A stretch of DNA of 64,000 bases from the NCBI GenBank assembly GCA_016342285.1, contig JAEINQ010000002.1, positions 1-64,000 on the forward strand, in the 5' to 3' direction. Below, piece by piece: positions 1 through 64,000 of the stretch. Source of the stretch: Desulfobacterales bacterium. Lineage in GTDB: Bacteria; Desulfobacterota; Desulfobacteria; Desulfobacterales; JAEINQ01. Under the pieces are notes generated by a model that was not told the origin of the DNA, ran no database searches, and saw only the letters and a list, made by a program, of their open reading frames with translations. The position numbers were made by a program, and so were the translations under genes. Numbering within the stretch: position 1 is the stretch's first letter; every line of letters starts with the position of its first letter.

Positions 1-75
1 ATGTCTTGGCACAAACGAACCTTAAGGTAACCCATGTCTTGGCACTTTAGGGTTACCTATGTCTTGGCATTTCTC
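1..75. repeat. Three direct copies of ATGTCTTGGCA (1-11, 34-44, 59-69) separated by inverted GGTAACCC / GGGTTACC spacers, at the window edge
   Basis: Read directly; repeat units and the inverted spacers are visible in the first 75 nt. Confidence 0.6.
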
Positions 76-95
76 AGGTATCCTTCAGGGCGTCG

Positions 96-254
96 ACCAG
101 GGGGAAAAGAATATCGTCGACGACCAGTGCGCTGATTTCGGCGTGGTTGATGATATAGCCGATGTCCTTGGGATTGAGTCCCGGGTTGATGGGTACGGCA
201 GCGAAACCACCCTTGGCGCAACCGTAGTTGGAAATATTTTAAAGATATAGTCAA
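96..254 (-). pseudogene. Fragment resembling the N-terminal region of an AMP-dependent synthetase/ligase, with no usable start codon
   Basis: Minus-strand frame translates to ISNYGCAKGGFAAVPINPGLNPKDIGYIINHAEISALVVDDILFPLVDALKDT, preceded by a stop and lacking a Met. Pattern matches the AMP-binding enzyme region before the core motifs. Confidence 0.3.
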
Positions 255-365
255 AGATTAGTAAAATAGTTGCGAATTGCGATTTTGTCGGAGTCTGGTT
301 TTGGAGGAATTGCCGTAATTTCAGGGAAAGGCGACAATCACTTGTGTCCGGTGGACGCCTGGGTT

Positions 366-1745
366 ATGAATTCGGTCATGAAAACCATCGGACAATACGA
401 AATCGTCGGCGCTTTGGGCCGTGGCGGCATGAGCAAGGTCTACAAGGTCAGGGTGCCGCGAATCGGAAAGATCGCCGCCCTGAAAGTCTTTGCGCCGAGC
501 CGTAAACTGGTCGAGACGGTGGGGCGCGACATTCTTTTGAAACAGTTTGTCTTTGAGGCCACGGTCATTGCCGCCATTCGCCACCCCAACATTCTGGAGG
601 TGTGGGGTCTGGACGATACCGAAGACGGTCCGTGCTATCTCATGGAATACTTCAGCCACAATCTCGGCGTTCTCATGGGTGAGACCTACTGGGCCGAGAC
701 GCCTTCGCGGGTTATTCCCGTGGAGCGGGCGGTTCGCTATGCCCAAGGCGCCTTGGCCGGACTTTCGCGGCTTCACTATGCGGGCATTGTTCACCGGGAT
801 ATCAAGCCCTTCAATCTCATGGTCACCGACGAAGACGTGGTTAAACTGGCCGATTTCGGGCTTTCCAAACGACGGGGGGAATCCATGCCGTTTCCGGATG
901 GCGTACTGATCGGCACCCGGGGTTACGCAGCACCCGAACAGATGCTCGACCCTGGATCGGCAGATGCCCGGGCCGACCAATACGCCGTCGGGGTGACGCT
1001 TTATCGCATGCTTACCGGATCTCTTCCCCGGGTGCCAATCGATCCGGTGAGTCGGCGGCACGGGGGGCTGGATGCGGACTGGGACGATTTTTTTTCCAAG
1101 GCCCTGGACCGCGAGCCCGGGGGGCGGTTTTCCGCTACGCGTGATATGGCCGCTGCCCTCGGTCGCCTCTATATCGATTTTGAGGAAAAGCAATCGATGG
1201 CCTGCCGGCTGGCCCAACCGTCATCGGCTCTCCCCAAGATTTGGCAAGCCGATGACGCAGATGGGCGAATCCGGCTTCGGTCCCAGGCGATGACCGTGCC
1301 GGCCCCGCGTGCCGGCCGGGTATTTTCCTTGGATGATCTCAACCGGCCGGCGAAATACACCCGGAACCGGCTTATACCAGAAGAAGACCATACGGTTTTT
1401 GACGCCGCCACCGACCTGATCTGGCAACAGGCAGGTTCAGCCTATCCCATGACCCTGGCCGAGGCAGGCGCCTACATCGATCGGCTCAATAAAACCCGGT
1501 TTGCCCATCGAGATGACTGGCGATTTCCCACGGTCGATGAACTTCTTTCCCTGATCAACCCGCCGGGCCCAACCGATTTTTGCTTGGAGCCGGTCTTTGA
1601 CCAGGCCCAGCGCTGGATCTGGAGCGCGGACCGGCGGTCAAAGCGGTCTGCCTGGTATGTCGACGCGGAACTGGGATTTGTCGCCGCCCATGACGATACC
1701 GGTTTTTTTTTCGCCAGGGCAGTGGCCGGACCGGATAACCGCTGA
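366..1745 (+). CDS. Hanks-type Ser/Thr protein kinase fused to a C-terminal DUF1566 (Lcl-like) domain
   Basis: Gly-rich loop GALGRGGMSKVYKV, catalytic HRDIKPFN, DFG, APE (GTRGYAAPE). C-terminus has DUF1566-like TDLIWQQ...DWRFPTVDELLSL motifs. ORF track starts at 270; ATG 366 (MNSVMK) chosen. Confidence 0.8.
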   Translation: MNSVMKTIGQYEIVGALGRGGMSKVYKVRVPRIGKIAALKVFAPSRKLVETVGRDILLKQFVFEATVIAAIRHPNILEVWGLDDTEDGPCYLMEYFSHNLGVLMGETYWAETPSRVIPVERAVRYAQGALAGLSRLHYAGIVHRDIKPFNLMVTDEDVVKLADFGLSKRRGESMPFPDGVLIGTRGYAAPEQMLDPGSADARADQYAVGVTLYRMLTGSLPRVPIDPVSRRHGGLDADWDDFFSKALDREPGGRFSATRDMAAALGRLYIDFEEKQSMACRLAQPSSALPKIWQADDADGRIRLRSQAMTVPAPRAGRVFSLDDLNRPAKYTRNRLIPEEDHTVFDAATDLIWQQAGSAYPMTLAEAGAYIDRLNKTRFAHRDDWRFPTVDELLSLINPPGPTDFCLEPVFDQAQRWIWSADRRSKRSAWYVDAELGFVAAHDDTGFFFARAVAGPDNR

Positions 1746-1772
1746 AATTTCCCGCTTTTGTCATTTTGAAAT

Positions 1773-1846
1773 GTGCGGTAAGATCGGCAATCCCGAAGGG
1801 TTTTAAATTTCGAAATTTAAAACGCTCAGAGTGGGTGTAAAAAAGC
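1773..1846. promoter_or_regulatory. Shared cis-element copy 1: GGTAAGATCGGCAATCCCGAAGGG followed by a perfect 22-bp palindrome TTTTAAATTTCGAAATTTAAAA (about 1801-1822), about 55 nt upstream of the acyltransferase gene
   Basis: AT-rich perfect palindrome in a GC-rich background; second copy at 4205-4359. Confidence 0.5.
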
Positions 1847-1898
1847 GGTGGAAGGGGTTGCATAAACGATCAGGCGTTTCAACGCTGGAGGGCGCACC

Positions 1899-3323
1899 AT
1901 GGGCGGACAGGTCACCATCTCCATCTGGTTCTTTCTCCTTCTTTTAGCGATTTCCATCCTTGCGGTGCTCGACCGGATTCTCATTCCCAGCTCCCGGTGG
2001 TTTCTGCGCCGGCGGATCAACCGCGTTCTCGAAGAGATCGGCACCCGGCTAGACATTGAGATCCGTCCCTTTCAGCTCACCAAACGTCAGGTGCTCATCG
2101 ACCGGCTCATCTATGACCCCCAGGTGATCGAGGCCGTCGCCGATTACGCCAGAGAAAAAGAGATGCCTCTGGAAGTGGCGCAGAACAAGGTAGCCACCTA
2201 TGCCCGGGAGATCGTCCCCTCCTTCAACGCCTACTTCTATTTTCGTATCGGCTACTGGATCGCCAAGCGGGTGGCCCGCATGCTCTACCAGGTAAGGGTC
2301 GGACTGTTCAAGGAAGACCAATATGCCGCCATTGATCCCAATTCCACCGTGGTTTTCGTCATGAACCACCGCTCCAACATGGACTATATCCTGGTCGCTT
2401 TCCTGGCGGCGGAGCGGACAACCCTCTCCTATGCGGTCGGCGAATGGGCCAAGATCTGGCCCTTGCACATGCTGTTCCGGGCCATGGGCGCTTTCTTTGT
2501 GCGACGTCAATCCGGCAATGCCCTCTACCGCCGGGTCCTGGAACGCTATATTCACATGGCCACCCACGAAGGCGTCTGCCAGGCCGTCTTTCTAGAAGGC
2601 GGTCTGAGCCGGGACGGATTTTTGCGCGAACCCAGGCTCGGCCTGATGGATTACATGCTGCGCCGGTTCGATCCGGTCCGGGACCGGGACATCGTCTTTA
2701 TTCCCGTGGGCATTAACTACGACCGAACCATCGAGGACCGCAGCCTGCTTCGAAATCTCGATCACCAAGCCAAAAAACGTAGCGGTTGGTTTGTCTTTTG
2801 GACCACCTTCGGGTTCATCCGGCGAAGCCTGACGCTCATGGTGCTCAGCCGCTGGCGCCGCTACGGTTATGCCTGCGTCAACTTTGGTGAGCCCCTGTCC
2901 ATCAATGCGTATTGCCGTGAAAAAAACGTTCCTTTTGCCGCACTGGACCGGCCCGATCGGTTCAAAGCGGTCGAGGCCCTGTGCCGTCGGCTCATGGCGG
3001 GCATCGCCCACGTGGTGCCGGTGCTGCCGGTTTCGGTGGTGGCGACGGTCTTTGCCGAAGCCATGGAAGAAGAGATGGACATCTTGGAGATCGAGCAGCG
3101 GGCCGACCGACTGATTCATGACCTTCAGGACCGCGGCGCGCCGGTCTTTGAAACACCACGCAGCACCCGGGCGCGGATCATCGCCGAGGCCGTGGACATC
3201 CTGGCCATGCGGCGCCTGGTGACCCTTGTCGGCGACAAATTCAAGGCTGTGGCCGAAGAAGAACCACTGCTTCGCTATTACGCCAATGCCATCGGCCACT
3301 GGCGGACGGGTCAGTCGCAATAG
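1899..3323 (+). CDS. GPAT/PlsB-like glycerol-3-phosphate (lysophospholipid) acyltransferase family protein
   Basis: HXXXXD acyltransferase motif (VMNHRSNMDYIL), FVRR and EGGLSRDG blocks; N-terminal TM segment; RBS GGAG before ATG 1899. Confidence 0.7.
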   Translation: MGGQVTISIWFFLLLLAISILAVLDRILIPSSRWFLRRRINRVLEEIGTRLDIEIRPFQLTKRQVLIDRLIYDPQVIEAVADYAREKEMPLEVAQNKVATYAREIVPSFNAYFYFRIGYWIAKRVARMLYQVRVGLFKEDQYAAIDPNSTVVFVMNHRSNMDYILVAFLAAERTTLSYAVGEWAKIWPLHMLFRAMGAFFVRRQSGNALYRRVLERYIHMATHEGVCQAVFLEGGLSRDGFLREPRLGLMDYMLRRFDPVRDRDIVFIPVGINYDRTIEDRSLLRNLDHQAKKRSGWFVFWTTFGFIRRSLTLMVLSRWRRYGYACVNFGEPLSINAYCREKNVPFAALDRPDRFKAVEALCRRLMAGIAHVVPVLPVSVVATVFAEAMEEEMDILEIEQRADRLIHDLQDRGAPVFETPRSTRARIIAEAVDILAMRRLVTLVGDKFKAVAEEEPLLRYYANAIGHWRTGQSQ

Positions 3324-3415
3324 AATTTCGGCGACGGGGATACAACGCCGCCTCAGGAGGCGGTCGACGAAATCAATGCGGTACTGGAAGAGATTAAGGA
3401 GGGATTTGTTATCAA

Positions 3416-3895
3416 ATGAGCGGAATCGATACTTACACCATTAAAGTGGCCCTGATGCACAACAAGCGGACCTACCGGAATATCGAAATCGCCGGCAGCC
3501 AGACCTTTGCCGCGCTCCATGAAGCGATCTTTGACGCCTTTGAGCGGTACGACGCGCATCTGTATTCCTTCTTCTTTCCCGGGAAAAGAACCAAGAGCAT
3601 GCGTAACATGTTCAGTGCGCTGGAAATCACCCATCCCATGAATGTCCAGGAAATGGCAGGAATGCTGGAAAAAGAGATCCACAGCGCAGACAAGACAACC
3701 ATCGGTCAAATGGGGCTAAAGGAAGGGGACTATCTTTATTATCTTTTCGATTTTGGAGACGAATGGTGGCACGAGCTGACCGTTTTGAAAGCCGAGCCCG
3801 GGAGCGTGTCGGTGAAGTCCCTTCCCCGGGTCGTCAAAAAGAACGGCCCATCGCCCGAGCAGTATCCCGAATACGATGAGGACGAAGATGAATGA
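3416..3895 (+). CDS. Plasmid pRiA4b ORF-3-like family protein
   Basis: Conserved YLFDFGDEWWHEL motif typical of the pRiA4_Orf3 family; acidic C-terminus. Confidence 0.65.
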   Translation: MSGIDTYTIKVALMHNKRTYRNIEIAGSQTFAALHEAIFDAFERYDAHLYSFFFPGKRTKSMRNMFSALEITHPMNVQEMAGMLEKEIHSADKTTIGQMGLKEGDYLYYLFDFGDEWWHELTVLKAEPGSVSVKSLPRVVKKNGPSPEQYPEYDEDEDE

Positions 3896-4204
3896 TGGGC
3901 CGTTATCCGCGCCGCGTGTCAATTTAAGCGCGCGCGTTTCAAACCACGCTGAATTCATATATCCTGATATAATTCAAGCCATCCCCTCTGTCTCCACTTG
4001 ACCTTCTGCCGATTCGGCCCCACCTTTCCAAATTACCGGAACCGTAATTATCGGAGCGGACACCGGATGTGATCTTTGTGAATTCATCGATATGGATAAC
4101 AGAGACCGACACCTGAGTTGAGCGATTGTCGAGGTTGCTACAGCTACAAGGAAGATATTTTCCCGTTATGGTCCTTCATGCGGGAAGGCATATTGCGCCG
4201 TCGA

Positions 4205-4359
4205 TGTGGTAAGATCGGCAATTCCGACCTGTCGGGTCGTAGCTGAAAGCGAAGCCTGAAGGGTTTTAAATTCCGAAAGACAAAATTGGATATTTCACTA
4301 TAAATATGGGTTGCTTATAGCCTGTTTTGGAATTTTAAACGCTCAGTTAGGTGAAAAGG
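4205..4359. promoter_or_regulatory. Shared cis-element copy 2 (same 5' box and palindrome arms as 1773-1846, but the arms are split by about 50 nt and a CGACC..GGTCG hairpin is inserted), directly upstream of pirin
   Basis: TGGTAAGATCGGCAATTCCGA, GGGTTTTAAATTCCGAAA and TTTTGGAATTTTAAACGCTCAG align to copy 1. Confidence 0.5.
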
Positions 4360-4368
4360 AGACAGACC

Positions 4369-5217
4369 ATGGAAAAGAGCAGGCCCATCAAGCGGATATT
4401 GAAAGGCACACCCGTCCTGGAGGGGGCCGGCGTCCATCTTCGTCGCGTTTTCGGGAATTCCGAACTGCCCCTTTTTGATCCGTTCCTCATGTTCGACGAT
4501 TTCCGTTCGGACAGTCCGGAGAAGTATGTCAAAGGATTTCCCTGGCATCCCCATCGGGGCATCGAAACCATCACCTATATCCTCAAAGGCGATGTGGAAC
4601 ACGGCGACAGCATGGGAAACAAGGGGATTATATCAGCAGGGGACGTGCAGTGGATGACGGCCGGCAGCGGCATCGTCCATCAGGAAATGCCGAAAGGTGA
4701 CGCCGCAGGCGCCATGCACGGGTTCCAGTTGTGGGCGAACCTGCCGGCCGGGCAGAAAATGATGGCGCCCCGGTACAACGACATCACGGCAGAGAGCATA
4801 CCGGAAGTGGCGCTTGCCGACGGCGTGCGTATCAAAGTCATCGCCGGGACGGTGGGAAAAACCCAGGGGCCGATGAAAGACATCGTCATCGACCCGGAGT
4901 TCATGGACTGCACCGTGTCCGACGGTGTCACCTACGTTCACCGGACCGAGCCGGATTACACCGCTTTTATCTATGTGACCGGCGGCACCGGCAGGGTCAA
5001 CGGCACCCATGTTGACAATGGCACCCTGGTTCTTTTCGATTCGGGGCCGTCGTTTTCCGTGACCGCCGCAGGCGGCCCGGTCCGGTTTCTGATCCTGACC
5101 GGAAAACCCCTGGGCGAACCCATCGCCTGGCGAGGCCCCATTGTCATGAACACCCAGGCCGAACTGGACGCGGCGTTTGCCGAATACCGGGACGGCACCT
5201 TTATCAAACATCCATGA
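4369..5217 (+). CDS. Pirin family protein (cupin)
   Basis: FPWHPHRGIETITYILKG...H..GDSMG pirin metal-binding motifs; AAGGAG RBS 7 nt upstream of ATG 4369 (track ORF starts with GTG at 4351). Confidence 0.85.
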   Translation: MEKSRPIKRILKGTPVLEGAGVHLRRVFGNSELPLFDPFLMFDDFRSDSPEKYVKGFPWHPHRGIETITYILKGDVEHGDSMGNKGIISAGDVQWMTAGSGIVHQEMPKGDAAGAMHGFQLWANLPAGQKMMAPRYNDITAESIPEVALADGVRIKVIAGTVGKTQGPMKDIVIDPEFMDCTVSDGVTYVHRTEPDYTAFIYVTGGTGRVNGTHVDNGTLVLFDSGPSFSVTAAGGPVRFLILTGKPLGEPIAWRGPIVMNTQAELDAAFAEYRDGTFIKHP

Positions 5218-5229
5218 AAGGAGATCATC

Positions 5230-5841
5230 ATGAAAGTACTGATCGTTTACTACTCGACATATGGACATATTCACACCATGGCCGAAGCGGTGGCCGAAGG
5301 GGTCAATGCCGTGGCCGGTGCCGAAGCAATCCTCCGCCGCGTGCCCGAGACCTTGCCGGCAGACGTTCTGGAAAAAATGGGGGCGGTCGATGCCCAGAAG
5401 GCCCAGTCCCATGTGCCGGTCTGCACCGTGGAGGAGCTGGCCGAAGCCGATGCGGTGATTTTCGGCACCCCGACCCGGTTCGGCAACATGTGCGGCCAGA
5501 TGCGCCAGTTCCTCGACGCCACAGGCGGGCTCTGGGCCAGCGGGGCCCTGGTGGGAAAGGTGGGCAGCGTCTTTGCTTCCACCGCCACCCAGCACGGCGG
5601 CCAGGAGTCGACCATCCTTTCCTTCCACACCACCCTGCTTCACCACGGCTTTGTGGTGGTGGGTCTCCCCTATGCTTTCCAGGGCCAGATGCGCATCGAT
5701 GAGATCACGGGCGGCTCGCCTTACGGTGCCACCACCATTGCCGGCGGATCGGGGGAGCGCATGCCCAGCGAGAATGAACTGGAAGGCGCCCGTTTTCAGG
5801 GCAAGCATGTGGCGGCTATTGCGGCCAAACTGGCTGCATAG
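5230..5841 (+). CDS. wrbA: NAD(P)H:quinone oxidoreductase, WrbA type (flavodoxin-like)
   Basis: [25 protein letters not shown]-terminus and flavodoxin-like fold motifs; AAGGAG RBS; follows pirin by 12 nt (operon). Confidence 0.85.
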
Positions 5842-6282
5842 GTTCCCCTAAAGCCCCACGCCAGGGGAGTCAGGCTGCCGGACAGTGAGCTCCGGCGGCC
5901 TGCACTCCACCCGGGGAACGCCCGCCTTACAACCGCTGGATCAGGTAAAGATAAGTCGGCAGACGACTCAGTCGTTTACTTCGGCAAAACGTTTGGACCA
6001 GTTAGTGCCGAGCCCGCGAATGAATTGGATTTCTCCCCTCAGATTGAACTAGAATTCGTAGTCCGGCGTCGTGATCTCGGAATACCTGCCGGATCGGAGT
6101 GGAGTGCGGGTCCTCTTGAGATGACCGGAGCCGTCTCTTTCAATGGTGACGGCCATATTGATGATCCGTCACAAGAGCAAATGGGTTTCTCCGACTTTGC
6201 AGGCCTTTATGGAGACCGCCAGGAAAGTGATAAAAACGCCGGAAGTGGATTAATGAAAAGGTTTGACAAACAGAACGTTGTA

Positions 6283-6306
6283 GCTTAGTTTAAGACTAAA
6301 CTAAGC
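6283..6306. promoter_or_regulatory. Palindromic operator GCTTAGTTTAAGACTAAACTAAGC just downstream of a TTGACA -35-like hexamer, upstream of the antitoxin gene
   Basis: Palindrome read directly; type II TA promoters are typically autoregulated by the antitoxin. Confidence 0.4.
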
Positions 6307-6320
6307 GCGGGGGTGGGAAA

Positions 6321-6578
6321 ATGAAAATCGGCATCCATGAGGCAAAAACAAGGCTTTCCAAGCTCATCCCGGCTGTTCTATCCGGCGAGGAGGTCATCAT
6401 CACCAAGTCCGGAAAACCCCTGGTGAAACTGGTTCCTGTAGATGGGCAGGGGGGGGATCGACCCCTTGGCTGTTATGCGGGAAAGATCAAAATTTTTGAA
6501 GACTTGATGGAACCGTTGCCCAAGGAGATGATCGACGATTTCTGGATTCAGAAAGATGACCGTGCGTTATCTTCTTGA
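6321..6578 (+). CDS. Phd/YefM family antitoxin
   Basis: MKIGIHEAKTRLSKLI...KSGKPLVKLVPV; 23-nt overlap with the PIN toxin gene. Confidence 0.8.
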   Translation: MKIGIHEAKTRLSKLIPAVLSGEEVIITKSGKPLVKLVPVDGQGGDRPLGCYAGKIKIFEDLMEPLPKEMIDDFWIQKDDRALSS

Positions 6579-6948
6579 CACCCACGTTTTTCTCTGGATG
6601 GCGGCAGATCCCGACAAGTTGTCTCGCAACGTCAGGAAAATTGTCCTTCAAAAAAATAGCCGCCTCTATCTGAGTGCGGCCAGCGGTTGGGAGATCGCGT
6701 TGCTTCGAAATCTCGGACGCATTGAACTACCGGATGAGCCCCAACGGTTTGTGCCGGAGGCCATGCAGCAGCTTGGCGTGACCCCCATCCCCATCAGTTT
6801 TTCGACGGCCATGGCCGCTGCGTCGCTACCCCTGATCCATAGAGATCCCTTTGACCGCATCATGATCGCTGAAGCGGAAAAGGAAAAAATGACCGTTGTG
6901 ACCAAGGACAAAAAATTTGCCGGATATGGAATTCAACTGTTGTGGTGA
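6556..6948 (+). CDS. vapC: PIN-domain toxin VapC
   Basis: LLDTHVFLW N-terminus with the conserved Asp, PIN acidic residues; overlaps the upstream antitoxin. Confidence 0.8.
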   Translation: MTVRYLLDTHVFLWMAADPDKLSRNVRKIVLQKNSRLYLSAASGWEIALLRNLGRIELPDEPQRFVPEAMQQLGVTPIPISFSTAMAAASLPLIHRDPFDRIMIAEAEKEKMTVVTKDKKFAGYGIQLLW

Positions 6949-6967
6949 ATTTTCCAAATTCGGTGAT

Positions 6968-7768
6968 TTACCCTCGGTCCTGAAAAACCGGGGGACGCTT
7001 TTCGAGGTTGGCCATGACCGCCTCAATCTGGTTCGGCGTTGCGATCAGTTCGCGCTGAAGGGTTTCTTCCAGTAAGAGTCCCTTTTCAGGGCCGCTTCGC
7101 CAGGCTTCTTCCAGCAGCTGCTTTCCCCTTGAAATGGCATCGGGGGATTTGCCGGCAATCACTTTTGCCAGTTTTTCGGCTTCCCCCCTGGGGTCTTCGC
7201 AGATCCGTGTGACCAAGCCCAGTTCAGCCGCTTCGGCCGCCTCGACGATCCGTCCGGTAAAGACCAGTTCCTTGGCCACATCCAGCCGGACCAGGTCACA
7301 CAGGGTCTGGGAGCCGGACATGTCGGGCACCAGCCCCCACTTGATCTCCATGACGGACATGCGCGTATCGGCTGCCGCCAGGCGGATATCGGCGGCCAGG
7401 GCGAGCTGAATCCCTCCGCCAAAGGCGACTCCGTGGAGGGCCGCGATGACCGGCACCGGCACCTGTTTCCAGACCCACGCCACCTGCTGGGCCTTGTTGG
7501 CCGGGTTGTCTTCCGGTCGGTCGAAAAGATCATGGCCGCCAGGGTCGGCACCGAGTTTTTCGAAAATTTCAAAATCCAGCCCTGCGCAGAATCCCTTGCC
7601 GTTTCCGGACAGAACCACGGCCCGGATGGATGGGTCGTTTTTGACCGCTTCGCCCACTTCGAGAATGCGGTAAAACATCTCCAGGTTCAGTGCATTGTAC
7701 TTCTCCGGTCGGTTGAGGGTGACAAAGGCGATGTGGTCCCTGATTTCAAGGGTGACGATCTCAGCCAT
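6968..7768 (-). CDS. Enoyl-CoA hydratase/isomerase (crotonase) family protein
   Basis: VTLNRPEKYNAL, GNGKGFCAGLD oxyanion-hole region, AAL.G.A.GGG.QLALA motif. Confidence 0.8.
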   Translation of the reverse strand: MAEIVTLEIRDHIAFVTLNRPEKYNALNLEMFYRILEVGEAVKNDPSIRAVVLSGNGKGFCAGLDFEIFEKLGADPGGHDLFDRPEDNPANKAQQVAWVWKQVPVPVIAALHGVAFGGGIQLALAADIRLAAADTRMSVMEIKWGLVPDMSGSQTLCDLVRLDVAKELVFTGRIVEAAEAAELGLVTRICEDPRGEAEKLAKVIAGKSPDAISRGKQLLEEAWRSGPEKGLLLEETLQRELIATPNQIEAVMANLEKRPPVFQDRG

Positions 7769-8414
7769 CGGTTCTCCTTTTTAAGATTTTGATGATTTCG
7801 GCGGGATCCGGCCTTTTCGTATAATCGGGGTTGACCTCTGCGTCGAGGATCGTCCCGTTTGGGTCAACAATGAAGCGGCCCGGCATGGGCAGGGTCCAGG
7901 AATCGTTGCCGTTGAACCGTTCCAGGTCGATGCCGAACTTGCTGTACAGTCCCTTCAAGTCCTCTGGCAGGGTGAATACCAGGCCGAATCGGGTTGCGAC
8001 CTCATTTCCCTTATCACCGATGACTCTGAATGTCAGGTTCAATTTCTTCGCGATCTGTTTCGAATATTTTTCAAGCTGCGGTGATATGACTATGATTGAG
8101 GCGCCAAGGGCTTCGATATCGGCAGCAACTTCTTGCAGAGCTTCCAGCTCCAGATTGCAATACCGTCACCAGACACCCCGGTAAAAGCTGATCACCATCG
8201 GCCCCTTGCCGAGCAACTTCGCTGAGCCAATCGAATTTCCGTTGATGTCGGGAAGGGTGAATTCCGGCGCGCGGTCTCCCGTTTTCAGGGCGCGTTCCAT
8301 GATTCCCGAGGAGAGCAGATCTTCCGTGGCCCGGTGCATGACGGTCAGGGCCTCGGGCGGCGCGCTCGATTCGAACGTTCTTCTCATTTCATCCAATTTA
8401 TCTTGTAGTCCCAT
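7761..8414 (-). CDS. Peroxiredoxin-like (AhpC/TSA/thioredoxin-fold) selenoprotein with a U-x-x-C redox motif; track ORFs 8166..8414 and 7761..8042 are one gene joined by an in-frame TGA
   Basis: Minus-strand reading gives ...ISFYRGVW-TGA-RYCNLELEALQEVAAD... with the TGA at + 8166-8168 and the Cys codon at 8157-8159. Both halves are in the same frame (126 nt apart). FYRG.W[C/U]..C is the Prx-like active site. AAGGAG RBS before ATG 8414. Confidence 0.65.
8133..8160 (-). other. Putative bacterial SECIS hairpin 6-33 nt downstream of the in-frame UGA
   Basis: mRNA UUGCAAUCUGGAGCUGGAAGCUCUGCAA: outer stem UUGCA/UGCAA, inner stem GGAGCU/AGCUC, small G-rich apical loop. Confidence 0.35.
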
Positions 8415-8729
8415 TAGGTATCTCCTTTAAGATCGTTGGGGAGCGATAGATCGTGACGATGCCCATTTGGCATCGACGCAAACCCCGTGTTGCTGACCGT
8501 GGAATGTTCTTACTGACGGTACGGATCATTCCTGGCCTGTCAAGTCAAAACCGTTTGGCTTTTGCCATTGCCGATGTAGCGACAGGGTCAGATATCGTTG
8601 GAATTGCAGTTTCGGATTTGCCGGACGAGCGGTTTTGCACAACCTCTGCGATGGCGATCCGTCTCTATTTATTGACAATGGCACGGAAACGGGTCATGAT
8701 GACCTTATTGGCTTGAATGGGAGCGAATT

Positions 8730-8999
8730 ATGATCGAGGAATCTATCAACATTGCCGAGGCGAAAAAGCATTTTTCCGATTTGATCGGACAGGTGGCTTT
8801 TGCCAAAAAGCGGCTTCTCATCACCAAGCGCGGCAAACCCATGGCTCGTTTGGTTCCCGTGGAAGACGCGGAACACCGATTGAACGAGGCTCAAGGGTGG
8901 CTTGAAAACGATGATCCGTTTTTTGATACCATTGAAAACATCGTTTCAGAGCGGAAAAACCATATCCCGAGAGCGCTCTCCGGGCTGAAGAACCCGTGA
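8730..8999 (+). CDS. Phd/YefM family antitoxin (second vapBC-type module)
   Basis: MIEESINIAEAKKHFSDLIGQV...RGKPMARLVPVED; stop overlaps the start of the downstream PIN gene. Confidence 0.8.
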   Translation: MIEESINIAEAKKHFSDLIGQVAFAKKRLLITKRGKPMARLVPVEDAEHRLNEAQGWLENDDPFFDTIENIVSERKNHIPRALSGLKNP

Positions 9000-9415
9000 T
9001 GTATCTGCTCGATACCAATATCCTCAGCGAACTGATTAAAAAGCGCCCCGATCCCCTTTTCATCCAACGGCTTTCACGCCAGCCACCGGAGAACCTATTT
9101 ACATCCAGCATTTGCGTCATGGAACTGCGCATGGGAAGCGCCTTGCGGGATGACTATCCGGTTTTCTGGAAAAGGATCGAGGAACAAATCCTTTCTCGGA
9201 TCAACATCCTGCCCATCGGAGAAGAGGAGGCGAAGGTGGCCGGCGACATATTGGCCACGCTGCGAAAAGCCGGTCAATGGATCGGGATCGAAGATGTACT
9301 CATCGCTGCAACTGCTATATGCAACCGACTTACGGCCGTGACTGCCAATACTGGTCACTTCAGCAGAGTCGATGGATTACACGTGGAAAATTGGTTAGAG
9401 GGCCATCCAGGATGA
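8996..9415 (+). CDS. vapC: PIN-domain toxin VapC (second module)
   Basis: MYLLDTNILSELIK N-terminus, PIN acidic residues; 4-nt overlap with the antitoxin gene. Confidence 0.8.
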   Translation: MMYLLDTNILSELIKKRPDPLFIQRLSRQPPENLFTSSICVMELRMGSALRDDYPVFWKRIEEQILSRINILPIGEEEAKVAGDILATLRKAGQWIGIEDVLIAATAICNRLTAVTANTGHFSRVDGLHVENWLEGHPG

Positions 9416-9521
9416 TTGGATAGGGGCGGGAGATACGCGAGTCCGAAAATCGGTTTCCTATCTTCAGTTGGTTTGAAACAAAGTTTTTGCCACTTTTAAG
9501 GGTGAAAAGTTATTCAGACCA

Positions 9522-10250
9522 CTATTCAAGCCGGCCGTCGATATCGGACATGGCGGCCATGAAGCGTTTGCGGGCGTCTTGGGCATAAGGGTTGTAGCGG
9601 TTCATGTCCTCGAAGAGCTGCCAGGTGTCGTTTTCCACCACGCCGAGAATGTGCCGAAGCCGCTTGTACCCTTCGGTATCGATGGGCAGGTCTTCGGCCC
9701 CGAATCGGGCCAGGGATCGGCCGATGAAGTGGGTCAGGGCCAGGGTGACGGCGATCTGCCGGTCATGTTCTTCGGGTGAGGTGTCGAACACCTTCAGTCC
9801 CTTGGCCGTAAGATAGGCCAACATATTGTCGAATCGTTTTTCTTCAATGCGGACCCGGCACAGCACAATCTTCCGGCCGGACAGGGAGTCGGCGGCACTG
9901 TCCGGTCCGAACATGGGGTGGGTGGCCAGGATGGAGACATGGTCGGGCAGGGCTTCGGTCATCCATCGGGCCGGCAGGGTTTTGACCGAACAGACATCCA
10001 CCACAACGGTCCCGGGGTTGAGCATGGGGGCGATCCGTTTCAGCGTCGGCTCCATGGCCGAGATGGGCACGCAGAGGATCACCAGCTTCTGGGCGCAGAC
10101 CGCCTCCAGCGAGTCGACTACCGATCCGAGCCGGACGACTTCGTCGGTCTTTCCCGGTGCGGTGTAGACCTTGACCTCAAAATCTTCGGCCAGGTACCTG
10201 GCGGTGAGCTTTCCGAAGCGGCCGAATCCAATGATACCAATCATAGTCAC
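9522..10250 (-). CDS. tyrA: Prephenate/arogenate dehydrogenase
   Basis: N-terminal Rossmann fold IGIIGFGRFG, VVVDVCSVK and HPMFGP motifs typical of TyrA; last gene of the minus-strand aro cluster. Confidence 0.75.
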   Translation of the reverse strand: MTMIGIIGFGRFGKLTARYLAEDFEVKVYTAPGKTDEVVRLGSVVDSLEAVCAQKLVILCVPISAMEPTLKRIAPMLNPGTVVVDVCSVKTLPARWMTEALPDHVSILATHPMFGPDSAADSLSGRKIVLCRVRIEEKRFDNMLAYLTAKGLKVFDTSPEEHDRQIAVTLALTHFIGRSLARFGAEDLPIDTEGYKRLRHILGVVENDTWQLFEDMNRYNPYAQDARKRFMAAMSDIDGRLE

Positions 10251-10263
10251 CTAACTTAACGGC

Positions 10264-10409
10264 TCTGTAAAAAACCCGAACTCTGCGTTACGCGAACCCT
10301 TCGTCATTGCGGCGTACGGCTTGTACAGCCTCATTCCTCAGGATTCGCAAGCCTTGATTGCGGGCTTTTTCCAAAACCGTCTGAAAAAAGAATTTTTTAC
10401 GAGAGTATC
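10264..10409 (+). repeat. Repeat family R, copy 1 (~145 bp), with imperfect terminal inverted repeats CGTAAAAAACCCGAA ... TTCGGGCTTTTTACG-like and an internal GGCTTGTACAGCC hairpin
   Basis: Aligns with 11721-11869 (inverted), 12974-13012 (partial) and 20325-20462. Confidence 0.7.
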
Positions 10410-10455
10410 TTCCTTGAGCCTGTCGCAATTTCGGCAACCGTTCAATCTTGACAGT

Positions 10456-10579
10456 CCCGTAAAAAGTCGAAAACCATTTTTTATCGTCATTCCAGCGCAG
10501 GCGGGAATCCAGTCATTTCAAATGGTTCTGGATGCCTGCCTTCGCAGGCATGACGAGATTTGGGGCTTTTTACGGTTTC
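10456..10579. repeat. Smaller nested inverted-repeat structure (CCCGTAAAAAGTCGAAAACC ... GGGGCTTTTTACGGTTTC) flanking internal GCAGGC..GCCTGC hairpins
   Basis: Shares the CGTAAAAAG / CTTTTTACG terminal motif with repeat family R. Confidence 0.4.
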
Positions 10580-10580
10580 A

Positions 10581-11738
10581 TCAATCTTGGAGGAATTTTC
10601 TTATTCGTTCAAATCCGTCTCCAATCCGGTCTTCGGCCACGGCATAGGATATGCGCACAAAACCCGGTGCACCGAAAGCCTCGCCGGGCACCATGGCCAC
10701 GCCGGTCTTATCAAGTACCCCCATGCAGAAAGCTTCGGCCGTCTCGCCGGTTTTCAAACGTCCGGAGATGTCGGCAAAGAGGTAAAAAGCCCCTTCAGGC
10801 CGCAGGCAGTCGAAGAGGTTCGATGCCAGGCCATAAGCGATGTCCCGCCGCCGGCTCATCCGTGCCAGCAGATTCGGCATCAGGGTCTCTTCGATCTCCA
10901 GGGCGGCCAGGGCACCGTGCTGGACAAAGGTGCAGACATTTCCCGAGGCGTGGCTGAGGATTTTTTCCATGGCACGAGCGACTTCGACCGGCGCCGCCGC
11001 ATAACCGACCCGAAAACCGGTCATGGCGAAGGGTTTGGAAAAACTCCGGGTGACGATGACGCGGTCCCTGGCCCCGGTCCAGTCAAAGGGGCTGACATGG
11101 CGCCCGCCGTCGTAAACAAAGGCGTCATAGGCCTCGTCCGAGAGGAGAAACAGGTCTTTTTCCATGCACAGGGCAACGATGGCGGCCAGTTCGTCTTCGG
11201 TATAGACCGCACCCGTGGGGTTGTTGGGAGAATTGACCAGCACTGCCCGGGTGCGGGGGGTGACCGCCGCAGCCACGGCCCCGGCATCAAGCCGGTGACC
11301 GAGGGAGGCGACCATCACCGGTTCGGCTCCGGCCAGGCGGACCTGTTCGGGAAAACTCACCCAGCATGGCGAGGGGATGATTACCTGGTCCCCGGGGTCG
11401 CAGATGGCCTGGAAGATCAGGTAGAGGGCCTGCTTGGACCCGTTGGTGATGACGATGTTTTCAGCGCTGCCACCCGCAAACCGCCGGGCGATACACCGTC
11501 GCAGTTCAGGCAGTCCGGCCGTGGGGCCGTAGCGGGTGTGTCCCTCGGCCATGGCTTTCTGGGTTGCTTCGATGATGCGGCGTGGTGTGGGGAAATCGGG
11601 CTCGCCCACGGCGAAATTAATCACTTCCCGGCCCTGGCGGCGAAGTTCGGCCATGGCCGGAATGAACCGGGCGGTCCGGGACGGTTCGATTTGGGTCGCA
11701 CGTTTGGATAAATTCATTTTCGATACGCTCGCAATCAT
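10581..11738 (-). CDS. Class I/II pyridoxal-phosphate-dependent aminotransferase (aspartate/aromatic type)
   Basis: Class-I aminotransferase fold blocks (GEPDFPTP, NSPNNPTG, SFSKPFAMTG..R with the PLP lysine context); embedded in the aro/tyrA cluster. True start may be the internal Met (MNLSKR) at 11717. Confidence 0.8.
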   Translation of the reverse strand: MIASVSKMNLSKRATQIEPSRTARFIPAMAELRRQGREVINFAVGEPDFPTPRRIIEATQKAMAEGHTRYGPTAGLPELRRCIARRFAGGSAENIVITNGSKQALYLIFQAICDPGDQVIIPSPCWVSFPEQVRLAGAEPVMVASLGHRLDAGAVAAAVTPRTRAVLVNSPNNPTGAVYTEDELAAIVALCMEKDLFLLSDEAYDAFVYDGGRHVSPFDWTGARDRVIVTRSFSKPFAMTGFRVGYAAAPVEVARAMEKILSHASGNVCTFVQHGALAALEIEETLMPNLLARMSRRRDIAYGLASNLFDCLRPEGAFYLFADISGRLKTGETAEAFCMGVLDKTGVAMVPGEAFGAPGFVRISYAVAEDRIGDGFERIRKFLQD

Positions 11739-11869
11739 TCTATCGACAGACGGTTTCGTAAAAAGCCCGAAATCAAGGCTTGCGAATCCTGAGTAATGAG
11801 GCTGTACAAGCCGTACGCCGCAATGACGAAGGGTTTGCGTAACGCAGAGTTAGGGTTTTTTACGGAACC
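11721..11869 (-). repeat. Repeat family R, copy 2, inverted relative to copy 1, filling the aroC-aminotransferase gap
   Basis: Reverse complement aligns along ~150 nt with 10264-10409. Confidence 0.7.
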
Positions 11870-11871
11870 GG

Positions 11872-12957
11872 TCAGGACCTCATTTTTTGCCTAAGGGCCA
11901 GATCGGCGAAAACCAGGGCGGCCATGGCCTCCACAATGGGCACGGCCCGGGGGACCACGCAGGGATCGTGACGTCCCTTGGCCTCCAGCCGAACCGGCAG
12001 GCCGTTGAAATCGGCGGTTTCCTGGGCCATTCCGATGGTGGCCGGCGGCTTGAAGGCGACACGGAAGATCACCGGTTCGCCGTTGGTGATCCCCCCTTGG
12101 ATGCCGCCGCTGAAGTTGGTGGCGGTGCCGAGCCGTTTGCCCTTGGCAACAAAGGGGTCGTTGTGGCCCGATCCGCGCATGGTGCTGCCGCAGAAACCGC
12201 TTCCGATCTCAAACCCCTTGGTGGCCGGGATTGAGAGCATGGCCTGGGCCAGCATGGCCTCGGCCTTGTCAAAGACCGGTTCTCCCAGGCCCGGTGGAAG
12301 ATTTCGGCAGACACAAGAGACAATTCCCCCCAGCGAGTCCGCGGTGTCCCTGGCTTGCGCGACGGCATGGGTCATTGTTTCGGCCGTTTCCGGGTGAGGG
12401 CACCGGATCGGGGTTTTGTCGACGGCCGGGCGAGACATGGCTTCAGTGTCCGGTTCCGGTGCCTGGACCTCGCCCACAGCGCTGACCCAGGCGACGATTT
12501 CCACGCCCCAGGTGTTGGCCAAAAAGCTTTCGGCCACCGCACCGGCCGCCACCCGGCCGATGGTTTCCCGGGCGCTGGAACGCCCCCCACCACTGGCCGC
12601 CCGAATTCCGTATTTCATCTGATAGGTATAATCGGCGTGAGACGGCCGGGGGATATTGGACATGGTCTTGTAGTCACCGGGACGCTGGTCCCGATTGGCC
12701 ACGCTCATGGCAACCGGTGTTCCCAGGGTCAAACCGTTTTCCACGCCGGAAAGGATGGTGACCCGGTCGGCCTCGTCGCGGTCCGTGGTCAGTTTGCTCT
12801 GGCCGGGGCGCCGGCGGTCGAGCTGTCCTTGGATGTCCGCTTCGCTTAAGGGCATCCGCGGTGGGCAGCCGTCCACCACCACCCCCACGGCCCGACCGTG
12901 GGACTCGCCGAAGGTGGTGATTTTGAACAGGGTACCGAAGGTGCTGGACATGGTCAT
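11872..12957 (-). CDS. aroC: Chorismate synthase
   Basis: FGESHG N-terminus and conserved AroC blocks throughout. Confidence 0.9.
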
Positions 12958-12973
12958 TTCCCTTAATGGTGGC

Positions 12974-13012
12974 GGTTCCGTAAAAATCCCGAACTCTGCG
13001 TTACGGAAATCC
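12974..13012 (+). repeat. Repeat family R, partial copy 3 (5' ~39 nt only) in the aroK-aroC gap
   Basis: GGTTCCGTAAAAATCCCGAACTCTGCGTTACGGAAATCC matches the 5' end of copies 1, 2 and 4. Confidence 0.5.
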
Positions 13013-13086
13013 AGACTTTTTATGAGGTTGTCAAAATTTATAAAAGTGTTTCATAACCACAAAGCCACAAAGATCACAAAGGTTTT

Positions 13087-13731
13087 TTATTCGACATTCC
13101 GGAGTTCGGCCAGAACGAGGTTGCAAACAGTTTCGATGGTCTTCCCGTCCGTGTCCACGGTCAGATCCGCAGCCTCGGCGTACAGGGGCTTGCGCCGGGC
13201 CAGGGTGTCGCGGACCTCTTCTTCGAGCCCCTTGTCGGTCAGGGCCGGCCGAAGTGACCCGGTTTGGGCGTCGGCCCCCATGCGGGATAGAATGGTTTCC
13301 GCCGAAGCCCTCAGCCAGACCGTTGTTCCTGATTGTTTCAGCACGGCGCGGTTTTGAAGATCGATCACCACGCCGCCACCGGTGGCGACGATCTGTCCGT
13401 CCATACCGGCCAGCCGGGCGAGCACCTCTTTCTCCATTTTGCGAAATACCGACCAGCCATCCCGGGCCACGATCCGGGCCACGGTGGCACAGGCGTGTTC
13501 CTCCAGAGCCCGGTCCGCATCGGTAAAAGGCCTTCCCAGGATTTGGGCCAGGGTTTTTCCTACCGACGTCTTACCGGTGCAGCGAAAGCCGATGAGGTAG
13601 AGGTTGGGGGCTGGTTGAATCGGTTTGCCGGGTTGGGTTGGTTTCATTGGTCTTATCGGTTTGCTGGTTTTATGGGATGTCGCTGCTTTTCCATGCCATG
13701 TCACGCCTGTTCGCCAACCAATCAAACCCAT
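13087..13731 (-). CDS. aroK: Shikimate kinase with a Pro-rich N-terminal extension
   Basis: Walker A GFRCTGKTSVGK, shikimate kinase core. N-terminal KPIRPMKPTQPGKPIQP extension may be untranslated if the internal Met (13647) is the true start. Confidence 0.8.
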   Translation of the reverse strand: MGLIGWRTGVTWHGKAATSHKTSKPIRPMKPTQPGKPIQPAPNLYLIGFRCTGKTSVGKTLAQILGRPFTDADRALEEHACATVARIVARDGWSVFRKMEKEVLARLAGMDGQIVATGGGVVIDLQNRAVLKQSGTTVWLRASAETILSRMGADAQTGSLRPALTDKGLEEEVRDTLARRKPLYAEAADLTVDTDGKTIETVCNLVLAELRNVE

Positions 13732-13755
13732 TCAACCAACGCAACCAATCAAACC
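13715..13755. repeat. Two copies of a 14-bp direct repeat (period 27 nt) spanning the aroA stop / aroK start
   Basis: Minus strand reads GGTTTGATTGGTTGcgttggttgaatgGGTTTGATTGGTTG, encoding GLIGCVG-stop in aroA and MGLIGW in aroK. Confidence 0.6.
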
Positions 13756-15009
13756 GCCTTCAAAGACGTCCCAGAAATTGGGAAATGATTTCTCCACGCA
13801 GCCGGGATCGGTGATGATCACGCCGGGCACCTTCAGGCCGGCCACGGCAAAGCTCATGGCAATGCGGTGGTCGTCATAGGTTTGAATTTCAGCGCCGGTG
13901 GGCTTTCCGCCGGTGACGATCAGGTCGTTTTCCGTGCTTCGAGCGTCAATACCCATTCGCCCCAACTCCGCGGTCACGGCACCCAGTCGGTCGCTCTCCT
14001 TGGCGCGCAGGTGGGCCACATTTTCGATGATGGTGGTTCCCCGGGCAAAGGCAGCCACCACGGCCAGGGTCGGCACCATGTCGGGCATGTCGGCCATGTC
14101 CACCGTGATGGCGCAAAGACCCCTCCCGGTTACCGAGATGCCGTCGGTTTCATGGGCTACCGTACAGCCCATTCTTCCCAGGACCTCTGCCAGGCGCACA
14201 TCCCCCTGTCGGGAGTCCGACCGTGTTTGGCTGACCTTCACGGTTGCTCCGGTGATTGCCGCAGCGGCCCAGAAGTAGCCGGCCTGAGAAGCGTCTGGTT
14301 CCACGCGATAACGGCCGCTTCGATAGACCTGGTTGCCGGGAACGACAAACCGGGCATATCCGTCCCGTTCAACGCTGACGCCGAAGCGCTCCAGAATATC
14401 GAGGGTCATGTCCACGTAGGGCCGGGAGACCGGTCCTTCGGTCACGGCAATGTCGAGGCCATTTTTTGTGCACGGGGCCATTAGAAGAAGGGACGATAGG
14501 AACTGGCTGCTCACCGCACATCGGAGGCGCACTGCCTTGCCGGCCACCGGCGTGCCCGTGACGGCCACGGGCGGGCACCCGTTGTTGCGGATGCTTCGGG
14601 CTTCGATCCCGAGCAGGTTCAGGCTGTCGATGAGATCCTGGATGGGTCGCTGCCCCATCCGTTCGGTTCCGGTCAGGGTATAGACCCCTTCTCCCAGGGC
14701 GACCACTCCGGTGAGCAGCCGCATGGAGGTGCCGCTGTTTTCTAAGTAGATCGGGTCCTGGCACGGGGCCAACCGTCCCCTTCGCCCTTCGATATGGATC
14801 CGGTCTTCTTCCCTGCGAATATCAATGCCCATTTTCTCCAGGGCGGAAAGGGTCAGCCGGGTGTCCCGGCTGTTCAAGGGGTTGTGCACCGTGCAGGGTC
14901 CGTTGGACAAGGCCGCTGCGATGAACATCCGGTGGGTATAGCTCTTGGAACCGGGCACGGTCACTTTATAGTTGCGCCCGGCCATATCCATGGGAAGAAT
15001 TCGCTTCAT
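13732..15009 (-). CDS. aroA: 3-phosphoshikimate 1-carboxyvinyltransferase (EPSP synthase)
   Basis: VPGSKSYTHR, LLTGV..LGEG and LRAKESDRL blocks typical of EPSPS. Confidence 0.9.
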   Translation of the reverse strand: MKRILPMDMAGRNYKVTVPGSKSYTHRMFIAAALSNGPCTVHNPLNSRDTRLTLSALEKMGIDIRREEDRIHIEGRRGRLAPCQDPIYLENSGTSMRLLTGVVALGEGVYTLTGTERMGQRPIQDLIDSLNLLGIEARSIRNNGCPPVAVTGTPVAGKAVRLRCAVSSQFLSSLLLMAPCTKNGLDIAVTEGPVSRPYVDMTLDILERFGVSVERDGYARFVVPGNQVYRSGRYRVEPDASQAGYFWAAAAITGATVKVSQTRSDSRQGDVRLAEVLGRMGCTVAHETDGISVTGRGLCAITVDMADMPDMVPTLAVVAAFARGTTIIENVAHLRAKESDRLGAVTAELGRMGIDARSTENDLIVTGGKPTGAEIQTYDDHRIAMSFAVAGLKVPGVIITDPGCVEKSFPNFWDVFEGGLIGCVG

Positions 15010-15040
15010 GATTCAAGTCTTTCCAATACGGTTTCGCGCA

Positions 15041-16069
15041 TCAATCCAGGGACCGGACCGCCTCTTTGAGTTCAGTCAGGGTGATCTTTTCCACCACCGC
15101 CCTGCCGATGCCGTCGAGAAGGACGAAGTGAATGAATTCCCCTTCCCGTTTCTTGTCTTTTCTCATCACTTCGAATAGTTTTTCCGGTTCACATTCCAGC
15201 CGGGTGGGAAGACCCATGGTATCGATGAGATTCTCCATGCGCCCCAACTCTGATGGGGTCAAAAGGCCCCGGCCCATGGACAAGGCCCCGGCGACCACCA
15301 TTCCGATGGCCACGGCCTCGCCGTGGGGGACCCCGGTCATTTTTTCCACGGCGTGCCCGAAGGTGTGGCCGAAATTGAGCTTGCGGCGCTCCCCGGTCTC
15401 CTTTTCGTCGCGGTTGACCACCGCCGATTTGATCATGACCGAGTCGTAGACAAGTTTTTCCACCACTTCGCGTTCCAGTTCCAGCAGGCGGTGGCCGTTT
15501 TCTTCCAGATAGGCGAAGAGGCGTTTGTCGGCGATGGCTGCATGCTTGATGATTTCGGCCGCCCCGGAAAGGATTTCTCGCTGGGGAAGGGTGACGAGCA
15601 GGTCCGGATCGCAGATGACAAATTTGGGTTGGTTGAAGACACCGGCCATGTTCTTGAAGCCGCCCACGTTGACACCGTTCTTCCCGCCCACCGAGGCGTC
15701 CACCTGGGCGAGCAGGGTGGCGGCGACAAATCCGAATGGAACGCCGCGAAGGTAGGTTGATGCTACAAAGCCGGCCACATCGCAGACAATGCCGCCCCCC
15801 ACGGCTACGATAAAGCTTGTGCGGTCCGCTCCCAGGCCCATGAGTTCCTCATAGAGCCGGCCCACGGTTGCCAGGTTTTTTTCCGCCTCGCCCGTGCCCA
15901 TGGTCAGCACCGGGCAGTCGGGGAGAAGGTGCCCGTAAAGACGTTTGATATTATCATCGGTGACCACCACGGTTTTCTCCGTGGGCACGTAGCGGGGCAG
16001 ATCCGCCAGTCGTTCGCCCACCATGACGGTGGTGTCGCCGGTGCTGCCATGAATCTCGGCAATTTGCAT
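15041..16069 (-). CDS. aroB: 3-dehydroquinate synthase
   Basis: GGG.V.D..GF.A Rossmann/metal-binding blocks of DHQ synthase. Confidence 0.9.
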   Translation of the reverse strand: MQIAEIHGSTGDTTVMVGERLADLPRYVPTEKTVVVTDDNIKRLYGHLLPDCPVLTMGTGEAEKNLATVGRLYEELMGLGADRTSFIVAVGGGIVCDVAGFVASTYLRGVPFGFVAATLLAQVDASVGGKNGVNVGGFKNMAGVFNQPKFVICDPDLLVTLPQREILSGAAEIIKHAAIADKRLFAYLEENGHRLLELEREVVEKLVYDSVMIKSAVVNRDEKETGERRKLNFGHTFGHAVEKMTGVPHGEAVAIGMVVAGALSMGRGLLTPSELGRMENLIDTMGLPTRLECEPEKLFEVMRKDKKREGEFIHFVLLDGIGRAVVEKITLTELKEAVRSLD

Positions 16070-16080
16070 GAACCGCTCCT

Positions 16081-17157
16081 TTACCAGGCCGCTGCCGTCG
16101 GGCCTTCGCGTCGGGCCCTGTCCAGTTTTTCATGGGCTCCGAGGATGAGTTTCTCCGTGGTCTCCCAGGAGATGCATTCGTCGGTGATGGAAACGCCGTA
16201 TTTCAGCGCCGACACATCACCGGTATACTTCTGGCTGCCTTCAAAGAGGTTGCTCTCCAGCATCAACCCCACCAGAGCATCGTTACCTGCTATAACCTGA
16301 TCGACGACATTTTTCCAGACAATGGCTTGGCCCTGGTATTTTTTCATGGAATTGGCATGGGAGCAGTCGATGACAATCGCCTCGGGGAGCCCCTTTTCGA
16401 TAAGGTTCAACCGGGTCTGTTCAATACTGATGGGATCGTAGTTGGGCCGCTTTCCCCCGCGCAGCACCACATGGCCCAGTTCGTTTCCCGTGGTTTTGAC
16501 CACGCAGGTCCGGCCCTGCTGGTCGATTCCCAAAAAGCTTTGGGGGGCGCGGGCCGCCACCATGGCGTTGATGGCCGACGCCAGGTTGCCGTCGGTACCG
16601 TTCTTGAAGCCCACGGGCATGGAGAGGCCGCTGGCCATTTCCCGATGGGTCTGGCTTTCGGTGGTGCGGGCGCCAATGGCCGACCAGCTCACCAGATCGT
16701 CCACGTATTGGGGGGTGATGGGCTCGAGCATCTCAGTGGCCGTGGGAACCCCCATGTTAATAATGGCCAGCAAGATGCGACGGGCCTTGTGAAGTCCGGC
16801 CACCATGTCGCAGGTGCCGTCCAGGTTCGGGTCGTTGATCAGCCCTTTCCAGCCGGTGGTGGTCCGCGGTTTTTCGAAGTAGACCCGCATGACGATATAG
16901 AGGGTGTCCGAGACCCGGTCGCGAAGGTCGCGGATCTTTTCGGCGTATTCCAGGGCAGCCTTTTCGTCGTGGATGGAACACGGTCCGACCACCACCAGCT
17001 GCCGGCGGTCTTCCCGGTGAAGAATTTTACGAATGGCCTCGCGGCTGTCGGCGACGGTTTCGTTGGCCGCCGCGGTGATGGGCAGTTCCTGTTTCAGGCT
17101 TATGGGTGTCATGAGTGCCACATACTCCTTGACCCTCAGGTCGGATGTGCGTTTCAT
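16081..17157 (-). CDS. aroG: 3-deoxy-7-phosphoheptulonate (DAHP) synthase, class I-alpha
   Basis: LLVVVGPCSIHD, IVMRVYFEKPRTTTGWKGLINDP, GARTTESQTHRE, FKNGTDG match AroG/F/H-type DAHP synthases almost block for block. Confidence 0.9.
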   Translation of the reverse strand: MKRTSDLRVKEYVALMTPISLKQELPITAAANETVADSREAIRKILHREDRRQLVVVGPCSIHDEKAALEYAEKIRDLRDRVSDTLYIVMRVYFEKPRTTTGWKGLINDPNLDGTCDMVAGLHKARRILLAIINMGVPTATEMLEPITPQYVDDLVSWSAIGARTTESQTHREMASGLSMPVGFKNGTDGNLASAINAMVAARAPQSFLGIDQQGRTCVVKTTGNELGHVVLRGGKRPNYDPISIEQTRLNLIEKGLPEAIVIDCSHANSMKKYQGQAIVWKNVVDQVIAGNDALVGLMLESNLFEGSQKYTGDVSALKYGVSITDECISWETTEKLILGAHEKLDRARREGPTAAAW

Positions 17158-17267
17158 TATTCAATCCTTTCGGTAAAAGAAAAATCAGTGATGGGTCGGA
17201 TTTTCCGCCGGATCCTAAAAAAGTGGTTGTCGTACCTGCCGTAGTACATGCTTTCCTCCCGGGATCT

Positions 17268-17308
17268 GCTGAAAACAGAAAAGCCGTGGTCGGTGTTTCC
17301 GCCACGGC
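17268..17308 (-). terminator. Intrinsic terminator B in the aroG leader (stem GCCGTGG/CCACGGC, then a U-rich tract on the minus transcript)
   Basis: AAGCCGTGGTCGGTGTTTCCGCCACGGCTT, followed on the minus strand by UUCUGUUUUC. Confidence 0.5.
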
Positions 17309-17315
17309 TTTTGCA

Positions 17316-17345
17316 TAAAAAAACCGCGGGCTGGTCTGCCCGCGG
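17316..17345 (-). terminator. Intrinsic terminator A in the aroG leader (GC stem CCGCGGGC/GCCCGCGG followed by U7 on the minus transcript)
   Basis: + strand ATAAAAAAACCGCGGGCTGGTCTGCCCGCGG; the minus-strand transcript gives the hairpin then UUUUUUUAU. Confidence 0.65.
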
Positions 17346-17371
17346 CTTGTTCGCTGTTATGTCGTTATGGC

Positions 17372-17452
17372 TCAGCGCATGCCCGGCAGACCGGTACCAA
17401 AATAAAAGTACCAAAAATAAAAATAGAATCCGCCGGAAAATTTGCTTACCAT
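17372..17452 (-). CDS. Candidate attenuation leader peptide (26 aa) MVSKFSGGFYFYFWYFYFGTGLPGMR with ten consecutive Phe/Tyr/Trp codons
   Basis: ATG at 17452-17450 preceded by AAGGAAAC. Codons read TTC TAT TTT TAT TTT TGG TAC TTT TAT TTT. Stop TGA (17374-17372) lies about 26 nt upstream of terminator A. An internal GGUAC-UUUUAUUUUG-GUACC hairpin overlaps the aromatic codon run. Confidence 0.6.
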   Translation of the reverse strand: MVSKFSGGFYFYFWYFYFGTGLPGMR

Positions 17453-17487
17453 GAAATCGTTTCCTTGGTCGTTGATTTTCCGGTCAC

Positions 17488-17515
17488 CCTATACGGGCTG
17501 TCCAAAGCATGTCAA
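17488..17515 (-). promoter_or_regulatory. Sigma-70-like promoter for the aroG leader (minus strand: TTGACA-16 nt-TATAGG)
   Basis: Hexamers read on the minus strand, with the leader ATG about 35 nt downstream. Confidence 0.35.
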
Positions 17516-17680
17516 GGACTTTTTTGACGGATGTTTGTAACCAAGCCCCTGACACAGGGGTTGACAGGCCGGGCCAAAACCGCTACGAAACGGCAAAATC
17601 AATCCGGCAACAGACAGGTTATGTCAGGCAAAGGCCATCCCGACCTAGGGGGATGGCCTTTTTTATTTTCAGGAGGATCC

Positions 17681-19294
17681 ATGGCGATCAAGATCAGTGT
17701 ACTGGCAATATATTTTCTCGTGGTTCTGGCCATCGGCCTGGTGGCACGCACGCGATGGAAATCTTCTCCTGAAACCTATTTCCTGGCGGACCGAAAGCTG
17801 GGGACCCTGGTCCTGCTGGGGACCATGGTTGCAACCAACTTCAGCGCCTTTACGGTGTTTGGCACTTCAGGCGCCGGTTATCGCGACGGTTATGCTTTCT
17901 TTCCCATCATGGGGTTCGGCACTGGTTTCATGGCTCTGACCTTCTGGATTCTGGGCCGCAAAATATGGCAAATCGGGCTGGATAGAAACATCGTGACCCC
18001 GCCGGAGCTGGTTCGTGCCCTGTATGGGAGCCCAGCGCTCTCCTTTCTTTTTGCCCTGGTGATGATTGTCTTCACCATTCCGTACCTGGCCCTGCAGCCC
18101 ATGGCTGCCGGCTATGCCCTGGACGCGCTCATCGGACTTCCCTACGTGTGGGGGTGCGTCCTGGTGACGGCCATCATTGTCCTTTACACCCTGCGTGGCG
18201 GTATGCGGGCCGTGGCCTGGACCGATCTGTTCCAGGGGGCGTTGATGTTTGTGTTGCTGGGCGTATCCCTCTTTCTGGTGGTTCGCCACTACGGAGGTTT
18301 TGCCGAAGCCAACGCACGGGTGCTGGCCGCCAGTCCCGAACTCTTCTCCCGGCCGGGCGGGACGGGAAAATACACCGTGGGCGTCTGGTTCAGCTTCATC
18401 ATGCTGTGGTTCTTCTGCGATCCCATGTTCCCTCAGCTGTTCCAACGCTTTTTTTCCGCCAAGAGCCCCAAGACCATCTCCCGCATCATGCTCTTTTATC
18501 CGGTGGTCTGCACCGTGGTTTTTTTCATACCCATCGCCATCGGGGTCCTGGGCCGCCTCGCCTTTCCGGATCTGGTGGGCAAAGAGGCCGACCGGATTCT
18601 TCCCATGGTACTGACCCTGATCTCCGGCGACGTCATGGCGGCCCTGGTCATTGCGGCCGGCCTGGCAGCCCTCATGTCGACCATGGACTCCCAGCTACTG
18701 ACCTTAAGCTCGATCTTCACCCGCGACGTGATGCCCATGGTCAGCAAAAAGGAATCCAGCGGAAGCCTCACGGGCCGAATCTTTGTCATCTGCCTGAGTA
18801 TCGCCGGCCTGGCTCTGGCCTATAAACCGCCGGCCACCATTCTGCAGATCGCCACCCAGACCTTTACCGGCCTGGCCGTGCTTTTTCCAACCGTGGTTTT
18901 CGGTCTTTACCTTAAGCGGGTTTTTGCCCAGGCGGCCATCCTCTCCATCGTCACTGGTGAGGCAATGGTGCTGCTCTTCTACCTGAAGGTGATCTCTGCG
19001 GGCGCTTTTCTTCCGGTGGTCTGGGTCATGGCCGTGGCTTTTGGCGTCTATCTGTCCGTCCATGCCTTCCTGCTCCATCGCCGGGGGGATCTATCCGTCA
19101 CCGTGCCCGGATGGGTAGCGAATCCCTACTTCCTGGCCCTGGGGGCGATTTTCCTGCTGGCCATGGATTTCTGGGCCTGGGGGCGGGTAACGCCGCTCTT
19201 TTTCGGTATGCCCTGGTGGATCGCCTACTTCGTGGTGCTCTCTGCCCTCCAGACCGTGGTGATGTTCTATCTGGTCCGGGCCGAAAGCCGTTAG
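17681..19294 (+). CDS. Sodium:solute symporter (SSS) family transporter
   Basis: 13-14 TM helices and SSS family blocks; AGGAGG RBS directly before ATG 17681 (track ORF starts earlier at 17531). Confidence 0.85.
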   Translation: MAIKISVLAIYFLVVLAIGLVARTRWKSSPETYFLADRKLGTLVLLGTMVATNFSAFTVFGTSGAGYRDGYAFFPIMGFGTGFMALTFWILGRKIWQIGLDRNIVTPPELVRALYGSPALSFLFALVMIVFTIPYLALQPMAAGYALDALIGLPYVWGCVLVTAIIVLYTLRGGMRAVAWTDLFQGALMFVLLGVSLFLVVRHYGGFAEANARVLAASPELFSRPGGTGKYTVGVWFSFIMLWFFCDPMFPQLFQRFFSAKSPKTISRIMLFYPVVCTVVFFIPIAIGVLGRLAFPDLVGKEADRILPMVLTLISGDVMAALVIAAGLAALMSTMDSQLLTLSSIFTRDVMPMVSKKESSGSLTGRIFVICLSIAGLALAYKPPATILQIATQTFTGLAVLFPTVVFGLYLKRVFAQAAILSIVTGEAMVLLFYLKVISAGAFLPVVWVMAVAFGVYLSVHAFLLHRRGDLSVTVPGWVANPYFLALGAIFLLAMDFWAWGRVTPLFFGMPWWIAYFVVLSALQTVVMFYLVRAESR

Positions 19295-19395
19295 CAAGTG
19301 TCCGGCCTGTTGGGCAACAAAGGGTAAGATTTTGCCCCTACGATAAATTCATGGCGGGCGTGGGGCGCGGCAATGGACATGCTCCAGCACCGATA

Positions 19396-20253
19396 TCATT
19401 TGATGGCGCGAACCACTGCAAACATCTCCTCAACGGGGGGGGCAACCCCGGTCCACAACCTGAAACCCTCGGCCCCCTGATAAACCAGCATGCCAATACC
19501 CGTAACGATCTTGCATCCTTTTGCCTCAGCCCGTTTCAGCAGTTCGGTCTTGGCCGGATTGTACACGATGTCGCTGACAATCTGACCTTTTCGGAGCAGT
19601 TCGGTGTCCATGGGCAACCGATCCTCGTCCGGGTGCATCCCGATGCTGGTCGTATTGATCACCACATCGACCTGTTGAAAGGCGGATTTCATCTCCTTCG
19701 GGTCTTTGCCGACCACATGGCAGCAGGGCCGGACCTTGTCATTGATCTCGCCGGCCAGGTCATACGCTTTTTGTTCCGTGCGATTGCTGATAAGGATTTT
19801 TCCCGCCCCTTTGAAAGCCATGGTCATGGCGATAGCCCGAGCGGCGCCACCGCAGCCGACGATGAGGTGGCGCTTTCCCTTGATAGAGATCCTTGCTTCG
19901 GTTTCCAGCGATTGGACAAATCCCTCGCCGTCGGTATTGTACCCCGTTGTCCTGCCGTCTTTGATGGTGACCACATTGACCGCGCCGATGACGGTGGCCA
20001 GTTCATGGATGTGGTCGATGTGTTCCATGATTCTGATTTTATGGGGAACGGTCACGTTGTAGCCGGCAAAATTCATCTTTGAAATGCCGCGGGCCACATC
20101 TTTCAGGTTCTCCGGCACCACTTCGATGGGCAGGTAGAAGAAATTCAGGCCCAGCGTCTGAAAGGCTTTGTTGTGCATGGCCGGTGAAAAACTGTGACCC
20201 AGGGGATTGCCCAGCAGTCCGACCAGTTTGGTGTTTACATCGACGATTGACAT
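19396..20253 (-). CDS. aroE: Shikimate dehydrogenase
   Basis: LLGNPLGHSFSPAMHN, NVTVPHK and GAGGAARAI blocks; start taken at MSIVDV (20253). Confidence 0.85.
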   Translation of the reverse strand: MSIVDVNTKLVGLLGNPLGHSFSPAMHNKAFQTLGLNFFYLPIEVVPENLKDVARGISKMNFAGYNVTVPHKIRIMEHIDHIHELATVIGAVNVVTIKDGRTTGYNTDGEGFVQSLETEARISIKGKRHLIVGCGGAARAIAMTMAFKGAGKILISNRTEQKAYDLAGEINDKVRPCCHVVGKDPKEMKSAFQQVDVVINTTSIGMHPDEDRLPMDTELLRKGQIVSDIVYNPAKTELLKRAEAKGCKIVTGIGMLVYQGAEGFRLWTGVAPPVEEMFAVVRAIK

Positions 20254-20324
20254 ATGGTTGTCCTTTTTGCTGAGAAGGGGGCCGACCCTATCAAGACAAG
20301 ACCTCGGCCAGCACGGTTCCGTAA

Positions 20325-20462
20325 AAAACCCGAAATCTGAGTTACGCGAATCCTTCTTCATTGCGGAGTACTCCTAAGTACGCCTCATTCCTCAGGATTC
20401 GCAAGCCTTGATTTCGAGATTTTTCCAAAACCGTCTGAAAAGCGACTTTTTACGAGCGTATC
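20325..20462 (+). repeat. Repeat family R, copy 4, in the aroD-aroE gap, abutting the aroD stop
   Basis: GGTTCCGTAAAAAACCCGAAATCTGAGTTACGCGAATCC...CTTTTTACGAGCGTATC aligns with copy 1 over its whole length. Confidence 0.7.
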
Positions 20463-21237
20463 AAAAAGGGAGCGCTTCCCACGCTTTGCGAATATCGCCG
20501 ATGGGGATCTGCCCCGGCGCCGAACTGGCCTTGCCGATAGCAAAGGTGAGATCGGATCCGAACAACCCGCCGGCGATTCGAGTAATGCCCCCTTCCCCGC
20601 CCATGGACAGGGTGATGATGGGAATGTCCAACAGTTCGGTCCTCGCCTTGTACGTGGCGCTAAGCAGGGTAAGCACATCTCCGTAGTCTTTGGGCATCAC
20701 GGCAACCTTGGCAACATCTCCACCAAGTTTTGCCGCTTCGGAAAGCTTGCCAACGATGAAACTCTCCGCCGGCGTTTCTTCAAAATTATGGTAGGACAAT
20801 ATCAGCTTGGCGCCTGCATTTACACAGGCTTGCTTCACCGCTGCGATCATGGCCGCTCCGTTGGAGATCTCCGTGTCAATGAAATCGGCCTTGCCCGATG
20901 CAATGACCGCATCCATGACCGCGATTCGCTCGTTTTCTGCAATTTCCTGAAAACCGCCCTCTTCAATGATCCGGCAGGTAAAAATCAATGGGATGTCCCC
21001 GATGGCCTCTCTCAAATGGTTCAGCGCATCAAGCACGGCGCCGGTGTCCCGAACCGCCTCAAATTTGTCCGCACGCCATTCCAATGCGTCCGGCGTATAG
21101 GCCAGCACCTCTTTGGCCTGCTGCAACAGTGAATCACCATCCTCGGCCACCAGAGGCAGGCAAATCCAAGGGGTGGGGCCGCCGAGCGTTTTATTTCGGA
21201 TCGTCAACGTCTTTTTGCTCTGAAGCCTCATGATCAT
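20461..21237 (-). CDS. aroD: 3-dehydroquinate dehydratase, type I
   Basis: Type I DHQase blocks (EWRAD.F, IFTCR, catalytic Lys context); AGGAGAA RBS. Confidence 0.85.
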   Translation of the reverse strand: MIMRLQSKKTLTIRNKTLGGPTPWICLPLVAEDGDSLLQQAKEVLAYTPDALEWRADKFEAVRDTGAVLDALNHLREAIGDIPLIFTCRIIEEGGFQEIAENERIAVMDAVIASGKADFIDTEISNGAAMIAAVKQACVNAGAKLILSYHNFEETPAESFIVGKLSEAAKLGGDVAKVAVMPKDYGDVLTLLSATYKARTELLDIPIITLSMGGEGGITRIAGGLFGSDLTFAIGKASSAPGQIPIGDIRKAWEALPF

Positions 21238-21589
21238 TTCTCCTCATTTTACATTTTGGGCAGGCCGATCTTGCCGGAACCTGCTTTATGCAGCAATGCA
21301 TATCCCCGACCGCTGATGGTTGCCAGATTTTTTTTCTAATTCAACGCATATGACATAATTGTCAAAAATTCGGCGAAAAGTCGAGGTTTCGTGGAAACCT
21401 GAAAAAAGTTTGAAAACCATAAATCAAATCCTCTCAGCATTTCGTTCCGGTAGATCGAATTATGTTATATTTGCGGATAATTACCCGCCATCTGCCGGGC
21501 CGACTGCCTCCTCGCACCATCGCTTCCGCGCTTTTGTTACATTATTGACATTTTAGGTTTCCATCTTGTCATTTCGAAAGGACATCGCG

Positions 21590-22915
21590 ATGAATCAAAG
21601 ACAGCCCATGGTTTTGGCTTGGACGGTTGCGTGCCTGTTTCCTGCGGTAGCCTATGCAGGGGACACGATGGCGACGGACACGGGAACGACGGCGTGGATG
21701 CTCACATCAACGGCGCTGGTCTTGTTGATGGTTCCCGGACTGGCCATGTTCTACGGCGGCCTGGTGCGCACCAAAAACGTTCTGGGCACGATGATGCACT
21801 CCTTTGCCGCCATGGCCATCATCGGGGTGCTATGGGTGGTGTGCGGCTATGCGCTGTGCTTTGGGGACGGCATTCTCGGCGGCGTCGTCGGGTGGCGCGG
21901 GGACTACTTCCTGCTCAAAGGCATCGACGAGAGCATGATCAAAGGCGTTCCCGAATATGTACTTGCCATGTTTCAAGGCAAGTTCGCCATCATCACCCCG
22001 GCGCTCATCAGCGGTGCGCTGGCCGAACGGGTCTTCTTCCGGGGGTATTGCCTCTTTATCCTTTTGTGGTTCCTGCTGATCTACTGCCCGCTGTGCCACT
22101 GGGTCTGGGCCGCCGACGGATGGCTGTTCAACCTCGGCGCCGGCGGGGTCATCGATCTTGCCGGGGGGCTGGTCATTCACGTCTCCGCAGGGGTCAGCGC
22201 GCTGGTCGTGGCCCTCTTTTTGGGCAAACGCATCGGGTATCCGGAAAAGACCATGCAGCCCAACAACCTGGTCATGACCATGATGGGGGCCGGCCTGTTG
22301 TGGGTCGGCTGGTTCGGTTTCAACGCCGGTTCCACCGCTCAAAGCGGCCTCGACACGGCACGGGCCCTGACCATGACCCAGGTGTCGGCTGCCAGCGGGG
22401 CATTGACCTGGATGGCCATCGAGGCGTTTCTCTTCAAGAAAGCCACATCCCTCGGATTCGCCTCGGGGGTACTGGCCGGGCTGGTGGTCATCACCCCGGC
22501 GGCCGGCGTTGTCCAGCCCGTCGGGGCACTGATCCTCGGCGCCTGCTCCTCGGTGGTTTGCTACCTCGCCCTCAAGGCCAAAAACAGGTTCGGCTACGAT
22601 GATTCCCTGGATTGTTTCGGGATTCACGGCGTGGGCAGCGGTTTCGGCGTCATCTGCCTGAGTTTTTTCATCCGCAAAAGCTGGATGCAGGCGGCCGCCG
22701 TATCCGTCGGCACCGGCGGGTGGAGCGCCATCGACCAGTTGCAGGTCCAGTTGACGGGCATGGGGGCCACCATCGCCTGGGCGGCGGCAGGCACCATCCT
22801 CATCTGCCTGGTGGTGGAGAAAACCATCGGATTTCGGATCGACGCAGACGCGGAGGTCATGGGCATCGATTACACCTTGCATGGCGAGCATGGCTATGGT
22901 TTGATCAACTCCTGA
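21590..22915 (+). CDS. amt: Ammonium transporter Amt (copy 1)
   Basis: Signal peptide plus 11 TM helices and Amt signature blocks (MFYGGLVR, HWVWAADGW, GGLVIHVSAG); ATG 21590 with AAGGA RBS (track starts at TTG 21566). Confidence 0.85.
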   Translation: MNQRQPMVLAWTVACLFPAVAYAGDTMATDTGTTAWMLTSTALVLLMVPGLAMFYGGLVRTKNVLGTMMHSFAAMAIIGVLWVVCGYALCFGDGILGGVVGWRGDYFLLKGIDESMIKGVPEYVLAMFQGKFAIITPALISGALAERVFFRGYCLFILLWFLLIYCPLCHWVWAADGWLFNLGAGGVIDLAGGLVIHVSAGVSALVVALFLGKRIGYPEKTMQPNNLVMTMMGAGLLWVGWFGFNAGSTAQSGLDTARALTMTQVSAASGALTWMAIEAFLFKKATSLGFASGVLAGLVVITPAAGVVQPVGALILGACSSVVCYLALKAKNRFGYDDSLDCFGIHGVGSGFGVICLSFFIRKSWMQAAAVSVGTGGWSAIDQLQVQLTGMGATIAWAAAGTILICLVVEKTIGFRIDADAEVMGIDYTLHGEHGYGLINS

Positions 22916-23010
22916 TCGAAGGTACCCCGCGGTGGGACTTGCCGGCGGTTTGACGGTTGTCCGGCCACGGGGAATGCGCCCGCTGATGCGGGTTCGATAC
23001 GCAGTAGGAA

Positions 23011-23238
23011 CCCACCTCCTGTGGGCGTGGTCAAAGTCAATTGGCTATGCCGAGACACCTATGTTGACGTGAGTAAAGTTTGAAGTGAGTCCCGCCAGGG
23101 CGGGATTAGGACTTCTGCCCATTATATAAAATCGGTGGAGCCTAGCGACTCTTCAACTTTAGTCACTCCACACTGATATGGGGGGCGGCAATCCAACCCC
23201 TTTCAGGGGCAAACCAATGCCTGGTCCTCTGGGCCAGG
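23011..23238 (+). repeat. Bipartite structured element A: 5' module CCCACCTCCTGTGGGCGTGGTCAAAGTCAATTGGCTATGCCG, a long variable hairpin, and 3' module CCCCTTTCAGGGGCAAACCAATGCCTGGTCCTCTGGGCCAGG, ending ~30 nt before glnK1
   Basis: Both modules are conserved in element B at 35899-36160 with the same ~190-nt spacing. The middle is an imperfect long inverted repeat (GTGAGTAAAGTTTGAAGTGAGTC ... GACTCTTCAACTTTAGTCACTC). Confidence 0.55.
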
Positions 23239-23253
23239 CGTGTACCTTCATGA

Positions 23254-23610
<357 letters not shown>

Positions 23611-23638
23611 ACCGGGCTGCCGGAGACAACATGGGAAA

Positions 23639-23668
23639 GGCTGCGACCAATCGTCGCAGCCTTTTTTT
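23639..23668 (+). terminator. Rho-independent terminator after glnK1
   Basis: GGCTGCGAC-CAA-TCGTCGCAGCC stem-loop followed by T7. Confidence 0.8.
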
Positions 23669-23721
23669 GCGTCTATACCATTTGTCAGAGAAACGTTCCG
23701 ATGGCAACAAGGGGCCGCATC

Positions 23722-24696
23722 TTAATTGTTGATAATTCCTTTTTCCAACTGTTTAATCCGGCCCTTGAGCTTTTTATCCTTTAGGATTTTTTCGGCAACA
23801 GCCTTGTGCCGCATGGTGATGGCGGCACCGGATACCTGGCCAAAGTGCTCTCCCAAATCTTTGCCGCTCAGGCTCACGAGATTTCGGGAAAGATAGATGG
23901 CAACATCCCGCGGAAGATTTTTCTTCTTTCCCTTGGTCAGAATCTGATCCTGATCGACACCGAACGATTCCCCGACCGCTGAAACGATATGGCTGACTTC
24001 AACTCCAGGCTTGAGCGCTTTTAACTGAGGCTTCTCCTTGTCATTTGGTTCCGGTGACAGGAACTGATCTTTGACCCACGCCACGAAATCCTCACCGCCG
24101 AGAATAAAGCCGCCTGCCGGCGATTTGCCGGGATTTTCCACAGACCCGGGATCAACACCTTCAACAAAGGCCTTGTAGTTTTTTTTGGCCGTTCGAAGGT
24201 TCTTGCCAAACTGTGACAGGAGCCAATCGGCAGCAAGCCATTTGGGTACCTTCTCTTTGCCGATGAAAAACGGATAACTGCTCCAGGGGTAATCCGATGC
24301 CGATTCGACCATTTTCGCCCGAACCGGATTCAGGTGGATGTACCGTGACAGGTGTTTGAGGTATTCGTCCGCGTCCACCAGCAGGGCTTTAAAGCGCCCC
24401 TGGAACAGATGGCCGCGGCGTTGCCGCTTGATGTTGAAATAGACGGCGTAACTGACATTGATCCACTGGATCGCACGGCTCAGGTTGGCTTCAGGGGTTT
24501 CCACCAGCAGGTGGTAGTGGTTGGTCATCAGGCAGTAGGTGTGAATGCGGATTGAAAAGCGCGAACTGGCCGTTTCAAGGTATTCGAGAAATTTTTCCCG
24601 GTCTCGAAGGCTCTTGAAGACGTCTTCGCCGGCATTGCCGCGGTTGATCACATGGTAAAAAGCGCCGGGATATTCCACCCGCAAGGGTCTGGCCAT
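23722..24696 (-). CDS. IS200-like Y1 (HuH) transposase domain fused to a C-terminal DnaA-C-like helix-turn-helix domain
   Basis: Y1 transposase motifs (YHVINRG, NHYHLLV HuH, catalytic Tyr region). The C-terminal ~100 aa resemble the DnaA C-terminal DNA-binding domain (RDVAIYLSRNLVSLSGKDLGEHFG...AAITMRHKAVAEKI). Confidence 0.7.
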   Translation of the reverse strand: MARPLRVEYPGAFYHVINRGNAGEDVFKSLRDREKFLEYLETASSRFSIRIHTYCLMTNHYHLLVETPEANLSRAIQWINVSYAVYFNIKRQRRGHLFQGRFKALLVDADEYLKHLSRYIHLNPVRAKMVESASDYPWSSYPFFIGKEKVPKWLAADWLLSQFGKNLRTAKKNYKAFVEGVDPGSVENPGKSPAGGFILGGEDFVAWVKDQFLSPEPNDKEKPQLKALKPGVEVSHIVSAVGESFGVDQDQILTKGKKKNLPRDVAIYLSRNLVSLSGKDLGEHFGQVSGAAITMRHKAVAEKILKDKKLKGRIKQLEKGIINN

Positions 24697-24844
24697 GGCT
24701 CGGGGTCCTTCCGGAGGGTTGAATCAATCGAACTGCCAATCTCAATCTGTCCAACTATGATAACCCTTAGCCGAATGGGCTGGTTCTGTCAATAATTAAT
24801 AATTAAGACGCGACCCCTTTGTCCATACGCTTTCGCCGGTTGAG

Positions 24845-24868
24845 CCGGTTTGGCCGGTTTGGCCGGTT
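24845..24868. repeat. Short tandem repeat (CCGGTTTGG)x2.7
   Basis: CCGGTTTGGCCGGTTTGGCCGGTT read directly. Confidence 0.7.
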
Positions 24869-24931
24869 AAAGAAATATGATCTGATTTATTCCTGGCTTA
24901 ACCGGCCTGACAGGCCTAACCGGCAAACTGG

Positions 24932-26953
24932 CTACCCCTGAGGCTTTTCATCATTGAACTTGTCCACGATCTCACTGATTTTGTCCAGGATGGCCGGATC
25001 TTTGCGCAAGGCTTTGATAAATGCGGCGGTGGTTTTGAGATCGAAATCGTCACCGAATACCTTGACCAGAACAGCCGCCAGTTTTAGATCGCTCGCGCCT
25101 TGGGCCAGCAACGTTCGCATATGGGCGATGGCCTCCGGGTGTTTGTTCAGTTGAGCGGCAACGGCATCGACGCTGTCTGCAGGCAGGCGTTTGCCGAAAA
25201 GGCTGCGTAGAATCCCGCTCAGGGTCTCTCCGATATCGCTGACCATATCGCCGGCCTTCTTCAAGGCGTTGGGGTCCATGGTGTCAGCGACGCCTTCCAC
25301 CAGGTTCGAGACGCTCTGGCCCCGGTTGAACATGTTCATCATCTTGCTCATGGTGCCGGGATCACCGAAGATATTCATCTTGGCGTTGGCCAGGGATTGT
25401 CCCATGGCCGTGGCAAAAGACTTCTGCACTTCGCCGTTTACCTCGATCTCCTTGAGCTTAACCTCGAGCTGCACCGAAATCTCCTTGAACTCGGCTTTGG
25501 CCTTTAGCTCGGGCTGCAACACATCGTTGATCCGTTTCTGTTCGACAGCCACCTTTTCTTTCTCGACACTGACCGGCACCATCTGCTTGGCCTGCTCGCC
25601 GGCCGCTTCGGCGATCAGCGCGTCCATCTCGGCGGCCGCCTTGAGCTTGCGTGCTTCCGCTTCCTTTTCCGCGGCTTTGCGCAAGGCTTCGGCCTGACGT
25701 TCGGTCTGGTACGCTTCCTGGTCGATCTGACGCGCTTTGTCGATATACGCTTTTTCCGCCGTGCGCTTGGCCTCTTCGGTTACGGCTACGGTCTTGACCT
25801 GCTGATCGGCGGCTTCGCGCTCGGCCTCGGCCAGTTTCTGGGCCGCTTCGGCCGTGGCGCGCTCTTCGGCGGTCTTGGCAATGGCTTTCTGGCGCTCCAT
25901 GTCAGCCACCTGCTGGGCGCGTTCGCGCTCCACGTTTGCCACCTGAACGCGCTGCTCGCGCACCACATTGGCCACTGAAACCGCCTCATCGCGTTTTACT
26001 TCCCGCACCCGGGCCAGCTCGTCCTGCTCGGCGGTAAAGGTGGCCGCCTTTTGCTGCGCTTCGGCCTGAGCCTTCTCGATCTCGCTGTTCTGCCGGGCTT
26101 CGGCCGAGGCCCGGGCGATCTCCTGCTCGTAGACGAACTGGTCTTTCTCCACATCCTGCATCTTGATGGACTTGTCGGCCTCGCGCTCCAGGGCGTTGGT
26201 TTCAGCGCGCATCTGCTGGGTGATCTCGGCAATCTGGCGCGTGCCCTGGGCATCAAAGATGTTGGACTCGGCCTTCATTTTATCCGGCGGTGTCTGGTCA
26301 AGCTGGGATACGGTGACGCTTTCCAGGGTCAAACCGTTGTGCCGCAAGTCGCTGGAGACGATTTTTTGGACCGCGTCGGCGAACTCGTCACGCTTGGCAT
26401 TCAGATCTTCCAGGGACCTGGTGGCCGCCACCGTGCGCAGGGCTGAAATGAGTTTTTCATTGACCAGTTCTTTGACCGTTGACGCATTGATCGAGCGCTC
26501 GCCCAGGGAGGTGGCCGAGTTGACCACTGCCTCGCGGTCCTTTTGTACCTTGATATAAAACTCCGCTTTGATGTCGGCGCGCAATTTGTCGCCGGTGATC
26601 AGGGCATCCTGGTCCTTGCGCTCCACGTCCAGGCGCATGGTGGCCAGAGAGACCGGCACCACTTTGTGCACCACCGGAATGACGATGGCGCCGCCGTCGA
26701 TGATCACTTTCTGTCCGCCCATGCCAGTGCGTACAAAGGCCTCGTCCGCGGCAGTGCGCACATAGAGCCGGGTGACGATGAGAACAATGGATCCGAGCAA
26801 CAGCATCACCACGCCGAAACCGACCAGGATCAAGCGGCTCAGACCAGCCACCACTTCAAACATGAACGGCAGCACAATAAATGCCACGGCAAACAAAATC
26901 ATCATGATTCCGAAACCGGCACCGGATCCGCTTTTGGTTCTTATTTCAGACAT
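24932..26953 (-). CDS. Flotillin-like SPFH/band-7 domain protein (YqiK/FloA-like) with a long coiled-coil C-terminus
   Basis: N-terminal TM hairpin, SPFH domain, then ~350 aa of E/A/K/Q-rich coiled coil. Confidence 0.8.
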   Translation of the reverse strand: MSEIRTKSGSGAGFGIMMILFAVAFIVLPFMFEVVAGLSRLILVGFGVVMLLLGSIVLIVTRLYVRTAADEAFVRTGMGGQKVIIDGGAIVIPVVHKVVPVSLATMRLDVERKDQDALITGDKLRADIKAEFYIKVQKDREAVVNSATSLGERSINASTVKELVNEKLISALRTVAATRSLEDLNAKRDEFADAVQKIVSSDLRHNGLTLESVTVSQLDQTPPDKMKAESNIFDAQGTRQIAEITQQMRAETNALEREADKSIKMQDVEKDQFVYEQEIARASAEARQNSEIEKAQAEAQQKAATFTAEQDELARVREVKRDEAVSVANVVREQRVQVANVERERAQQVADMERQKAIAKTAEERATAEAAQKLAEAEREAADQQVKTVAVTEEAKRTAEKAYIDKARQIDQEAYQTERQAEALRKAAEKEAEARKLKAAAEMDALIAEAAGEQAKQMVPVSVEKEKVAVEQKRINDVLQPELKAKAEFKEISVQLEVKLKEIEVNGEVQKSFATAMGQSLANAKMNIFGDPGTMSKMMNMFNRGQSVSNLVEGVADTMDPNALKKAGDMVSDIGETLSGILRSLFGKRLPADSVDAVAAQLNKHPEAIAHMRTLLAQGASDLKLAAVLVKVFGDDFDLKTTAAFIKALRKDPAILDKISEIVDKFNDEKPQG

Positions 26954-27074
26954 CGGTTATCCTTTCCTGGGTTGATTAATTGGGGCCCGAACAGAAGCAT
27001 ACCGCCTTGCAGAAGCAGGGCTGGGCATTTTCGCACGCGACATTCGAACCTATCCTTTCTTCTCAGAAGGCGGA

Positions 27075-27821
27075 TCAGTCTTGCGCTTTCAGGTCTGAAT
27101 CGTCTTCGCTCCTGTTGACAACCGGCATCTCCGTGCCGACGAAAAAGGCCCTGCGGTTCTTGTCGAAAAACAACAGAAGCACCTGTGTGCCGCGAGGGAT
27201 ATTGCTTTCGCCGGCACTGACCAAACACTGGACGGTGTGCAAAGAGCCGGCATCGTCGTGGACAAGGGCCTGGCCGAAGGTTTCATCGATGGTTGTGATG
27301 GCCTCGGCCCATTTGCCCGCCAATTGTTCTATGGAAACAGCGTATGTTTCCGTGGCAGGCATGATCCGGGATAACAAAGCCGCCAAAATTCGGGTGCAAA
27401 AGACAGATACCATCAGGGCCATGGCGACGGAGACCCACACAAACAGAAACGCCGGCAGGACTGGTTTGAGCAGGGTGTTGCCAGCGAACCCGGTGAACCC
27501 CCACAGAAAACAGACCGAAATGAGGATAATCGACAGGGGAACCCGGCCGATGCCCAGAAAACTTAGCGCGCGGGCCAGCATCCCCGGATCGACGTCATGC
27601 AGGTGTTCGATACCCGTGCTGTGGCCCATGTCCGCGCTTAAATCAGCATCGTGATCCATGTCCACGTTGAACTCGACTCCTTGATCCATGTCTAAGTTGA
27701 AATCCGCATCGTGGTCGGCGGCCACGGTACCGGTACAGAGCAGGAGAATATAAAAAAGGGCGCCGATGAATGGCAGGATAAAAATAAGGTTCCACCACTG
27801 CAGCAACTCCGCCATATCCAC
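27075..27821 (-). CDS. NfeD-like membrane protein (YqiJ/DUF1449 family), the usual partner of flotillin YqiK
   Basis: Multi-TM N-terminus with an acidic DHDAD repeat region and a C-terminal OB-fold-like segment; immediately upstream of the flotillin gene, same strand. Confidence 0.65.
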   Translation of the reverse strand: MDMAELLQWWNLIFILPFIGALFYILLLCTGTVAADHDADFNLDMDQGVEFNVDMDHDADLSADMGHSTGIEHLHDVDPGMLARALSFLGIGRVPLSIILISVCFLWGFTGFAGNTLLKPVLPAFLFVWVSVAMALMVSVFCTRILAALLSRIMPATETYAVSIEQLAGKWAEAITTIDETFGQALVHDDAGSLHTVQCLVSAGESNIPRGTQVLLLFFDKNRRAFFVGTEMPVVNRSEDDSDLKAQD

Positions 27822-27870
27822 TTCCTTTACGGTAAAGTCAGGTCTGTTTCAGCCGGTTGCACGCACTGTG

Positions 27871-28650
27871 TCACTTCGTAGGGGGGCCGATGTCGATGAG
27901 GCCACCCAAGGGCGGTTTTTCCAGAAATTTGATGGCGCTTTCAGCGGGGTCGTCGACAATCTCGGCCTCCTCGATCTCTTTGTTACCGGCATGGGCGAGC
28001 TCTTTTTGCCAGCGCCGGCCGATGGCCGTCACGTCGGCGTTTTTGCGGGCCGCGGCAATCTCGGCGCCCAGTGCGTCCTGGCCGCTCTGAATGCTCAAGG
28101 TGGCCGCCTGAACCGATGCCGATAAGAGCAACTCCTCCCGGGCATCTTCGAACTCGTCGGCGGCTGTGGATTGCGTCATGGCCAGGGCCTGATGCTTTTT
28201 TTGCAGCTCGATGACGCTCTCCAACTGCGCCAGGGCTTTGGCTTCGGAAGCGGCGCGCTGTGCGGCCATGGCTTCGGCCCTGAAACTTCCCAGCGCCGCC
28301 TTAGCCTGTTCGTCGGCTGTTTTGGCCTGGGTCGTCATTTGTTGAATCGTCTGTTGCATAATGGCGTATCGCGCCATGGCCGATTCTGCCTTGGGCGTAT
28401 TGCCGGCGCTCATCGCCTGCTTGCCGATGGCTTCCACGGCTTTGGCTTCAGCCACCAGGCGCTGCAAATCGCGCCTGCTCTGGGTGGCCAACCGTACCTG
28501 GGCTTCGACCATCTCCATCCGGCCTTGCAAGGCCAGGAGCCGTTTGGTGGCCAGTTCCTGGATACCTGGCTTTGTTTTTGACGCCTCTTTATTATCCGCG
28601 TCCGAAAGAAAGTTCGCCATCTTGCGTAAAACATCACTGAACATCCCCAT
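27871..28650 (-). CDS. pspA: PspA/IM30 (Vipp1) family protein
   Basis: N-terminal amphipathic MGMFSDVLRKMANFL and long alpha-helical coiled-coil with PspA-like heptads; start taken at MGMFS. Confidence 0.7.
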   Translation of the reverse strand: MGMFSDVLRKMANFLSDADNKEASKTKPGIQELATKRLLALQGRMEMVEAQVRLATQSRRDLQRLVAEAKAVEAIGKQAMSAGNTPKAESAMARYAIMQQTIQQMTTQAKTADEQAKAALGSFRAEAMAAQRAASEAKALAQLESVIELQKKHQALAMTQSTAADEFEDAREELLLSASVQAATLSIQSGQDALGAEIAAARKNADVTAIGRRWQKELAHAGNKEIEEAEIVDDPAESAIKFLEKPPLGGLIDIGPPTK

Positions 28651-29021
28651 GACCATCTCCTTATGTTTCTAACTGCCGGTTACAGATTGCCTTTGGAACT
28701 ACTTACAGGCATTGCCCCCGGCGAACAATGAAAAGCCCGATCCACCGGAATCTTAATGGCCGGCATGAACTGGGTCGCCGGAGCTATGAAAATTTGTCTA
28801 TTAGAGAAGAGATAATAACTTGCTTTTGAGCATGCCGTTTACCTCGCCGCGCAAATTGTGCCTGGATATTGCTGACGCCCCAAGAGCGGCCGCCCCGATG
28901 GTTGGCTCCACTATCCAAAGTTTTAAGCACCCTGTCAATATGTGCGGGGTCGAGGGGTCGTCTTAAATATTAAATATGCGTTCTGCAATCCGCTTAATCT
29001 GTCCGTTGATTTTTTCCTTTT

Positions 29022-29222
29022 TTATTTTTCCGCCACTACATTGTGTCGCATGGTAATGGCGGCGCAGGAGTCGCCTAATAGTTGTCCCAAAGCACGAACC
29101 CTAAACCGGAATGGGTCGGTCTTGTCAATAATCGATATCGGAGAGACGACCCATCGGACGTCCATTTTGTATTTCTTGGAAAAATGAAACTTTCCGCTAA
29201 TTACCCTGTCCTGATGCAGCAT
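29022..29222 (-). pseudogene. Degraded fragment of a DnaA-C-like/transposase C-terminus (partial paralog of 23722-24696)
   Basis: ...GDSCAAITMRHNVVAEK matches ...SGAAITMRHKAVAEK of the intact copy; DNA similarity at 29040-29090 vs 23780-23830. Confidence 0.45.
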
Positions 29223-29658
29223 CGGTTATAACCCCCGCGGCTGTCCCCGAAAAAGGAGACGATCCAGTCGGGGCACCCGCCGCGCCACCCATGGACCCTC
29301 CCATGGACGCTCCTGGGGCGCCAGTGCCCCAATTCCCTGTTTGGGTTTGGGTGAGGACTTGCATTGTGAAATTAGCGGACGGATTGAACAAACCTGGCAA
29401 CGACTGACCGAGATTGGCCGTATCCAAATTCACCCATCCGCTGGAAAAATCACCGCTGAAGGCTTTGCCGGCGGAACCCGGAGAGACAAGGATAATCATG
29501 GCAAGAAAAATGGCGGTGATGTCCACGGGAAAGAAATCGAGTGTAGAAAACATCGAAAAGCACTGGGGCAGGGCATTAAATTGTCTTGCGGATCAGGGGA
29601 AAAAAACGGCCCGCCAAAAGGCGGGCCGTTTGGGTTGGCGCGTTTGTCGCGGTTCAGC

Positions 29659-31071
29659 TTAGATGTCGTAGTACAGGTGAAACTCATGGGGATGGGGCCG
29701 GAGCCGGACCGGATTGACTTCGTTTTCCGTCTTGTAACTGATCCACATGTCGATGACGTCCTGGGTGAAAACGTCGCCTTTGAGCAGGAAATCGTGATCG
29801 GCCGCAAGGGCGGCCAGGGCTTCGTCCAGGGAGCCGGGCGCTGATTCGAGTTCGGCCAGTTCCTCGGGCGGCAGATCGTAGATGTTCTTGTCCAGGGGAT
29901 CACCCGGTTCCATCTTGTTTTCGATGCCGTCCAAAACCGCCATGAGAATGGCGGAAAAGGCCAGGTATCCGTTGCAGGAGGGATCCGGCGTACGGAATTC
30001 GATCCGCTTGGCTTTGGGCGACGGTGAGTACATGGGGATGCGGACCGCGGCGCTACGGTTGCGGCTCGAGTAGGCCAGGTTGACCGGGGCCTCGAAACCG
30101 GGGACCAGGCGCTTGTAGCTGTTGGTGGTGGGGTTGGTGAAGGCGCACAGGGCCTTGCAGTGCTTGATAATGCCGCCGATGGCCCACAGGGCCTCCTGGG
30201 AGACGCCGGCGTACTTGTCACCGGCAAAGAGCGGCGCGCCGTCCTTCCAGAGGCTGATGTGGGTGTGCATGCCGGAGCCGTTGTCCTCAAAGAGCGGCTT
30301 GGGCATGAAGGTAACGGTGTGGCCGGCGCGGTGGGCCACGTTCTTCAGAACGTATTTGAACCAGACGAGCTGGTCGCCCATCTGAAGCAGCGGCTTAAAG
30401 CGCATGTCGATTTCCGCTTGGCCGGCGGTGGCCACCTCGTGGTGCTGGCATTCCACGTCGATGCCGAGCTGTTCCAGGACCAGCATCATTTCGGTCCGCA
30501 GGTTCTGGAATTTATCGGTGGGTGGTACGGGAAAGTAGCCCTCCTTGTGACGGGGCTTGTAGCCGAGGTTCGGGCATTCGTCACGGCCGGTGTTCCAGGT
30601 TCCTTCGACGGAGTCGATGGCATAAAAGGCGCTGTTTGCGTTCGATTCGTACTGAATGTCATCAAAGATAAAAAATTCAGCCTCGGGACCGATAAAGGCC
30701 GTGTCGCCCATGCCGGTGCTTTTGAGATAGGCTTCGGCTTTCTGGGCGATGTAGCGCGGGTCGCGGCTATAGGGTTCGCGGGTGATCGGATCGACGATGT
30801 TGCCGATGAGCACCAGGGTGGGGTGGTCGAAAAAGGGATCCATTTTGGCGGTGCTGGCGTCGGGCACCACCAGCATGTCACTGGCGTTAATGGGCTGCCA
30901 CCCGCGGATACTGGATCCGTCAAAGCCGTAGCCGTCTTCAAAGGTTGATGCCTCCAGTTCGCTCATGGGCACGGTGAAGTGCTGCCAGATGCCGGGAAAA
31001 TCCATGAAGCGGACGTCCACGACCTTTGCGCCGTTTTCCTTAGCCATTGCAAGAGCTTGTTCCGGTGTCAT
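29659..31071 (-). CDS. glnA: Glutamine synthetase, type I
   Basis: GS-I signature blocks ([33 protein letters not shown]) and an adenylylation-site-like NLYDLPPEE. Confidence 0.9.
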
Positions 31072-31143
31072 AGCCTGTTTCTCCTTATGCTTGATTGATG
31101 ATGGTGGTTGAGTAAAAACCTCTTTGTCTCCTAAGTTGAGCGA

Positions 31144-31527
<384 letters not shown>

Positions 31528-31529
<2 letters not shown>

Positions 31530-32817
31530 ACATTTCAAAGGCCCGCTCGCCATGCAGCGCATGATCAAGGCCCTGTATTTCGTCGTCTTCTTCTACCCTC
31601 AGGCCGCCGGTGACCGTCCGGGTGATCAGCACCACCACCACCGTGGCAACGGCAGTAAAGGCGGCCGTGGCCAGGATGGAGACGAACTGAATCCAGAGTT
31701 GTCTGGGGTTGCCGTAGAGCAGGCCGGCCGCGCTCGGGTTGACGGCCGGATTGGCAAAGACGCCGGTGGCCAGTGCGCCCCAGATGCCGCAGACGCCATG
31801 AACCCCGAAGGCGTCCAGGGAGTCGTCGTAGCCCAGCCTGGGCTTGATCTTGACCACGGCGTAAAAGCCCAGCAGGCCGGCCCCCAGTCCGATGGCCAGG
31901 GCAGCGGGCATGTTGACGAATCCGGCCGCAGGGGTGATGGAGACCAGGCCTGCCACGATACCCGAGGCGAGGCCGAGAACGGTTGGTCTTTTTTCCACGG
32001 TCCATTCGGCAAACATCCAGGTCAACCCGCCCATGGCCGCCGAGGTGTTGGTTACCAGGAACGCCGAGCCGGCCAGTCCGTCGGCGGCAAGCTGGCTGCC
32101 GGCATTGAATCCGAACCAGCCAAACCACAACAGGCCGGCGCCCAAGGCGGTGAGGGTGACGCTGGAGGGAAACATGGCCTCTTTACCATATCCGATCCGT
32201 TTGCCCAAGAACAGGGCCAGAACCAGCCCGGCCACACCGGCATTGATGTGGACCACATTGCCGCCGGCAAAATCGAGGGCACCCATGTCGGCCATCCATC
32301 CCCCGCCCCAGACCCAGTGGGCGATGGGGGTATAGACCAGGGTCACCCACAGGGCGGTAAAGACCAGCCAGGACGAAAATTTCATGCGATCCACAATGGA
32401 TCCCAGAACCAATGCCACGGTGATGGCGGCAAAGGTCATCTGGAACAGGACAAAGACAAATGTGGGAATGGTGCCCGACAGGCTGGAGACGCCGATGCCG
32501 TTTAAAAAGAGATGGTCCAGCCCGCCGATGAGGCCGCCCTGGTCCGGCCCGAAAGCCAGGGTGTAGCCCCAGCAGACCCACAGGAGGCTTGCCAGGCAAT
32601 AAGCGGCGATGGTCATGGCAAAGGTGTTGAGAAGGTTTTTCGACCGTGACATGCCGCCGTAAAACAGGGCCAGTCCGGCCGGGGTCATCATCATGACCAG
32701 GGCCGTGGAGACGATAACCCAGGCCGTGTCGCCGCTGTCAAGCTGGTCAGCCCCAAAGGCGTTGGCTGCCGGGATGAGAAGCACCATGACTGCTGCGATG
32801 AGACGTTTGTGATTCAT
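31528..32817 (-). CDS. amt: Ammonium transporter Amt (copy 2)
   Basis: Signal peptide, 11 TM helices, Amt signature blocks (LFYGGMSRSKN, HWVWGGGW, GGNVVHINAG). Confidence 0.9.
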
Positions 32818-32883
32818 TGGAGAGCACCTCCTTGTGTTCTGTTTCCGACAAGTTGTGGTTTCGTCATTGATCCGGCCTGTCGC

Positions 32884-35520
32884 CTATGGGTCCTGGCCCG
32901 AAACCACCGCCGAAATGGTTGTATGAATCTCTGTCACATGGTCGGCGGTGTCCACCTTCTGGCCATCGAAATCCCGGACATAGAAGACATCGACGACCTG
33001 GTCGGCACGGGTGGCGATTTTGGCCACCCAGACGTCGAGGCGGCACTGGAACAGGGCGTTGGTGATACCGAAGAGGAGTCCCGGCGAGTCGTCGGCGAAG
33101 ACTTCGACAATGGTGAAAAAGCTCGAGCTTTCATTATCCACGTTAATCTGGGGTGACCGCTCCATGGCCTCCGGCCGTGATGACCGGCGCCGGTCGAGCT
33201 TTTCCGACAGGGCGGCCGTCAGGTCCAGGCGTCCTGCCAGGGCTTCGGTCAGGTCTCTTTCGGCCCTGCCCCACCGCTCGTATTCGAAAATCTGGTCCGG
33301 TGGCGGCGTGACCTGGAAAATGTCCAGCGCCACGTTGTTGCGCCAGGTAAAGACCTGGGCATCGAGGACATCGATGCCGTTTAAGGTGAAGATCCCGGCG
33401 ATTCTTGAAAAAAGCCCAGGCCGGTCCTTGGCGCAGACCGTGACGGTCCGGGTGCCGATCTCCTCGGAGTGGTCGATCTGCCAGACGAATTCGCGATCAC
33501 CCAGCTCCCGGTGGAGTCTAATGTGATTCTTCATTTCCTCGGTCGGCACATAGAGCAGGTAGCGAGGAGACATGACCGCAAAGAGTTTCTCCATTTGGGT
33601 CCGGGCTTCACCAGGGGCGGCCTCTTCGATCACCCGACGCTTTTTCTCCTCTACCATGGAGACCGCCTCACGGGAGGCAAGCTCTCCTTTTTCCATAATC
33701 TTGAGGACCCTGAAAAAGAGCGCGCGCAGCAGGGCCGCGGTCCATTCGTTCCAGGCCTTGGGGCCGGTGGCGATGGAGTCTGCAACGGTGAGCAGGAAGA
33801 GCATTTTGAGCCGGTCAACCGTCTGGATCTGCCTGGCACAGACGATGGCGGTTTCTTCGTCGTAGATGTCGCGGCGGGTGGCGGCCTTGATCAGGAGCAG
33901 GTGATCGCGGACCAGTGCACTGACCGTCTCGATGTCACCCGGTGCATACCCCAGGCGGGTCATCAACTGTTCGGCCACGAGGGCGCCCTTTTTGGCGTGG
34001 TCGCCGCCGGGCGTTCCTTTGCCGATGTCGTGGAGCATTGTTGCCCACAGCAGCCGTTTTCGGTGCTTGATGGCCTTGTACAGATCATCACAGAAGGGGT
34101 CGTTGGCCAGGCTGAGTGGGGTGCCGAAACCCTTGAGGACCTGAAGGGCGCGCAGGCTGTGTTTGTCCACCGGATAAAGGTGGTACTCATCGTATTGGAT
34201 CCGGTTGACGATGGCGCCCATTTCCGGCAGCAACGCGACCAGCAAGCCGGTGTTCGTCATTTCGTTGAGCACGTTGAATTCCAGGACCGGCGTGGCCAGA
34301 ATTTTTTCAAAGGCCTGGATCGTTTCGGGGTGGGTTCGAAAAGGGTCGTCCACCAGGTGAAGGAATTCCCTCACCAACCGATTGGCCTCGGTGCTCAGGG
34401 GGATCTTGAGCCGGGCGCTCTCCTCGAAGATCTTGATCAGCAGGATCGGGGCTTCCAGCAGCGTTTCCGGGGCGCTGAAGCCGAGCACGTTCCCTTTGAG
34501 CACCACGATGCCGTCGACCCCGCTCTTCTTGATCTGCAACCTTCGGCGCAGCCGGTGCTTCTCATGTCCGAGTTCATAGAGGAACATCAGATGCTGCTGC
34601 TTGATGATTTCCATCTGCCCGTGAAGATCACCGAGAAACCGTTCCACCGGCTGCTGTCCGTCGGCCTTGCTGTAGCCAAGCGCTTTTGCCAGACGGGTCT
34701 GGTGCTCGAAGTGGAGCTGGTCGCTTTTTCGTCCGGTCAGTCCGTGCAGACGATTGCGCACTTTCCAGATGAAGGCCAGGGCTCGGTCCAGTTCCTGGTA
34801 TTCGTTGTGGGACAGCAGGCCATGGTATTCCAGATCCCTTGGCTGTTTGATGTCGGAGGTAATCCGCGCGACCCAGAGCATGGTGTGATAATCTCTCAGG
34901 CCGCCCTGACCTTCCTTGAGGTTGGGCTCCAGCAGAAAGGCCGAATCGCCGAATCGCTGGTGGCGGACCGTGTTGGTGTCCACCAGCCACCGGACGATTT
35001 TTTTGGCCCGGCGGCCGAGGATTTTTCCCCGGAGCTGCTCCATCAGTGAGGTGTACAGGGGCGACAGGCCGCAGACGAAGCGGGCGTCCAGCAGCGACGT
35101 GAGCACTTCGTAGTCCGTGGCGGCCAGGCTGATGCATTCCTTCAGGGTCCGGGTGGCATGGCCGATCTCCAGGCCGATGTCCCACAGGGGGTAGACCACC
35201 TCCTGAATCAGGGTTTCGGCCTGGGGCGGGATGTCCTTGTTGAAGAGCAGCAACAGGTCCACGTCCGAGTGGAGGCACTGTTCCTGGCGTCCGTAGCCGC
35301 CTTGGGCGATGATGGCGTAAGGATTTCTGGCGATGTCCATACGCGGCCCGATGTCGCTCGCCTCGAAGCATTCCCGGAAATAGTCGTCCAGCAACTGGGC
35401 ATTTTGTTGCAGAAACAACCGGTCTCCGCTTTCAAACAGGGTCTGCACCAGTTCCCGTTTCCGCTGGACCAGGTGTTCGGCGAACCGTTTGTATTTATTT
35501 TTCGGAGCAGGTGTTGCCAC
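32884..35520 (-). CDS. glnD: [Protein-PII] uridylyltransferase / uridylyl-removing enzyme
   Basis: Nucleotidyltransferase motif GGYGRQEQCLHSDVDLLLLF, HD domain (LHDIGKG), two C-terminal ACT-like domains; 878 aa. Confidence 0.85.
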   Translation of the reverse strand: MATPAPKNKYKRFAEHLVQRKRELVQTLFESGDRLFLQQNAQLLDDYFRECFEASDIGPRMDIARNPYAIIAQGGYGRQEQCLHSDVDLLLLFNKDIPPQAETLIQEVVYPLWDIGLEIGHATRTLKECISLAATDYEVLTSLLDARFVCGLSPLYTSLMEQLRGKILGRRAKKIVRWLVDTNTVRHQRFGDSAFLLEPNLKEGQGGLRDYHTMLWVARITSDIKQPRDLEYHGLLSHNEYQELDRALAFIWKVRNRLHGLTGRKSDQLHFEHQTRLAKALGYSKADGQQPVERFLGDLHGQMEIIKQQHLMFLYELGHEKHRLRRRLQIKKSGVDGIVVLKGNVLGFSAPETLLEAPILLIKIFEESARLKIPLSTEANRLVREFLHLVDDPFRTHPETIQAFEKILATPVLEFNVLNEMTNTGLLVALLPEMGAIVNRIQYDEYHLYPVDKHSLRALQVLKGFGTPLSLANDPFCDDLYKAIKHRKRLLWATMLHDIGKGTPGGDHAKKGALVAEQLMTRLGYAPGDIETVSALVRDHLLLIKAATRRDIYDEETAIVCARQIQTVDRLKMLFLLTVADSIATGPKAWNEWTAALLRALFFRVLKIMEKGELASREAVSMVEEKKRRVIEEAAPGEARTQMEKLFAVMSPRYLLYVPTEEMKNHIRLHRELGDREFVWQIDHSEEIGTRTVTVCAKDRPGLFSRIAGIFTLNGIDVLDAQVFTWRNNVALDIFQVTPPPDQIFEYERWGRAERDLTEALAGRLDLTAALSEKLDRRRSSRPEAMERSPQINVDNESSSFFTIVEVFADDSPGLLFGITNALFQCRLDVWVAKIATRADQVVDVFYVRDFDGQKVDTADHVTEIHTTISAVVSGQDP

Positions 35521-35898
35521 GGCGAATCACCTTTGAAAACCGGTTCCTCGGGCCATGGGCAGGCCAAAGGATGTTTGTTGGTGGGCATATTAAAAGCAAC
35601 GGTTGTGCCAGTTGTCCATGTGGGGCCCAAGAGGCTGTAATTAAATGGAATGATAGAAAACTTAATTCCGAATTAGTCGGCCAGTAGAAACAATATTGTA
35701 ATATTAATTCCAAATAATATTCAAATTCGTACTTTTCCACGGTCCGATAATCCTGAATTGCCTGGTTGTCGAGGATGTCAGGCCGGGCCGAGGCGCTTTA
35801 AAAAATTGCCCGGACCCACGGTTCCGGTGATGGTCGCGGGAAGGGGAAGGAGTTCACCCCCATGGGCATCAATGATGCGGCAGGGGTGTCCGGATCTT

Positions 35899-36160
35899 AC
35901 AATTCGAAGTCGAAATCCACGTCCTCTGGGCGTGGTCAGAGTCCATTGGCTATGCCGTTTCATTTGTCGACCAATGCCTAAAATGCACTAAAGTGTGAAA
36001 TGCCTAAAGTTGTGGAGTCGCTTTGCTCCGGTTTTTTAATCTTAGATATGGCAAAATTCCTTCATTTTAGGCAATTTAGGCATTTAAGGCATTTCGAACT
36101 GAAAGCGCAGGATCGCAGCCCCTTCCAGGGGCAAACCAAAGCCTGGTCCTCTGGGCCAGG
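35899..36160 (+). repeat. Bipartite structured element B (same 5' and 3' modules as 23011-23238), orphaned in the glnD-amt3 intergenic gap
   Basis: 5' module TCCACGTCCTCTGGGCGTGGTCAGAGTCCATTGGCTATGCCG and 3' module CCCTTCCAGGGGCAAACCAAAGCCTGGTCCTCTGGGCCAGG. The middle forms its own long inverted repeat (AATGCCTAAA... / ...TTTAGGCATT). Confidence 0.55.
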
Positions 36161-36395
36161 ATTCTTTACTGGCCTCAACCACGAGACCTGGCGGAACCAG
36201 GGGGTCGTTTGAACGATGGCGATGGTCATAAAGGGGGCCTTTTGCGCGCCGAATGGATGAGCATCCAGCGGTGTGGACCAAGGGGTGGACGAGTGAAATT
36301 TGAGAGCCCGGTTTTGTTCTAAAGAATTAAGATCCGGCGCGTTACAAAAATGCACTTATATTGAAATATCAAAGGCCGGCTCCGGGGACGTGGTT

Positions 36396-36436
36396 GTAAT
36401 TCGAAGTTGAAATCCACGTCATCTGGCCGTGGCAGC
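36396..36436 (+). repeat. Extra partial copy of the 5' module of the bipartite element
   Basis: GTAATTCGAAGTTGAAATCCACGTCATCTGGCCGTGGCAGC vs ACAATTCGAAGTCGAAATCCACGTCCTCTGGGCGTGGTCAG. Confidence 0.5.
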
Positions 36437-36471
36437 AACAATTTTACCCATATGAAACAGCGAAGAACCAG

Positions 36472-36509
36472 CGAATGAAAACCGCCTGCCGGATTTGCCG
36501 GCAGGCGGT
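36472..36509 (-). terminator. Rho-independent terminator downstream of amt3
   Basis: Minus transcript ACCGCCUGCCGG-CAAAU-CCGGCAGGCGGU followed by UUUUCAUU. Confidence 0.7.
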
Positions 36510-36538
36510 CTCGGTCTGTCCATGGGCGATGGGCGATT

Positions 36539-37918
36539 TTAATTCTGGATGTAGGTGGAAACCGCGAAATCGGGATAGGCGTTGCCGCCGTGCTCAGACA
36601 GATCCAGCCCCTCGGCCTCTTCTTCGGGGGTGACCCGCAGGCCCATGGTTTTATCGATGACTTTGAACAAAATAAAGGCCATGGAAAATGTCCACGCAAA
36701 GCAGGCGCCGATGCCCAGCAATTGAACGCCGATGATGGTGGCCGACGTGCCGCCGGTGTTGAACAGGCCGGCAGCCAGAGTGCCCCAGGCGCCGCATACA
36801 CCGTGGACCGATATGGCGCCCACCGGGTCGTCGATACGGATACGGTCAAAGAACAGGACCGAAAAGACCACGATGACACCGGCAATGGCTCCGATAAGGA
36901 TAGAACTGCCTGGCGTCACGTTGGCGCAGCCGGCGGTGATGGCGACCAGTCCGGCCAGGGCGCCGTTGAGGCTCATGCCGACTTCCGGTTTGCCGAATTT
37001 GATCCAGGAGGCGATCATGGCCAGCGTGGCGCCGGCAGCGGCGGCCAGGTTGGTGTTGACAAAGATCATGGCGATGCTCTTGTCGGCCGTGGTGGTTGAG
37101 CCTGGGTTAAAGCCGAACCAGCCAAGCCAGAGGATGAAGACGCCCAGGGCGGCCAGGGGGATGTTGTGGCCGAGAATCGGGCGAATGCCGCCGTCGCTGG
37201 TATATTTTCCCAGGCGCGGCCCCAGGACGATGGCACCGGCCAGGGCCGTCCAGCCGCCCACGCTATGAACCACCGTGGACCCGGCAAAATCGATAAAGCC
37301 AAAGCCCTCCAGCCATCCACTCCCATGGAACAGGCTGCCCCAGGCCCAGCTTCCAAAAATGGGGTAGATAATGGCGCTGACAAAAACGCTGTAGACCAGA
37401 TATCCGGTGAACTTGGTCCGTTCGGCCATGGCGCCGGAGACGATGGTGGCGGCAGTGGCCGCAAAAACCACCTGGAACATCCAGAAGGCCAAAACCCAGG
37501 GGTCGCCATCCGGAGTGAAATCGCTGAGAAAGAACCCCGACGTGCCGATCCAGCCGGTGGAACTGACCCCGAACATCAGGCCGAATCCGATGGCCCAGTA
37601 GGCCAGGGAGCCCAAGGAAAAGTCCATGAGGTTTTTCATCATGATGTTGATGCTGTTTTTGGCCCGGGTGAATCCGGCCTCCACCAAGGCAAACCCGGCT
37701 TGCATGAAGAAGACCAAGGCGGCGGCGACCAGTGTCCACAGATAGTTGGCATGGGTCTGAATCAGTTCGACGGCGATTTTGTTGGATTCGGGCGTGGGGG
37801 CCGGGTCAGCGGCCCATGCCGCGCCCATGCCGATCAGGGACAACAAAAGGGTGGTAATGATGGTGCGCATGGCGATCTCCTTGGGTTTTTGGGCTGTATT
37901 GTTTGTAAAATGCGACAA
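36539..37918 (-). CDS. amt: Ammonium transporter Amt (copy 3)
   Basis: Amt signature blocks and 11 TM helices. The signal-peptide start MRTIITTLLL at 37870 is more likely than the track start 37918. Confidence 0.85.
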   Translation of the reverse strand: MSHFTNNTAQKPKEIAMRTIITTLLLSLIGMGAAWAADPAPTPESNKIAVELIQTHANYLWTLVAAALVFFMQAGFALVEAGFTRAKNSINIMMKNLMDFSLGSLAYWAIGFGLMFGVSSTGWIGTSGFFLSDFTPDGDPWVLAFWMFQVVFAATAATIVSGAMAERTKFTGYLVYSVFVSAIIYPIFGSWAWGSLFHGSGWLEGFGFIDFAGSTVVHSVGGWTALAGAIVLGPRLGKYTSDGGIRPILGHNIPLAALGVFILWLGWFGFNPGSTTTADKSIAMIFVNTNLAAAAGATLAMIASWIKFGKPEVGMSLNGALAGLVAITAGCANVTPGSSILIGAIAGVIVVFSVLFFDRIRIDDPVGAISVHGVCGAWGTLAAGLFNTGGTSATIIGVQLLGIGACFAWTFSMAFILFKVIDKTMGLRVTPEEEAEGLDLSEHGGNAYPDFAVSTYIQN

Positions 37919-37926
37919 AATGCTTG

Positions 37927-38391
<465 letters not shown>

Positions 38392-38702
38392 TTATTGTAT
38401 AATTTGACTAATGTAGAAATTGGAATAGATCAGGCGAAGGCCTCTGGGGCTTCAAGGGAGAAGCAGTTGTGAATTACATAATTGTTATATTTGCTATGTG
38501 ATGTTTCATTTATGGCGTTTTTTGTGCTTCCGTAAAACGGTCCCGACCGTCCGGGCATTGCCGGCCGGTGCCGGGATCTTTTGACACAACCCGTGCAATC
38601 TTTTATTGTGCCCTCTTTGATGGCCGGTCCGTTTGGGTCGGGGTGAAGAAAAACGTTTATGTCCGTTTGATGAGGCCCGCAATTTGCACCGGGACTGTTG
38701 CC

Positions 38703-41006
38703 ATGCCAAGGATGAAACGAAAAAAAGGCGACCACTTCAACCTGCTCTGCGATATCGGGGAGTTGGCCGGTTTGCTGGCCGGAAGCGACAATATCGAGCA
38801 GTTCCTTCAGCAGACCGTGGTGATGGTGGCGCGCCATCTCGACGCCCCTGTCGGATCCATCTATCTCTATGAAGAGGCGACCCGGCACCTGGTGCTCCGG
38901 GCCACGGTGGGACTGAACCCGGCGGCCGTGGGAAAGGTCCGGTTGTCCATCGGCGAGGGGCTGGTGGGCAAGACCATGGAGCGCAAGCGTCACCTGCGGG
39001 AAGGGCGTGCCAGCGGCAACCCCCACTTCAAATTCTTCGAAGAGGCGGACGAGGCCCGCTTTGAATCGTTTCTCGCGGTCCCCCTGATTCGCGGCGACCA
39101 GAATATCGGCGTGCTGGTGGTCCAGCACGAACAGGAGGACTATTTCGACGAGGTGGATGCCATGGCCCTGCGTGCAACGGCTTCACAACTCGCCGGGTCC
39201 GTGGAAAACGCCCGGTTGATGTTCCATTTTCAGCGCATGGGCAGCACAACACCGGTCGCCGAGGCCACAGACCGCCTCGGTCTGATCAAGGGGGAATCCG
39301 GTGCGGCCGGTTTTGCCCTGGCCCCCATCGCGGTTTTCAAAAGCGGCCACGGTCCGCTGCTGGCATACCGGCCCGACACCGAATTCGCGTCGACCCTGGC
39401 CGGTTTCCGCAAGGCGGTGGACAATACCCACCAACAGCTCAAGACCCTTCAGGCCCGGCTGGCCCAGCGGCTTCCCGAGAGCGCCGCGTTGATTTTCGAA
39501 GCCCATTTCATGATCCTCAAGGACGCACGGTTCGTGGCCCGCATGGCGGAGAAAATCGAATCCGGCCTCTCTCCTCCCGAGGCCGTCAGGTCCGTGGCCC
39601 GGTATTACATGGACCTGTTTTCATCCAGTTCCAGCGCCTACCTGCGGGAGAAGACCCATGACATCGAAGACCTTGCCCGGCGCATCCTGCGGAACCTGAG
39701 ACAGATCGGGACCGACGATACGGACCTTTGCAGCGGCCGCATCGTCATCGCCAGAGAACTCTTCCCTTCTGACGTATTGAAGCTGGCCTCCGAGGACGTT
39801 CGCGGCATCATTCTGGTCAGCGGCGGGGTGACCTCCCATGTGGCCATTTTGTCGCGGTCCCTTCAGATCCCGCTGGTGATCGCCGACAGGCCGGACCTGC
39901 TCGATCTGCCCGACAACACGCCGGTGCTGGTGGACGCGGATATGGGCAATATCTACGTGAATCCAGACCGGGAGGTGAAAAAGCGGTTTCAGGCCCGGGA
40001 AACAGCCAAGAAGCGGGCCGCCGAAACAACCGGCCCGCCGCCGGACGAGACCCGCACCGCCGACGGCCTGCGGGTGCATCTGATGGCCAACATCAACCTG
40101 CTCGGCGAACTGGTCCTGGCCCGACGGTTGCGGGCCGACGGGGTCGGGCTCTACCGCACGGAATTCCCCTTTCTGGTTCGGTCCACCTTTCCGTCCGAGG
40201 AAGAACAGATGCCGATTTACCGGCGTTTGATCGAAGAGATGGCCGGCCAGGTGGTCACCATCCGGACCCTGGATATCGGAGGGGAGAAAAACCTGCCCTA
40301 TCTCGATTCAACCGTGGAGGCCAATCCGGAGTTGGGACTTCGTTCCATCCGGTTTTCCCTGAGATACGGGGATATCTTTGCCCAGCAGCTCCGGGCGATT
40401 TTAAGGGCGGGGGCCGGCGCGGCGCAGCTCCGGATCATGTTTCCCATGATCTCTTCTATCGATGAGTTGCGTCAGGCCCGGCAGGCGGTGGCCGAGGCGG
40501 CGGCCTCACTTGCTGTCGACGGGCTGGAACACAACCCGACGCCGAAGCTGGGCATGATGGTGGAACTGCCCGCCGTACTGGACATCATTGACGACTTTGC
40601 CGCCGAGGTGGATTTCTTCTCCATCGGCACCAATGATTTCATTCAATACATGCTGGCCGTGGATCGCTGCAACAAGACCGTGGCCGACTACTACCGGCCC
40701 TATCACCCGGCGGTGCTCAGGGGCATCGACCGGGTTGTCCGGGCCGCCCGTTGCGCGGGTAAAGAGGTGGCGGTCTGCGGCGAGATGGGGCATATGCCGG
40801 TTTTTATCACCTTTTTGATCGGCATCGGGCTGACCCGGTTTAGCGTCGACCCCCAGTTCATTCCCCAGGTGCGCCGGCACCTGGCTGCCCTGGACACGGC
40901 AATGGCCGCCGCTTTTGCCGCGGCGCTGCTAAAAGAAACGTCGCTGTCCGCAATGAAAGAGATTCTCAACACCCACCCGGAGGCCTGCCATGACCCGAAC
41001 CCCTGA
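38703..41006 (+). CDS. ptsP: Phosphoenolpyruvate-protein phosphotransferase of the nitrogen PTS (EI-Ntr, PtsP) with an N-terminal GAF domain
   Basis: GAF domain, then PEP-utilizing enzyme domains (conserved-His region GGVTSHVAILSRS, PEP-binding TIM barrel with the CGEM motif); start at ATG 38703. Confidence 0.85.
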   Translation: MPRMKRKKGDHFNLLCDIGELAGLLAGSDNIEQFLQQTVVMVARHLDAPVGSIYLYEEATRHLVLRATVGLNPAAVGKVRLSIGEGLVGKTMERKRHLREGRASGNPHFKFFEEADEARFESFLAVPLIRGDQNIGVLVVQHEQEDYFDEVDAMALRATASQLAGSVENARLMFHFQRMGSTTPVAEATDRLGLIKGESGAAGFALAPIAVFKSGHGPLLAYRPDTEFASTLAGFRKAVDNTHQQLKTLQARLAQRLPESAALIFEAHFMILKDARFVARMAEKIESGLSPPEAVRSVARYYMDLFSSSSSAYLREKTHDIEDLARRILRNLRQIGTDDTDLCSGRIVIARELFPSDVLKLASEDVRGIILVSGGVTSHVAILSRSLQIPLVIADRPDLLDLPDNTPVLVDADMGNIYVNPDREVKKRFQARETAKKRAAETTGPPPDETRTADGLRVHLMANINLLGELVLARRLRADGVGLYRTEFPFLVRSTFPSEEEQMPIYRRLIEEMAGQVVTIRTLDIGGEKNLPYLDSTVEANPELGLRSIRFSLRYGDIFAQQLRAILRAGAGAAQLRIMFPMISSIDELRQARQAVAEAAASLAVDGLEHNPTPKLGMMVELPAVLDIIDDFAAEVDFFSIGTNDFIQYMLAVDRCNKTVADYYRPYHPAVLRGIDRVVRAARCAGKEVAVCGEMGHMPVFITFLIGIGLTRFSVDPQFIPQVRRHLAALDTAMAAAFAAALLKETSLSAMKEILNTHPEACHDPNP

Positions 41007-41562
41007 GGACCGTTCCAAATGGAAAGCCGTGCATACGCGAAAGATCGATATGCGGACCTTTGAGACCGGTCCGGGCGCCATTGTCGTGGAAGGCACCCTC
41101 ATCGATGATCGACTCTATGCCACCTATCCCATGTCCGGTGAACGGCGCCCGCCGGGTGTTGTCCACCATATGACCATCCGCATGCATGTGGTGGGCCCGG
41201 ATCTGACCATTGAGGCCATTGAGGTGGCGATGCCGGCGGTTCCCAGGGAGGAATGTCGTGAAACCCAGTCGTCCCTGGACAGGCTTCTCGGGATGCGTAT
41301 TGCGGCGGGGTTTACCGAAAAGGTCAAGGCGCAAATCGGTGGGGCTGCCGGGTGTACCCACCTGACCGCCCTGCTGCTGGCCATGGCGCCGGCTGCGGTT
41401 CAAGGGTTCTGGGCCGCCATATCCCAAAAGGCGATGGATCCGGCCCTGTACGGCGACAGGGCCGTGACATTTCTGACCGACACCTGCCGGGTCTGGCGCC
41501 GGGACGGTCCACTGATGGCGGAATTTAAAAGCAATCTCGAAACAGCCGCCGAAGACAAATGA
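40990..41562 (+). CDS. DUF2889 family protein, translationally coupled to ptsP
   Basis: GGAAGCTHLTALLLAMAP motif characteristic of DUF2889; 17-nt overlap with the ptsP 3' end. Confidence 0.6.
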   Translation: MTRTPEDRSKWKAVHTRKIDMRTFETGPGAIVVEGTLIDDRLYATYPMSGERRPPGVVHHMTIRMHVVGPDLTIEAIEVAMPAVPREECRETQSSLDRLLGMRIAAGFTEKVKAQIGGAAGCTHLTALLLAMAPAAVQGFWAAISQKAMDPALYGDRAVTFLTDTCRVWRRDGPLMAEFKSNLETAAEDK

Positions 41563-41870
41563 TTTTAGCCTCCATCAAATCTCTCCTATGGGGCAACCTG
41601 CATCTCAAAGCATGGCGACATCTGTCTGCGGGCCAAAGCGACTCAAATGCCGCTCTGATCGCATTGTTTTGGGTGAAACATACGGGTAGGATACGGGTCA
41701 ATGGTTAGGGCGGTATTCGCTGGTTTCCATCCATAAGTGGCATTTTTGGATTGGAAGCGTTTACAGGTGCCGGTCCACTGAAGAACGATTCGAGAATGGA
41801 CGTTAGCGGGTGGGGTGGGGCGGGGTTCGGTCCTGGCTGCCGGTGGTGTCGGCGGTTTGTCGGGTGCGTA

Positions 41871-42305
41871 TCAATGCCGGGTCAGGGTCAGGCCGTCCTT
41901 TCCGAAATGATTGCCTGAATGGACAAGCTGATTTTCGACCCTTTCAAAGCTCAGGACACCCTTGGCGCCGCTGTCGCTGCTCAGGTGCAGGTTGATGCGG
42001 TCCGGAAAGTCGCTGTGGTCCCAGCGGCCGTATCGTATGGCGACGGTTTTGGGCGGCTGGCCCAAGTCCTTTTCGGCCAGCAGGCAGGTGCCGTCGGAAT
42101 AGAGCGTTAGGGTGACCACCCGGCCCATTTCGGCGGCCCGGGGAAGCAGGGCCTCGTAAATGCCGGCAAGATTGTTGAGGTAGTCGGTTTCTTGGAATTT
42201 GTCTTCGGGTTTGCCGCTCTGGGTCATGTTCTTACATCCGACCCACAACAGGGCAACAAGAACGATGACCCCCAGCCGGGTGATTCTGTTTTTGATCACG
42301 ACCAC
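41871..42305 (-). CDS. Putative lipoprotein (NlpE N-terminal domain-like)
   Basis: Lipobox LLWVGC after the signal peptide; weak resemblance to the NlpE_N beta-barrel region. Confidence 0.45.
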   Translation of the reverse strand: MVVIKNRITRLGVIVLVALLWVGCKNMTQSGKPEDKFQETDYLNNLAGIYEALLPRAAEMGRVVTLTLYSDGTCLLAEKDLGQPPKTVAIRYGRWDHSDFPDRINLHLSSDSGAKGVLSFERVENQLVHSGNHFGKDGLTLTRH

Positions 42306-42371
42306 CTCACAAAGGTGAAGGTTATTTTCTGTGATAGCGATACGTTACCATAAAACAAAAAGGCGGAGAAA

Positions 42372-42938
42372 TCAAACCCGCTCTCCGGGGGCGAGCCGGC
42401 ATTCCAGAAAGAGGGCGCCGGGAATCGGGTTGTGGCAGTAGGCGGCAATGGGCTCAAACCCCAGATCCGTATACAGGGCCAAGGCCCGGGCCATGGCGGG
42501 CACGGTGTCGAGCCGCATACTGCGGTAGCCGAGCTTGGCCGCCTCTTCCAAGACGGCCTCAGCAAGCCGTCTGCCGATTCTCCGGCCCCGGTACTTTGAC
42601 CGTACATAGAGGCGCTTCATTTCGCAGATTCCCGGCTTGTACCGTCGCACCGCAACGCATCCGGCCGCCGTTTCGCCGTCCATGGCCAGCAGCAGAAGAC
42701 CCCGTGGCGTCGCGTAGTTGCCCGGAAGCGTTTCCATTTCCGTATCGAAACGCTGGAAGTTCAGATCGAAATCCAGGGACCTTGCGTATTCCAGAAACAG
42801 GGTCCGGATCAATTCCAGGTCCTGCTCCGTGGCCACGCGAACGATGCGGGTGCCGGATTTGTCCATGCGATACGGCGGGCCGCGGAAAACATCGCCAAAG
42901 GGCAGCGGTAATTGACCTGTGCGTCGGCTTGTGGTCAT
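42372..42938 (-). CDS. GNAT family N-acetyltransferase
   Basis: Acetyl-CoA binding motif A RGRRIGRRLAEAVLEEA. Confidence 0.8.
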   Translation of the reverse strand: MTTSRRTGQLPLPFGDVFRGPPYRMDKSGTRIVRVATEQDLELIRTLFLEYARSLDFDLNFQRFDTEMETLPGNYATPRGLLLLAMDGETAAGCVAVRRYKPGICEMKRLYVRSKYRGRRIGRRLAEAVLEEAAKLGYRSMRLDTVPAMARALALYTDLGFEPIAAYCHNPIPGALFLECRLAPGERV

Positions 42939-43076
42939 ATGGTGCCCGGAACATTCCTAAGTGCCCTCGCTTCATGTAAGAACCGATGGGTGGGCACGAT
43001 TTGAGGGGATGGGAACCTTTGATATCCATATAGTACAAAACGCCGGAAGAAACAAAAGATAAGGACCATTACCGGA

Positions 43077-45920
43077 ATGATGACGCCGTTGTCCCAAGCC
43101 TGCCGTAAACTGCCCCTGGACCGACTCGCAGCGCGTATCTGCGGTGATCTGGTGTGCGACCGGGTCGGACGGATCCTGGTTGCCACCGACGGTTCCATCT
43201 TCGAGCGGCTTCCTGTTGCCGTGGTCTATCCCCGATCGGTGACGGATGTGGTGGAGACGGTCCGGTTTGCCGCTACCCACCATCTGGGTGTCCATCCCCG
43301 GGGGGCCGGCAGCGGCCTGTGCGGATCTGCCATAGGCGATGGCCTGGTGATCGATTTCACCCGGTACATGAACCGGCTTTTGTCGCTGAACGCGGCCGAA
43401 GGATGGTTTGAATGCGAACCCGGTTATCGTCTGGGACAACTTGAGGTCGATGCGGCAGGCACGGCGCTTTTCTTTCCGCCGGATCCCTCCAGCGGGGAGT
43501 ATGCTTCTTTTGGCGGCATGGTTGCCACCAATGCCAGCGGTGCCCATTCGGTTAAATACGGCAATGTGGCCGATTACCTGCAGGACGCACAGGTGGTGAT
43601 GGCTGACGGATCCGTCGTTGACCTGGGCGCCCTGGGCCGCCTTTGCGAAAAGGATCTCGACGGGCGTTTTTCCGCTTTGCATGGGCTATACACGCGCAAC
43701 CGGGAGAAAATCGCCGGCGCCTACCCCCCGGTGCGATTCAACACCTGCGGATACAATCTGCGCGACATGGTTCGAGACGGACGGCTCGATCTTCGGGGGC
43801 TTTTTGCCGGGGCCGAGGGAACCCTGGGGGTGCTCACCCGGCTTCGGTTTCGCCTGCTGCCCCGACCGGCCCACGATAGCCTGGTGGTGGCGCTCATGGA
43901 CGATATCCGCCTATCGGCCCGGGCGGTCCAGCAGATTCTCCCCATGGGGCCGTCGGGCATCGAGATCATGGATAAATCACTGCTGGACCTGGCACGATCA
44001 GAGGACCCTGCTCTGGCGGGGAAGATTCCGGAAGGCGTAGACAACGTCCTTCTCATCGAATTCGATGGCCAGGACCGTGACGCCTGCACCCGCCAGGCCG
44101 ATGCCGCGGTGCGCCTGCTCCAAGGGCAGGGTTTGACCGACCGGGTCTACCCGGCTGTATCGCCGGAGGAAAAAGCGCGCTTCTGGGCTGTTCGAAAAGC
44201 GGCGGTGCCGATTCTCTACAAACTGCGGGGCAGGCGCAAGATTCTGGCGCTGATCGAGGATGCGGCGGTTCCCACGGACAGCCTTGTGACCTATTTTGAC
44301 GGACTTTACGAGATACTCCACCGCCACGGGGTTCGTTTCGTCATTTACGGGCACATCGCCAAGGGGCTTTTGCACACCCGGCCCCTGCTGGACCTGAGAG
44401 ACCCGGTCGATGTCGACCTGTTGCGGCTACTGGCCGACGACGTCTTTGACCTGGTTCGCGGACTGGGGGGGTCGATCTCCGGCGAACACGGCGACGGTCG
44501 GCTGCGAAGCCCCTATGTCCGTCGGCAGTACCCGGAGATTTACCCCCTCTTTGAGCAAGTCAAATCGATTCTCGACCCGTCCGGGATTTTCAACCCGGAG
44601 ATCATCACGGTCCACGATCCGGATCAGATGCGCCGGCACCTGCGTTTCGGCGCCGATTACCGAAGCCGGGACCTGGCGCCGCAAGAGCTGCGCTGGCCCG
44701 AAGGGTTTGTGGAAGAGGTGGAGAAGTGCCACGGATGCAGTAAATGCACCACCCTGACCACCGCCACGCGCATGTGCCCGGTGTACAAGTTTACCAGGGA
44801 GGAAGCCGCCACGCCCCGGGCCAAGGCCAATGTGCTTCGGGCACTGATCAGTGGTGTGCTGCCCGAAGAAGAACTTTTTCGAGCGGCCCTTCAGGGGGTG
44901 ATGAACCAGTGTGTCAACTGCGGCAGTTGCCACAGCGAGTGCCCGTCGGGGGTCAATATTCCGAAAATGGCCATGGAGGCCCGGGCCCGATATGTGAAGC
45001 GATTCGGTCCGTCCCTGGCGGCCCGGTTCATGGTGAGCGCGGAGCTGGCCGGTCGCTATACCCGCCATGTATCCAAGCTATTCAACCCGGTCATGGAGAC
45101 GGCGCCCATGCGAGCGATCGCCCAGCGTTTGGCCGGGTTTTCCGCCCAACGCGACCGGGTGGTCTTTGCCGCCCGGTCCCTGTTCGATCGACTGCCGGAA
45201 CGGATGGGCGCAGGCGATCTTAATGTGCTCTATTTTGCCGGTTGCTACGCTGGCTACATGCACCCGGAGATCGGCATGGCCGCGGTGCGGGTGCTGACCG
45301 CTGCCGGCGCCACGGTTTTTTTGCCCCGGCAGCACTGTTGCGGCCTTCCCATGATTTCCAAGGGGATGCGTGATCAGGCCCGAGAAAAAATCCTTTCGAA
45401 CCTGCGCCTCTGGGAGACCCTGGCCGAACAGGCCGATCGGATTGTGGTGACCTGCAGCTCCTGCGGCCTCTCTTTGATGCAGGAGTGGGGCTATCTGCTC
45501 GACCCGGACCGGGCCCACCGGATCCGGGAAAAGACCGTCCACATCAGTGCCCTGATTCTTGAGCGAATGGACCGGTTGCGGTTTAATGCCCAGCCCCTGA
45601 CCGTGGGCTACCACGCCCCGTGCCACCTCCGGGTCCAGCCGGATGCCGACAGCAGCGTCCGCATGATGGCCGCCCTTCCCGGCGTCGGTGTGGAAGATCT
45701 CAAAAGTCACTGCTGCGGCATGGCCGGAAGCTGGGGGATGACCAAAGAAAACTTCGATCTGAGCCAGGCCATCGGCGCCCCCATGATTCAACGCCTTGAC
45801 GGTTGCCAAGCAACCATAGGGGTTACCGATTGTCCCACCTGTCGCATGCAGATGGAACAGTTTTCCCGAAAACCGATTTTCCACCCGGTGGAGATCGTGG
45901 CCGAGCGACTGGCGAAATGA
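43077..45920 (+). CDS. FAD-linked oxidase (GlcD/D-lactate dehydrogenase-like) fused to 4Fe-4S and CCG (GlpC/HdrD-like) domains
   Basis: FAD-binding PCMH domain, then a C.GCSKC...CP / C.NCGSC...CP ferredoxin motif and two Cys-rich CCG repeats; 947 aa. Confidence 0.8.
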   Translation: MMTPLSQACRKLPLDRLAARICGDLVCDRVGRILVATDGSIFERLPVAVVYPRSVTDVVETVRFAATHHLGVHPRGAGSGLCGSAIGDGLVIDFTRYMNRLLSLNAAEGWFECEPGYRLGQLEVDAAGTALFFPPDPSSGEYASFGGMVATNASGAHSVKYGNVADYLQDAQVVMADGSVVDLGALGRLCEKDLDGRFSALHGLYTRNREKIAGAYPPVRFNTCGYNLRDMVRDGRLDLRGLFAGAEGTLGVLTRLRFRLLPRPAHDSLVVALMDDIRLSARAVQQILPMGPSGIEIMDKSLLDLARSEDPALAGKIPEGVDNVLLIEFDGQDRDACTRQADAAVRLLQGQGLTDRVYPAVSPEEKARFWAVRKAAVPILYKLRGRRKILALIEDAAVPTDSLVTYFDGLYEILHRHGVRFVIYGHIAKGLLHTRPLLDLRDPVDVDLLRLLADDVFDLVRGLGGSISGEHGDGRLRSPYVRRQYPEIYPLFEQVKSILDPSGIFNPEIITVHDPDQMRRHLRFGADYRSRDLAPQELRWPEGFVEEVEKCHGCSKCTTLTTATRMCPVYKFTREEAATPRAKANVLRALISGVLPEEELFRAALQGVMNQCVNCGSCHSECPSGVNIPKMAMEARARYVKRFGPSLAARFMVSAELAGRYTRHVSKLFNPVMETAPMRAIAQRLAGFSAQRDRVVFAARSLFDRLPERMGAGDLNVLYFAGCYAGYMHPEIGMAAVRVLTAAGATVFLPRQHCCGLPMISKGMRDQAREKILSNLRLWETLAEQADRIVVTCSSCGLSLMQEWGYLLDPDRAHRIREKTVHISALILERMDRLRFNAQPLTVGYHAPCHLRVQPDADSSVRMMAALPGVGVEDLKSHCCGMAGSWGMTKENFDLSQAIGAPMIQRLDGCQATIGVTDCPTCRMQMEQFSRKPIFHPVEIVAERLAK

Positions 45921-45978
45921 TGAGCCCGGGGCCATTTTCCCTGAATGCCCGTGAAAAACAAAATAGGAAAGTCTTGCC

Positions 45979-46611
45979 ATGACGCTTGAATTCTGGATGA
46001 TTTATGCTGCCACGGTCTTTATCGCTTCTATTGTTCCGGGGCCGAGCATGCTTCTGGCCCTGACCCATGGCATGAAATACGGTGCCGGCCGTACGGCGGC
46101 CAGCGCCGCGGGGAACGTGACCGCATCCCTGATTCAGGCGGGTATTTCCATGGCGGGGTTGGGGGCGATCCTGACCGCTTCGGAAAATCTCTTTCTGGCC
46201 GTCAAATGGGCCGGGGCCGCCTATCTGATCTTCTTGGGGCTCAGCCTCTTCCGCTCTCCCCGGATGGCCGTTTCCGTGGATACCGATTCCAACGGGGATG
46301 CCAGATCCGAATCCGCGTATCGAATGTTCGCCCAGGCCTTTCTGGTGGCCGCCGGCAATCCCAAGGCCATTGTTTTTTTCACCGCCCTGTTTCCCCAGTT
46401 TATCATTCCCGGCGGCGGCACCTGGCAGCAGGCCTTTCTCCTGATAGCCACCCTGGCCATTATCGCCTTTGGCTGCTTCATGATTTACGCCGTGGGCGGA
46501 GAGAAAATGATCGCACTGTTTTCCCGGGGATGGCTCGGCAGGCATTTGAACCGGATCGTCGGTACTGCTTTCATCGGCGCTGGCTTAGGCCTGTTTTACA
46601 GCCGGCGCTAA
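45979..46611 (+). CDS. LysE/RhtB family amino-acid exporter
   Basis: Six TM helices, N-terminal PGPSMLLALTHGM LysE signature. Confidence 0.8.
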   Translation: MTLEFWMIYAATVFIASIVPGPSMLLALTHGMKYGAGRTAASAAGNVTASLIQAGISMAGLGAILTASENLFLAVKWAGAAYLIFLGLSLFRSPRMAVSVDTDSNGDARSESAYRMFAQAFLVAAGNPKAIVFFTALFPQFIIPGGGTWQQAFLLIATLAIIAFGCFMIYAVGGEKMIALFSRGWLGRHLNRIVGTAFIGAGLGLFYSRR

Positions 46612-46692
46612 AACAGATCGCTGTTGACCGTGTAACGGTATCCATTGCTAAGCAATTTTAAACCACTTGATAGTTGACAGAATCTGAGGCCT

Positions 46693-46716
46693 CATACTAT
46701 ACATATGTTTAGTATG
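46693..46716. promoter_or_regulatory. Near-perfect 24-bp palindrome CATACTATACATATGTTTAGTATG overlapping the lexA-like start codon; candidate autoregulatory operator
   Basis: Reverse complement differs at 2 positions; located in an AT-rich upstream region. Confidence 0.4.
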
Positions 46717-47337
46717 ATTGATTTGACACCCAGGCAAGCTGAAGTTCTGGCCTTTCTTCAAGAATCGCTGCAAAAAGAACGCGTTGCACCCACGTACAGA
46801 GAAATTGCCGATCACTTTGGCTTTAAAAGTACCAAAGCGGCTTCAGATCATATCCGCGCATTGGAAAACAAAGGGCGAATCCGCAGACGCGGACGCATAT
46901 CCCGCGGTATTGAGGTGATTGCGTCTTCCACTGAATCCGAGTCGTTGAATGCTGTTTCCGTACCGATCATGGGAAATATCCCGGCAGGCCAGCCGGAACA
47001 AAAATCGGAATGCCAAATCGGTCACTTGGCCGTTGACCGGGCAATTCTCGAAGAGGCCGCTCGTCATCAACTGTTTGCCTTGCAGGTCATTGGTGACTCC
47101 ATGATCGACAGGGGGATCCATGACGGGGATTGGGTGATTGCCGATGCCGATGTGATTCCCAAGGAGAAGGACATTGTTGTCGCTTTGATTGACGGTGAAA
47201 ACACACTGAAAACCCTTGCCAAAAGGAACCGACGATTCTATCTAAAGGCTGAAAATCCCTCCCACCAGGATTGGATGCCCCTTGGCGAATTGATCATACA
47301 GGGCGTTGCCAGGACAATCATCAGGCGGATATCCTGA
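46705..47337 (+). CDS. lexA: LexA-like S24-peptidase transcriptional repressor
   Basis: wHTH LTPRQAEVLAFLQE...REIADHFGFKS...IRALENKG; Ala-Gly cleavage site VPIMGNIPAGQP; catalytic GDSM Ser and Lys (TLKTL). Codon usage and GC are visibly lower than neighbouring host genes. Confidence 0.8.
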   Translation: MFSMIDLTPRQAEVLAFLQESLQKERVAPTYREIADHFGFKSTKAASDHIRALENKGRIRRRGRISRGIEVIASSTESESLNAVSVPIMGNIPAGQPEQKSECQIGHLAVDRAILEEAARHQLFALQVIGDSMIDRGIHDGDWVIADADVIPKEKDIVVALIDGENTLKTLAKRNRRFYLKAENPSHQDWMPLGELIIQGVARTIIRRIS

Positions 47338-47341
47338 AGCC

Positions 47342-50300
47342 ATGACAACTGTAACAAAAATAGATAGTCGCCTTGTGCGGGAACACCAATCAACCCCGCC
47401 GGGAATGCTGTTTTACGATTCCGTCGAAGCGGTTCGCCGTGACATCAGTCTGTTGGGCTATGTTTCCGTCGTGGAGCGCGCCTGGCAGGAGATGGATTTA
47501 AATGGGGTACTTTTTCTCGATTCCCGCCCGGTTTTGTACCTGAAAGAATATGGTCAACCAGCTTCTTCCGCGGAGCGAATCAGGCTGCAAAAACTTTTCT
47601 GGAACCAGGGGGTTGCCAATGTCCTGGTCCTGGCCGATCCCACCACAGTTTCTCTTTATTCCGGGCTGACCAAACCGCAACCGGAGCAACTTGAAGGCCC
47701 GAAAGCTGAAAAGGCTCTGATCGGCCAACCGCTGGCCCTTGCCGAATACGTCCAACAGATCCAGGCTCTGTACCATGATTTGGCGACCGGCAACTACTAT
47801 GAAAAGTATGCGGAGAGATTTAATCCAGATGAGGCCGTGGATGCAACGCTATTGAGGCATCTGAAAGAGCTACGCGATGAATTGATCAAGGGCGAGTATG
47901 GGCTGGGAATCAAAGAAGCGCATGCCATTATCGGCCGGGTTTTGTTTTTATGCTACCTGCTTGACCGGGGCATCGTTACAATCGGACCGTTGTCAATGGG
48001 GAATACGGCGACCTCTTGTTTTGCGCAAATACTGGGTGGAAAGCCCCATAAAGAGGGCATATCCTACCTGTACGGACTCTTTAACGACCTGAAGGAGCGG
48101 TTCAACGGAAATATGTTCGATCTGGATCTTGATGCCGAGAAGGAGAGCATTCAAACGGTTCATATCGAAAAACTAATTCGGTTCCTTGGCGGCCATGATG
48201 TCAAAAGCGGGCAATTAAATATATGGCCCTATGACTTCAAGATGATTCCCGTTGAAACCATCAGTGCCATCTATGAAGACTTTTTGGCCGTGGAGGACCC
48301 TGAAGGCAAAAAAGGCCAGGGTGCTTTTTATACGCCAAGATTTCTTGCGGAAATGGTGGTGGATACGGCGGTCGGTGAAGACCCCGATCTCCTGGACGGC
48401 TCCTTTCTCGATCCAGCCTGCGGTTCGGGGATTTTCCTGGTCATCCTGTTCAATCGGATTGCGAACCGATGGGTTTTCAACCAGGTCAAAACCCCGGGCT
48501 ACTTGAAAAAAGCCGAGGCATTACAAAGTATCCTGAAGCAACAAATTCGAGGCGTGGATAAAAAGGAAACCGCCTGCAGGATCGCCTGCTTCAGCCTGTA
48601 CTTGGCCTATCTCGATTTTTTTGACCCACCGGATATAATCAAATACGTGGAACGGACCGGCAGCCCCCTGCCAAAGCTTCTTCATTACGGCGATACCCCG
48701 AATCGGCCCCAAGCCGACATGCCGGTAGTTTATAAAGCAGATTTTATAAACGGCAATAGTTTGGGTGAAGAAAAATTCGATTGTATCATCGGCAATCCTC
48801 CATGGGCGGAACGGGGCAGGAAGCAATTGGCGCTAAAATTTATGGAAAAAACCCCCGATTTTCTAAAGGAAAGCGGGGTCGGTTGCCTCCTTCTGCCCAC
48901 AAAAAACCTTCATAACCAGACAGATGCATTTCAGGCCAAATGGCTGCTCCGGGTGGAATTGGAAAAGGTTATTCAACTGGCGGACTATAGCTTTCTATTG
49001 TTTAAAAACGCATTATGCCCCGCTTTCATTGCGCGCTTTAAAAACACGCCGCCTCAACCAGCTAAGCACTTGATTGAGTTTGTCGCACCCAAATTTAACA
49101 GAGACGGACTTCGACAGGGTCTAATTATTGTCAACCCATCATCGAGAACCTGGATACCACTTTCAGATATTTTGGCCGCGACTGAATTAAAAACAGCTTC
49201 CGTTTTGTGGAAACGTTGGCTTTGGGGAACATCACGAGACCAAAAGCTGATAGACCTTCTTTGGCAATTGCCATCTTTAGGGGCTCATGTAGATGTTCTC
49301 AGTGAACTTCGAAAGCAGCGGAAAGAAAGAAAAAAACGATGGATTATTGGTCAAGGGATCAAACCATGGCTTAAATCGAAGAAAAAATCCGATCGCCTAC
49401 CGAAAAAAATAATATGGCCTCTTGATACGCCTTTTATTGCAGCGAGTCCATGGCATAGCAATCAAATACTGATGGAAAGTGATACAATTCCAATAGAAGA
49501 GAGGTTGAAAAAAAAGGAATATCGAACCGATATTTTTTACAGCCAGCCGCCTCAAGATCTTTTCAAGCCCCCCATGATTGTTGTCAGCCAGGGATTTGAA
49601 AAGGTCGCCTACTGTGATTTCAATGTCCTTTTTCAACATTCGCTGCAATCAATCGCCGGCCCCAAGAATGATTCGGATTTATTGGTGTTCCTGTCGGTTT
49701 TTCTGAGGTCCAGCCTCGCGAGATACTTCCTGTTCCATACCTCGGCAAATTGGGGAACCGAAAGAGACAAGGTCCTCCTCGACGAATTGTTGCGGGTTCC
49801 CTTCCCCTTGCCGGGCCACGAGTTTGTTTCTCCTGATGGCGGTCGAATTGTGAGGCATGTTTTTACGAAGTTTAAATCTCTTCGCAGGAAACTGGTAAAA
49901 ACCTTCAATAAACTAAAACAAGACTCGACAAGATTTGCTTTATTTCCCGGTGATGAGCCGGATATCGGTTTAAGGTGGAGGAAAGAACGTAAAATACTTG
50001 TTGATGCATTTCAAAATGATATGGAGCCTTTGATTTACAACTATTTTGGTTTGACGGAACAAGAAATTGCTCTTGTTGAAGATACGATCCGAGTCTTCGA
50101 GCCCAGTTCAACGCCTCATTCTTGGCGCAGTCCGAAATCTTCTCTTGTGACATTGGACCCTTTGGAAAAAGCGAAGGCGGAACCCTATGTTAATGATGGC
50201 TTGAATGCCTATGCCGATATGTTGACCGGGACGCTGAACGGCTGGGCACAAATGGAGGGCTCCATTTATCGCGTTCGTGCAGAAGGGGGAATCAGCAAAA

Positions 50301-50578
50301 AGATCGGCATTGCGATGATTTCCTTGACACTTGCCGAGAGGGCCGGAGTGTTTCGACAAAAAAACATTGAAGAAGGTCTTGCCCGTCAGCTCAACGATTT
50401 TCATCGTCTTGTCGCAAAGGATCACGGCAAGCAGCGTTACGAGAGAGACCTATTCCTATTTCAGGGGAAGAATATCCATGTCATTCGTCCAAATATTCTT
50501 TTCAACTGGACCCGTACAGCCGCACTCAACGACGCCGCGCGCATTTATGGCGAAATTGCCCAAGCTGGTGAGGATTGA
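47342..50578 (+). CDS. Large gamma-class N6-adenine DNA methyltransferase of the Eco57I/MmeI (type IIG/IIL-like) family with ~330-aa N-terminal and ~560-aa C-terminal extensions
   Basis: Motif X GAFYTP preceded by YDFKMIPVETISAIYEDFL, motif I DPACGSGIFL, motif IV GNPPW. ATG 47342 is 4 nt after the lexA-like stop. C-terminal half is AT-rich. Confidence 0.8.
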   Translation: MTTVTKIDSRLVREHQSTPPGMLFYDSVEAVRRDISLLGYVSVVERAWQEMDLNGVLFLDSRPVLYLKEYGQPASSAERIRLQKLFWNQGVANVLVLADPTTVSLYSGLTKPQPEQLEGPKAEKALIGQPLALAEYVQQIQALYHDLATGNYYEKYAERFNPDEAVDATLLRHLKELRDELIKGEYGLGIKEAHAIIGRVLFLCYLLDRGIVTIGPLSMGNTATSCFAQILGGKPHKEGISYLYGLFNDLKERFNGNMFDLDLDAEKESIQTVHIEKLIRFLGGHDVKSGQLNIWPYDFKMIPVETISAIYEDFLAVEDPEGKKGQGAFYTPRFLAEMVVDTAVGEDPDLLDGSFLDPACGSGIFLVILFNRIANRWVFNQVKTPGYLKKAEALQSILKQQIRGVDKKETACRIACFSLYLAYLDFFDPPDIIKYVERTGSPLPKLLHYGDTPNRPQADMPVVYKADFINGNSLGEEKFDCIIGNPPWAERGRKQLALKFMEKTPDFLKESGVGCLLLPTKNLHNQTDAFQAKWLLRVELEKVIQLADYSFLLFKNALCPAFIARFKNTPPQPAKHLIEFVAPKFNRDGLRQGLIIVNPSSRTWIPLSDILAATELKTASVLWKRWLWGTSRDQKLIDLLWQLPSLGAHVDVLSELRKQRKERKKRWIIGQGIKPWLKSKKKSDRLPKKIIWPLDTPFIAASPWHSNQILMESDTIPIEERLKKKEYRTDIFYSQPPQDLFKPPMIVVSQGFEKVAYCDFNVLFQHSLQSIAGPKNDSDLLVFLSVFLRSSLARYFLFHTSANWGTERDKVLLDELLRVPFPLPGHEFVSPDGGRIVRHVFTKFKSLRRKLVKTFNKLKQDSTRFALFPGDEPDIGLRWRKERKILVDAFQNDMEPLIYNYFGLTEQEIALVEDTIRVFEPSSTPHSWRSPKSSLVTLDPLEKAKAEPYVNDGLNAYADMLTGTLNGWAQMEGSIYRVRAEGGISKKIGIAMISLTLAERAGVFRQKNIEEGLARQLNDFHRLVAKDHGKQRYERDLFLFQGKNIHVIRPNILFNWTRTAALNDAARIYGEIAQAGED

Positions 50579-50580
50579 AT

Positions 50581-51054
50581 ATGGGCGGCGAAGTAAGGGC
50601 TTTCATTCCCCTTTTTCCCCAAAGGCATATCCCGATAATTCTGGCCGCCATTCTTCAGGCCGGTGAAACCCTTCAGAAAAAAATACCGAATGAACATGAA
50701 AATCGCTTGACCCGGCGGCTGTGCAGAATGTTGAATCAAATGATCATCTTTCGAGATGGCCCTTTGAGCATCCACCCGCAGCAGGAAATCCTCTCCCCAG
50801 ATCCGGAAAAGGACACCCCCGAAGGATATATCGATATATTGGTTTCTTGCGGACACGGATCCGAGGTCTATTTTGCCATTGAAGCAAAAAGGCTGCGTGT
50901 AAGATCCGCCAGTGGAAGGATGACCGCGGGCAACGACGATTATGTCAATGAAGGCATGATGCGTTTTATTACCGGACAATACGCACCCTTAATGAAATCT
51001 GGAGCCATGCTTGGGTATGTGTTCGACGGTGATACCGGAATGGCTCGTTCCTGA
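50581..51054 (+). CDS. Small PD-(D/E)xK nuclease-fold protein (Mrr-cat-like mini-nuclease)
   Basis: E...GYIDILV...YFAIEAKRL = E / D / ExK catalytic signature; ATG 3 nt after the MTase stop with GGTGAGGA RBS (track ORF starts at TTG 50575). Confidence 0.55.
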   Translation: MGGEVRAFIPLFPQRHIPIILAAILQAGETLQKKIPNEHENRLTRRLCRMLNQMIIFRDGPLSIHPQQEILSPDPEKDTPEGYIDILVSCGHGSEVYFAIEAKRLRVRSASGRMTAGNDDYVNEGMMRFITGQYAPLMKSGAMLGYVFDGDTGMARS

Positions 51055-51529
51055 GTCGGGCGATATATCCAACGCAAGTCTGATGAACTGAAACTCTTGC
51101 CGCCCAAACGGCTCGTCAGATCAAGAATTCTTTATAGAAAGCCTGCCGACGAAACCCATCATCAGCTACCAGCACGGAAATTCACCCTATACCACCTGCT
51201 TATCGCCGTTTGAGCCCAACACTTCTGAAAATACCGATGCAACCTGCATTTTTTTAGGCGCTCATCGCTGTCGACTTTTTATAGGGATTGTAAATGGATC
51301 GTTCCGGGGCCGAGGCTTGCCCCTATGAAGGGGCCGGCCGTCACTTCAGCGGAACAGAAATAGGACAATCCCTATGCCGCGATACAATTTGTTACACCTT
51401 GTTACCCTCCTGAAAAGCAATCTTTCCTGGACTGTTCTAATGTCTGACCATCACGGAAATCGTTTCGGGCTCAAACCGGGTCCTGATCGACGATCCGGGC
51501 GGTACAAGAAGACAGGGGAGGGACGGGCC

Positions 51530-51901
51530 ATGGTTCAACGAAAAAGAGGAAAATCGGGAAGGGCGCCCATCGCCCTGGTCACCGGGGCGGCTGCCGGCCT
51601 GGGGTTCGAACTGAGTAAGCTTTACGCAGAGGCCGGTTACGGACTGGTCCTGGTGGACAGTGATACCGGACGTCTCCAGAGCACCGCCGACCGGCTCAAA
51701 AACCGTTACGGCGTGGCCGTGACACCCATTGCCCAGGACCTCGGAGACACGGGGGCGCCGGATCGGATTTCCCGGGAACTGACAGGCAGCGGGCTGACAC
51801 CTGACGTGATTATTACCCGGGAAGGATTCCGGGTTTACGGCCCCTTCCCCAAAGCCGACTTCCAAAAGGAACTTCATCCGGTGTGCCGAGATTACCAGTA
51901 A
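51530..51901 (+). pseudogene. Truncated short-chain dehydrogenase/reductase (N-terminal ~120 aa only)
   Basis: ALVTGAAAGLGFEL Rossmann motif and NAG-region remnant DVIITREGF, then divergence and a premature stop. Confidence 0.45.
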
Positions 51902-51979
51902 GGCGGGGTGTTGCCTTTTTTCTGATACGAAATCAGAAGATTCAATTTAATGTGAAAAACATTACGAAAGGAGATTGTC

Positions 51980-52456
51980 ATGAAAAAAAAAGGAATGATT
52001 GGGATCATTATAAGTGTTACAGCAGTGGTGATTGCCCTGGTCGGGTGTGGGCACCAAAAGTTCTGGAGCCATGAGGATTCGCCTGAAGCCCGTGCCGCAT
52101 GGGTGGTTAAAAAGGTTTCCGATCGCCTGGACCTGAATCCGCGGCAGCAGGAAGAACTCAACCGGATTTCAAAGGAGGTCATGGCGCGCCGCGACGACAT
52201 TCGTACCTCCCGCGAGCAGTCCAGGCAGCAGGTGCTGGACATGGTCCGCAGCGATGCCATCAACCGGGCTGAACTGGAACGGCTCGTCAATGAAAAAAAG
52301 GCCCAGATCGAGGAACTAATCCCGTTTTTTATGGACAAGGCATTGGCGTTTCATGCCATGCTCACGCCCGAGCAGCGGGAGACACTTGCCGCTGAAATGG
52401 AAAAACACCACAGTCGCGGCCATGGGTGCTGGTCCCGGTGGTCCGCGAGCAAGTAA
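51980..52456 (+). CDS. Spy/CpxP/ZraP-like periplasmic LTXXQ-motif protein (lipoprotein)
   Basis: Lipobox ALVGCG; two LTXXQ-type motifs LNPRQQEEL and LTPEQRETL; His-rich C-terminus. Confidence 0.7.
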   Translation: MKKKGMIGIIISVTAVVIALVGCGHQKFWSHEDSPEARAAWVVKKVSDRLDLNPRQQEELNRISKEVMARRDDIRTSREQSRQQVLDMVRSDAINRAELERLVNEKKAQIEELIPFFMDKALAFHAMLTPEQRETLAAEMEKHHSRGHGCWSRWSASK

Positions 52457-52666
52457 GGCCGGTTAAGGGGTCGATTTCGTATGACCGCGATTTCACTTTT
52501 TACTAAGCCAATACTCACAGTTGTGGACCGGAAAAGGGTTTACCGCTGCCGCGAGAAAACAAACGGCCGTTTAAAGGGCAATGTCGAATTTACAATCCTC
52601 AATTTCCAATGCTCAAGTGTGGGGTCGCCTTGCTCGGCCAATTTAAGAAAGCTCTAAGTGGCAGAA

Positions 52667-52759
52667 TACCATACTTGGAAATTGGGAGTTGGACATTGAT
52701 TGGTGATCATTTTGCTCCCCCCTGGGGAGGCTTCTTGAGACCACTCACGCTGCGGGTGG
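52667..52759 (+). repeat. Element E1 (~93 nt): tandem GGAAATTG/GGACATTG half-sites, CTCCCC..GGGGAG hairpin and CCAC..GGGTGG hairpin, ending ~30 nt before the methyltransferase start
   Basis: About 75% identical to 53354-53444, in the same orientation and at the same position relative to the downstream start codon. Confidence 0.6.
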
Positions 52760-52787
52760 CGTATTGGCAACCAACACCGGAGGCATC

Positions 52788-53345
52788 ATGGGCACTATGG
52801 GGTCGAACATCGGATTTAGCTTTATGTCAGCATTTTTCAAACTCAGGGATCTGATCAGGCCACCGGCAGAAGTACTTCAGGACGTCGGCCTGAAGCCGGG
52901 CATGCAGGTGCTCGACTTTGGCTGCGGCCCGGGGAGTTTTGCCCTTGAGGCGGCTAAAAGGGTCGGTCCTTCCGGGCGGGTTTATGCTGTCGACCGTCTT
53001 GCCCTGGCCGTGGAGAGGGTCTGCCGGAAGGGCTCCCGCCAAGGCTTGGCCAACCTGGAAGCCATTCAGACGGATGGTGCCACCGGCCTGGAAGATGAAA
53101 GCATTGATCTGGTTTTGCTGTTTGACATTTTTCACAGCCTGGACCATCCTGAGCGTATTTTGGAAGAAATATGCCGGGTGCTCAAGCCGACCGGCGGTCT
53201 CTGGGTGAGCGATCACCATTTGAAGGCCGACGAAATTGGCTCCGGGGTGGGGGGTGCCGGGCCGGTGGTTTTTTCCGAAAGGCGCGGGGACCTGTTCCGG
53301 TTTGACAAAGCTGCCGATACGCTCTCCCGGCCCATGTCCACCTGA
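52788..53345 (+). CDS. Class I SAM-dependent methyltransferase (Methyltransf_11/25-like)
   Basis: Motif I VLDFGCGPGSF, post-I AVDRL, motif II/III region LKPTGGLWV; GGAGG RBS before ATG 52788. Confidence 0.8.
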   Translation: MGTMGSNIGFSFMSAFFKLRDLIRPPAEVLQDVGLKPGMQVLDFGCGPGSFALEAAKRVGPSGRVYAVDRLALAVERVCRKGSRQGLANLEAIQTDGATGLEDESIDLVLLFDIFHSLDHPERILEEICRVLKPTGGLWVSDHHLKADEIGSGVGGAGPVVFSERRGDLFRFDKAADTLSRPMST

Positions 53346-53353
53346 TAACAGAA

Positions 53354-53444
53354 TGCCTTACTTGGACATTGGGAGTTCGACATTGAATATTCATCATTCA
53401 GCCTCCCTTTAGGAGCTTTCTGAGACCACCCGCTCTGCGGGTGG
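53354..53444 (+). repeat. Element E2 (~91 nt): TTGGACATTGGGAGTTCGACATTG direct half-sites, CTCC..GGAG hairpin, then CCACCCGC-TCT-GCGGGTGG hairpin followed by a T-rich run (terminator-like), about 40 nt before the response regulator start
   Basis: Paralogous to E1; compensatory changes keep both hairpins. Confidence 0.6.
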
Positions 53445-53485
53445 GACCTCATTTTCTTCAGCCTTCAGCCTTTGACCTGAATTTT

Positions 53486-54187
53486 ATGCCCCAGACCCTT
53501 CTCATCATTGATGACGACAAAAAACTCAACCGGCTGCTGGAAACCTATCTGGCGGATTTCGGGTTTCGCGTGCTTTCGGCCACCCATCCGGAAAAGGGGC
53601 TGGCCGCGATCCGAAAACACGGCCCGGATCTGGTCATTCTCGACGTGATGCTGCCGGACATGAACGGGTTCGAAGTCTGCAAACAGATCCGGCAGTTCAG
53701 CGCGGTGCCGGTCATCATGCTCACGGCCCGGGGCGATTTGATGGACAAAGTGGTGGGGCTGGAGCTGGGCGCGGACGACTACCTTCCCAAGCCCTTCGAG
53801 CCCCGGGAACTGGTGGCCCGCATCCAGTCGATACTCCGGCGGACCGGGGCACGGGTGGAAGAGAGCGGCGTGGAGACCTTCGGGCGGCTGGCCGTAGATC
53901 ATCCCCGCCGCCAAGCCCTGCTCAACGGCGTCCCGGTGGATCTGACCACCAATGAGTTCGCCGCCCTGGCCCTGCTGGTCAGGCACCCGGGAAAGGTGCT
54001 GGACCGGGACCAGATCCTTCAGGAACTCCGGGGGATGGACAGCGAGGCCTTCAACCGATCCGTGGACATTACCATGAGCCGGCTTCGTCAGAAACTTGGC
54101 GACGACCCCAAATCCCCCGAGTTCATCAAGACGGTCTGGGGGACCGGGTACGTCTTTATCGGGAATCGGACGAACCATGCGGATTGA
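53486..54187 (+). CDS. OmpR/PhoB-family response regulator
   Basis: Receiver domain (DDD, phospho-Asp in LVILDVMLPD, conserved Lys) plus winged-helix output domain. Confidence 0.85.
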   Translation: MPQTLLIIDDDKKLNRLLETYLADFGFRVLSATHPEKGLAAIRKHGPDLVILDVMLPDMNGFEVCKQIRQFSAVPVIMLTARGDLMDKVVGLELGADDYLPKPFEPRELVARIQSILRRTGARVEESGVETFGRLAVDHPRRQALLNGVPVDLTTNEFAALALLVRHPGKVLDRDQILQELRGMDSEAFNRSVDITMSRLRQKLGDDPKSPEFIKTVWGTGYVFIGNRTNHAD

Positions 54188-55508
54188 TTTGATACGAAAA
54201 ATCGCCGGCTCTGTGTTCACGCGGCTTCTGGCCGCATCCCTGGCGGCCGGCCTCTGTCTTGATCTTCTGGTGTTCGGTGCGATCCACTTTTATCGCGAGC
54301 GGCACCTTGAAGGCTATGAGCAGATCCTCATCGGCCAGTATGTAGACTACCTGCTGGCCGACCTGGGTGATCCGCCGGACTTTAAGCGGGCCGGGGCTAT
54401 CGCCCGCCGGACCACCATCGTCATCGCCTACCGGTCCCAGAACCGGCGTTGGTCCACCTCCGATACCATTCCCCAAATCCCGCCGGATGTCCGCCGTGCG
54501 TTTCAGGTGAAACCCGGCATGATCGCAGGATTCTATCGCGGTCACCATTTCGCCCGGGTCAAGACCCGGGACGGTGAGCTGACCTTTATCGTTCCCAGGC
54601 ACGCGAGTCTAAAAAAAGAGGCCACCTTGGCGTTGTTGGTGCTTCTTGGCCTCATGACGGGCATTATGGCGGGAACCTATTTTTACATCCGGTGGGTTCT
54701 CAAGCCCCTTCGGTGGCTGAAGGAAGGCGCTACGGCAGTCGGTGGCGGCAACCTCAGGCACCGGGTGCCGGAAAAACGATCAGATGAATTCCGGGACCTG
54801 GCCGAGTCTTTCAACAAAATGACCCGCCGCGTCAACGATATGCTGCGGGGCAAAGAGCAACTGTTGCTGGATATCAGTCATGAACTCCGGTCGCCGGTGA
54901 CCCGCATGAAACTGGAACTGGAGTTTTTGCCGGGCAGTCCAACCCGGGAGAGCCTCCGGGAGGACATTTGCGAAGTGGAGCGGATGGTGACCCAGATTCT
55001 GGATGCGGCGAGAATGCAAAAATCGGCCGCGGAACTGAACCTTCGGCCGGTGGATCTGGCCCAACTGATTCCCATCGCCACCGAAGCCATCGCTCAAAGG
55101 GCGCCGGGGATCCGGATCGGCAACCTGCCGCCGCTGACGGCGGTGGTCGACCCGGAGAAGGTGCTTACAGTGCTATCCAACATTCTGGAAAATGCCCTTA
55201 AATACGCATCGGAAAGCACACGTCCGGTGGAGATATCCCTGGGGTCAGACGATGGCAACGCCACCATAAAGGTGCGTGATTTCGGTATCGGTATTCCAAA
55301 AGAAGCCCAGCCTTACCTTTTCGAACCGTTCTTCAGGGTTGACGGGTCCAGATCCCGGGAGACCGGCGGGTACGGTCTCGGGCTGAGTCTTTGCAAGACC
55401 ATCATGAGGGCCCACGGCGGACGGATCGACATCGAAAGTGAGCTGGCACGGGGAACGTCGGTAACGCTGACTTTTCCCCTGTCGCCCCAACCAGGTGAAG
55501 TCCGTTAG
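54177..55508 (+). CDS. Sensor histidine kinase (two TM segments, HAMP, HisKA, HATPase_c)
   Basis: H-box ISHELRSPVT, N/G1/G2 boxes (NALKY, DFGIGI, GYGLGLS); 11-nt overlap with the response regulator gene. Confidence 0.85.
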   Translation: MRIDLIRKIAGSVFTRLLAASLAAGLCLDLLVFGAIHFYRERHLEGYEQILIGQYVDYLLADLGDPPDFKRAGAIARRTTIVIAYRSQNRRWSTSDTIPQIPPDVRRAFQVKPGMIAGFYRGHHFARVKTRDGELTFIVPRHASLKKEATLALLVLLGLMTGIMAGTYFYIRWVLKPLRWLKEGATAVGGGNLRHRVPEKRSDEFRDLAESFNKMTRRVNDMLRGKEQLLLDISHELRSPVTRMKLELEFLPGSPTRESLREDICEVERMVTQILDAARMQKSAAELNLRPVDLAQLIPIATEAIAQRAPGIRIGNLPPLTAVVDPEKVLTVLSNILENALKYASESTRPVEISLGSDDGNATIKVRDFGIGIPKEAQPYLFEPFFRVDGSRSRETGGYGLGLSLCKTIMRAHGGRIDIESELARGTSVTLTFPLSPQPGEVR

Positions 55509-55895
55509 AAGTCACTTCCATGGCAAAGGGGACGGCCGGACCCAGGCATGGGGTCGACCGATTCGCCAGCATGGAAGGCTCTTTCCGAAGATCTTCGTTG
55601 GCGTACCATCTTTGTATTGGGCGTATGCGGCACCAAGATCGAATCTCCTCCACGGATGACCGACGGGTATAGGCGATCGGCCGGTTCGCCATATGCTTTG
55701 TTGACACGGACAGGGGTTTTTGGCATAGGTTATAGCATTTGTTAGCAATACGTTCCGATACAGGTCAATGGACGGTCCTCATCTCCAAGCTCAATATGAG
55801 TCAGAATTGAACGGCTCAAATGCTATAAATATTTTGTTTCGGATTCTTCTGACGGTGCTCAAAGGATTGAAACAAAAATAAAACCTTTTTACAGG

Positions 55896-56957
55896 ATGTT
55901 AATCATGGCTCGGCAACCGGCTGCCGCTGAACTGCCCCTTCCAGACCACTACGATCCGAGCCGGGTCGACCAGGTCTGGCGGGTGCCATACCAGGAGCGG
56001 GCTGCGTCGGCCCGGTCATGGGCCCGGTTCCACCGCATCGCGCCGGCCGGCAATGATCGTCTGCGGGTGTCCCTGTTGCTGGTCGACGTACAGAATACCT
56101 TCTGCATTCCGGAATTCGAACTGTTTGTCGGCGGCCGTTCGGGTTTCGGCGCCGTGGAAGACAACCGCCGTCTTTGCCAGTTCATCTACCGAAACCTGAA
56201 CCGCATCACACAGATTTGTCCCACCATGGACACCCACCAGGCCGCCCAGATCTTCCACAGCATCTTTTTAATTGATGATCAGGGAGAACACCCGCCCCCC
56301 TACACCCTGGTGACCGTTGACGATATTGATTCGGGCCGGTGGCGGTTCAATGCCGATCTTGCACCCGGATTGGGGATCGATGCCGCATATGGTCAGGCCC
56401 ATTTGGCCCATTACGCCCGGACCCTGGCGTCGGGGGGCAAATACGACCTCACCGTCTGGCCCTACCATGCCATGCTGGGTGGGATCGGTCATGCCCTGGT
56501 ATCGGTCGTCGAAGAAGCGGTCTTTTTTCACAGCATCGCCCGATTGAGCCGGACCGACTTTCGCATCAAAGGCGATCACCCCATGACGGAAAACTATTCG
56601 GTCGTGCGCCCGGAAGTACTGACCGGCCCCCGGGGCGATATCATGACGGAAAAAAACAAAGGGTTGATGGAGAAACTGCTCGCTTTCGATGCCGTCATTG
56701 TGGCCGGACAGGCCCAAAGCCATTGTGTCGCCTGGACCGTTTCCGACCTGCTGGACGACATTTCCAAACGGGACCCCGCCCTGGCCGCAAAGATCTACCT
56801 GCTGGAAGACTGCTCATCTCCGGTTGTCATTCCGGGTGTCATCGACTACACGGAGGCGGCCCAGGCAGCCTATGATCGGTTTGCCGCCGCCGGAATGCAT
56901 CGGGTCCGCTCTTGCGATTCCATAGACCGCTGGCCCGGGGTCTTTTCCGGCCAATGA
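55896..56957 (+). CDS. pncA: Long-form nicotinamidase (isochorismatase/cysteine-hydrolase superfamily)
   Basis: Catalytic triad context [10 protein letters not shown] (Asp), DFRIKG (Lys), AQSHCVAW (Cys); ~350 aa like long-type nicotinamidases; adjacent to pncB. Confidence 0.65.
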
Positions 56958-56989
56958 ATCGGCGGCCCTGCAGCCGTCTACAGATATTT

Positions 56990-58333
56990 ATGACAGGAAT
57001 GGAAATGGAAGCACGACACCGAGTCGGCGCCCTATTTACCGACCTTTATGAACTCACCATGGCTGCGGGATACTGGGCCCACGGCCTTTATGACCGCGCC
57101 ACGTTCTCTGTTTTTATCCGGGGCGGCGGAACCCGGCGGGATTATTTTGTCGCCGTGGGCCTGGAAGACGTTGTGACCGAATTGGAGGCATTTTCCTTTT
57201 TGCCCGAAGAGATCGCCTTTTTGGAGACCACGGGCCGGTTTTCATCCGGATTCCTGGATTATTTGGGCGGGCTGCGGTTTACCGGTGACATGGTTGCCAT
57301 GGCTGAAGGGACGGTGTTCTTTGCCGACGAGCCGATTCTGGAGATTACGGCACCGCTCATTGAAGCGCAGATTCTGGAAACGTTTATTCTCAATACGCTG
57401 GGGTTCCAGACCATGATCGCCACAAAGGCGGCCCGTTGCATAAAGGCTGCCGGTGGTCGCCCCCTCATCGATTTTTCTCTCCGCCGCACCCAGGGAACTG
57501 ACGCCGGAATGAAGGTGGCGCGAAGCACCTGGATCGCGGGTTTCGACGCCACAAGCAATGTTTTGGCCGGAAAGCAATACGGCCTGCCGCTTTCGGGCAC
57601 CATGGCCCACAGTTTCGTTACGGCCTTTGACACCGAAATGGAGGCATTTTCCGCCTATGCCCAGACGTTTCCGGAGAGCACGGTACTGCTCATTGATACC
57701 TATGACGTGATTCAGGGTGCACGAAACGCTGTGACGGTGGCCCAAGCGCTTCGAAATGGCGGCAATGCCCTGGTCGGCGTTCGGCTCGACAGCGGCGATA
57801 TGGCGTCCCAAAGCATCAACGTTCGCCGTATTCTCGATCAGGGCGGGTTTCCGGAGGTGAAGATTTTCGCTTCCAGCGGATTTGACGAATTCAAGATCGC
57901 CGACGTCATTGACCGCGGCGCCAGGATCGATGCCTTCGGGGTTGGCACCAAGGTGGGTGTTTCGTCGGATGCGCCGTTTTTGAATATTGTCTATAAGCTG
58001 GTTCGATATGCCGGTCGAAACGTGAGAAAGACCAGTCCGGGGAAAGCCACCCTGGGGGGTGAAAAACAGGTGTTTCGGCAATTGGACAAAGGGGGCGCTT
58101 TTGTCGGAGACATCGTCGGGACCCGGCACGAACACCATGAGGGAGCCGAATCCATGCTGACGCCGGTCATGGTCAACGGATCGCCGGTGGGCGCCCGGCC
58201 GCGGCTCAGTGAGATTCGCGCCCGTTTCCAAACACAGATTTCAATGCTGGGCCATGAGCATGCGCGTCTTGATGGGCCAGTCCGGTATCCGATACGGATC
58301 AGCGAGGGTCTCAACGCTGTGCAACCGCTATAA
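56990..58333 (+). CDS. pncB: Nicotinate phosphoribosyltransferase
   Basis: NAPRTase blocks (DLYELTMAAGYW, FGVGT, RLDSGD); start may be 56999 (MEMEA) rather than 56990. Confidence 0.85.
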   Translation: MTGMEMEARHRVGALFTDLYELTMAAGYWAHGLYDRATFSVFIRGGGTRRDYFVAVGLEDVVTELEAFSFLPEEIAFLETTGRFSSGFLDYLGGLRFTGDMVAMAEGTVFFADEPILEITAPLIEAQILETFILNTLGFQTMIATKAARCIKAAGGRPLIDFSLRRTQGTDAGMKVARSTWIAGFDATSNVLAGKQYGLPLSGTMAHSFVTAFDTEMEAFSAYAQTFPESTVLLIDTYDVIQGARNAVTVAQALRNGGNALVGVRLDSGDMASQSINVRRILDQGGFPEVKIFASSGFDEFKIADVIDRGARIDAFGVGTKVGVSSDAPFLNIVYKLVRYAGRNVRKTSPGKATLGGEKQVFRQLDKGGAFVGDIVGTRHEHHEGAESMLTPVMVNGSPVGARPRLSEIRARFQTQISMLGHEHARLDGPVRYPIRISEGLNAVQPL

Positions 58334-58401
58334 TAGAACCAGGAGCGACGCCGTAGCGATGGGAGTACACACGCGGGACACATAAAAAACCGGGAGGGGC
58401 A

Positions 58402-58815
58402 ATGGCACCACACAAGGAAGTCTCAAGGGCAATGGCGGAAAGCATGGTGATGATTGCCGCGGCAGATGGCCAGATTCACAAACAGGAACAGATTCTGATG
58501 CTCAAGGCGCTCAAGGCGCTTTGGTCTCCGGGGCTAGGCAGCATTAAGTGCGCTGTGGTTGCCGCTTTTCGAGACGTCAAGCTGGCCAATGATTTCGGCA
58601 TGGACATCAAGAAAATTATGCAAAATCATGCCACGCTGATGTCAAAAATATTTACCGGAAAGGAAAAAAAGTACTTTCTGAACCAGATGGAGCGCCTTAT
58701 GCGCGCCGATGACGATTTGGATAAACGCGAAGTTGTGCTGTATACCCTATGCCGGGAATACATCCGCCCGGATGCCGGACTGATGGGCGCCTTGAAATCG
58801 TTTTTCGGCAAATAA
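58402..58815 (+). CDS. TerB-like (tellurite-resistance TerB domain) protein
   Basis: MIAAADGQIHKQEQ..L pattern and a second DDDLDKREV repeat, typical of TerB two-helix repeats. Confidence 0.45.
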   Translation: MAPHKEVSRAMAESMVMIAAADGQIHKQEQILMLKALKALWSPGLGSIKCAVVAAFRDVKLANDFGMDIKKIMQNHATLMSKIFTGKEKKYFLNQMERLMRADDDLDKREVVLYTLCREYIRPDAGLMGALKSFFGK

Positions 58816-60063
58816 ATGAATAACCGGTCGCAGAAAATACGCGGCTCCACGGTGGCAAAAAAAGAAATTCCGGAAGGGTATTATAATCCCATGGATCGCA
58901 ATTTTGTCGGCAAGATGGTTCTGCTGCTGGTGGTGTTCTTTATTTCGGTGCTGTTTTTTTCCATGATTCGAACCTTTCTGATGGCCATCTTTCTGGCCGG
59001 TTTGTTCAGTGCCCTGGCCCACCCCTTATATCTACGGTTTGAAAAGCGGCTGCGAGGACGGCGGTCCCTGGCTTCCCTGGCCACCTTGTTGCTGATCGTC
59101 TGCTTTGTGGTGCTCCCCCTGATCGGGTTGATGGGGATCGTGACGGCCCAGGCCCTGCGGGTGGGCAATTCCGTCAAGCCCTGGGTTCAGCAGCAGATCG
59201 CCCAGCCCGATGCCTTTTTTGCCACCTTCAAGTCCCTGCCGTATTTCGACCAGATTGCCCCTTACCGTGACATGGCCCTGCAAAAGGCCGGCGAGATGGT
59301 GGGCGGCGTCAGCGGCTTTCTGATCAACAGCCTCTCTTCGGCCACCATCGGGACCGTTAATTTTATCTTCACCACAATGGTGATGCTCTACGCCATGTAT
59401 TTCTTTCTCATGGACGGCGAAAAGCTCATCCAGAAAATTCTTTACTATCTGCCCCTGGAGGACAAAGACGAACAGCGCATGCTGGAACGGTTCACTTCGG
59501 TGGCCCGGGCCACCTTAAAGGGGACGGCCGTGATCGGCATCCTTCAGGGGGGGGTGGCTGGTGTGGCCTTTGCCGTGGTCGGTATTCCCAGCGCGGTTTT
59601 CTGGGGTGTGATCATGGCGGTGCTGAGCATTATTCCGGGAATCGGAACGGCCCTGGTGTGGTTGCCGGCGGCCATCCTTCTCGGCGCGGCCGGTCATGTG
59701 GCCGCGGCCGTGGGCCTGGCGGTTTTCTGCGCCGTGGTGGTCGGGGGGCTGGACAACCTGCTTCGGCCGATTCTCGTGGGCAAAGACACCCAGATGCATG
59801 AACTGCTGATTTTTTTTGGCACCATGGGCGGCATTCTCATGTTCGGCATGATCGGGTTTGTCATCGGGCCGATTATCGCGGCACTCTTTGTCACGGTGTG
59901 GGACATCTACGGCGTCGCCTTTCAGGACTTCCTCCCGGCAACCGGTCCGCCGATGGATTCTTCTCCACCGGGGGCGGAAAACCAGGGCGGGAAAACCGAA
60001 ACCGGGGATGGGGCCGATGATCCGAAGGGCTTCGCCGATGGGCCGGAAGAAGAATCGGGTTAA
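58816..60063 (+). CDS. AI-2E family transporter (PerM/YdiK-like)
   Basis: 8 TM helices with the characteristic large C-terminal block; Gly/Pro-rich acidic tail. Confidence 0.8.
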   Translation: MNNRSQKIRGSTVAKKEIPEGYYNPMDRNFVGKMVLLLVVFFISVLFFSMIRTFLMAIFLAGLFSALAHPLYLRFEKRLRGRRSLASLATLLLIVCFVVLPLIGLMGIVTAQALRVGNSVKPWVQQQIAQPDAFFATFKSLPYFDQIAPYRDMALQKAGEMVGGVSGFLINSLSSATIGTVNFIFTTMVMLYAMYFFLMDGEKLIQKILYYLPLEDKDEQRMLERFTSVARATLKGTAVIGILQGGVAGVAFAVVGIPSAVFWGVIMAVLSIIPGIGTALVWLPAAILLGAAGHVAAAVGLAVFCAVVVGGLDNLLRPILVGKDTQMHELLIFFGTMGGILMFGMIGFVIGPIIAALFVTVWDIYGVAFQDFLPATGPPMDSSPPGAENQGGKTETGDGADDPKGFADGPEEESG

Positions 60064-60686
60064 ATGGATTTGAGGTCGCGCCAGCCGTCCTCCCAGTAGG
60101 CCTCTCCATAGCTGATCAACAGTTGCTCGTCCTTCTTGATATCGCGGGCCGCCGTAAAAAGAATGATCCACTGGCCCTCGAACAGGGTATGTTCCACTTC
60201 TACATTGGGTGAGTCGCTGTGGTTGACAAACCGCAGTTCGTTTCCTTCCAGGCGACCGTTGATTTCCAGGTCGGGCGCATCGGGCACGTCATCGAGGTAG
60301 TACCAGGCGTAATCGCTTTCAAAGCCCCCCGCATCCAGGGCGCGGCCGGCATCGGCATCGGCGAGTTGCACAACACCGGCATATTCCCCGATGAAGGCAT
60401 CTTTGTCGATGTTTTGGGTGGCATAAACCCCGAAACCCACGGAATCATCAATCCTTCGAATATCAATGGGCGCCTTGGCACCCTGTCGAATCATCTCCCC
60501 GTAGGTTCGGCAGAGTTGTAAAAAGTACGCCAGATTTTCAAGGTAGTAAGGGCTCTGATCCAATGTCATGGACCGAAGGGGCTGCCAGTCGATCCGGGTA
60601 CGCTCCAGATAGATCAGGCCCTGGCTTTTGAAAAAGGAGCGGATGTCTTCTCTTGTCCGGTATGTTTTCCTGGTGGCTCGCTTCAC
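60060..60686 (-). CDS. SET-domain protein (putative protein-lysine methyltransferase)
   Basis: SET signatures GFGVYATQNI, RFVNHSDSPN (NHS.xPN) and ELLISYGEAYW (post-SET Tyr). Confidence 0.7.
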   Translation of the reverse strand: MKRATRKTYRTREDIRSFFKSQGLIYLERTRIDWQPLRSMTLDQSPYYLENLAYFLQLCRTYGEMIRQGAKAPIDIRRIDDSVGFGVYATQNIDKDAFIGEYAGVVQLADADAGRALDAGGFESDYAWYYLDDVPDAPDLEINGRLEGNELRFVNHSDSPNVEVEHTLFEGQWIILFTAARDIKKDEQLLISYGEAYWEDGWRDLKSI

Positions 60687-60942
60687 GTGATATGTCCGCC
60701 TTTCAAGGAGACTGACAAGATACCACCAATTCGGCCTGAGTCAAGCCCGACATGGCCGCTGTGATAAAACATGGAATCGGGTGCGGGCATACGCATGGCG
60801 GCTTTTTCAGGTGAAGGACGGTTTATTGCCCTGGCAACCCGTCAAGGACAAAAGGGCCGGGGTGGTTGCATACCGGACAAGGCAGCGGTATAACCCCGGA
60901 GCATACCGGATGCCCCACGATACCCTTTTGGCAGCGAAAACC

Positions 60943-61734
60943 ATGAATTTGTCATCGACATCGATCACCGTCAACGGAAAGCAGCTGGAGGCGCTCTGGC
61001 ACGGTCCTTCCCCAGAACGGGCCCCGACCCTCGTGTTCCTTCATGAAGGGCTCGGATGCGTGGCCATGTGGCGGGATTTTCCGGCGCGCCTGGCCGCAGC
61101 CGTGGGATGCTCGGCCTTTGTTTTCAGCCGTTTGGGCTACGGCGGGTCCGGTCCTTGCGAACTGCCGCGGCCTTTGGATTTTATGCACGAAGAAGGCCTG
61201 AACGTGATGCCGGCGGTGATTGCGGCCGCAGGGATTGGGGACCACATCGTCATCGGACATTCCGACGGCGGGTCTATCGGCATTGTCTACGCCGGCGGTA
61301 CGCCAGCCCCAGGGCTCAAGGGGCTGATCACTGAAGCGGCCCATGTTTTTTGTGAAGCGATTTCCGTGGCTTCCATCGAACGAGCGAGGGATGCCTATGT
61401 CAACGGCGATCTTCGCCCCAGGTTGGCAAAATACCACGGGGCCAATACAGACGGTGCCTTCTGGGGGTGGAACGGGGTCTGGCTTCACCCGGAATTCATC
61501 CACTGGAACCTGGAACCCTTTCTCCCGGGAATACGGGTCCCCCTGTTGGCCATTCAGGGGGAAAACGACCCATACGGCACTGTTGCCCAGTTGGACGCCA
61601 TCGCCCGAAAGGACGGAGCCGGCGCCCAAAGGGTGCTGCTCTCCGACTGCGCCCATTGCCCCCACCATGAGCGCCCCGCGGCCACTTTTGCGCGGATGAA
61701 GGCGTTCATTCTCAAAATCCTGCAGAAAAAGTAG
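60943..61734 (+). CDS. Alpha/beta-fold hydrolase
   Basis: HEGLG oxyanion region, nucleophile elbow GHSDGG, C-terminal catalytic His (HCPHHE). Confidence 0.75.
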   Translation: MNLSSTSITVNGKQLEALWHGPSPERAPTLVFLHEGLGCVAMWRDFPARLAAAVGCSAFVFSRLGYGGSGPCELPRPLDFMHEEGLNVMPAVIAAAGIGDHIVIGHSDGGSIGIVYAGGTPAPGLKGLITEAAHVFCEAISVASIERARDAYVNGDLRPRLAKYHGANTDGAFWGWNGVWLHPEFIHWNLEPFLPGIRVPLLAIQGENDPYGTVAQLDAIARKDGAGAQRVLLSDCAHCPHHERPAATFARMKAFILKILQKK

Positions 61735-62255
61735 CTTCCAAAGGCGTCAATGGATTGACTCCCGGCAAAGTGGCGCCGACCGGTGTCCCGTGAAAAACTC
61801 TTCCCTTCGACCCTTATTCTAAAAGGCCTTTGGCCCTTTTTTTAAAAAAAGTAGTTTTTCGGCCTTCCACTATATGCTGTGATACGGGATTTAAAAATAT
61901 TTGCATATAGTAGTTCATGGGCAGAAGAACCAGTTTTCCATTTTTTAAACCCATGTGTCCGAACGTCATGCCGATGTCTTTGTCTGAAATATTAAGGAGT
62001 TATGGTATGCCTTTTGCTATCTGGAAGAGCCCGGGCCTATGTTTCAATCCATTGGGCATCGGTGCGAAGCCATGGCGACTATAATATTATAGCGTTTGTA
62101 GCCGTCCATATTGGAGGTCCTGTGTTGGCAGGAAAAACCCATCGATCCACCAGTATCGGAACGTATTTCTGACAAACGCTATATGAGACCGGAAAGCGGT
62201 TATGAAAATAAGTCGATCCCATTTCTTATGGATTTCCGAAGACAATACGGGAAGG

Positions 62256-63083
62256 ATGAAACATCTGTATTTCAATCCTGTTCTGTCCAGGGTTCTCATC
62301 TTACTGTTGATGATTTGCGTGGGTGCCGTACCTTTTCTGGAGTCCGGCCTTTTGTCCCTGGCTGACCGGGTGTACAATCTGGAGAAGACGAAGCTGAACC
62401 TTCAGGCCGAGGTGCGCGAGCTGCGTTTTTTGAAAGAGACCCTGGTACAGATGGAAGAAAAGGACAAGGTGCTCAGGGCCCATTTCGGCATGGAGGCCTT
62501 AGACTCTCTGCCCATGATGGCTTTTGGCGGCGGCGGCCTGAATCATCCCCTGGTCCGTGGGGCCCTATCGGCGAACGAAACCGCCGGAAAAGGACTGGGG
62601 CAGCGACTCAAGCGGGTGGGAGACAACGCCCAGGTCCTTGGGCGCCTGCAGATGGAACAGGATCTGGCTTGGCACCATACGCCGAGCATCCTGCCGGTTT
62701 CCGGCGGGCGCTTTCGCATTACCTCCGCATTCGGATGGCGACAGAACCCGTTTACAGAAAGACGCGAGTTTCATTCCGGAATCGACATCATGGGATCCCT
62801 GGGCACCCGTATCATCGCACCGGCCAGTGGTGTTGTGGTGCGTAACGGTTACGACGACTGGCTCGGAAACTATCTTGTGATTCAACACACTTCCACAATC
62901 AAGACCATATACGGACACCTTGAAAAAGCGTCCGTGTCAGAGGGGGCGCGCGTCGAGCGTGGTCAGCGCATCGGTTTTATGGGAAACACCGGCATGTCCA
63001 CCAGCCGCCACCTTCACTATACCGTGATTTCTGGCATCCGGGCCGTGGATCCCATGCAGTATGTGCTAGATGCCAACGGATAG
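62256..63083 (+). CDS. M23 family metallopeptidase (LytM/EnvC-like) with an N-terminal coiled coil
   Basis: HSGIDI (HxxxD) and GNTGMSTSRHLHY (HxH) zinc-binding motifs; GGGAAGG RBS before ATG 62256. Confidence 0.85.
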   Translation: MKHLYFNPVLSRVLILLLMICVGAVPFLESGLLSLADRVYNLEKTKLNLQAEVRELRFLKETLVQMEEKDKVLRAHFGMEALDSLPMMAFGGGGLNHPLVRGALSANETAGKGLGQRLKRVGDNAQVLGRLQMEQDLAWHHTPSILPVSGGRFRITSAFGWRQNPFTERREFHSGIDIMGSLGTRIIAPASGVVVRNGYDDWLGNYLVIQHTSTIKTIYGHLEKASVSEGARVERGQRIGFMGNTGMSTSRHLHYTVISGIRAVDPMQYVLDANG

Positions 63084-63084
63084 G

Positions 63085-63762
63085 ATGGTTCACATGGAAA
63101 CTCGACACGGGCAGCTGACAAAGCATCGACAATGGTCTCTCCCATTTGGGCACCTGGGTTTGCTGGCGCTTTTTGTGCTGATGTCTGCAAGTGCGGCCAT
63201 GGGTGGCGGCCAGGCCTTGCCCCTGGATGATGAAGCGGTCTTTTGTCTTTATTATTGGGTCAGCGGTGAGTCCATGGACAATCGGGATCTTGAGGAATTA
63301 AGCCGGGCAATGGGGCGTCCCACCTACACCGACTACAAGCCCTCGGAGATGTTCACGCGAAACAGTCTTCGCCAGCTCCGGTCAAACCTGCATCAAAACA
63401 TGAGCCGTTTTAACGAGGCCACCCGATTCGTGAGGGTCCTTACCTTGGCCGGGCCTGAACACGATCACTTGGACCCGGCAACGCTCTTGCCGTCCCCTAC
63501 CCCATACATTCAGTGCGAATTGCGTGCAGGCGACCGCCGCCGCCTGGAGCAAATGGTGAGCGAAGCCCTCGGACGCTGCCCGCAAGCCAAAGCCCCCCTC
63601 CGCGTTGCCTTCTTCTTCAAGCCGGTCCGTGTGCGCGGCGCGCATCAGAGCCGAAACATGGCCATGGAGCAAGTATTTTTGCCGATCCGTAGCGTGGTCA
63701 TGGCACCGGTGCAGGTCGATGTCCTCAACGATTCTTCAAAAATGATTCATATTCCCAGGTAG
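63085..63762 (+). CDS. Hypothetical exported protein
   Basis: Signal peptide LLALFVLMSASAAMGG; no recognisable domain; starts 2 nt after the M23 stop. Confidence 0.45.
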   Translation: MVHMETRHGQLTKHRQWSLPFGHLGLLALFVLMSASAAMGGGQALPLDDEAVFCLYYWVSGESMDNRDLEELSRAMGRPTYTDYKPSEMFTRNSLRQLRSNLHQNMSRFNEATRFVRVLTLAGPEHDHLDPATLLPSPTPYIQCELRAGDRRRLEQMVSEALGRCPQAKAPLRVAFFFKPVRVRGAHQSRNMAMEQVFLPIRSVVMAPVQVDVLNDSSKMIHIPR

Positions 63763-64000
63763 GCTTTCCGGACCTCATCGTTGGAGAGTAGGCGGGTGGC
63801 GGAATCGGCCAGGGTGATGCGGCCATTTTCCATGACATAGCCCCGATGGGCGGTTTTCAGGGCCATGTTGGCGTTCTGTTCCACCAGAAAAATGGTGACC
63901 TTGTTTTCCTCGTTGATCTTTTTGATGATCTCGAAAATCTGTTTGACGATTTTCGGGGCGAGGCCCAGGGACGGCTCGTCCATGAGCAGCAGCCGCGGCC
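63747..64000 (-). CDS. ABC transporter ATP-binding protein, LivF-like (C-terminal part; gene continues beyond the window)
   Basis: LLLMDEPSLGLAP (Walker B, D-loop), H-loop region, and NDEVRKAYLG LivF-type C-terminus. Confidence 0.75.
   Translation of the reverse strand, partial: PRLLLMDEPSLGLAPKIVKQIFEIIKKINEENKVTIFLVEQNANMALKTAHRGYVMENGRITLADSATRLLSNDEVRKAYLGI

What the first reader, a model, noticed from the sequence alone, without database searches (positions are those of the whole stretch)
7761..8414. Peroxiredoxin-like selenoprotein: in-frame UGA (Sec) in a U-x-x-C active site splits the gene into two track ORFs
Track ORFs 8166..8414 and 7761..8042 are in the same frame and separated only by TGA at 8166-8168. 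Read through, the product is ...GPMVISFYRGVW-U-RYCNLELEALQEVAADIEALGASIIVISPQLEKYSKQIAKKLNLTFRV..., the canonical thioredoxin-fold / AhpC-TSA FYRG.WC..C site with the first Cys replaced by Sec. A stem-loop (UUGCA-AUCUG-GGAGCU-GGA-AGCUC-UGCAA) starts 6 nt after the UGA, where a bacterial SECIS element is expected. A Prx-like thiol:disulfide oxidoreductase with UxxC fits a selenoprotein-rich delta-proteobacterial lineage. The gene sits 8 nt upstream of a crotonase (shared operon).
Basis: partly seen in the sequence, partly recalled or inferred. Interest (0 to 1): 0.65.

Follow-up and report, generated by a model that had tools for sequence, protein, structure and literature searches.

The report
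Peroxiredoxin-like selenoprotein gene, mis-annotated

Summary
One minus-strand reading frame runs from ATG 8414 to the stop at 7761, with a single in-frame TGA at 8168-8166. Read through, it gives a 217-residue AhpC/TSA-fold protein with the motif W-U-R-Y-C.

Comparative evidence supports selenocysteine:
- In 97 homologous loci the aligned codon is TGA in 68, TGC or TGT in 28, TAA in 1, and never TGG.
- Protein conservation is as strong after the TGA as before it.
- A 7-bp hairpin with a GGA loop lies 20 nt after the UGA (8152-8136). It sits in a fixed register in 61 distinct Sec-type sequences and is lost in Cys-type sequences.
- It meets the published bacterial SECIS criteria.

Sec83 aligns with the conserved Thr of true peroxiredoxins, and Cys86 aligns with their peroxidatic Cys. 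The chemistry is therefore more likely thioredoxin-like (a U-x-x-C selenenylsulfide couple) than peroxidase-like.

[quoted passage not shown] A listed marine member is 42% identical.

Not shown here: Sec machinery in this genome (none in the window) and actual Se incorporation. The crotonase gene overlaps by 8 nt, but this pairing is not conserved elsewhere. Interest is low.

The parts
7761..8414 (-). Complete coding sequence of the Prx-like selenoprotein: 217 codons plus the stop TGA at 7763-7761.
   Evidence: Searches give the frame. One search gives Pfam AhpC-TSA 3.7e-26 over residues 46-189, spanning the TGA.
8422..8427 (-). Shine-Dalgarno-like AAGGAG, 7 nt before the ATG at 8414.
   Evidence: Read directly from the sequence.
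8166..8168 (-). In-frame TGA, codon 83, the predicted selenocysteine codon.
   Evidence: The aligned codon is TGA in 68, TGC/TGT in 28, TAA in 1 and TGG in 0 of 97 homologous loci. TGA is otherwise a normal stop in 12 of 25 confident genes of the window.
8157..8168 (-). Redox motif U83-R84-Y85-C86. Most homologs have U/C-P-Y-C.
   Evidence: Alignments. Cys86 is invariant. A profile alignment to BCP/PrxQ structures puts U83 on the Prx Thr and C86 on the Prx peroxidatic Cys.
8136..8152 (-). Conserved SECIS-like hairpin UGGAGCU-GGA-AGCUCUG: 7 bp including 2 G-U pairs, loop GGA at 8145-8143, with 20 nt between the UGA and the loop.
   Evidence: Across 61 distinct Sec-type sequences the inner 5 pairs are 98% paired. 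Pair 17-33 occurs as UA 27, UG 14 and CG 11, and 0 of 500 shuffles reach the covariation score. Cys-type sequences are 54% paired. The synonymous-recoding z is -1.42 for Sec forms and -0.09 for Cys forms. The hairpin alone folds at -6.5 kcal/mol, z -3.7.
8133..8160 (-). It can form in this sequence but is not conserved.
   Evidence: It is the minimum-energy fold of the window sequence. In the family, pairs 9-36 and 12-33 are unpaired in 27 and 35 of 61 sequences, and covariation is not above shuffles.
6968..7768 (-). Downstream enoyl-CoA hydratase/isomerase (crotonase) gene. Its ATG (7768-7766) overlaps the selenoprotein stop by 8 nt. It is context, not shown to be part of the system.
   Evidence: Pfam ECH_1 1.7e-44. 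The overlap is shown. It is not a conserved neighbour in the homolog loci.

Best explanation
The region 7761-8414 (minus strand) is a single gene for a cytoplasmic, peroxiredoxin-fold thiol:disulfide oxidoreductase in which codon 83 (UGA) is decoded as selenocysteine.

Inferred decoding mechanism: a hairpin inside the coding sequence (8152-8136, loop GGA, 20 nt after the UGA) acts as the bacterial SECIS. It would recruit SelB.GTP.Sec-tRNA(Sec) to the ribosome when the UGA is in the A site, so translation continues to the true stop at 7761.

Inferred chemistry: the product carries a U-R-Y-C motif at the start of the first helix of the thioredoxin fold.
- Sec83 sits where thioredoxins, ResA and DsbA have their attacking N-terminal Cys, and where true peroxiredoxins have Thr.
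- Sec83 is therefore the likely nucleophile, and invariant Cys86 resolves it into a selenenylsulfide.
- A cellular thiol system would then re-reduce the selenenylsulfide.

Shown here: the single frame, the fold, the Sec/Cys codon pairing, purifying selection past the UGA, and a Sec-specific conserved hairpin.

Inferred only: Sec insertion in vivo, the reaction mechanism, and the substrate.
For: 1. One frame with a good ribosome-binding site. The fold domain spans the TGA.
2. In 97 homologous loci from genomes and metagenomes the aligned codon is TGA 68, TGC/TGT 28, TAA 1, TGG 0. TGA forms occur in MAGs labelled Nitrospirae, Desulfobacterales, Geobacterales, Planctomycetota, Chloracidobacterium, Rickettsiales and Pyrinomonadaceae.
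3. TGA is a normal stop in 12 of 25 confident genes of this window, so the code is not reassigned.
4. Non-synonymous divergence after the TGA (pN 0.13-0.16) is lower than before it (0.20-0.25), while synonymous sites are near saturation.
5. The hairpin sits in a fixed register in 61 distinct Sec sequences. The inner 5 pairs are 98% paired and one pair shows compensatory changes (UA/UG/CG). The Ala codon in the 3' arm has U at its third position (GCU) in all 61 aligned Sec forms. In Cys forms that position pairs as A-U in only 4 of 28, because the codon is mostly GCG or GCC.
6. Sec forms fold better than their own synonymous recodings (mean z -1.42). Cys forms do not (-0.09). MFE is -11.3 versus -8.7 kcal/mol, p = 4.6e-4.
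7. The window hairpin meets all four published bSECIS criteria (loop 3-9 nt, stem 4-16 bp, G in the first two loop positions, 16-37 nt spacing, MFE <= -7.5; PMC13188914 Fig. 2). It has loop GGA, 7 bp, 20 nt spacing and -8.8 kcal/mol.
8. The profile alignment to BCP/PrxQ structures places U83 on the Prx Thr and C86 on the Prx Cp. It aligns with both Cys of the ResA CxxC motif.
9. A high-confidence model of a Cys homolog (pLDDT 96.5) matches BCP/PrxQ/AhpE and ResA structures.
10. The family is catalogued as a predicted selenoprotein, and a listed member is 42% identical over 147 residues.
Against: - No selA, selB, selD or tRNA-Sec gene was found in the 64-kb window. The rest of the genome could not be reached.
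- No other selenoprotein gene was seen in the window.
- The window hairpin taken alone is not significantly more stable than shuffles at 41-66 nt. Its synonymous-recoding test is weak on its own (z -1.08, p 0.115).
- No Rfam family matches.
- The hairpin's arms encode conserved residues (E-L-E-A-L), so part of its conservation is protein constraint.
- No member of this family has been shown experimentally to contain Se. The reviews list it as 'predicted with high confidence'.
Confidence: 0.88

Rival explanations
1. The protein is a selenoprotein, but it works as a peroxidase like a true peroxiredoxin. Cys86, the residue aligned with the peroxidatic Cys, attacks the peroxide, and Sec83 acts as the resolving partner. 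Alternatively Sec83 itself reduces peroxides, GPx-style.
For: The fold and best structural matches are BCP/PrxQ/AhpE peroxiredoxins. Cys86 aligns exactly with Prx Cp. An invariant Arg (R180, 'PGRF') lies near the place of the Prx catalytic Arg.
Against: The Prx signature P-x-x-x-T-x-x-C is not kept: Pro is Arg79 and Thr is Sec83. In Sec-containing true Prx the Sec replaces Cp (TxxU; PMC1088965), whereas here it occupies the thioredoxin-type attacking position. The R180 alignment to the Prx Arg is offset by two residues.
Confidence: 0.2
2. The gene is a pseudogene, or two separate genes, and the TGA simply terminates translation. This is how the public record treats it, annotating only a 130-residue C-terminal fragment.
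For: NCBI annotates only a 130-aa 'redoxin domain-containing protein' (P0004). Sec machinery is not demonstrated for this genome. One homolog (L005) carries TAA at the site.
Against: The TGA is conserved at exactly this codon in 68 loci from several phyla. It aligns with a catalytic Cys and is never TGG. Purifying selection continues after it. The fragment has no canonical start or ribosome-binding site, since P0004 starts at a CTG inside the hairpin, and it would lack the active site and half the fold. A Sec-specific hairpin follows the TGA.
Confidence: 0.04
3. The UGA is read through or recoded as a standard amino acid (Trp, Cys or Gly) without selenocysteine. JGI gene calls imply this by writing W at the position.
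For: JGI predictions P0001-3, 5 and 6 show 'WW' at the site.
Against: The underlying codon in P0001 is TGA, not TGG. No locus has TGG. TGA is the commonest stop codon in the window's confident genes. The alternative residue in homologs is always Cys. A hairpin fitting the bSECIS model is conserved only with TGA.
Confidence: 0.05

Closest known systems
Prx-like thiol:disulfide oxidoreductase selenoprotein family (pfam00578, UxxC/UxxU; 'Prx-like 1' in the GOS selenoproteome). Sources: Zhang et al. 2006 (PMC1794560), Zhang & Gladyshev 2008 (PMC2398784), and the reviews PMC9312934 and PMC13188914, which credit the original description to their reference 12.
   Same: It has the same Pfam domain, the same U-x-x-C motif at the same place, a Sec/Cys pairing with abundant Cys homologs, and a bacterial SECIS right after the UGA. 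It occurs in Deltaproteobacteria: the literature lists Desulfotalea, Geobacter and Syntrophus, and my loci L015 and L008 come from Desulfotalea and Geobacterales MAGs. A GOS 'Prx-like 1' read (JCVI_READ_1095522287784...FFRGKWUPYCRLQLEALQ...) is 42% identical over 147 residues.
   Different: Nothing essential differs. The window protein has U-R-Y-C where nearly all relatives have U-P-Y-C. I could not retrieve the reviews' representative sequence (WP_010940744.1), so I do not know whether it belongs to this exact subfamily. 'Prx-like 1' is a broad grouping that also contains shorter proteins.
True peroxiredoxins of the BCP/PrxQ and AhpE type, and the Sec-containing Prx (TxxU)
   Same: They share the thioredoxin/AhpC-TSA fold. 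They are the best structural matches (TM 0.85-0.88 normalised to the target). Cys86 aligns with the peroxidatic Cys.
   Different: The Prx motif PxxxTxxC reads RxxxUxxC here. Sec is at the Thr position, not the Cp position. The protein has an extra N-terminal two-helix extension (residues ~3-36) and a helical insertion (~150-170). The NCBIfam PrxU model scores 29 bits against a cut-off of 270.
ResA/TlpA-type CxxC thiol-disulfide oxidoreductases
   Same: Both Cys of the W-C-x-x-C motif align with U83 and C86. The fold is the same.
   Different: ResA and TlpA are membrane-anchored and extracytoplasmic. This protein has a hydrophilic helical N-terminus with no signal or anchor, read from the sequence. 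The NCBIfam ResA model scores 49.7 bits against a cut-off of 170.
SelL-related redox proteins (NCBIfam NF040769)
   Same: They are also Prx-like thioredoxin-fold proteins with a Sec-containing dithiol-type motif.
   Different: The score is 47 bits against a cut-off of 120, so this protein is not a member.

Membership tests
Prx-like thiol:disulfide oxidoreductase selenoproteins (pfam00578, UxxC) | AhpC-TSA (PF00578) domain | tested here: met
   PF00578 at E 3.7e-26 and 91.9 bits (cut-off 26) over residues 46-189, spanning the TGA.
Prx-like thiol:disulfide oxidoreductase selenoproteins (pfam00578, UxxC) | In-frame UGA in a U-x-x-C motif that aligns with the first Cys of CxxC in Cys homologs | tested here: met
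   The motif is W-U-R-Y-C. The aligned codon is TGA in 68 and TGC/TGT in 28 of 97 loci, never TGG.
Prx-like thiol:disulfide oxidoreductase selenoproteins (pfam00578, UxxC) | [quoted passage not shown] | tested here: met
   Loop GGA, 7-bp stem, 20 nt spacing, -8.8 kcal/mol. The hairpin is conserved and covarying in Sec forms only.
Prx-like thiol:disulfide oxidoreductase selenoproteins (pfam00578, UxxC) | Sequence homology to a listed member | tested here: met
   42% identity and E 7e-47 to GOS 'Prx-like 1' read JCVI_READ_1095522287784.
Prx-like thiol:disulfide oxidoreductase selenoproteins (pfam00578, UxxC) | Host genome encodes the Sec machinery (selA, selB, selC, selD) | not testable with these tools
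   None is present in the 64-kb window. The window's proteins are not indexed, so the flanks could not be fetched.
Prx-like thiol:disulfide oxidoreductase selenoproteins (pfam00578, UxxC) | Selenium actually incorporated at the UGA | not testable with these tools
   This needs 75Se labelling or mass spectrometry. The reviews list the family as predicted, not verified.
Peroxiredoxin (BCP/PrxQ type) | Active-site signature P-x-x-x-T-x-x-C with the peroxidatic Cys | tested here: not met
   Aligned to FYPAAFTQVC of 2ywn, the window has FYRGVWURYC. Pro is Arg, Thr is Sec, and Cp is kept as Cys86.
Peroxiredoxin (BCP/PrxQ type) | Conserved catalytic Arg | tested here: inconclusive
   R180 is invariant, but it aligns two residues away from the Prx Arg.
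Peroxiredoxin (BCP/PrxQ type) | Prx/thioredoxin fold | tested here: met
   The AF2 model of Cys homolog P0009 has pLDDT 96.5. Top PDB matches are Bcp4, BcpB, PrxQ and AhpE, with E 1e-14 to 1e-11.
NCBIfam selenoprotein models (PrxU NF040737, SelL_rel_redox NF040769, WAxxUGC_long NF041054) | Score above the curated cut-off | tested here: not met
   Scores are 29.3 against 270, 47.2 against 120, and 24.1 against 300. No NCBIfam model covers this subfamily. I infer that this may be why the public record carries a truncated protein.

The most novel reading that the evidence does not exclude
The selenoprotein is a dedicated redox partner of the crotonase-family enzyme whose gene it overlaps by 8 nt, which would allow translational coupling. 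This would parallel the DsbA-like/crotonase fusion selenoproteins listed in the 2026 review (PMC13188914, Table 1). It would link a thioredoxin-fold Sec protein to acyl-CoA metabolism.
Probability: 0.05. Interest if true: 0.4.

Novelty: new member of a known kind. Interest (0 to 1): 0.15.

Why it matters
The main value is for annotation. The public record carries only a 130-residue fragment that starts inside the SECIS hairpin. JGI gene calls for relatives write Trp at the Sec position. No NCBIfam model reaches its cut-off for this subfamily.

In my sample of 97 loci, which is biased toward relatives of the window protein, about 70% use TGA. A curated model for this subfamily might therefore correct many truncated or mistranslated entries.

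Biologically, the gene adds one more selenoprotein to a Desulfobacterales MAG, a lineage already known to be rich in them. The data set also gives a clean illustration of how a coding-region SECIS constrains synonymous sites, and even the encoded residue (Glu in the loop codon of Sec forms, Gln in Cys forms). None of this is new in kind.

Tried and rejected
- Rfam found nothing relevant at gathering threshold on the whole window, or at E <= 10 on 8080-8200.
- Single-sequence shuffling of the stem-loop was not significant at 41 or 66 nt, so I moved to comparative tests.
I rejected it as a conserved part of the element.
- I looked for Sec machinery and other selenoprotein genes in the window. 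There is no tRNA at all. NCBIfam and Pfam scans of 30 proteins, including those of 300 residues or more apart from the 1091-residue ORF at 47306-50578 and three others, gave no SelA, SelB or SelD. A scan for same-frame ORF pairs split by TGA gave only this gene as a credible case.
- I tried to reach the rest of the contig through the look-up of encoding contigs with P0004 and with the crotonase. Neither is on record.
- I looked for conserved gene neighbours. The crotonase appears near only one of the homolog loci, weakly and on the other strand. No neighbour recurs in Sec-type loci beyond an OsmC-like ORF in 7 of them.
- A sigma-70 promoter and terminator scan around the gene found nothing on the minus strand.
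I modelled the Cys homolog P0009 instead.
- I could not open the paper that the reviews cite for this family (reference 12, from memory Kryukov & Gladyshev 2004) by DOI or by a guessed PMC id.
Full report
**Observation**

On the minus strand, an ATG at 8414-8412 is preceded by AAGGAG at 8427-8422. It opens a frame that runs to TGA 7763-7761. The only internal stop is TGA at 8168-8166, codon 83. The two listed ORFs (8166..8414 and 7761..8042) are therefore one frame interrupted once. The 41 codons between 8165 and 8043 are open; the ORF list merely starts the second piece at its first TTG.

With Cys substituted at the stop, the 217-residue product matches Pfam AhpC-TSA (3.7e-26, residues 46-189) and Redoxin (7.5e-16). 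Both matches span the TGA.

The stop of this gene and the ATG of the next gene, a crotonase (Pfam ECH_1 1.7e-44), overlap by 8 nt (ATGGCTGA).

**Is the TGA a sense codon?**

I collected homologous DNA from one genome per species (23 loci) and from metagenomes (80 loci). I then read the codon aligned with 8168-8166. Among the 97 loci where the motif could be located, it is TGA in 68, TGC or TGT in 28, TAA in one (L005) and never TGG. The TGA forms come from MAGs labelled Nitrospirae, Desulfobacterales, Geobacterales, Planctomycetota, Chloracidobacterium, Rickettsiales and Pyrinomonadaceae. The Cys forms in the genome set come from Sphingomonas and Serratia.

The closest full-length proteins in the protein database (P0001-3, 5, 6; 57-73% identical) show 'WW' at the site. 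The DNA behind P0001 has TGA there, so the gene caller read TGA as Trp.

The only database entry matching the window itself is P0004, a 130-residue 'redoxin domain-containing protein' from a Desulfobacterales MAG. It begins at the CTG eight codons after the TGA, that is, inside the hairpin.

TGA is not reassigned in this genome. It ends 12 of 25 confidently identified genes in the window, including this one.

Selection continues past the TGA. Against L001, L002 and L003, the proportion of non-synonymous differences is 0.13-0.16 for codons 84-211 and 0.20-0.25 for codons 1-82. Synonymous sites are near saturation, with pS 0.56-0.91. A pseudogene or two independent genes would not show this.

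**The SECIS**

Taken alone it is unremarkable: z is -0.46 for 41 nt and -1.16 for 66 nt against dinucleotide shuffles. Only the 17-nt core stands out, at -6.5 kcal/mol and z -3.7.

The comparative picture is decisive. All sequences align without gaps from the UGA onward. In 61 distinct Sec-type sequences:
- A hairpin NNGAGCU-GGN-RGCUCNN sits in a fixed register with its loop 20 nt after the UGA.
- The inner five pairs are paired in 98% of cells.
- The next two pairs extend it. Pair 18-32 is G-U in 44 and A-U in 15. Pair 17-33 is U-A in 27, U-G in 14 and C-G in 11, a compensatory series.
- No shuffle out of 500 reaches the observed covariation score or percentage paired, and slid registers drop to 36-50% paired.

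In 28 Cys-type sequences the same columns are only 54% paired and no better than slid registers. The clearest single signal is synonymous. The Ala codon in the 3' arm is GCU in all 61 aligned Sec forms, because its U pairs with the A of GAG. It is mostly GCG or GCC in Cys forms, where the A-U pair is kept in only 4 of 28.

Three further tests agree:
- Recoding each gene synonymously with its own codon usage shows Sec forms fold better than expected (mean z -1.42; 31% individually at p <= 0.05). Cys forms do not (mean z -0.09; 4%).
- Raw MFEs differ, -11.3 against -8.7 kcal/mol with p = 4.6e-4, even though the Cys forms are richer in G+C.
- The loop codon is Glu (GAA or GAG, giving loop GGA) in most Sec forms and Gln (CAG, loop GCA) in most Cys forms. 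The RNA element therefore appears to constrain the protein.

The window hairpin (8152-8136) meets the published bacterial SECIS model: loop 3-9 nt, stem 4-16 bp, G in the first two loop positions, 16-37 nt from the UGA, and MFE <= -7.5 kcal/mol (PMC13188914 Fig. 2). It has loop GGA, 7 bp, 20 nt spacing and -8.8 kcal/mol. Rfam has no matching family.

**What the protein is and how it probably works**

A profile of the family aligned to solved BCP/PrxQ peroxiredoxins puts FYRGVW-U-RY-C on FYPAAF-T-QV-C (2ywn). Sec83 falls on the conserved Prx Thr and Cys86 on the peroxidatic Cys, and the Prx Pro is replaced by an invariant Arg. Against ResA, U83 and C86 align with the two Cys of W-C-x-x-C.

An AlphaFold model of a Cys homolog (P0009, 54% identical, pLDDT 96.5) shows a thioredoxin/Prx core. 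It also has an N-terminal pair of helices (residues 3-36) and a helical insertion (about 152-169). Its best PDB matches are Bcp4, BcpB, PrxQ, AhpE and ResA at 16-28% identity, so no close relative has been solved. The N-terminus is hydrophilic with no signal peptide or anchor, read from the sequence, so the protein is probably cytoplasmic.

In Sec-containing true peroxiredoxins the Sec replaces the peroxidatic Cys (TxxU; PMC1088965). Sec generally marks the most reactive residue. Its position here, at the thioredoxin-type attacking site, points to thiol:disulfide exchange through a Sec83-Cys86 selenenylsulfide. This is inference. A peroxidase role remains possible, at about 0.2.

**Context**

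The selenoprotein gene and the crotonase gene form a two-gene minus-strand unit. It is bracketed by two Phd/YefM-PIN toxin-antitoxin pairs on the plus strand (6321-6948 and 8730-9415). The crotonase is not a neighbour in the homolog loci, and no other neighbour is broadly conserved. I therefore draw no functional link from the overlap.

The window holds no tRNA. NCBIfam and Pfam scans of 30 of its proteins gave no SelA, SelB or SelD, and there is no second credible TGA-interrupted gene. The rest of the genome could not be reached. Sec machinery in this organism therefore remains the main untested point.

**Comparison with what is known**

A 'Prx-like' selenoprotein family with a thioredoxin-like UxxC motif in place of TxxU has been reported several times:
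- In the Sargasso Sea selenoproteome (PMC1088965).
- In bacterial genomes including Desulfotalea psychrophila, Geobacter species and Syntrophus aciditrophicus (PMC1794560).
- As 'Prx-like 1' (pfam00578, UxxC; 225 Sec and 2,740 Cys sequences) in the GOS data (PMC2398784).

Reviews from 2022 and 2026 define the subfamily by domain plus motif (pfam00578, UxxC/UxxU) and list it as predicted with high confidence. The GOS supplement lists, under 'Prx-like 1', a read ...FFRGKWUPYCRLQLEALQ...WTLPVPATYIV...DADYTVRMEPEE... It is 42% identical to the window protein over 147 residues, E 7e-47.

The window gene therefore meets every testable membership criterion. It does not meet the Prx active-site signature, nor any NCBIfam selenoprotein model cut-off. 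I suspect the latter explains the truncated public annotation, but I did not test this.

**Side results**

A neighbour-joining tree of 95 family members, with Fitch parsimony, infers Sec as the root state. One large Cys clade and two single Cys lineages are nested among Sec forms, giving three changes. The sample is biased toward relatives of the window protein and the method is crude, so this is only suggestive. L033 has TGC but an intact Sec-type hairpin, which looks like a recent Sec-to-Cys change. L005 has TAA and a damaged hairpin, which is either decay or an error.

**Verdict**

The thing is real, and it is very probably a selenoprotein gene (about 0.88). It belongs to a long-known predicted family, so it is a new, mis-annotated member of a known kind, of low interest beyond annotation.

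Noticed in passing
L005:3247-3249 (QZLA01000333.1, Desulfobacteraceae MAG 'Madre2'): This homolog has TAA instead of TGA at the Sec codon, and a mismatch in the hairpin (GGAGCUGGAAACUC). It is either a decaying pseudogene or a sequencing or assembly error. It is the only such case among 97 loci.
   Followed up: partly
L033:1747-1794 (PVMS01133614.1): This Cys-type homolog (TGC, 68% identical to the window protein) still carries an intact Sec-type hairpin (GGAGCU-GGA-AGCUUUGC) and the Sec-type 'ELEAL' residues. It looks like a recent Sec-to-Cys replacement with a fossil SECIS.
   Followed up: partly
L104:58-741 (JGI Ga0568866_0617184), also proteins P0001-3, P0005, P0006, P0008, P0014, P0017, P0020: JGI gene calls for Sec-type relatives print Trp at the Sec position ('VWWPYC'). 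For P0001 I verified that the underlying codon is TGA. These database proteins carry a wrong residue in the active site.
   Followed up: partly
window 8157-8168 (-): The window protein has U-R-Y-C, whereas nearly all other Sec and Cys forms have U/C-P-Y-C. From memory, CPYC is the classical glutaredoxin dipeptide. The change in the x-x dipeptide may shift the redox potential.
   Followed up: no
window 6321-6948 (+) and 8730-9415 (+): Two Phd/YefM antitoxin plus PIN-domain toxin pairs bracket the selenoprotein-crotonase gene pair on the opposite strand. This might mark a small inserted or mobile segment.
   Followed up: no
window 9522-17157 (-) and 19396-20361 (-): An aromatic amino-acid biosynthesis cluster: prephenate dehydrogenase, aminotransferase, aroC, shikimate kinase, aroA, aroB and DAHP synthase, with aroE nearby.
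   Followed up: partly
window 21566-38265: A nitrogen-assimilation region with three ammonium transporter genes, each next to a P-II-like gene (P-II judged from sequence only, not scanned), plus glnA and glnD. A REP-associated tyrosine transposase-like gene lies at 23722-24696.
   Followed up: partly
window 43077-45920 (+): A large FAD-oxidase (GlcD-like)/GlpC-like Fe-S oxidoreductase fusion. GlpC-type Fe-S oxidoreductases are a known selenoprotein family in Deltaproteobacteria, but this copy reads through without any in-frame TGA.
   Followed up: no
window 4351-5841 (+): A pirin gene is immediately followed by a WrbA-like flavodoxin/FMN-reductase gene. These are redox-related genes about 2.5 kb from the selenoprotein gene. 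No link was tested.
   Followed up: no

What the first reader, a model, noticed from the sequence alone, without database searches (positions are those of the whole stretch)
17268..17515. Textbook ribosome-mediated attenuator upstream of aroG: 26-aa leader peptide with ten consecutive Phe/Tyr/Trp codons followed by two tandem terminators
The 360-nt region between aroG (DAHP synthase, minus strand) and the divergent transporter reads on the minus strand as follows. First a TTGACA-16-TATAGG promoter-like pair (17515-17488). Then an AAGGA RBS and an ATG-start ORF MVSKFSGGFYFYFWYFYFGTGLPGMR (17452-17372). Then, about 26 nt after its stop codon, a strong GC hairpin plus U7 (17345-17316). Then a second hairpin plus U-rich tract (17308-17268), and about 110 nt further on, the aroG start. 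A run of F-Y-F-Y-F-W-Y-F-Y-F in a tiny ORF placed before tandem terminators of an aromatic-pathway operon is the classical signature of leader-peptide attenuation responding to charged tRNA-Phe, tRNA-Tyr and tRNA-Trp at once. The supplied ORF track missed this peptide because the longest ORF there is a TTG-start read in another frame. The aromatic codon stretch itself lies in a GGUAC-N10-GUACC hairpin, which is a plausible pause or 1:2 structure. Leader-peptide attenuation of aro genes is well known in Gammaproteobacteria; I am not aware of it being described for this kind of delta-proteobacterial aroG-B-A-K-C-tyrA operon.
Basis: partly seen in the sequence, partly recalled or inferred. Interest (0 to 1): 0.75.

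Follow-up and report, generated by a model that had tools for sequence, protein, structure and literature searches.

The report
Aromatic leader-peptide attenuator before aroG
A 26-codon mini-gene with ten consecutive Phe/Tyr/Trp codons, followed by two terminators, sits in front of the aromatic amino acid operon of an uncultured Desulfobacterales bacterium and is conserved in at least 18 related lineages, so it is almost certainly a classical ribosome-stalling switch, a known mechanism in a group where I found no earlier description of it.

Summary
The leader ORF MVSKFSGGFYFYFWYFYFGTGLPGMR (17452-17372, minus strand) has a Shine-Dalgarno (SD) ribosome-binding site and sits downstream of a TTGACA promoter. 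Two strong intrinsic terminators follow it (T1 17348-17317, T2 17312-17279), about 110 nt before aroG.

The run of 10 aromatic codons is unique in the 64 kb window. The next longest run is 4, and 200 simulations never exceeded 6.

Homologous leaders of 24-26 codons lie upstream of aroG in 17 other Desulfobacterales-type lineages (aroG 59-88% identical), plus one truncated contig. They share the SD, 7-11 aromatic residues and T1. Twelve of the 18 also have T2.

All four classical attenuator segments are present and conserved:
- Segment 1 (17436-17428) pairs with segment 2 (17392-17382).
- Segment 2 alternatively pairs with the T1 5' arm and loop, forming the antiterminator.
- The stop codon lies so that a terminating ribosome covers segment 2.

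I also propose a relay. The freed T1 3' arm pairs with the T2 5' arm in all 12 tandem cases, so one stall could open both terminators.

The Trp codon is not conserved, so the signal is Phe and Tyr.

The mechanism is known. Precedents at DAHP synthase genes are Corynebacterium aroR-aroF and an Acholeplasma uORF motif. This is a new member of a known kind.

The parts
17510..17515 (-). -35 hexamer TTGACA, preceded by an A-rich tract
   Evidence: One search gives the coordinates. TTGACA or TTGACT lies 56-68 nt (once 84 nt) upstream of the leader start codon in 16 of 18 homologous leaders, usually after an A-tract.
17486..17493 (-). -10 region: TATAGG at a 16-nt spacing, or TAGGGT at 18 nt
   Evidence: TATAGGGT or TGTAGGGT is conserved in the closest relatives. 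The consensus match is weak and the scanner did not list it.
17461..17466 (-). Shine-Dalgarno (SD) site AAGGAA of the leader ORF
   Evidence: An AAGGA or AGGGA motif lies 7-10 nt before the start codon in all 18 leaders.
17372..17452 (-). Leader ORF, 26 codons plus UGA: MVSKFSGGFYFYFWYFYFGTGLPGMR
   Evidence: Homologues have 24-26 codons and 7-11 aromatic residues.
17428..17436 (-). Segment 1, CCGGCGGAU. It pairs with segment 2 to form the anti-antiterminator.
   Evidence: The helix is 82-85% paired across 18 sequences, with changes on both sides at 2-3 pairs. The GGCAGAC motif is kept even where it lies in a different reading frame (L171, L173, L005).
17399..17428 (-). Regulatory run of 10 aromatic codons: UUC UAU UUU UAU UUU UGG UAC UUU UAU UUU
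17393..17413 (-). Inner hairpin UGGUAC(U)-N8-(G)GUACC(G) inside the 1:2 loop
   Evidence: A hairpin based on GG...CC is present at this place in all 18 leaders, with different sequences: GGUAC/GUACC, GGUAU/AUACC, CGGC/GCCG and AGGUAU/AUACCU.
17373..17392 (-). Segment 2: core GGUCUGCC (17392-17385), extended through GGGC and UGCGCUG into the stop codon
   Evidence: It pairs either with segment 1 or with segment 3. The stop codon (17374-17372) lies 11 nt after the core, so a terminating ribosome covers the segment.
17333..17356 (-). Segment 3: spacer CAGCG (17356-17352), the T1 5' arm AAGCCGCGGGC (17348-17338) and the loop; GGCAGACC lies at 17340-17333
   Evidence: the 2:3 duplex is -30.2 kcal/mol and 0 of 500 shuffles match it; the core helix is 90.6% paired in 18 sequences.
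17317..17331 (-). Segment 4: T1 3' arm GCCCGCGG plus the U7 tract. T1 as a whole spans 17348-17317.
   Evidence: The 3:4 helix is 92.9% paired, with changes on both sides at 4 pairs.
17279..17312 (-). Terminator 2 (segments 5 and 6): AAAAGCCGUGGCGG-AAACA-CCGACCACGGCUUUU, followed by the U-rich tail CUGUUUU (17278-17272)
   Evidence: -21.7 kcal/mol. A second terminator 8-12 nt after T1 is present in 12 of 18 homologues. Segment 5 (17312-17299) can pair with segment 4 at -14.7 kcal/mol.
17157..17260 (-). Conserved block after T2 that can be read as a second upstream ORF (uORF2): SD GGGAGG, ATG at 17249, MYYGRYDNHFFRIRRKIRPITDFSFTERIE, and a TAA that overlaps the aroG ATG. Its role is unknown.
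   Evidence: The block is conserved only in the three closest relatives (L161-L163).
16081..17157 (-). aroG, a type I-alpha DAHP synthase. It is the first gene of the operon aroG-aroB-aroA-aroK/L-aroC-aminotransferase-tyrA.
   Evidence: TIGR00034 at 475 bits, plus aroB, aroA, shikimate kinase, aroC, an aminotransferase and prephenate dehydrogenase.

Best explanation
This is a ribosome-mediated (leader-peptide) transcription attenuator. It sets expression of the aroG-aroB-aroA-aroK-aroC-aminotransferase-tyrA operon according to the supply of charged tRNA-Phe and tRNA-Tyr.

Proposed sequence of events:
1. Transcription starts about 30 nt upstream of the leader ATG, from the TTGACA promoter. This is inferred from conservation.
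2. A ribosome translates the 26-codon leader.
3. If Phe-tRNA and Tyr-tRNA are plentiful, the ribosome reaches the UGA at 17374-17372 and covers segment 2 (17392-17373). The T1 hairpin (3:4) then forms and RNA polymerase stops at the U7 tract. T2 (5:6) catches any read-through.
4. If they are scarce, the ribosome stalls in the run of 10 aromatic codons (17428-17399). There it sits on segment 1, or inside the 1:2 loop, which leaves segment 2 free. Segment 2 pairs with segment 3 as soon as segment 3 is transcribed, so T1 cannot form.
5. The unpaired T1 3' arm and its U tract then pair with the A-tract and 5' arm of T2 (4:5). T2 cannot form either, and the polymerase runs into aroG.
6. If the leader is not translated at all, 1:2, 3:4 and 5:6 all form and transcription terminates.

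Shown here:
- the sequence elements;
- their conservation in 18 lineages;
- the alternative pairings and their computed energies;
- the geometry relative to the stop codon.

Inferred:
- the transcription start;
- coupling of transcription and translation in this organism;
- the actual response to amino acid supply;
- the 4:5 relay, which I put at about 0.5 on its own.
For: Anatomy in the window. The aromatic run is unique in the window.

Conservation:
- All 9 further lineages fetched through close AroG relatives (70-88% identical) carry a leader. So do 8 loci from the genome and metagenome scans (59-72% identical). Each leader has 24-26 codons, an SD, an ATG, GTG or TTG start, 7-11 aromatic residues and a terminator 16-32 nt after the stop.
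- A covariance model built from them hits only these places in 1.04 Mb of held sequence, once in the window, always just upstream of aroG. The exceptions are one truncated contig (L082) and a weaker paralogous copy in front of a second DAHP synthase operon.

Evidence that the constraint acts on RNA pairing:
- Residues in the run interchange among F, Y and W.
- The flanking conserved motifs are conserved as nucleotides, including third codon positions.
- Segment 1 is kept even where it lies in a different reading frame.

Alternative structures:
- The 1:2 duplex is -15 to -30 kcal/mol and the 2:3 duplex -17 to -32 kcal/mol in all 18 leaders. Both use the same stretch of segment 2. At most 10 of 500 shuffles match the 2:3 energy.
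- The terminator-state structure is 86-88% paired, with 6-10 pairs changed on both sides. No shuffle out of 500 reaches its covariation score, and versions with slid partners fall to 28-49% paired.
- The 2:3 core is 90.6% paired.

Snapshots with a ribosome stalled at codon 12:
- 2:3 is the minimum-free-energy (MFE) fold while T1 is being made.
- 2:3 plus 4:5 is the MFE fold once the T2 5' arm is out.
- With the ribosome on the stop codon, T1 and T2 form instead.

Relay: 4:5 is stable (-14.7 to -22.5 kcal/mol) in all 12 tandem-terminator loci.

Functional logic: the operon makes chorismate and then tyrosine.

Precedent: aroR-aroF in C. glutamicum responds to Phe limitation.
Against: - There are no expression data, and the organism is an uncultured MAG.
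- With the complete leader at equilibrium, the terminators are the MFE fold in the window even when a stalled ribosome is masked. Antitermination must therefore be kinetic, as in classical attenuators. This is not demonstrated here.
- The 2:3 core is mostly conserved rather than covarying. Only one pair changes on both sides, and 29 of 500 shuffles reach its covariation score.
- The 4:5 pairing could be a by-product of T2 having arisen as a copy of T1. Shuffling is a lenient control for it.
- The -10 element is a poor consensus match.
- One Desulfobacterales locus with a 61% identical aroG (L003) lacks the leader.
Confidence: 0.85

Rival explanations
1. The element is a leader-peptide attenuator, but only T1 is regulated. 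T2 is an unregulated backup or insulating terminator that sets a constant ceiling on read-through. The 4:5 complementarity is just a consequence of T2 being a diverged copy of T1.
For: The 5' arms of T1 and T2 are similar in sequence (AAGCCGCGGGC versus AAAAGCCGUGGCGG), so 4:5 pairing follows automatically. Six of 18 leaders work with T1 alone. At equilibrium T2 wins over 4:5.
Against: An unregulated terminator of -16 to -25 kcal/mol with a U tract would stop most transcripts that had just been allowed through T1, which would defeat the switch. The 4:5 pairing is kept in all 12 tandem loci although the arms have diverged. In L002 it is better than T1 itself: -22.5 against -16.2 kcal/mol. In the window, 2:3 plus 4:5 is the MFE fold at the moment the T2 5' arm has emerged.
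Confidence: 0.35
2. Termination is controlled by a protein or a small RNA that binds the U/A-rich triplet repeats (UAU and UUU every 3 nt) or segment 2, in the manner of TRAP. The small ORF is incidental.
For: The run is a periodic U-rich sequence. The other two frames also read as low-complexity Ile/Phe or Leu/Phe strings. A divergent short transcript with partial complementarity to segment 2 is encoded 100 nt away.
Against: The SD, the start codon, the ORF length of 24-26 codons and the position of the stop codon relative to segment 2 are conserved in all 18 lineages. The frame set by the start codon is always the aromatic one, including with UGG, UAC and UUC codons. No candidate regulator gene is linked to the element across the loci.
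Confidence: 0.05
3. The ORF encodes a functional small protein, or the region is simply a 5' UTR with constitutive terminators that insulate aroG from the divergent promoter. In either case it has no sensing role.
For: A small conserved ORF could in principle have a function as a peptide. The C-terminal T-G-L-P-G-V-R is well conserved.
Against: The C-terminal conservation is at the nucleotide level and coincides with the paired segment 2. Residues inside the run interchange freely among F, Y and W. Two strong terminators directly between a promoter and an essential biosynthetic operon only make sense if they are conditional. The same design recurs in front of a second DAHP synthase operon.
Confidence: 0.03

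Closest known systems
Enterobacterial pheL-pheA and trpL-trp leader-peptide attenuators (Rfam Phe_leader, Trp_leader)
   Same: Both have a short translated leader with a run of codons for the pathway's end product. Both have four segments forming 1:2 and 3:4 or, alternatively, 2:3, and an intrinsic terminator before the first biosynthetic gene. In both, the stop codon is placed so that a ribosome that finishes the leader blocks the antiterminator.
   Different: There is no sequence or covariance-model similarity: a permissive Rfam scan of the region and a gathering-threshold scan of the whole window found no leader family. This element controls the common-pathway (DAHP synthase) operon rather than pheA or trp. 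It mixes Phe and Tyr codons (10 in a row). The regulatory run lies in the loop of 1:2 rather than within segment 1. Two terminators stand in tandem.
Corynebacterium glutamicum aroR-aroF attenuator (Neshat et al. 2014, as described in PMC11802643 and PMC4046766)
   Same: It is a leader peptide with aromatic codons upstream of a DAHP synthase operon, and it has been shown experimentally to raise transcription under Phe limitation. It is the closest functional precedent.
   Different: It belongs to a different phylum. AroR carries only a Phe-Tyr-Phe tripeptide, against 7-11 aromatic residues here. Tyr supply reportedly does not affect it.
uORFC-13-1 motif upstream of aroF in Acholeplasma (Brewer et al. 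2021, PMC8632094)
   Same: It is a predicted uORF with a promoter, an RBS and U-rich (Phe) codons, immediately before an intrinsic terminator of a DAHP synthase gene.
   Different: It is found only in Acholeplasma and environmental sequences. It codes for at least one Phe, not a long mixed aromatic run. It has not been tested, and no tandem terminators are described.
his operon leader of Salmonella and E. coli (six segments A-F; from my own knowledge, not checked here)
   Same: It uses a chain of alternative hairpins: A:B, C:D and E:F in the terminating state, B:C and D:E in the read-through state. It also has a long run of regulatory codons. This is the same relay logic I propose for 1:2/3:4/5:6 against 2:3/4:5.
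   Different: In his, only the last hairpin is a terminator. Here both 3:4 and 5:6 are full intrinsic terminators with U tracts.

Membership tests
Ribosome-mediated (leader-peptide) transcription attenuators | A short ORF with a ribosome-binding site and start codon lies in the 5' leader of a biosynthetic operon. | tested here: met
   The SD AAGGAA is at 17466-17461, the ATG at 17452, and the ORF has 26 codons. The same arrangement occurs in 17 homologues.
Ribosome-mediated (leader-peptide) transcription attenuators | The leader ORF is enriched in codons for the amino acids the operon produces. | tested here: met
   There are 10 consecutive F/Y/W codons. This is unique in the window and beyond 200 simulations. 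The homologues have 7-11 aromatic residues. The operon makes chorismate and Tyr.
Ribosome-mediated (leader-peptide) transcription attenuators | An intrinsic terminator lies between the leader ORF and the first structural gene. | tested here: met
   T1 is 17348-17317 and T2 is 17312-17279. T1 is present in all 18 leaders, with compensatory changes at 4 pairs.
Ribosome-mediated (leader-peptide) transcription attenuators | An antiterminator (2:3) excludes the terminator, and an upstream helix (1:2) excludes the antiterminator. | tested here: met
   Both duplexes use the same segment 2 in all 18 leaders. Pair counts are, and folding snapshots. Covariation for 2:3 is weak: the helix is conserved rather than compensated.
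Ribosome-mediated (leader-peptide) transcription attenuators | The geometry fits the model: a ribosome at the stop codon covers segment 2, and a ribosome stalled at the regulatory codons leaves it free. | tested here: met
   The segment 2 core ends 11 nt before the UGA, and its extension runs into the stop codon. The first seven aromatic codons lie 20 nt or more upstream of segment 2. This assumes an E. coli-like ribosome footprint of about 12 nt on either side.
Ribosome-mediated (leader-peptide) transcription attenuators | Read-through responds to the supply of charged tRNA and depends on translation of the leader. | not testable with these tools
   This needs reporters, Term-seq or in vitro coupled assays.
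Rfam leader families (Phe_leader, Trp_leader, other amino acid leaders) | A match to the family covariance model at or near the gathering score. | tested here: not met
   No leader family appeared in the permissive scan of 16900-18000, and nothing at all at gathering threshold in the whole window. The element works like these families but is not a member of any curated one.
C. glutamicum aroR-type leader | Sequence homology of the leader and attenuator to aroR. | not tested
By description it has a single F-Y-F motif, so independent origin is likely.

The most novel reading that the evidence does not exclude
The element may be a six-segment 'double-lock' attenuator. One ribosome stall would be relayed through two complete intrinsic terminators: 2:3 frees the T1 3' arm, which then disarms T2 through 4:5. 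This would give a very tight off state with a single sensor. The design appears to be a family trait of Desulfobacterales. It is also reused in front of a second, ACT-domain-linked DAHP synthase operon, and in the window's closest relatives it is followed by a further aromatic-rich upstream ORF (uORF2) that abuts the aroG start codon.
Probability: 0.4. Interest if true: 0.5.

Novelty: new member of a known kind. Interest (0 to 1): 0.4.

Why it matters
- It gives a concrete, testable regulatory mechanism for aromatic amino acid biosynthesis in Desulfobacterales. This is an abundant group of marine sulfate reducers in which almost nothing is known about amino acid regulation, and which lacks the TyrR/TrpR-type control known from Gammaproteobacteria.
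- It adds a well-populated family (at least 18 lineages, with a usable covariance model) to the short list of attenuators acting directly on DAHP synthase. That would improve genome annotation: the leader is missed by gene callers, and in one relative it had been merged into a 417-aa "AroG".
- The tandem-terminator relay, if real, would be a neat design principle for tight synthetic switches.
- The finding does not change the understanding of attenuation itself.

Tried and rejected
- Rfam scans gave only chance matches to the terminator hairpins. The best was AaHKsRNA41 at 27 bits against a gathering score of 97.
- Equilibrium folding of the complete leader with a masked, stalled ribosome mostly still gave T1. 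I therefore do not use MFE of the full RNA as evidence, and rely on truncated snapshots and duplex energies instead.
- The MAFFT alignments (A1, A2) misalign the inner hairpin in several rows, so column counts for it are low. Alignment-free folding shows it in all 18.
- The extra 2:3 helix between GCGCUG and the spacer CAGCG is real in the window and some relatives, but it is not column-conserved. I therefore left it out of the pair counts.
- I considered that the L003 upstream region (HHFFYF...) might be a degenerate leader and rejected it. It has no start codon, no terminator and no model hit.
- I considered that the plus-strand ATG at 17621 starts a leader peptide or a longer symporter and rejected it. 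Indels in the hairpin loop break the frame among relatives.
- Literature searches for this element in Desulfobacterales or delta-proteobacteria found nothing. This is absence within the held library only.
The taxonomic spread is therefore a lower bound.
Full report
**1. The observation**

- TTGACA lies at 17515-17510, and TATAGG 16 nt further on at 17493-17488.
- AAGGAA lies at 17466-17461.
- An ATG ORF of 26 codons, MVSKFSGGFYFYFWYFYFGTGLPGMR, runs from 17452 to 17372.
- A GC-rich hairpin spans 17348-17321 (11 pairs, 8 of them G-C) and runs into a U7 tract ending at 17317.
- A second hairpin spans 17312-17279 (-21.7 kcal/mol) and is followed by CUGUUUU.
- The aroG ATG is at 17157.

The gene identities are confirmed. 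They are a type I-alpha DAHP synthase, then aroB, aroA, a shikimate kinase, aroC, an aminotransferase and a prephenate dehydrogenase. A divergent sodium/solute symporter lies on the other strand, with aroE and aroD beyond it.

The run of ten consecutive aromatic codons is the only run longer than four in all six frames of the 64 kb. In 200 first-order Markov simulations the longest run was six. The leader RNA folds far better than shuffles, with z = -7.6. The window's AroG is identical to a protein of a "MAG: Desulfobacterales bacterium".

**2. Conservation**

I scanned one genome per species and the metagenome collection with AroG, then searched the 800 nt upstream of each hit for aromatic-rich reading frames. 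Frames with 7-8 aromatic residues in 8 appeared almost only in the loci whose AroG is closest to the window's: L001, L002, L006, L081 and L083. The single exception is L103, an unrelated-looking leader described in section 6. L084, L085 and L005 carry somewhat weaker runs. About 140 loci from Gammaproteobacteria, Cyanobacteria, Verrucomicrobia, Desulfuromonadales and other groups had nothing comparable.

I then fetched contigs for nine closer AroG relatives (70-88% identity). Every one carries the element. Examples:
- MAQKFTGRFYFYFWYFYFGTGLPGVR
- MAQDFNGRFYFYFRYFYFGTGLPGVR
- VVHTFSGSFVFYYRYYYDNTGLPGVR
- MQSLADKYYFYFGFYFYFAGLPAVP

Across 18 distinct leaders the following features recur:
- The ORF has 24-26 codons.
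- An AAGGA or AGGGA motif precedes an ATG, GTG or TTG start.
- There are 7-11 aromatic residues.
- A terminator follows 16-32 nt after the stop codon.
- In 16 of 18, a TTGACA or TTGACT preceded by an A-rich tract lies about 56-68 nt upstream of the start codon.

A covariance model built from these 18 leaders hits each of them at 100-149 bits. It hits the window only once. In 1.04 Mb of held sequence it finds only three other things: the 3' half of the element at the cut end of L082, a weaker paralogous copy discussed in section 6, and chance-level matches.

**3. What is conserved, and at which level**

Inside the run, F, Y and W interchange freely. One lineage (L005) has seven Tyr and no Phe.

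The single Trp codon of the window is present in only 8 of 18 leaders. Elsewhere that position is CGG, AGG or GGN. These codons keep the GG that base-pairs in the inner hairpin.

By contrast, the flanking motifs are conserved as nucleotides, third codon positions included:
- CAGGCAGA before the run;
- ACCGGUCUGCCUGGGGUGCGCUGA at the end of the ORF.

In L171, L173 and L005 the first motif lies in a different reading frame, where GCA GAC reads Ala-Asp instead of GGC AGA reading Gly-Arg. The peptide's conserved ends therefore reflect RNA pairing. The middle reflects a need for aromatic codons as such.

**4. Alternative structures**

Segment 1 (17436-17428, CCGGCGGAU) pairs with segment 2 (17391-17383, GUCUGCCGG). 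Segment 2 can instead pair with GGCAGACC (17340-17333), which is the end of the 5' arm and the loop of T1, and further with the spacer.

The computed duplex energies are -19.9 kcal/mol for 1:2 and -30.2 kcal/mol for 2:3 in the window. In all 18 leaders both pairings exist and use the same stretch of segment 2. At most 10 of 500 shuffles match the 2:3 energy.

Column-wise pair counts:

| Helix | Cells paired | Pairs changed on both sides |
|---|---|---|
| T1 (3:4) | 92.9% | 4 |
| 1:2 | 82-85% | 2-3 |
| 2:3 core | 90.6% | 1 |

For the terminator-state structure, sliding the partners drops pairing to 28-49%, and no shuffle reaches its covariation score. The 2:3 core is essentially conserved rather than compensated.

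The UGA lies 11 nt after the segment 2 core, so a terminating ribosome covers it. The first seven aromatic codons are far enough upstream to leave it free.

Folding snapshots support this. With a ribosome held at codon 12, 2:3 is the minimum-free-energy (MFE) fold while T1 is being transcribed. With a ribosome on the stop codon, T1 forms at once. For the complete RNA at equilibrium, T1 wins in the window. Read-through must therefore be a kinetic outcome, as in the classical systems.

**5. The tandem terminators**

Twelve of the 18 leaders have a second strong terminator 8-12 nt after T1. An unregulated T2 would undo what T1 allows.

In all twelve, the T1 3' arm plus its U tract is complementary to the A-tract plus 5' arm of T2. 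The resulting hairpins are -14.7 to -22.5 kcal/mol. In L002 this is stronger than T1 itself.

In the window, 2:3 plus 4:5 is the MFE fold at the moment the T2 5' arm has emerged. I therefore propose a relay: 1:2, 3:4 and 5:6 in the off state, against 2:3 and 4:5 in the on state. This is analogous to the chain of hairpins in the his leader, a comparison I make from my own knowledge.

This step is inference. The complementarity would also follow if T2 were simply a diverged copy of T1. I give the relay about even odds.

**6. Further occurrences**

In L164-L166 and L168, a second divergently oriented leader is followed by its own pair of terminators. It precedes an ACT-domain gene and a second DAHP synthase gene. 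The two leader sequences are:
- MESTHSIQYYFNFGRFFFSFRGVHPVVER
- MNTQYATKGYFNFGRFFFSFRSVHPVS

Two metagenomic lineages with more distant AroG carry unrelated-looking aromatic leaders with terminators:
- L103: MSMVAAYYYFYYFYAFDPGGET
- L087: only a partial leader is present at the cut end of the contig.

The device is thus used repeatedly for DAHP synthase genes.

**7. Comparison with what is known**

The mechanism is the textbook one. No Rfam family matches, so the element is not a member of the curated Phe, Trp or other leader families.

In Gammaproteobacteria, attenuation is documented for trp and pheA, while DAHP synthase genes are under TyrR and TrpR. Leader-peptide control of a DAHP synthase gene is known from two cases:
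- Corynebacterium glutamicum aroR-aroF, with a Phe-Tyr-Phe motif, is responsive to Phe limitation.
- The Acholeplasma uORFC-13-1 motif has been predicted but not tested.

I found no description for Desulfobacterales or other former delta-proteobacteria. That includes the comparative study of regulatory RNAs in delta-proteobacteria (PMC545781).

**8. Verdict**

- The element is a new, well-populated member of a known kind of regulatory element.
- Interest is moderate. The tandem-terminator relay is the only feature that goes beyond the textbook, and it remains to be tested.

Noticed in passing
window 17561-17672, + strand: A TTGACA (17561-17566) is followed by a conserved block, CAGGTTATGTCAGGCAAAGGCCATCCCGACCTAGGGGGATGGCCTTTTTTATTTT. 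The block contains a GC hairpin (17630-17661) plus a U run, which lies 8 nt before the SD and ATG (17681) of the divergent sodium/solute symporter. The same block precedes the symporter in L161, L162 and L163, there 60-150 nt from the start codon. Loop indels break any reading frame, so it is an RNA element: a short terminated transcript, an attenuator or an sRNA. Its sensor is unknown and it has no Rfam match.
   Followed up: partly
window 17157-17260, - strand: A conserved block lies downstream of T2: GGGAGG..ATG TAC TAC GGC AKG TWC GAC AAC CAY TTY TTT AG. It is shared with the three closest relatives. In the window it reads as a 30-aa upstream ORF (uORF2), MYYGRYDNHFFRIRRKIRPITDFSFTERIE, with a strong SD. 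Its TAA overlaps the aroG ATG (TAATG). L162 has an ATGA overlap, and L161 lacks the first ATG. The block is again rich in aromatic codons. It may be a second, translational layer of control, or an RNA element.
   Followed up: partly
L164:1466-1625 (-), also L165 and L166; L168:1542-1697 (-): A second, paralogous aromatic leader (MESTHSIQYYFNFGRFFFSFRGVHPVVER or MNTQYATKGYFNFGRFFFSFRSVHPVS) has its own two tandem terminators. It is divergent from the aroG leader and sits upstream of an ACT-domain gene plus a second DAHP synthase gene.
   Followed up: partly
L103:1200-1350; L087:1-140: Unrelated-looking aromatic leaders with terminators lie upstream of more distant type I-alpha DAHP synthase genes in metagenomic contigs of unknown taxonomy. 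L103 reads MSMVAAYYYFYYFYAFDPGGET. L087 carries only a partial leader (..NAFYFYFW..) because the contig is cut there. This suggests independent or very diverged origins.
   Followed up: no
L005:2842-2981: This leader has seven Tyr and no Phe codons (MAHIADKAYRYYYCYYYTCGLSAAP). In this lineage the switch would report Tyr alone.
   Followed up: no
L163:3001-4254: The gene caller's 417-aa 'AroG' (P0004) is extended upstream through the leader region. This shows how the region is mis-annotated in public data.
   Followed up: no
L171-L174: In these lineages aroD and aroE lie directly upstream of the leader, in the same orientation. In the window they lie beyond the divergent symporter. The leader and its promoter therefore sit inside a larger aromatic gene cluster whose arrangement varies.
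   Followed up: no

Follow-up and report, generated by a model that had tools for sequence, protein, structure and literature searches.

Genes at the locus

The window, a 64-kb stretch of a Desulfobacterales contig, contains a low-GC island that carries a cassette of three co-directional genes (Table 1). They are predicted to encode a LexA-like repressor, a large N6-adenine methyltransferase and a small nuclease. The initial annotation described them as a compact unit, and the reading frames agree. As it stated, 4 nt lie between the lexA-like stop codon and the methyltransferase ATG, but the gap between the methyltransferase stop and the nuclease ATG is 2 nt rather than 3. The region 46600-51400 contains no open reading frame for an XRE-type controller (C) protein, as also reported there, and the lexA-like gene is its only regulator.

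Table 1. Features of the cassette and its surroundings (window positions, or residues of the large protein where marked aa)
Feature	Position	Strand	Description
Low-GC island	46612-51373		Occupies the interval between the LysE-family gene and the SDR fragment; composition profile and flanking Pfam assignments
Putative sigma70-type operon promoter	46667-46695	+	Predicted from the aligned upstream regions of 37 cassettes
Cassette	46695-51213	+	Three genes, all in one direction
Predicted LexA-type operator TACTATACATATGTTTAGTA	46695-46714		SOS-box-like 20-bp palindrome spanning the lexA-like ATG (46705)
lexA-like gene	46705-47337	+	210 aa; winged-HTH and S24 autopeptidase repressor
Large subunit gene	47342-50578	+	1078 aa from ATG; predicted gamma-class N6-adenine methyltransferase
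N-terminal alpha/beta domain	aa 1-110		Without conserved catalytic acidic residue
Helical spacer	aa ~120-300
Gamma-class N6-adenine methyltransferase domain	aa ~300-600
Putative target-recognition domain	aa ~600-830		Hypervariable at 640-760
Long helices and C-terminal alpha/beta domain	aa 830-1078
Small subunit gene	50581-51213	+	Predicted PD-(D/E)xK restriction-endonuclease fold; 210 codons in the family
Annotated truncated product	50581-51054	+	157 aa
SDR fragment	51374-51901		3' end truncated

The drop in composition noted initially is present, with an island GC of 0.48 against 0.585 in the left flank and 0.566 in the right; the cassette differs from its flanks by -0.105. The large gene reaches the lowest GC, 0.42-0.46, in its 3' half. 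This places the AT-rich part where it had been described, but the claim that it is much more AT-rich goes too far, as GC3 in this gene is 0.55-0.56 before the C-terminal half and still 0.45 within it. Pfam assigns the flanking genes to LysE on one side and adh_short (SDR) on the other. The SDR gene beside the island is indeed a fragment, but it lacks the 3' end, the side facing away from the island, so the insertion did not cause the truncation. The earlier proposal of horizontal acquisition is supported by the foreign composition and by flanking genes that differ from genome to genome.

The LexA-like repressor and its operator

Profile searches with S24/LexA and N6_Mtase/Eco57I models matched the first two proteins as anticipated. 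The repressor is hit by Pfam LexA_DNA_bind (PF01726; 7.7e-20, 70.9 bits) and Peptidase_S24 (PF00717; 4.7e-22, 78.3 bits), and scores 153.5 bits with NCBIfam TIGR00498, above the cutoff of 110.95. It has a cleavage site at Ala94-Gly95 and a catalytic dyad, Ser132/Lys169; the AG, G-x-S-M and K are unvarying across 36 cassette LexA copies. Judged by its sequence, the protein has every feature of an autocleaving LexA, which bears out its initial description as a bona fide LexA-type repressor.

The palindrome reported over the start codon of the lexA-like gene was recovered (inverted repeat I24, arms 46692-46704 and 46705-46717). The predicted operator within it has one mismatch to TACTAT-N8-ATAGTA and belongs to a family with the consensus TACTATACAAATGTATAGTA (CTAT-N8-ATAG). 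There are only two matches with at most two mismatches to TACTAT-N8-ATAGTA in the 64-kb window (0.12 expected), and no other good LexA-type box. In about 37 related loci the predicted operator is found at the identical position, on the start codon, and it is kept across phyla. A palindromic operator thus appears to lie at the promoter of the LexA-like gene itself, the arrangement of an autoregulated repressor.

The putative promoter has a -35-like TTGATA (46667-46672; a second hexamer, TTGACA, is at 46674-46679) and, after a 17-nt spacer, a -10-like CCTCAT (46690-46695), whose final T opens the operator. Of the 37 aligned cassettes, 24 have TTGACA or TTTACA in this register and about 10 others have it shifted by one base; a -10-like xAxxxT follows. 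The ATG comes 10 nt after this element, suggesting a leaderless or near-leaderless mRNA. A simple consensus scan of the window did not call the operon promoter, and we therefore count it as inferred.

In other uncultured bacteria, the identical 20-mer is also found ahead of stand-alone lexA, of dnaE2-like polymerase genes and of TIGR03916 radical-SAM repair genes. There it is a true SOS box, so the operator is not specific to the cassette, and the cassette lexA may double as, or cross-talk with, the host SOS regulator.

The large methyltransferase subunit

The large protein contains YDFKMIPVETISAIYEDFL (aa 297-315) and the methyltransferase motifs X (GAFYTP, 327-332), I (DPACGSG, 357-363) and IV (NPPW, 485-488), in the order initially reported. 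It matches Pfam N6_Mtase, Eco57I and MmeI_Mtase (the last with 27.5 bits, cutoff 27) and PADLOC REase_MTase_IIG (8.4e-62). Foldseek aligned its AF2 model (pLDDT 81.9) with BrxX/PglX, BpuSI, MmeI and DrdV over ~930-1130 columns, the span being 930-1090 with MmeI, BpuSI and DrdV; the top whole-chain match is BrxX/PglX 9ewz (E 1.3e-16, TMq 0.44, 998 columns), with 8q56 and 8c45 also found.

The absence of a clean nuclease motif from the N-terminus, noted from this one sequence, extends to the family. All 50 large-subunit sequences have Tyr at residue 66, and FWNQG is invariant in them too. Distant homologues carry Tyr, Gly or Ala at this position but neither Asp nor Glu. Residue 54 is variable, with Asn in the window copy. 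No conserved acidic residue occurs at the expected N-terminal PD-(D/E)xK positions in these 50 sequences or the distant homologues, and a profile of the domain matched no nuclease family in PDB or Pfam. The data support a type IIG/IIL/PglX-like protein that is predicted to have no working nuclease of its own.

The small nuclease and its truncation

The small gene encodes E40, D85 and E101-x-K103. This E...D...ExK site is invariant in the family, in agreement with the PD-(D/E)xK restriction-endonuclease fold proposed at the outset. The profile match expected for such a fold was not obtained: neither the small protein nor its intact homologues matched Pfam, PHROG, PADLOC, NCBIfam or PDB sequences, and one distant family member had a sub-threshold PDDEXK_9 match.

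The gene had been taken for a complete 157-aa mini-nuclease. It is instead a nonsense-truncated allele of a conserved 210-aa family, with an in-frame TGA at 51052-51054 where homologues encode Gly (GGA to TGA at codon 158), after which the frame runs on for 52 codons. Intact homologues are all ~210 aa with Gly at codon 158, and nearly all other copies of the gene are intact. The nonsense codon removes the last 53 residues, including the invariant L170, H194 and H205. The island is probably restriction-dead in this genome, and with these residues lost the cassette has most likely been reduced to a LexA-controlled orphan methyltransferase.

Nor does the view that the nuclease lacks a DNA-binding domain of its own hold for the family, which matches stand-alone BamHI-class enzymes in both size and fold. 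The four proteins most like it in structure are type IIP enzymes of equal size that work autonomously as homodimers, so the intact nuclease could recognise DNA by itself.

Distribution of the cassette

A neighbourhood survey found that the trio recurs across phyla. At all 45 genome loci where downstream sequence is available, the nuclease gene follows the methyltransferase gene, and it is linked (adjacent or fused) in each distant family member examined and on two conjugative plasmids. The cassette genes overlap or sit 2-4 nt apart. The methyltransferase and nuclease pair forms a conserved core over more than 1000 sequence clusters, and the cassette is present in thousands of metagenomic contigs and in at least six phyla. 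The trio, with varying flanking genes, occurs in Desulfobacterota, Nitrospirota, Verrucomicrobiota, Beta- and Gammaproteobacteria and others.

A lexA-like gene precedes the methyltransferase in 40 of 51 close loci and is absent from the other 11; other or distant clades have a small HTH_11 regulator or none in its place. LexA is not an obligatory part of the cassette, and the regulator is exchangeable. In a sample collected by the operator only, a methyltransferase gene follows 12 of 14 'MYS-type' lexA genes (those with the start codon within the box) that have enough room downstream.

Only one natural methyltransferase-nuclease fusion was found (P0373/L062). Its motifs are degenerate, with GLPW in place of NPPW and E-C-R in place of E-x-K, and instead of proving a complex it may be a gene in decay.

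Comparison with known systems

The large protein is collinear with the type IIL/IIG enzymes MmeI, BpuSI and DrdV (MmeI domain map: PMC4833311), having an N-terminal alpha/beta domain, helical spacer, gamma methyltransferase, recognition domain and C-terminal helices, and one recognition domain is presumed to serve modification and restriction alike. It differs in lacking the MmeI-type PD-(D/E)xK motif, which in MmeI is VD70-X9-E80MK82 (PMC2582602), with Tyr66 invariant instead, and in having ~250 aa of extra C-terminal region. The Pfam domains for the N-terminal, helical, TRD and C-terminal parts of MmeI were not detected in it. Unlike these enzymes, the cassette always has a separate 210-aa nuclease gene attached, and it has a LexA-type regulator.

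BREX PglX/BrxX, the best whole-chain structural match, is without nuclease activity of its own and has long spacer helices as well as a conserved C-terminal domain past the end of MmeI, suggested by the authors to be a partner-protein binding surface (PMC11341690). The large protein is predicted to share the helices, the C-terminal domain and the lack of nuclease activity. PglX begins with a helical bundle where the cassette protein has an alpha/beta domain (PMC11341690), and the partner in the cassette is a PD-(D/E)xK nuclease, absent from BREX. NCBIfam BREX methyltransferase models scored only 19-37 bits on the large protein against cutoffs of 400-900 (best, 37.2 against 400), and no BrxA/B/C, PglZ or BrxL genes were found in the cassette neighbourhoods examined.

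The nuclease is only 7-12% identical in sequence to the type IIP enzymes BamHI, BglII, BstYI and OkrAI. Unlike them, it invariably accompanies a IIG-like methyltransferase, with whose recognition domain it does not co-vary.

In lexA2-imuA-imuB-dnaE2 mutagenesis cassettes, a LexA-family repressor is the first gene of a mobile operon that it represses. The present cassette is also headed by a LexA-family repressor, but its cargo is a methyltransferase and a nuclease rather than translesion-synthesis genes, and its start codon lies inside the operator, with a predicted near-leaderless mRNA. A dedicated autoregulated repressor heading a defence operon is also known from the WYL regulators BrxR/CapW (PMC9122589 and PMC9122601), CapH-CapP of CBASS and C-proteins, and there, too, the regulator modules are exchangeable (LexA-like, HTH_11 or none in the cassette). 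The cassette differs in using a LexA with an S24 self-cleavage domain, not a WYL, an XRE/C-protein or an HTH-plus-metallopeptidase pair. A literature search found no paper on a LexA-headed R-M operon.

Does the nuclease act in trans?

Identity across cassettes ranges from 28 to 97% in the recognition segment (aa 640-760) and from 51 to 95% in the methyltransferase core. Nuclease identity follows that of the N-terminus (partial r 0.34) and the C-terminus (partial r 0.39) of the large protein, with 0 of 2000 permutations in either case; it hardly correlates with the recognition segment (partial r 0.10), by whole-protein identity, a blunt measure under which a few recognition residues could co-vary unnoticed. 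Pairs of the kind of L007/L012 share 87% identity in the core and 74% in the nuclease, but 39% in the recognition segment. A recognition domain shared by both activities lets specificity change freely (PMC4833311), and a shuffled recognition segment with a nuclease that does not track it fits this logic.

Based on these patterns, we give about even weight to a two-subunit type IIG/IIL-like R-M module whose nuclease acts in trans and whose operon is under repression by the cassette LexA. In such a module, the large protein would recognise the target sequence and methylate adenine, and would no longer cut DNA, given that it has no conserved N-terminal acidic residue and that Tyr66 is invariant. 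The small nuclease would have no intrinsic sequence specificity and would cleave unmodified DNA in complex with the large subunit, whose N- and C-terminal regions are candidate docking surfaces. The autoregulated cassette LexA would hold the operon low. After DNA damage, RecA-stimulated self-cleavage of LexA would release a burst of methyltransferase and nuclease; alternatively, the same burst may follow entry into a new host, where there is no repressor. The split type IIG arrangement suggested initially is thus favoured by co-variation over an independent type IIP enzyme, but the window copy is probably not an active example of it. The best explanation overall, at the same about even confidence, is that the island arrived by horizontal transfer as one copy of a self-contained R-M-type cassette of three genes.

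The autonomy of the structural matches would suit an orthodox type II pair, in which a BamHI-class homodimer cuts its own palindromic site, the large protein is simply the cognate methyltransferase, if an unusually large one, and LexA replaces the C-protein. We consider this rather unlikely. The recognition segment is swapped between close cassettes with no matching change in the nuclease, which separate enzymes sharing one specificity are not expected to tolerate (PMC4833311); the nuclease co-varies with the terminal regions of the large protein instead, and the methyltransferase has the PglX/MmeI architecture of enzymes with asymmetric sites. Less probable again is a module that serves not mainly defence but establishment, anti-restriction or addiction of mobile elements, producing methyltransferase (and nuclease) in a burst on host entry, followed by repression; an equally low weight goes to its nuclease causing post-segregational killing or targeting competitors. 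Distant members do occur on conjugative or mobilizable plasmids near ArdC-like, ParB and DUF3768 genes, Planctomycetota loci adjoin ArdC-like and excisionase genes, some cassettes adjoin HipA or Phd toxin-antitoxin genes, and a repressor-first autoregulated operon gives zygotic induction by design. Most close relatives, however, are chromosomal, among housekeeping genes and without nearby integrase or conjugation genes, and IMG/VR and GenBank phages contain no phage-borne copies. As addiction behaviour is general to R-M systems, this explanation overlaps with the two-subunit module.

It is improbable, and more so than the foregoing, that the lexA-like gene is the SOS master regulator of the host and the downstream genes are ordinary co-transcribed SOS-regulon members for damage-induced DNA methylation or processing. 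The score above NCBI's LexA equivalog cutoff and the box shared with stand-alone lexA and repair genes are in its favour. Against it, the island lies 10 GC points under its flanks, MYS-type lexA genes are almost always followed by a methyltransferase, and stand-alone LexAs sharing the box reach just 30-42% identity and have it upstream of the gene. The cassette LexA from a betaproteobacterial MAG shares 56% identity with the window protein but only 32.5% with E. coli LexA (the latter value approximate). A verrucomicrobial locus bears the cassette-type box, unlike the host LexA motif of Verrucomicrobia, TGTTC-N4-GAACA (PMC4951493), and the methyltransferase and nuclease pair is also found without lexA or with an HTH_11 regulator.

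Implications

In automated annotation the large gene appears as "N-6 DNA methylase" or "type IIG R-M" and its small neighbour as "hypothetical protein", so the system is invisible as a unit. We tentatively propose, with somewhat less than even confidence, an unnamed but widespread class of two-subunit restriction/defence systems in which a PglX-like methyltransferase-specificity protein, its own nuclease lost, directs a dedicated BamHI-fold nuclease in trans, and whose commonest form is wired to the SOS response by a RecA-cleavable LexA.

If the nuclease acts in trans, the specificity/modification and cleavage functions of a single-chain type IIL enzyme can be divided between two subunits, a compact nuclease is directed by a swappable recognition domain, and there is a bearing on how the nuclease-less PglX of BREX evolved. 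The SOS-wired two-subunit reading, if true, would connect type IIL enzymes structurally with nuclease-less BREX and give the first R-M family under an embedded LexA, with restriction and modification induced by DNA damage or by arrival in a naive host. The embedded LexA would be a new regulatory solution for R-M systems beside C-proteins, WYL regulators and CapH/CapP, and it makes testable the idea that an SOS signal raises restriction capacity. In the window genome, the nonsense allele probably represents an R-M system decaying into an orphan, regulated methyltransferase.

A low-GC three-gene island

The initial annotation described a low-GC island of three genes, and the composition bears this out. 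GC content drops from ~0.60 to 0.42-0.50 over 46400-51400 in the composition profile, and is 0.48 in the island versus 0.585 and 0.566 in the flanks; GC3 is 0.45 in the C-terminal half of the large gene. The genes encode a LexA-like repressor, a large N6-adenine methyltransferase and a small PD-(D/E)xK nuclease (NCBI locus tags JEZ11_*). The first two are separated by 4 nt, as annotated; the second gap, annotated as 3 nt, measures 2 nt.

Features of the island and its immediate neighbors
Feature	Position	Direction	Product	Sequence or remark
LysE-family gene	45979-46611			left neighbor
Core operator	46695-46714			TACTATACATATGTTTAGTA; ATG 46705 at center
lexA-like ORF	46705-47337	co-directional with other two	210 aa	
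Large methyltransferase ORF	47342-50578	co-directional with other two	1078 aa from ATG	
Small nuclease ORF	50581-51054	co-directional with other two	157 aa	
SDR (adh_short) fragment	51374-51901			right neighbor

At the island borders there is neither a tRNA nor an Rfam family, and no flanking repeat is convincing. A direct repeat pair, ATCGCTGTYGAC (46617 and 51264), was rejected as an insertion scar because it is at chance level. Among 29 other loci, flanking repeats exceed shuffled controls only in L019 (JAZDPP010000037.1), making one locus in 30. There, a perfect 56-bp direct repeat encloses the entire cassette, lying ~136 nt before lexA and 143 nt past the nuclease gene, and may be the footprint of cassette insertion or a target duplication. 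The SDR fragment covers only profile positions 2-74 of 195 and is preceded by ~65 non-SDR codons. Its missing 3′ end lies distal to the island, and an LTXXQ/Spy-like gene (51980-52456) comes next; the fragment is a pseudogene remnant in which the insertion played no part.

Conservation, hosts and variants

A total of 58 loci came from look-ups of identical proteins together with a scan covering 185,579 species genomes. The linkage of the trio seen in the window recurs: the nuclease gene is downstream of the large gene in 45/45 loci with downstream DNA and the lexA-like gene is upstream in 40 of 51 with upstream DNA, and the flanking genes differ at every locus compared. Hosts, labeled as in the MAG records, include Desulfobacterota, Nitrospirota, Verrucomicrobiota, Planctomycetota, Nitrospinaceae, Thiotrichales and Sulfurimicrobium. 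When 1.84 billion representatives are searched by profile, the nuclease family expands to 1049 clusters, and every distant member with retrieved context follows a 990-1055-aa N6_Mtase/MmeI/Eco57I protein, adjacent or fused. In these distant clades the upstream gene encodes an 84-98-aa HTH_11 protein, or there is none. As the nuclease always accompanies the large gene while the regulator varies, the conserved core is the methyltransferase plus the nuclease; among several interchangeable regulators, lexA occurs most often.

Two distant pairs, annotated just as “N-6 DNA methylase” and “hypothetical protein”, sit on conjugative or mobilizable alphaproteobacterial plasmids (Sagittula p5, NZ_CP126150.1, L067; Bradyrhizobium pBel61, NZ_AP013104.1, L068). 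These and the pairs at L050, L052 and L054, all on such plasmids or integrated elements, have genes for ArdC-like (zincin-like metallopeptidase), ParB, DUF3768 and excisionase proteins nearby, surroundings that resemble the leading/anti-restriction regions of conjugative elements. On pBel61, a second Eco57I-domain protein (1376 aa) is encoded directly downstream of the pair. Two metagenome contigs (L063/L064, 1628-2596) have a TIR-domain (TIR_2) gene immediately upstream of a distant pair and an N6_N4_Mtase gene downstream, a neighborhood that looks like a defense island. Searches of phage collections (IMG/VR and GenBank phages) found no copies or relatives, and a phage origin was rejected on this basis.

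At one locus (L062, JAAEQZ010002811.1, 1106-5044) the large protein and nuclease are naturally fused (P0373, 1312 aa), and no regulator accompanies the gene. Its catalytic motifs are degenerate (motif X lost, GLPW for NPPW, E-C-R for E-x-K), so we down-weight it as evidence of a complex; the fusion may have been inactivated or repurposed. The cassette is also found in states of decay: lexA is deleted in L025, leaving an operator remnant (5894-5913) 107 nt upstream of the methyltransferase, lexA is frameshifted in L009, and stops and frameshifts run throughout all three genes in L058 (Desulfotignum).

A premature stop in the small nuclease

The 157-aa mini-nuclease of the initial annotation does not stand as a natural length. 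The reading frame continues past the TGA (51052-51054) for 52 codons, and the read-through sequence matches 515 proteins, the best 120 of which are nearly all 210-212 aa, with 55-77% identity and 100% query coverage. The stop position is Gly in homologues, indicating a GGA to TGA mutation. Selenocysteine insertion or programmed read-through was rejected: homologues have Gly rather than Cys, the RNA downstream of the TGA has no SECIS-like structure and is no more stably folded than shuffled sequence (z -0.68), and there are no Rfam matches within 45500-52500. Among 45 related loci, only three besides the window have damaged nuclease genes (L041, with one stop, L039 and L058). Given these observations, the window gene is a nonsense allele whose product lacks the invariant L170, H194 and H205. 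The sole solved-structure sequence match to the nuclease, a TPR protein, looks spurious.

The large methyltransferase protein

The large protein matches Pfam N6_Mtase, Eco57I and, at borderline level, MmeI_Mtase; it is also recognized by PADLOC “REase_MTase_IIG” models (8e-62 and 3e-48). Motifs X (GAFYTP), I (DPACGSG) and IV (NPPW), in the order initially annotated, and the YDF..IPVETIS..Y.DFL block are all present and invariant. An AF2 model (pLDDT 81.9, pTM 0.81) aligns over ~930-1130 columns with BrxX/PglX, BpuSI, MmeI and DrdV, the best being BREX BrxX/PglX (E 1.3e-16). The domain layout is collinear with the published map of MmeI (nuclease 1-155, spacer 156-300, methyltransferase 301-620, TRD 621-825, then C-terminal helices; PMC4833311), with an added PglX-like C-terminal extension (PMC11341690).

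Residues 41-107 form an alpha-beta-beta-alpha-beta-beta unit. Across positions 54, 60 and 66 there is no conserved acidic residue at the expected catalytic site: position 54 is D/N/S/H among homologues (Asn in the window copy), Asp60 is missing in distant members, and position 66 is Tyr in 50/50 and Tyr/Gly/Ala, never Asp/Glu, in homologues down to 30-35% identity. The nuclease motif is VD70-X9-E80MK82 in MmeI (PMC2582602); “D54...Y66-x-K68...Q83xxxW87” was aligned to the nuclease motif solely by eye. The N-terminal profile has no nuclease match in PDB or Pfam. Thus the earlier remark that the N-terminus shows no clean D-ExK motif is upheld; the domain may be a decayed nuclease. Its sole PDB-sequence matches, RAP30/TFIIF and HSH49, look spurious, and homology to the small nuclease was rejected (hhalign probability 0.2%).

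Specificity of the nuclease

We compared all-against-all identities in 36 cassettes. The methyltransferase core is 51-95% identical, and the putative recognition segment (large protein residues 640-760) has a bimodal 28-97%, fitting the expectation of swapped recognition modules. Nuclease identity correlates with that of the large-protein N-terminus (r 0.71; partial r 0.34 with core controlled) and C-terminus (r 0.71; partial r 0.39), values reached by 0/2000 permutations in each case. With the recognition segment the correlation is slight (r 0.27; partial r 0.10). Where core identity is matched (~69%), nuclease identity is 0.54 for similar versus 0.52 for dissimilar recognition segments, and some pairs have 87% core, 74% nuclease and 39% recognition-segment identity. 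Separate R and M enzymes need a simultaneous change of specificity, considered very unlikely (PMC4833311). That the nuclease barely tracks the recognition segment therefore favors, and is suggestive of, a nuclease that would borrow the recognition domain of the large subunit.

The repressor and its operator

The lexA-like protein contains LexA_DNA_bind and Peptidase_S24 domains and scores 153.5 bits against the NCBI LexA equivalog model (cutoff 110.95). The Ala94-Gly95 cleavage site, Ser132 and Lys169 are invariant across 36 homologous copies.

We confirm the palindrome over the start codon. The operator (consensus TACTATACAAATGTATAGTA, CTAT-N8-ATAG) is at the identical position in ~37 related loci. 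Ahead of it come a TTGACA/TTTACA box, then 17 nt of spacer, then an xAxxxT element whose final T is also the first operator base. This layout predicts a leaderless or near-leaderless transcript, and bound repressor would occlude promoter and start codon together. There is no further operator between the cassette genes, implying joint control of all three. An operator-like TAATATACTGTATTATTGTA at 38380-38399 (two mismatches), upstream of a GAF-PtsP-like gene (38568-41006), was dismissed as an AT-rich intergenic chance match. Two loci have tandem operators upstream of lexA-like genes, spaced 64-68 bp (L031, 5271-5290 and 5339-5358; L033, 514-533 and 578-597), recalling the double SOS box of E. 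coli lexA.

The exact 20-mer TACTATACAAATGTATAGTA occurs in at least 120 metagenome contigs (L069-L188), and ~29 of the matches listed have lexA at the box, of two kinds. MYS-type LexAs (starting “MYS”) have the start codon inside the box and 40-63% identity to the window protein; among the matches listed, the large methyltransferase follows in 12/14 with room, a reciprocal linkage test sampled independently of the methyltransferase. Stand-alone LexAs among the matches listed have 30-42% identity, with the box 20-240 nt upstream; for one, the closest named relatives are LexA of uncultured Actinobacteria and Ca. Humimicrobiaceae. In these matches the box also lies directly upstream of DNA polymerase III alpha/error-prone (DnaE2-like) polymerase genes, and upstream of TIGR03916 radical-SAM repair genes (515.8 bits, cutoff 343.5) and a RecA-fold ImuA-like gene, which identifies it as a genuine and widely used SOS-box type and rejects an operator private to the cassette. 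It further precedes HxlR/MarR-like regulator and DUF72-like genes. The cassette LexA is a distinct subfamily using the same box. If the Desulfobacterales host also used this box, cross-talk with the cassette would result.

CTAT-N8-ATAG is absent from the LexA motifs listed in a review that gives TGTTC-N4-GAACA for Verrucomicrobia (PMC4951493). A verrucomicrobial locus has the cassette-type box, unlike its phylum's own motif. In one Verrucomicrobiota MAG (L042, 5356-5375) the operator is TACTATACATTTGAACAGTG, with GAACA, a half-site of the Verrucomicrobia motif, in the right half; this site may represent a hybrid that is adapting to the repressor of its host.

Interpretation of the cassette

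Inferring function throughout, we find one model best supported and give it an even chance: a restriction-modification module of type IIG/IIL-like character, mobile and made of two subunits, with its own LexA at the head, reduced by decay in this genome to an orphan methyltransferase under LexA control. A conventional type II pair with LexA as controller is rather unlikely, as the nuclease barely tracks the recognition segment. A role in mobile-element establishment or addiction finds some echo in the plasmid-borne pairs and is quite improbable. An operon of the host SOS regulon would share the genuine SOS box; we regard it as very improbable.

In the literature we searched, neither a LexA-headed restriction-modification or type IIG operon nor this small-nuclease family is described. 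Known analogues are C-proteins, WYL regulators (PMC9122589, PMC9122601) and the lexA2-imuA-imuB-dnaE2 cassettes (reviewed in PMC3901139).
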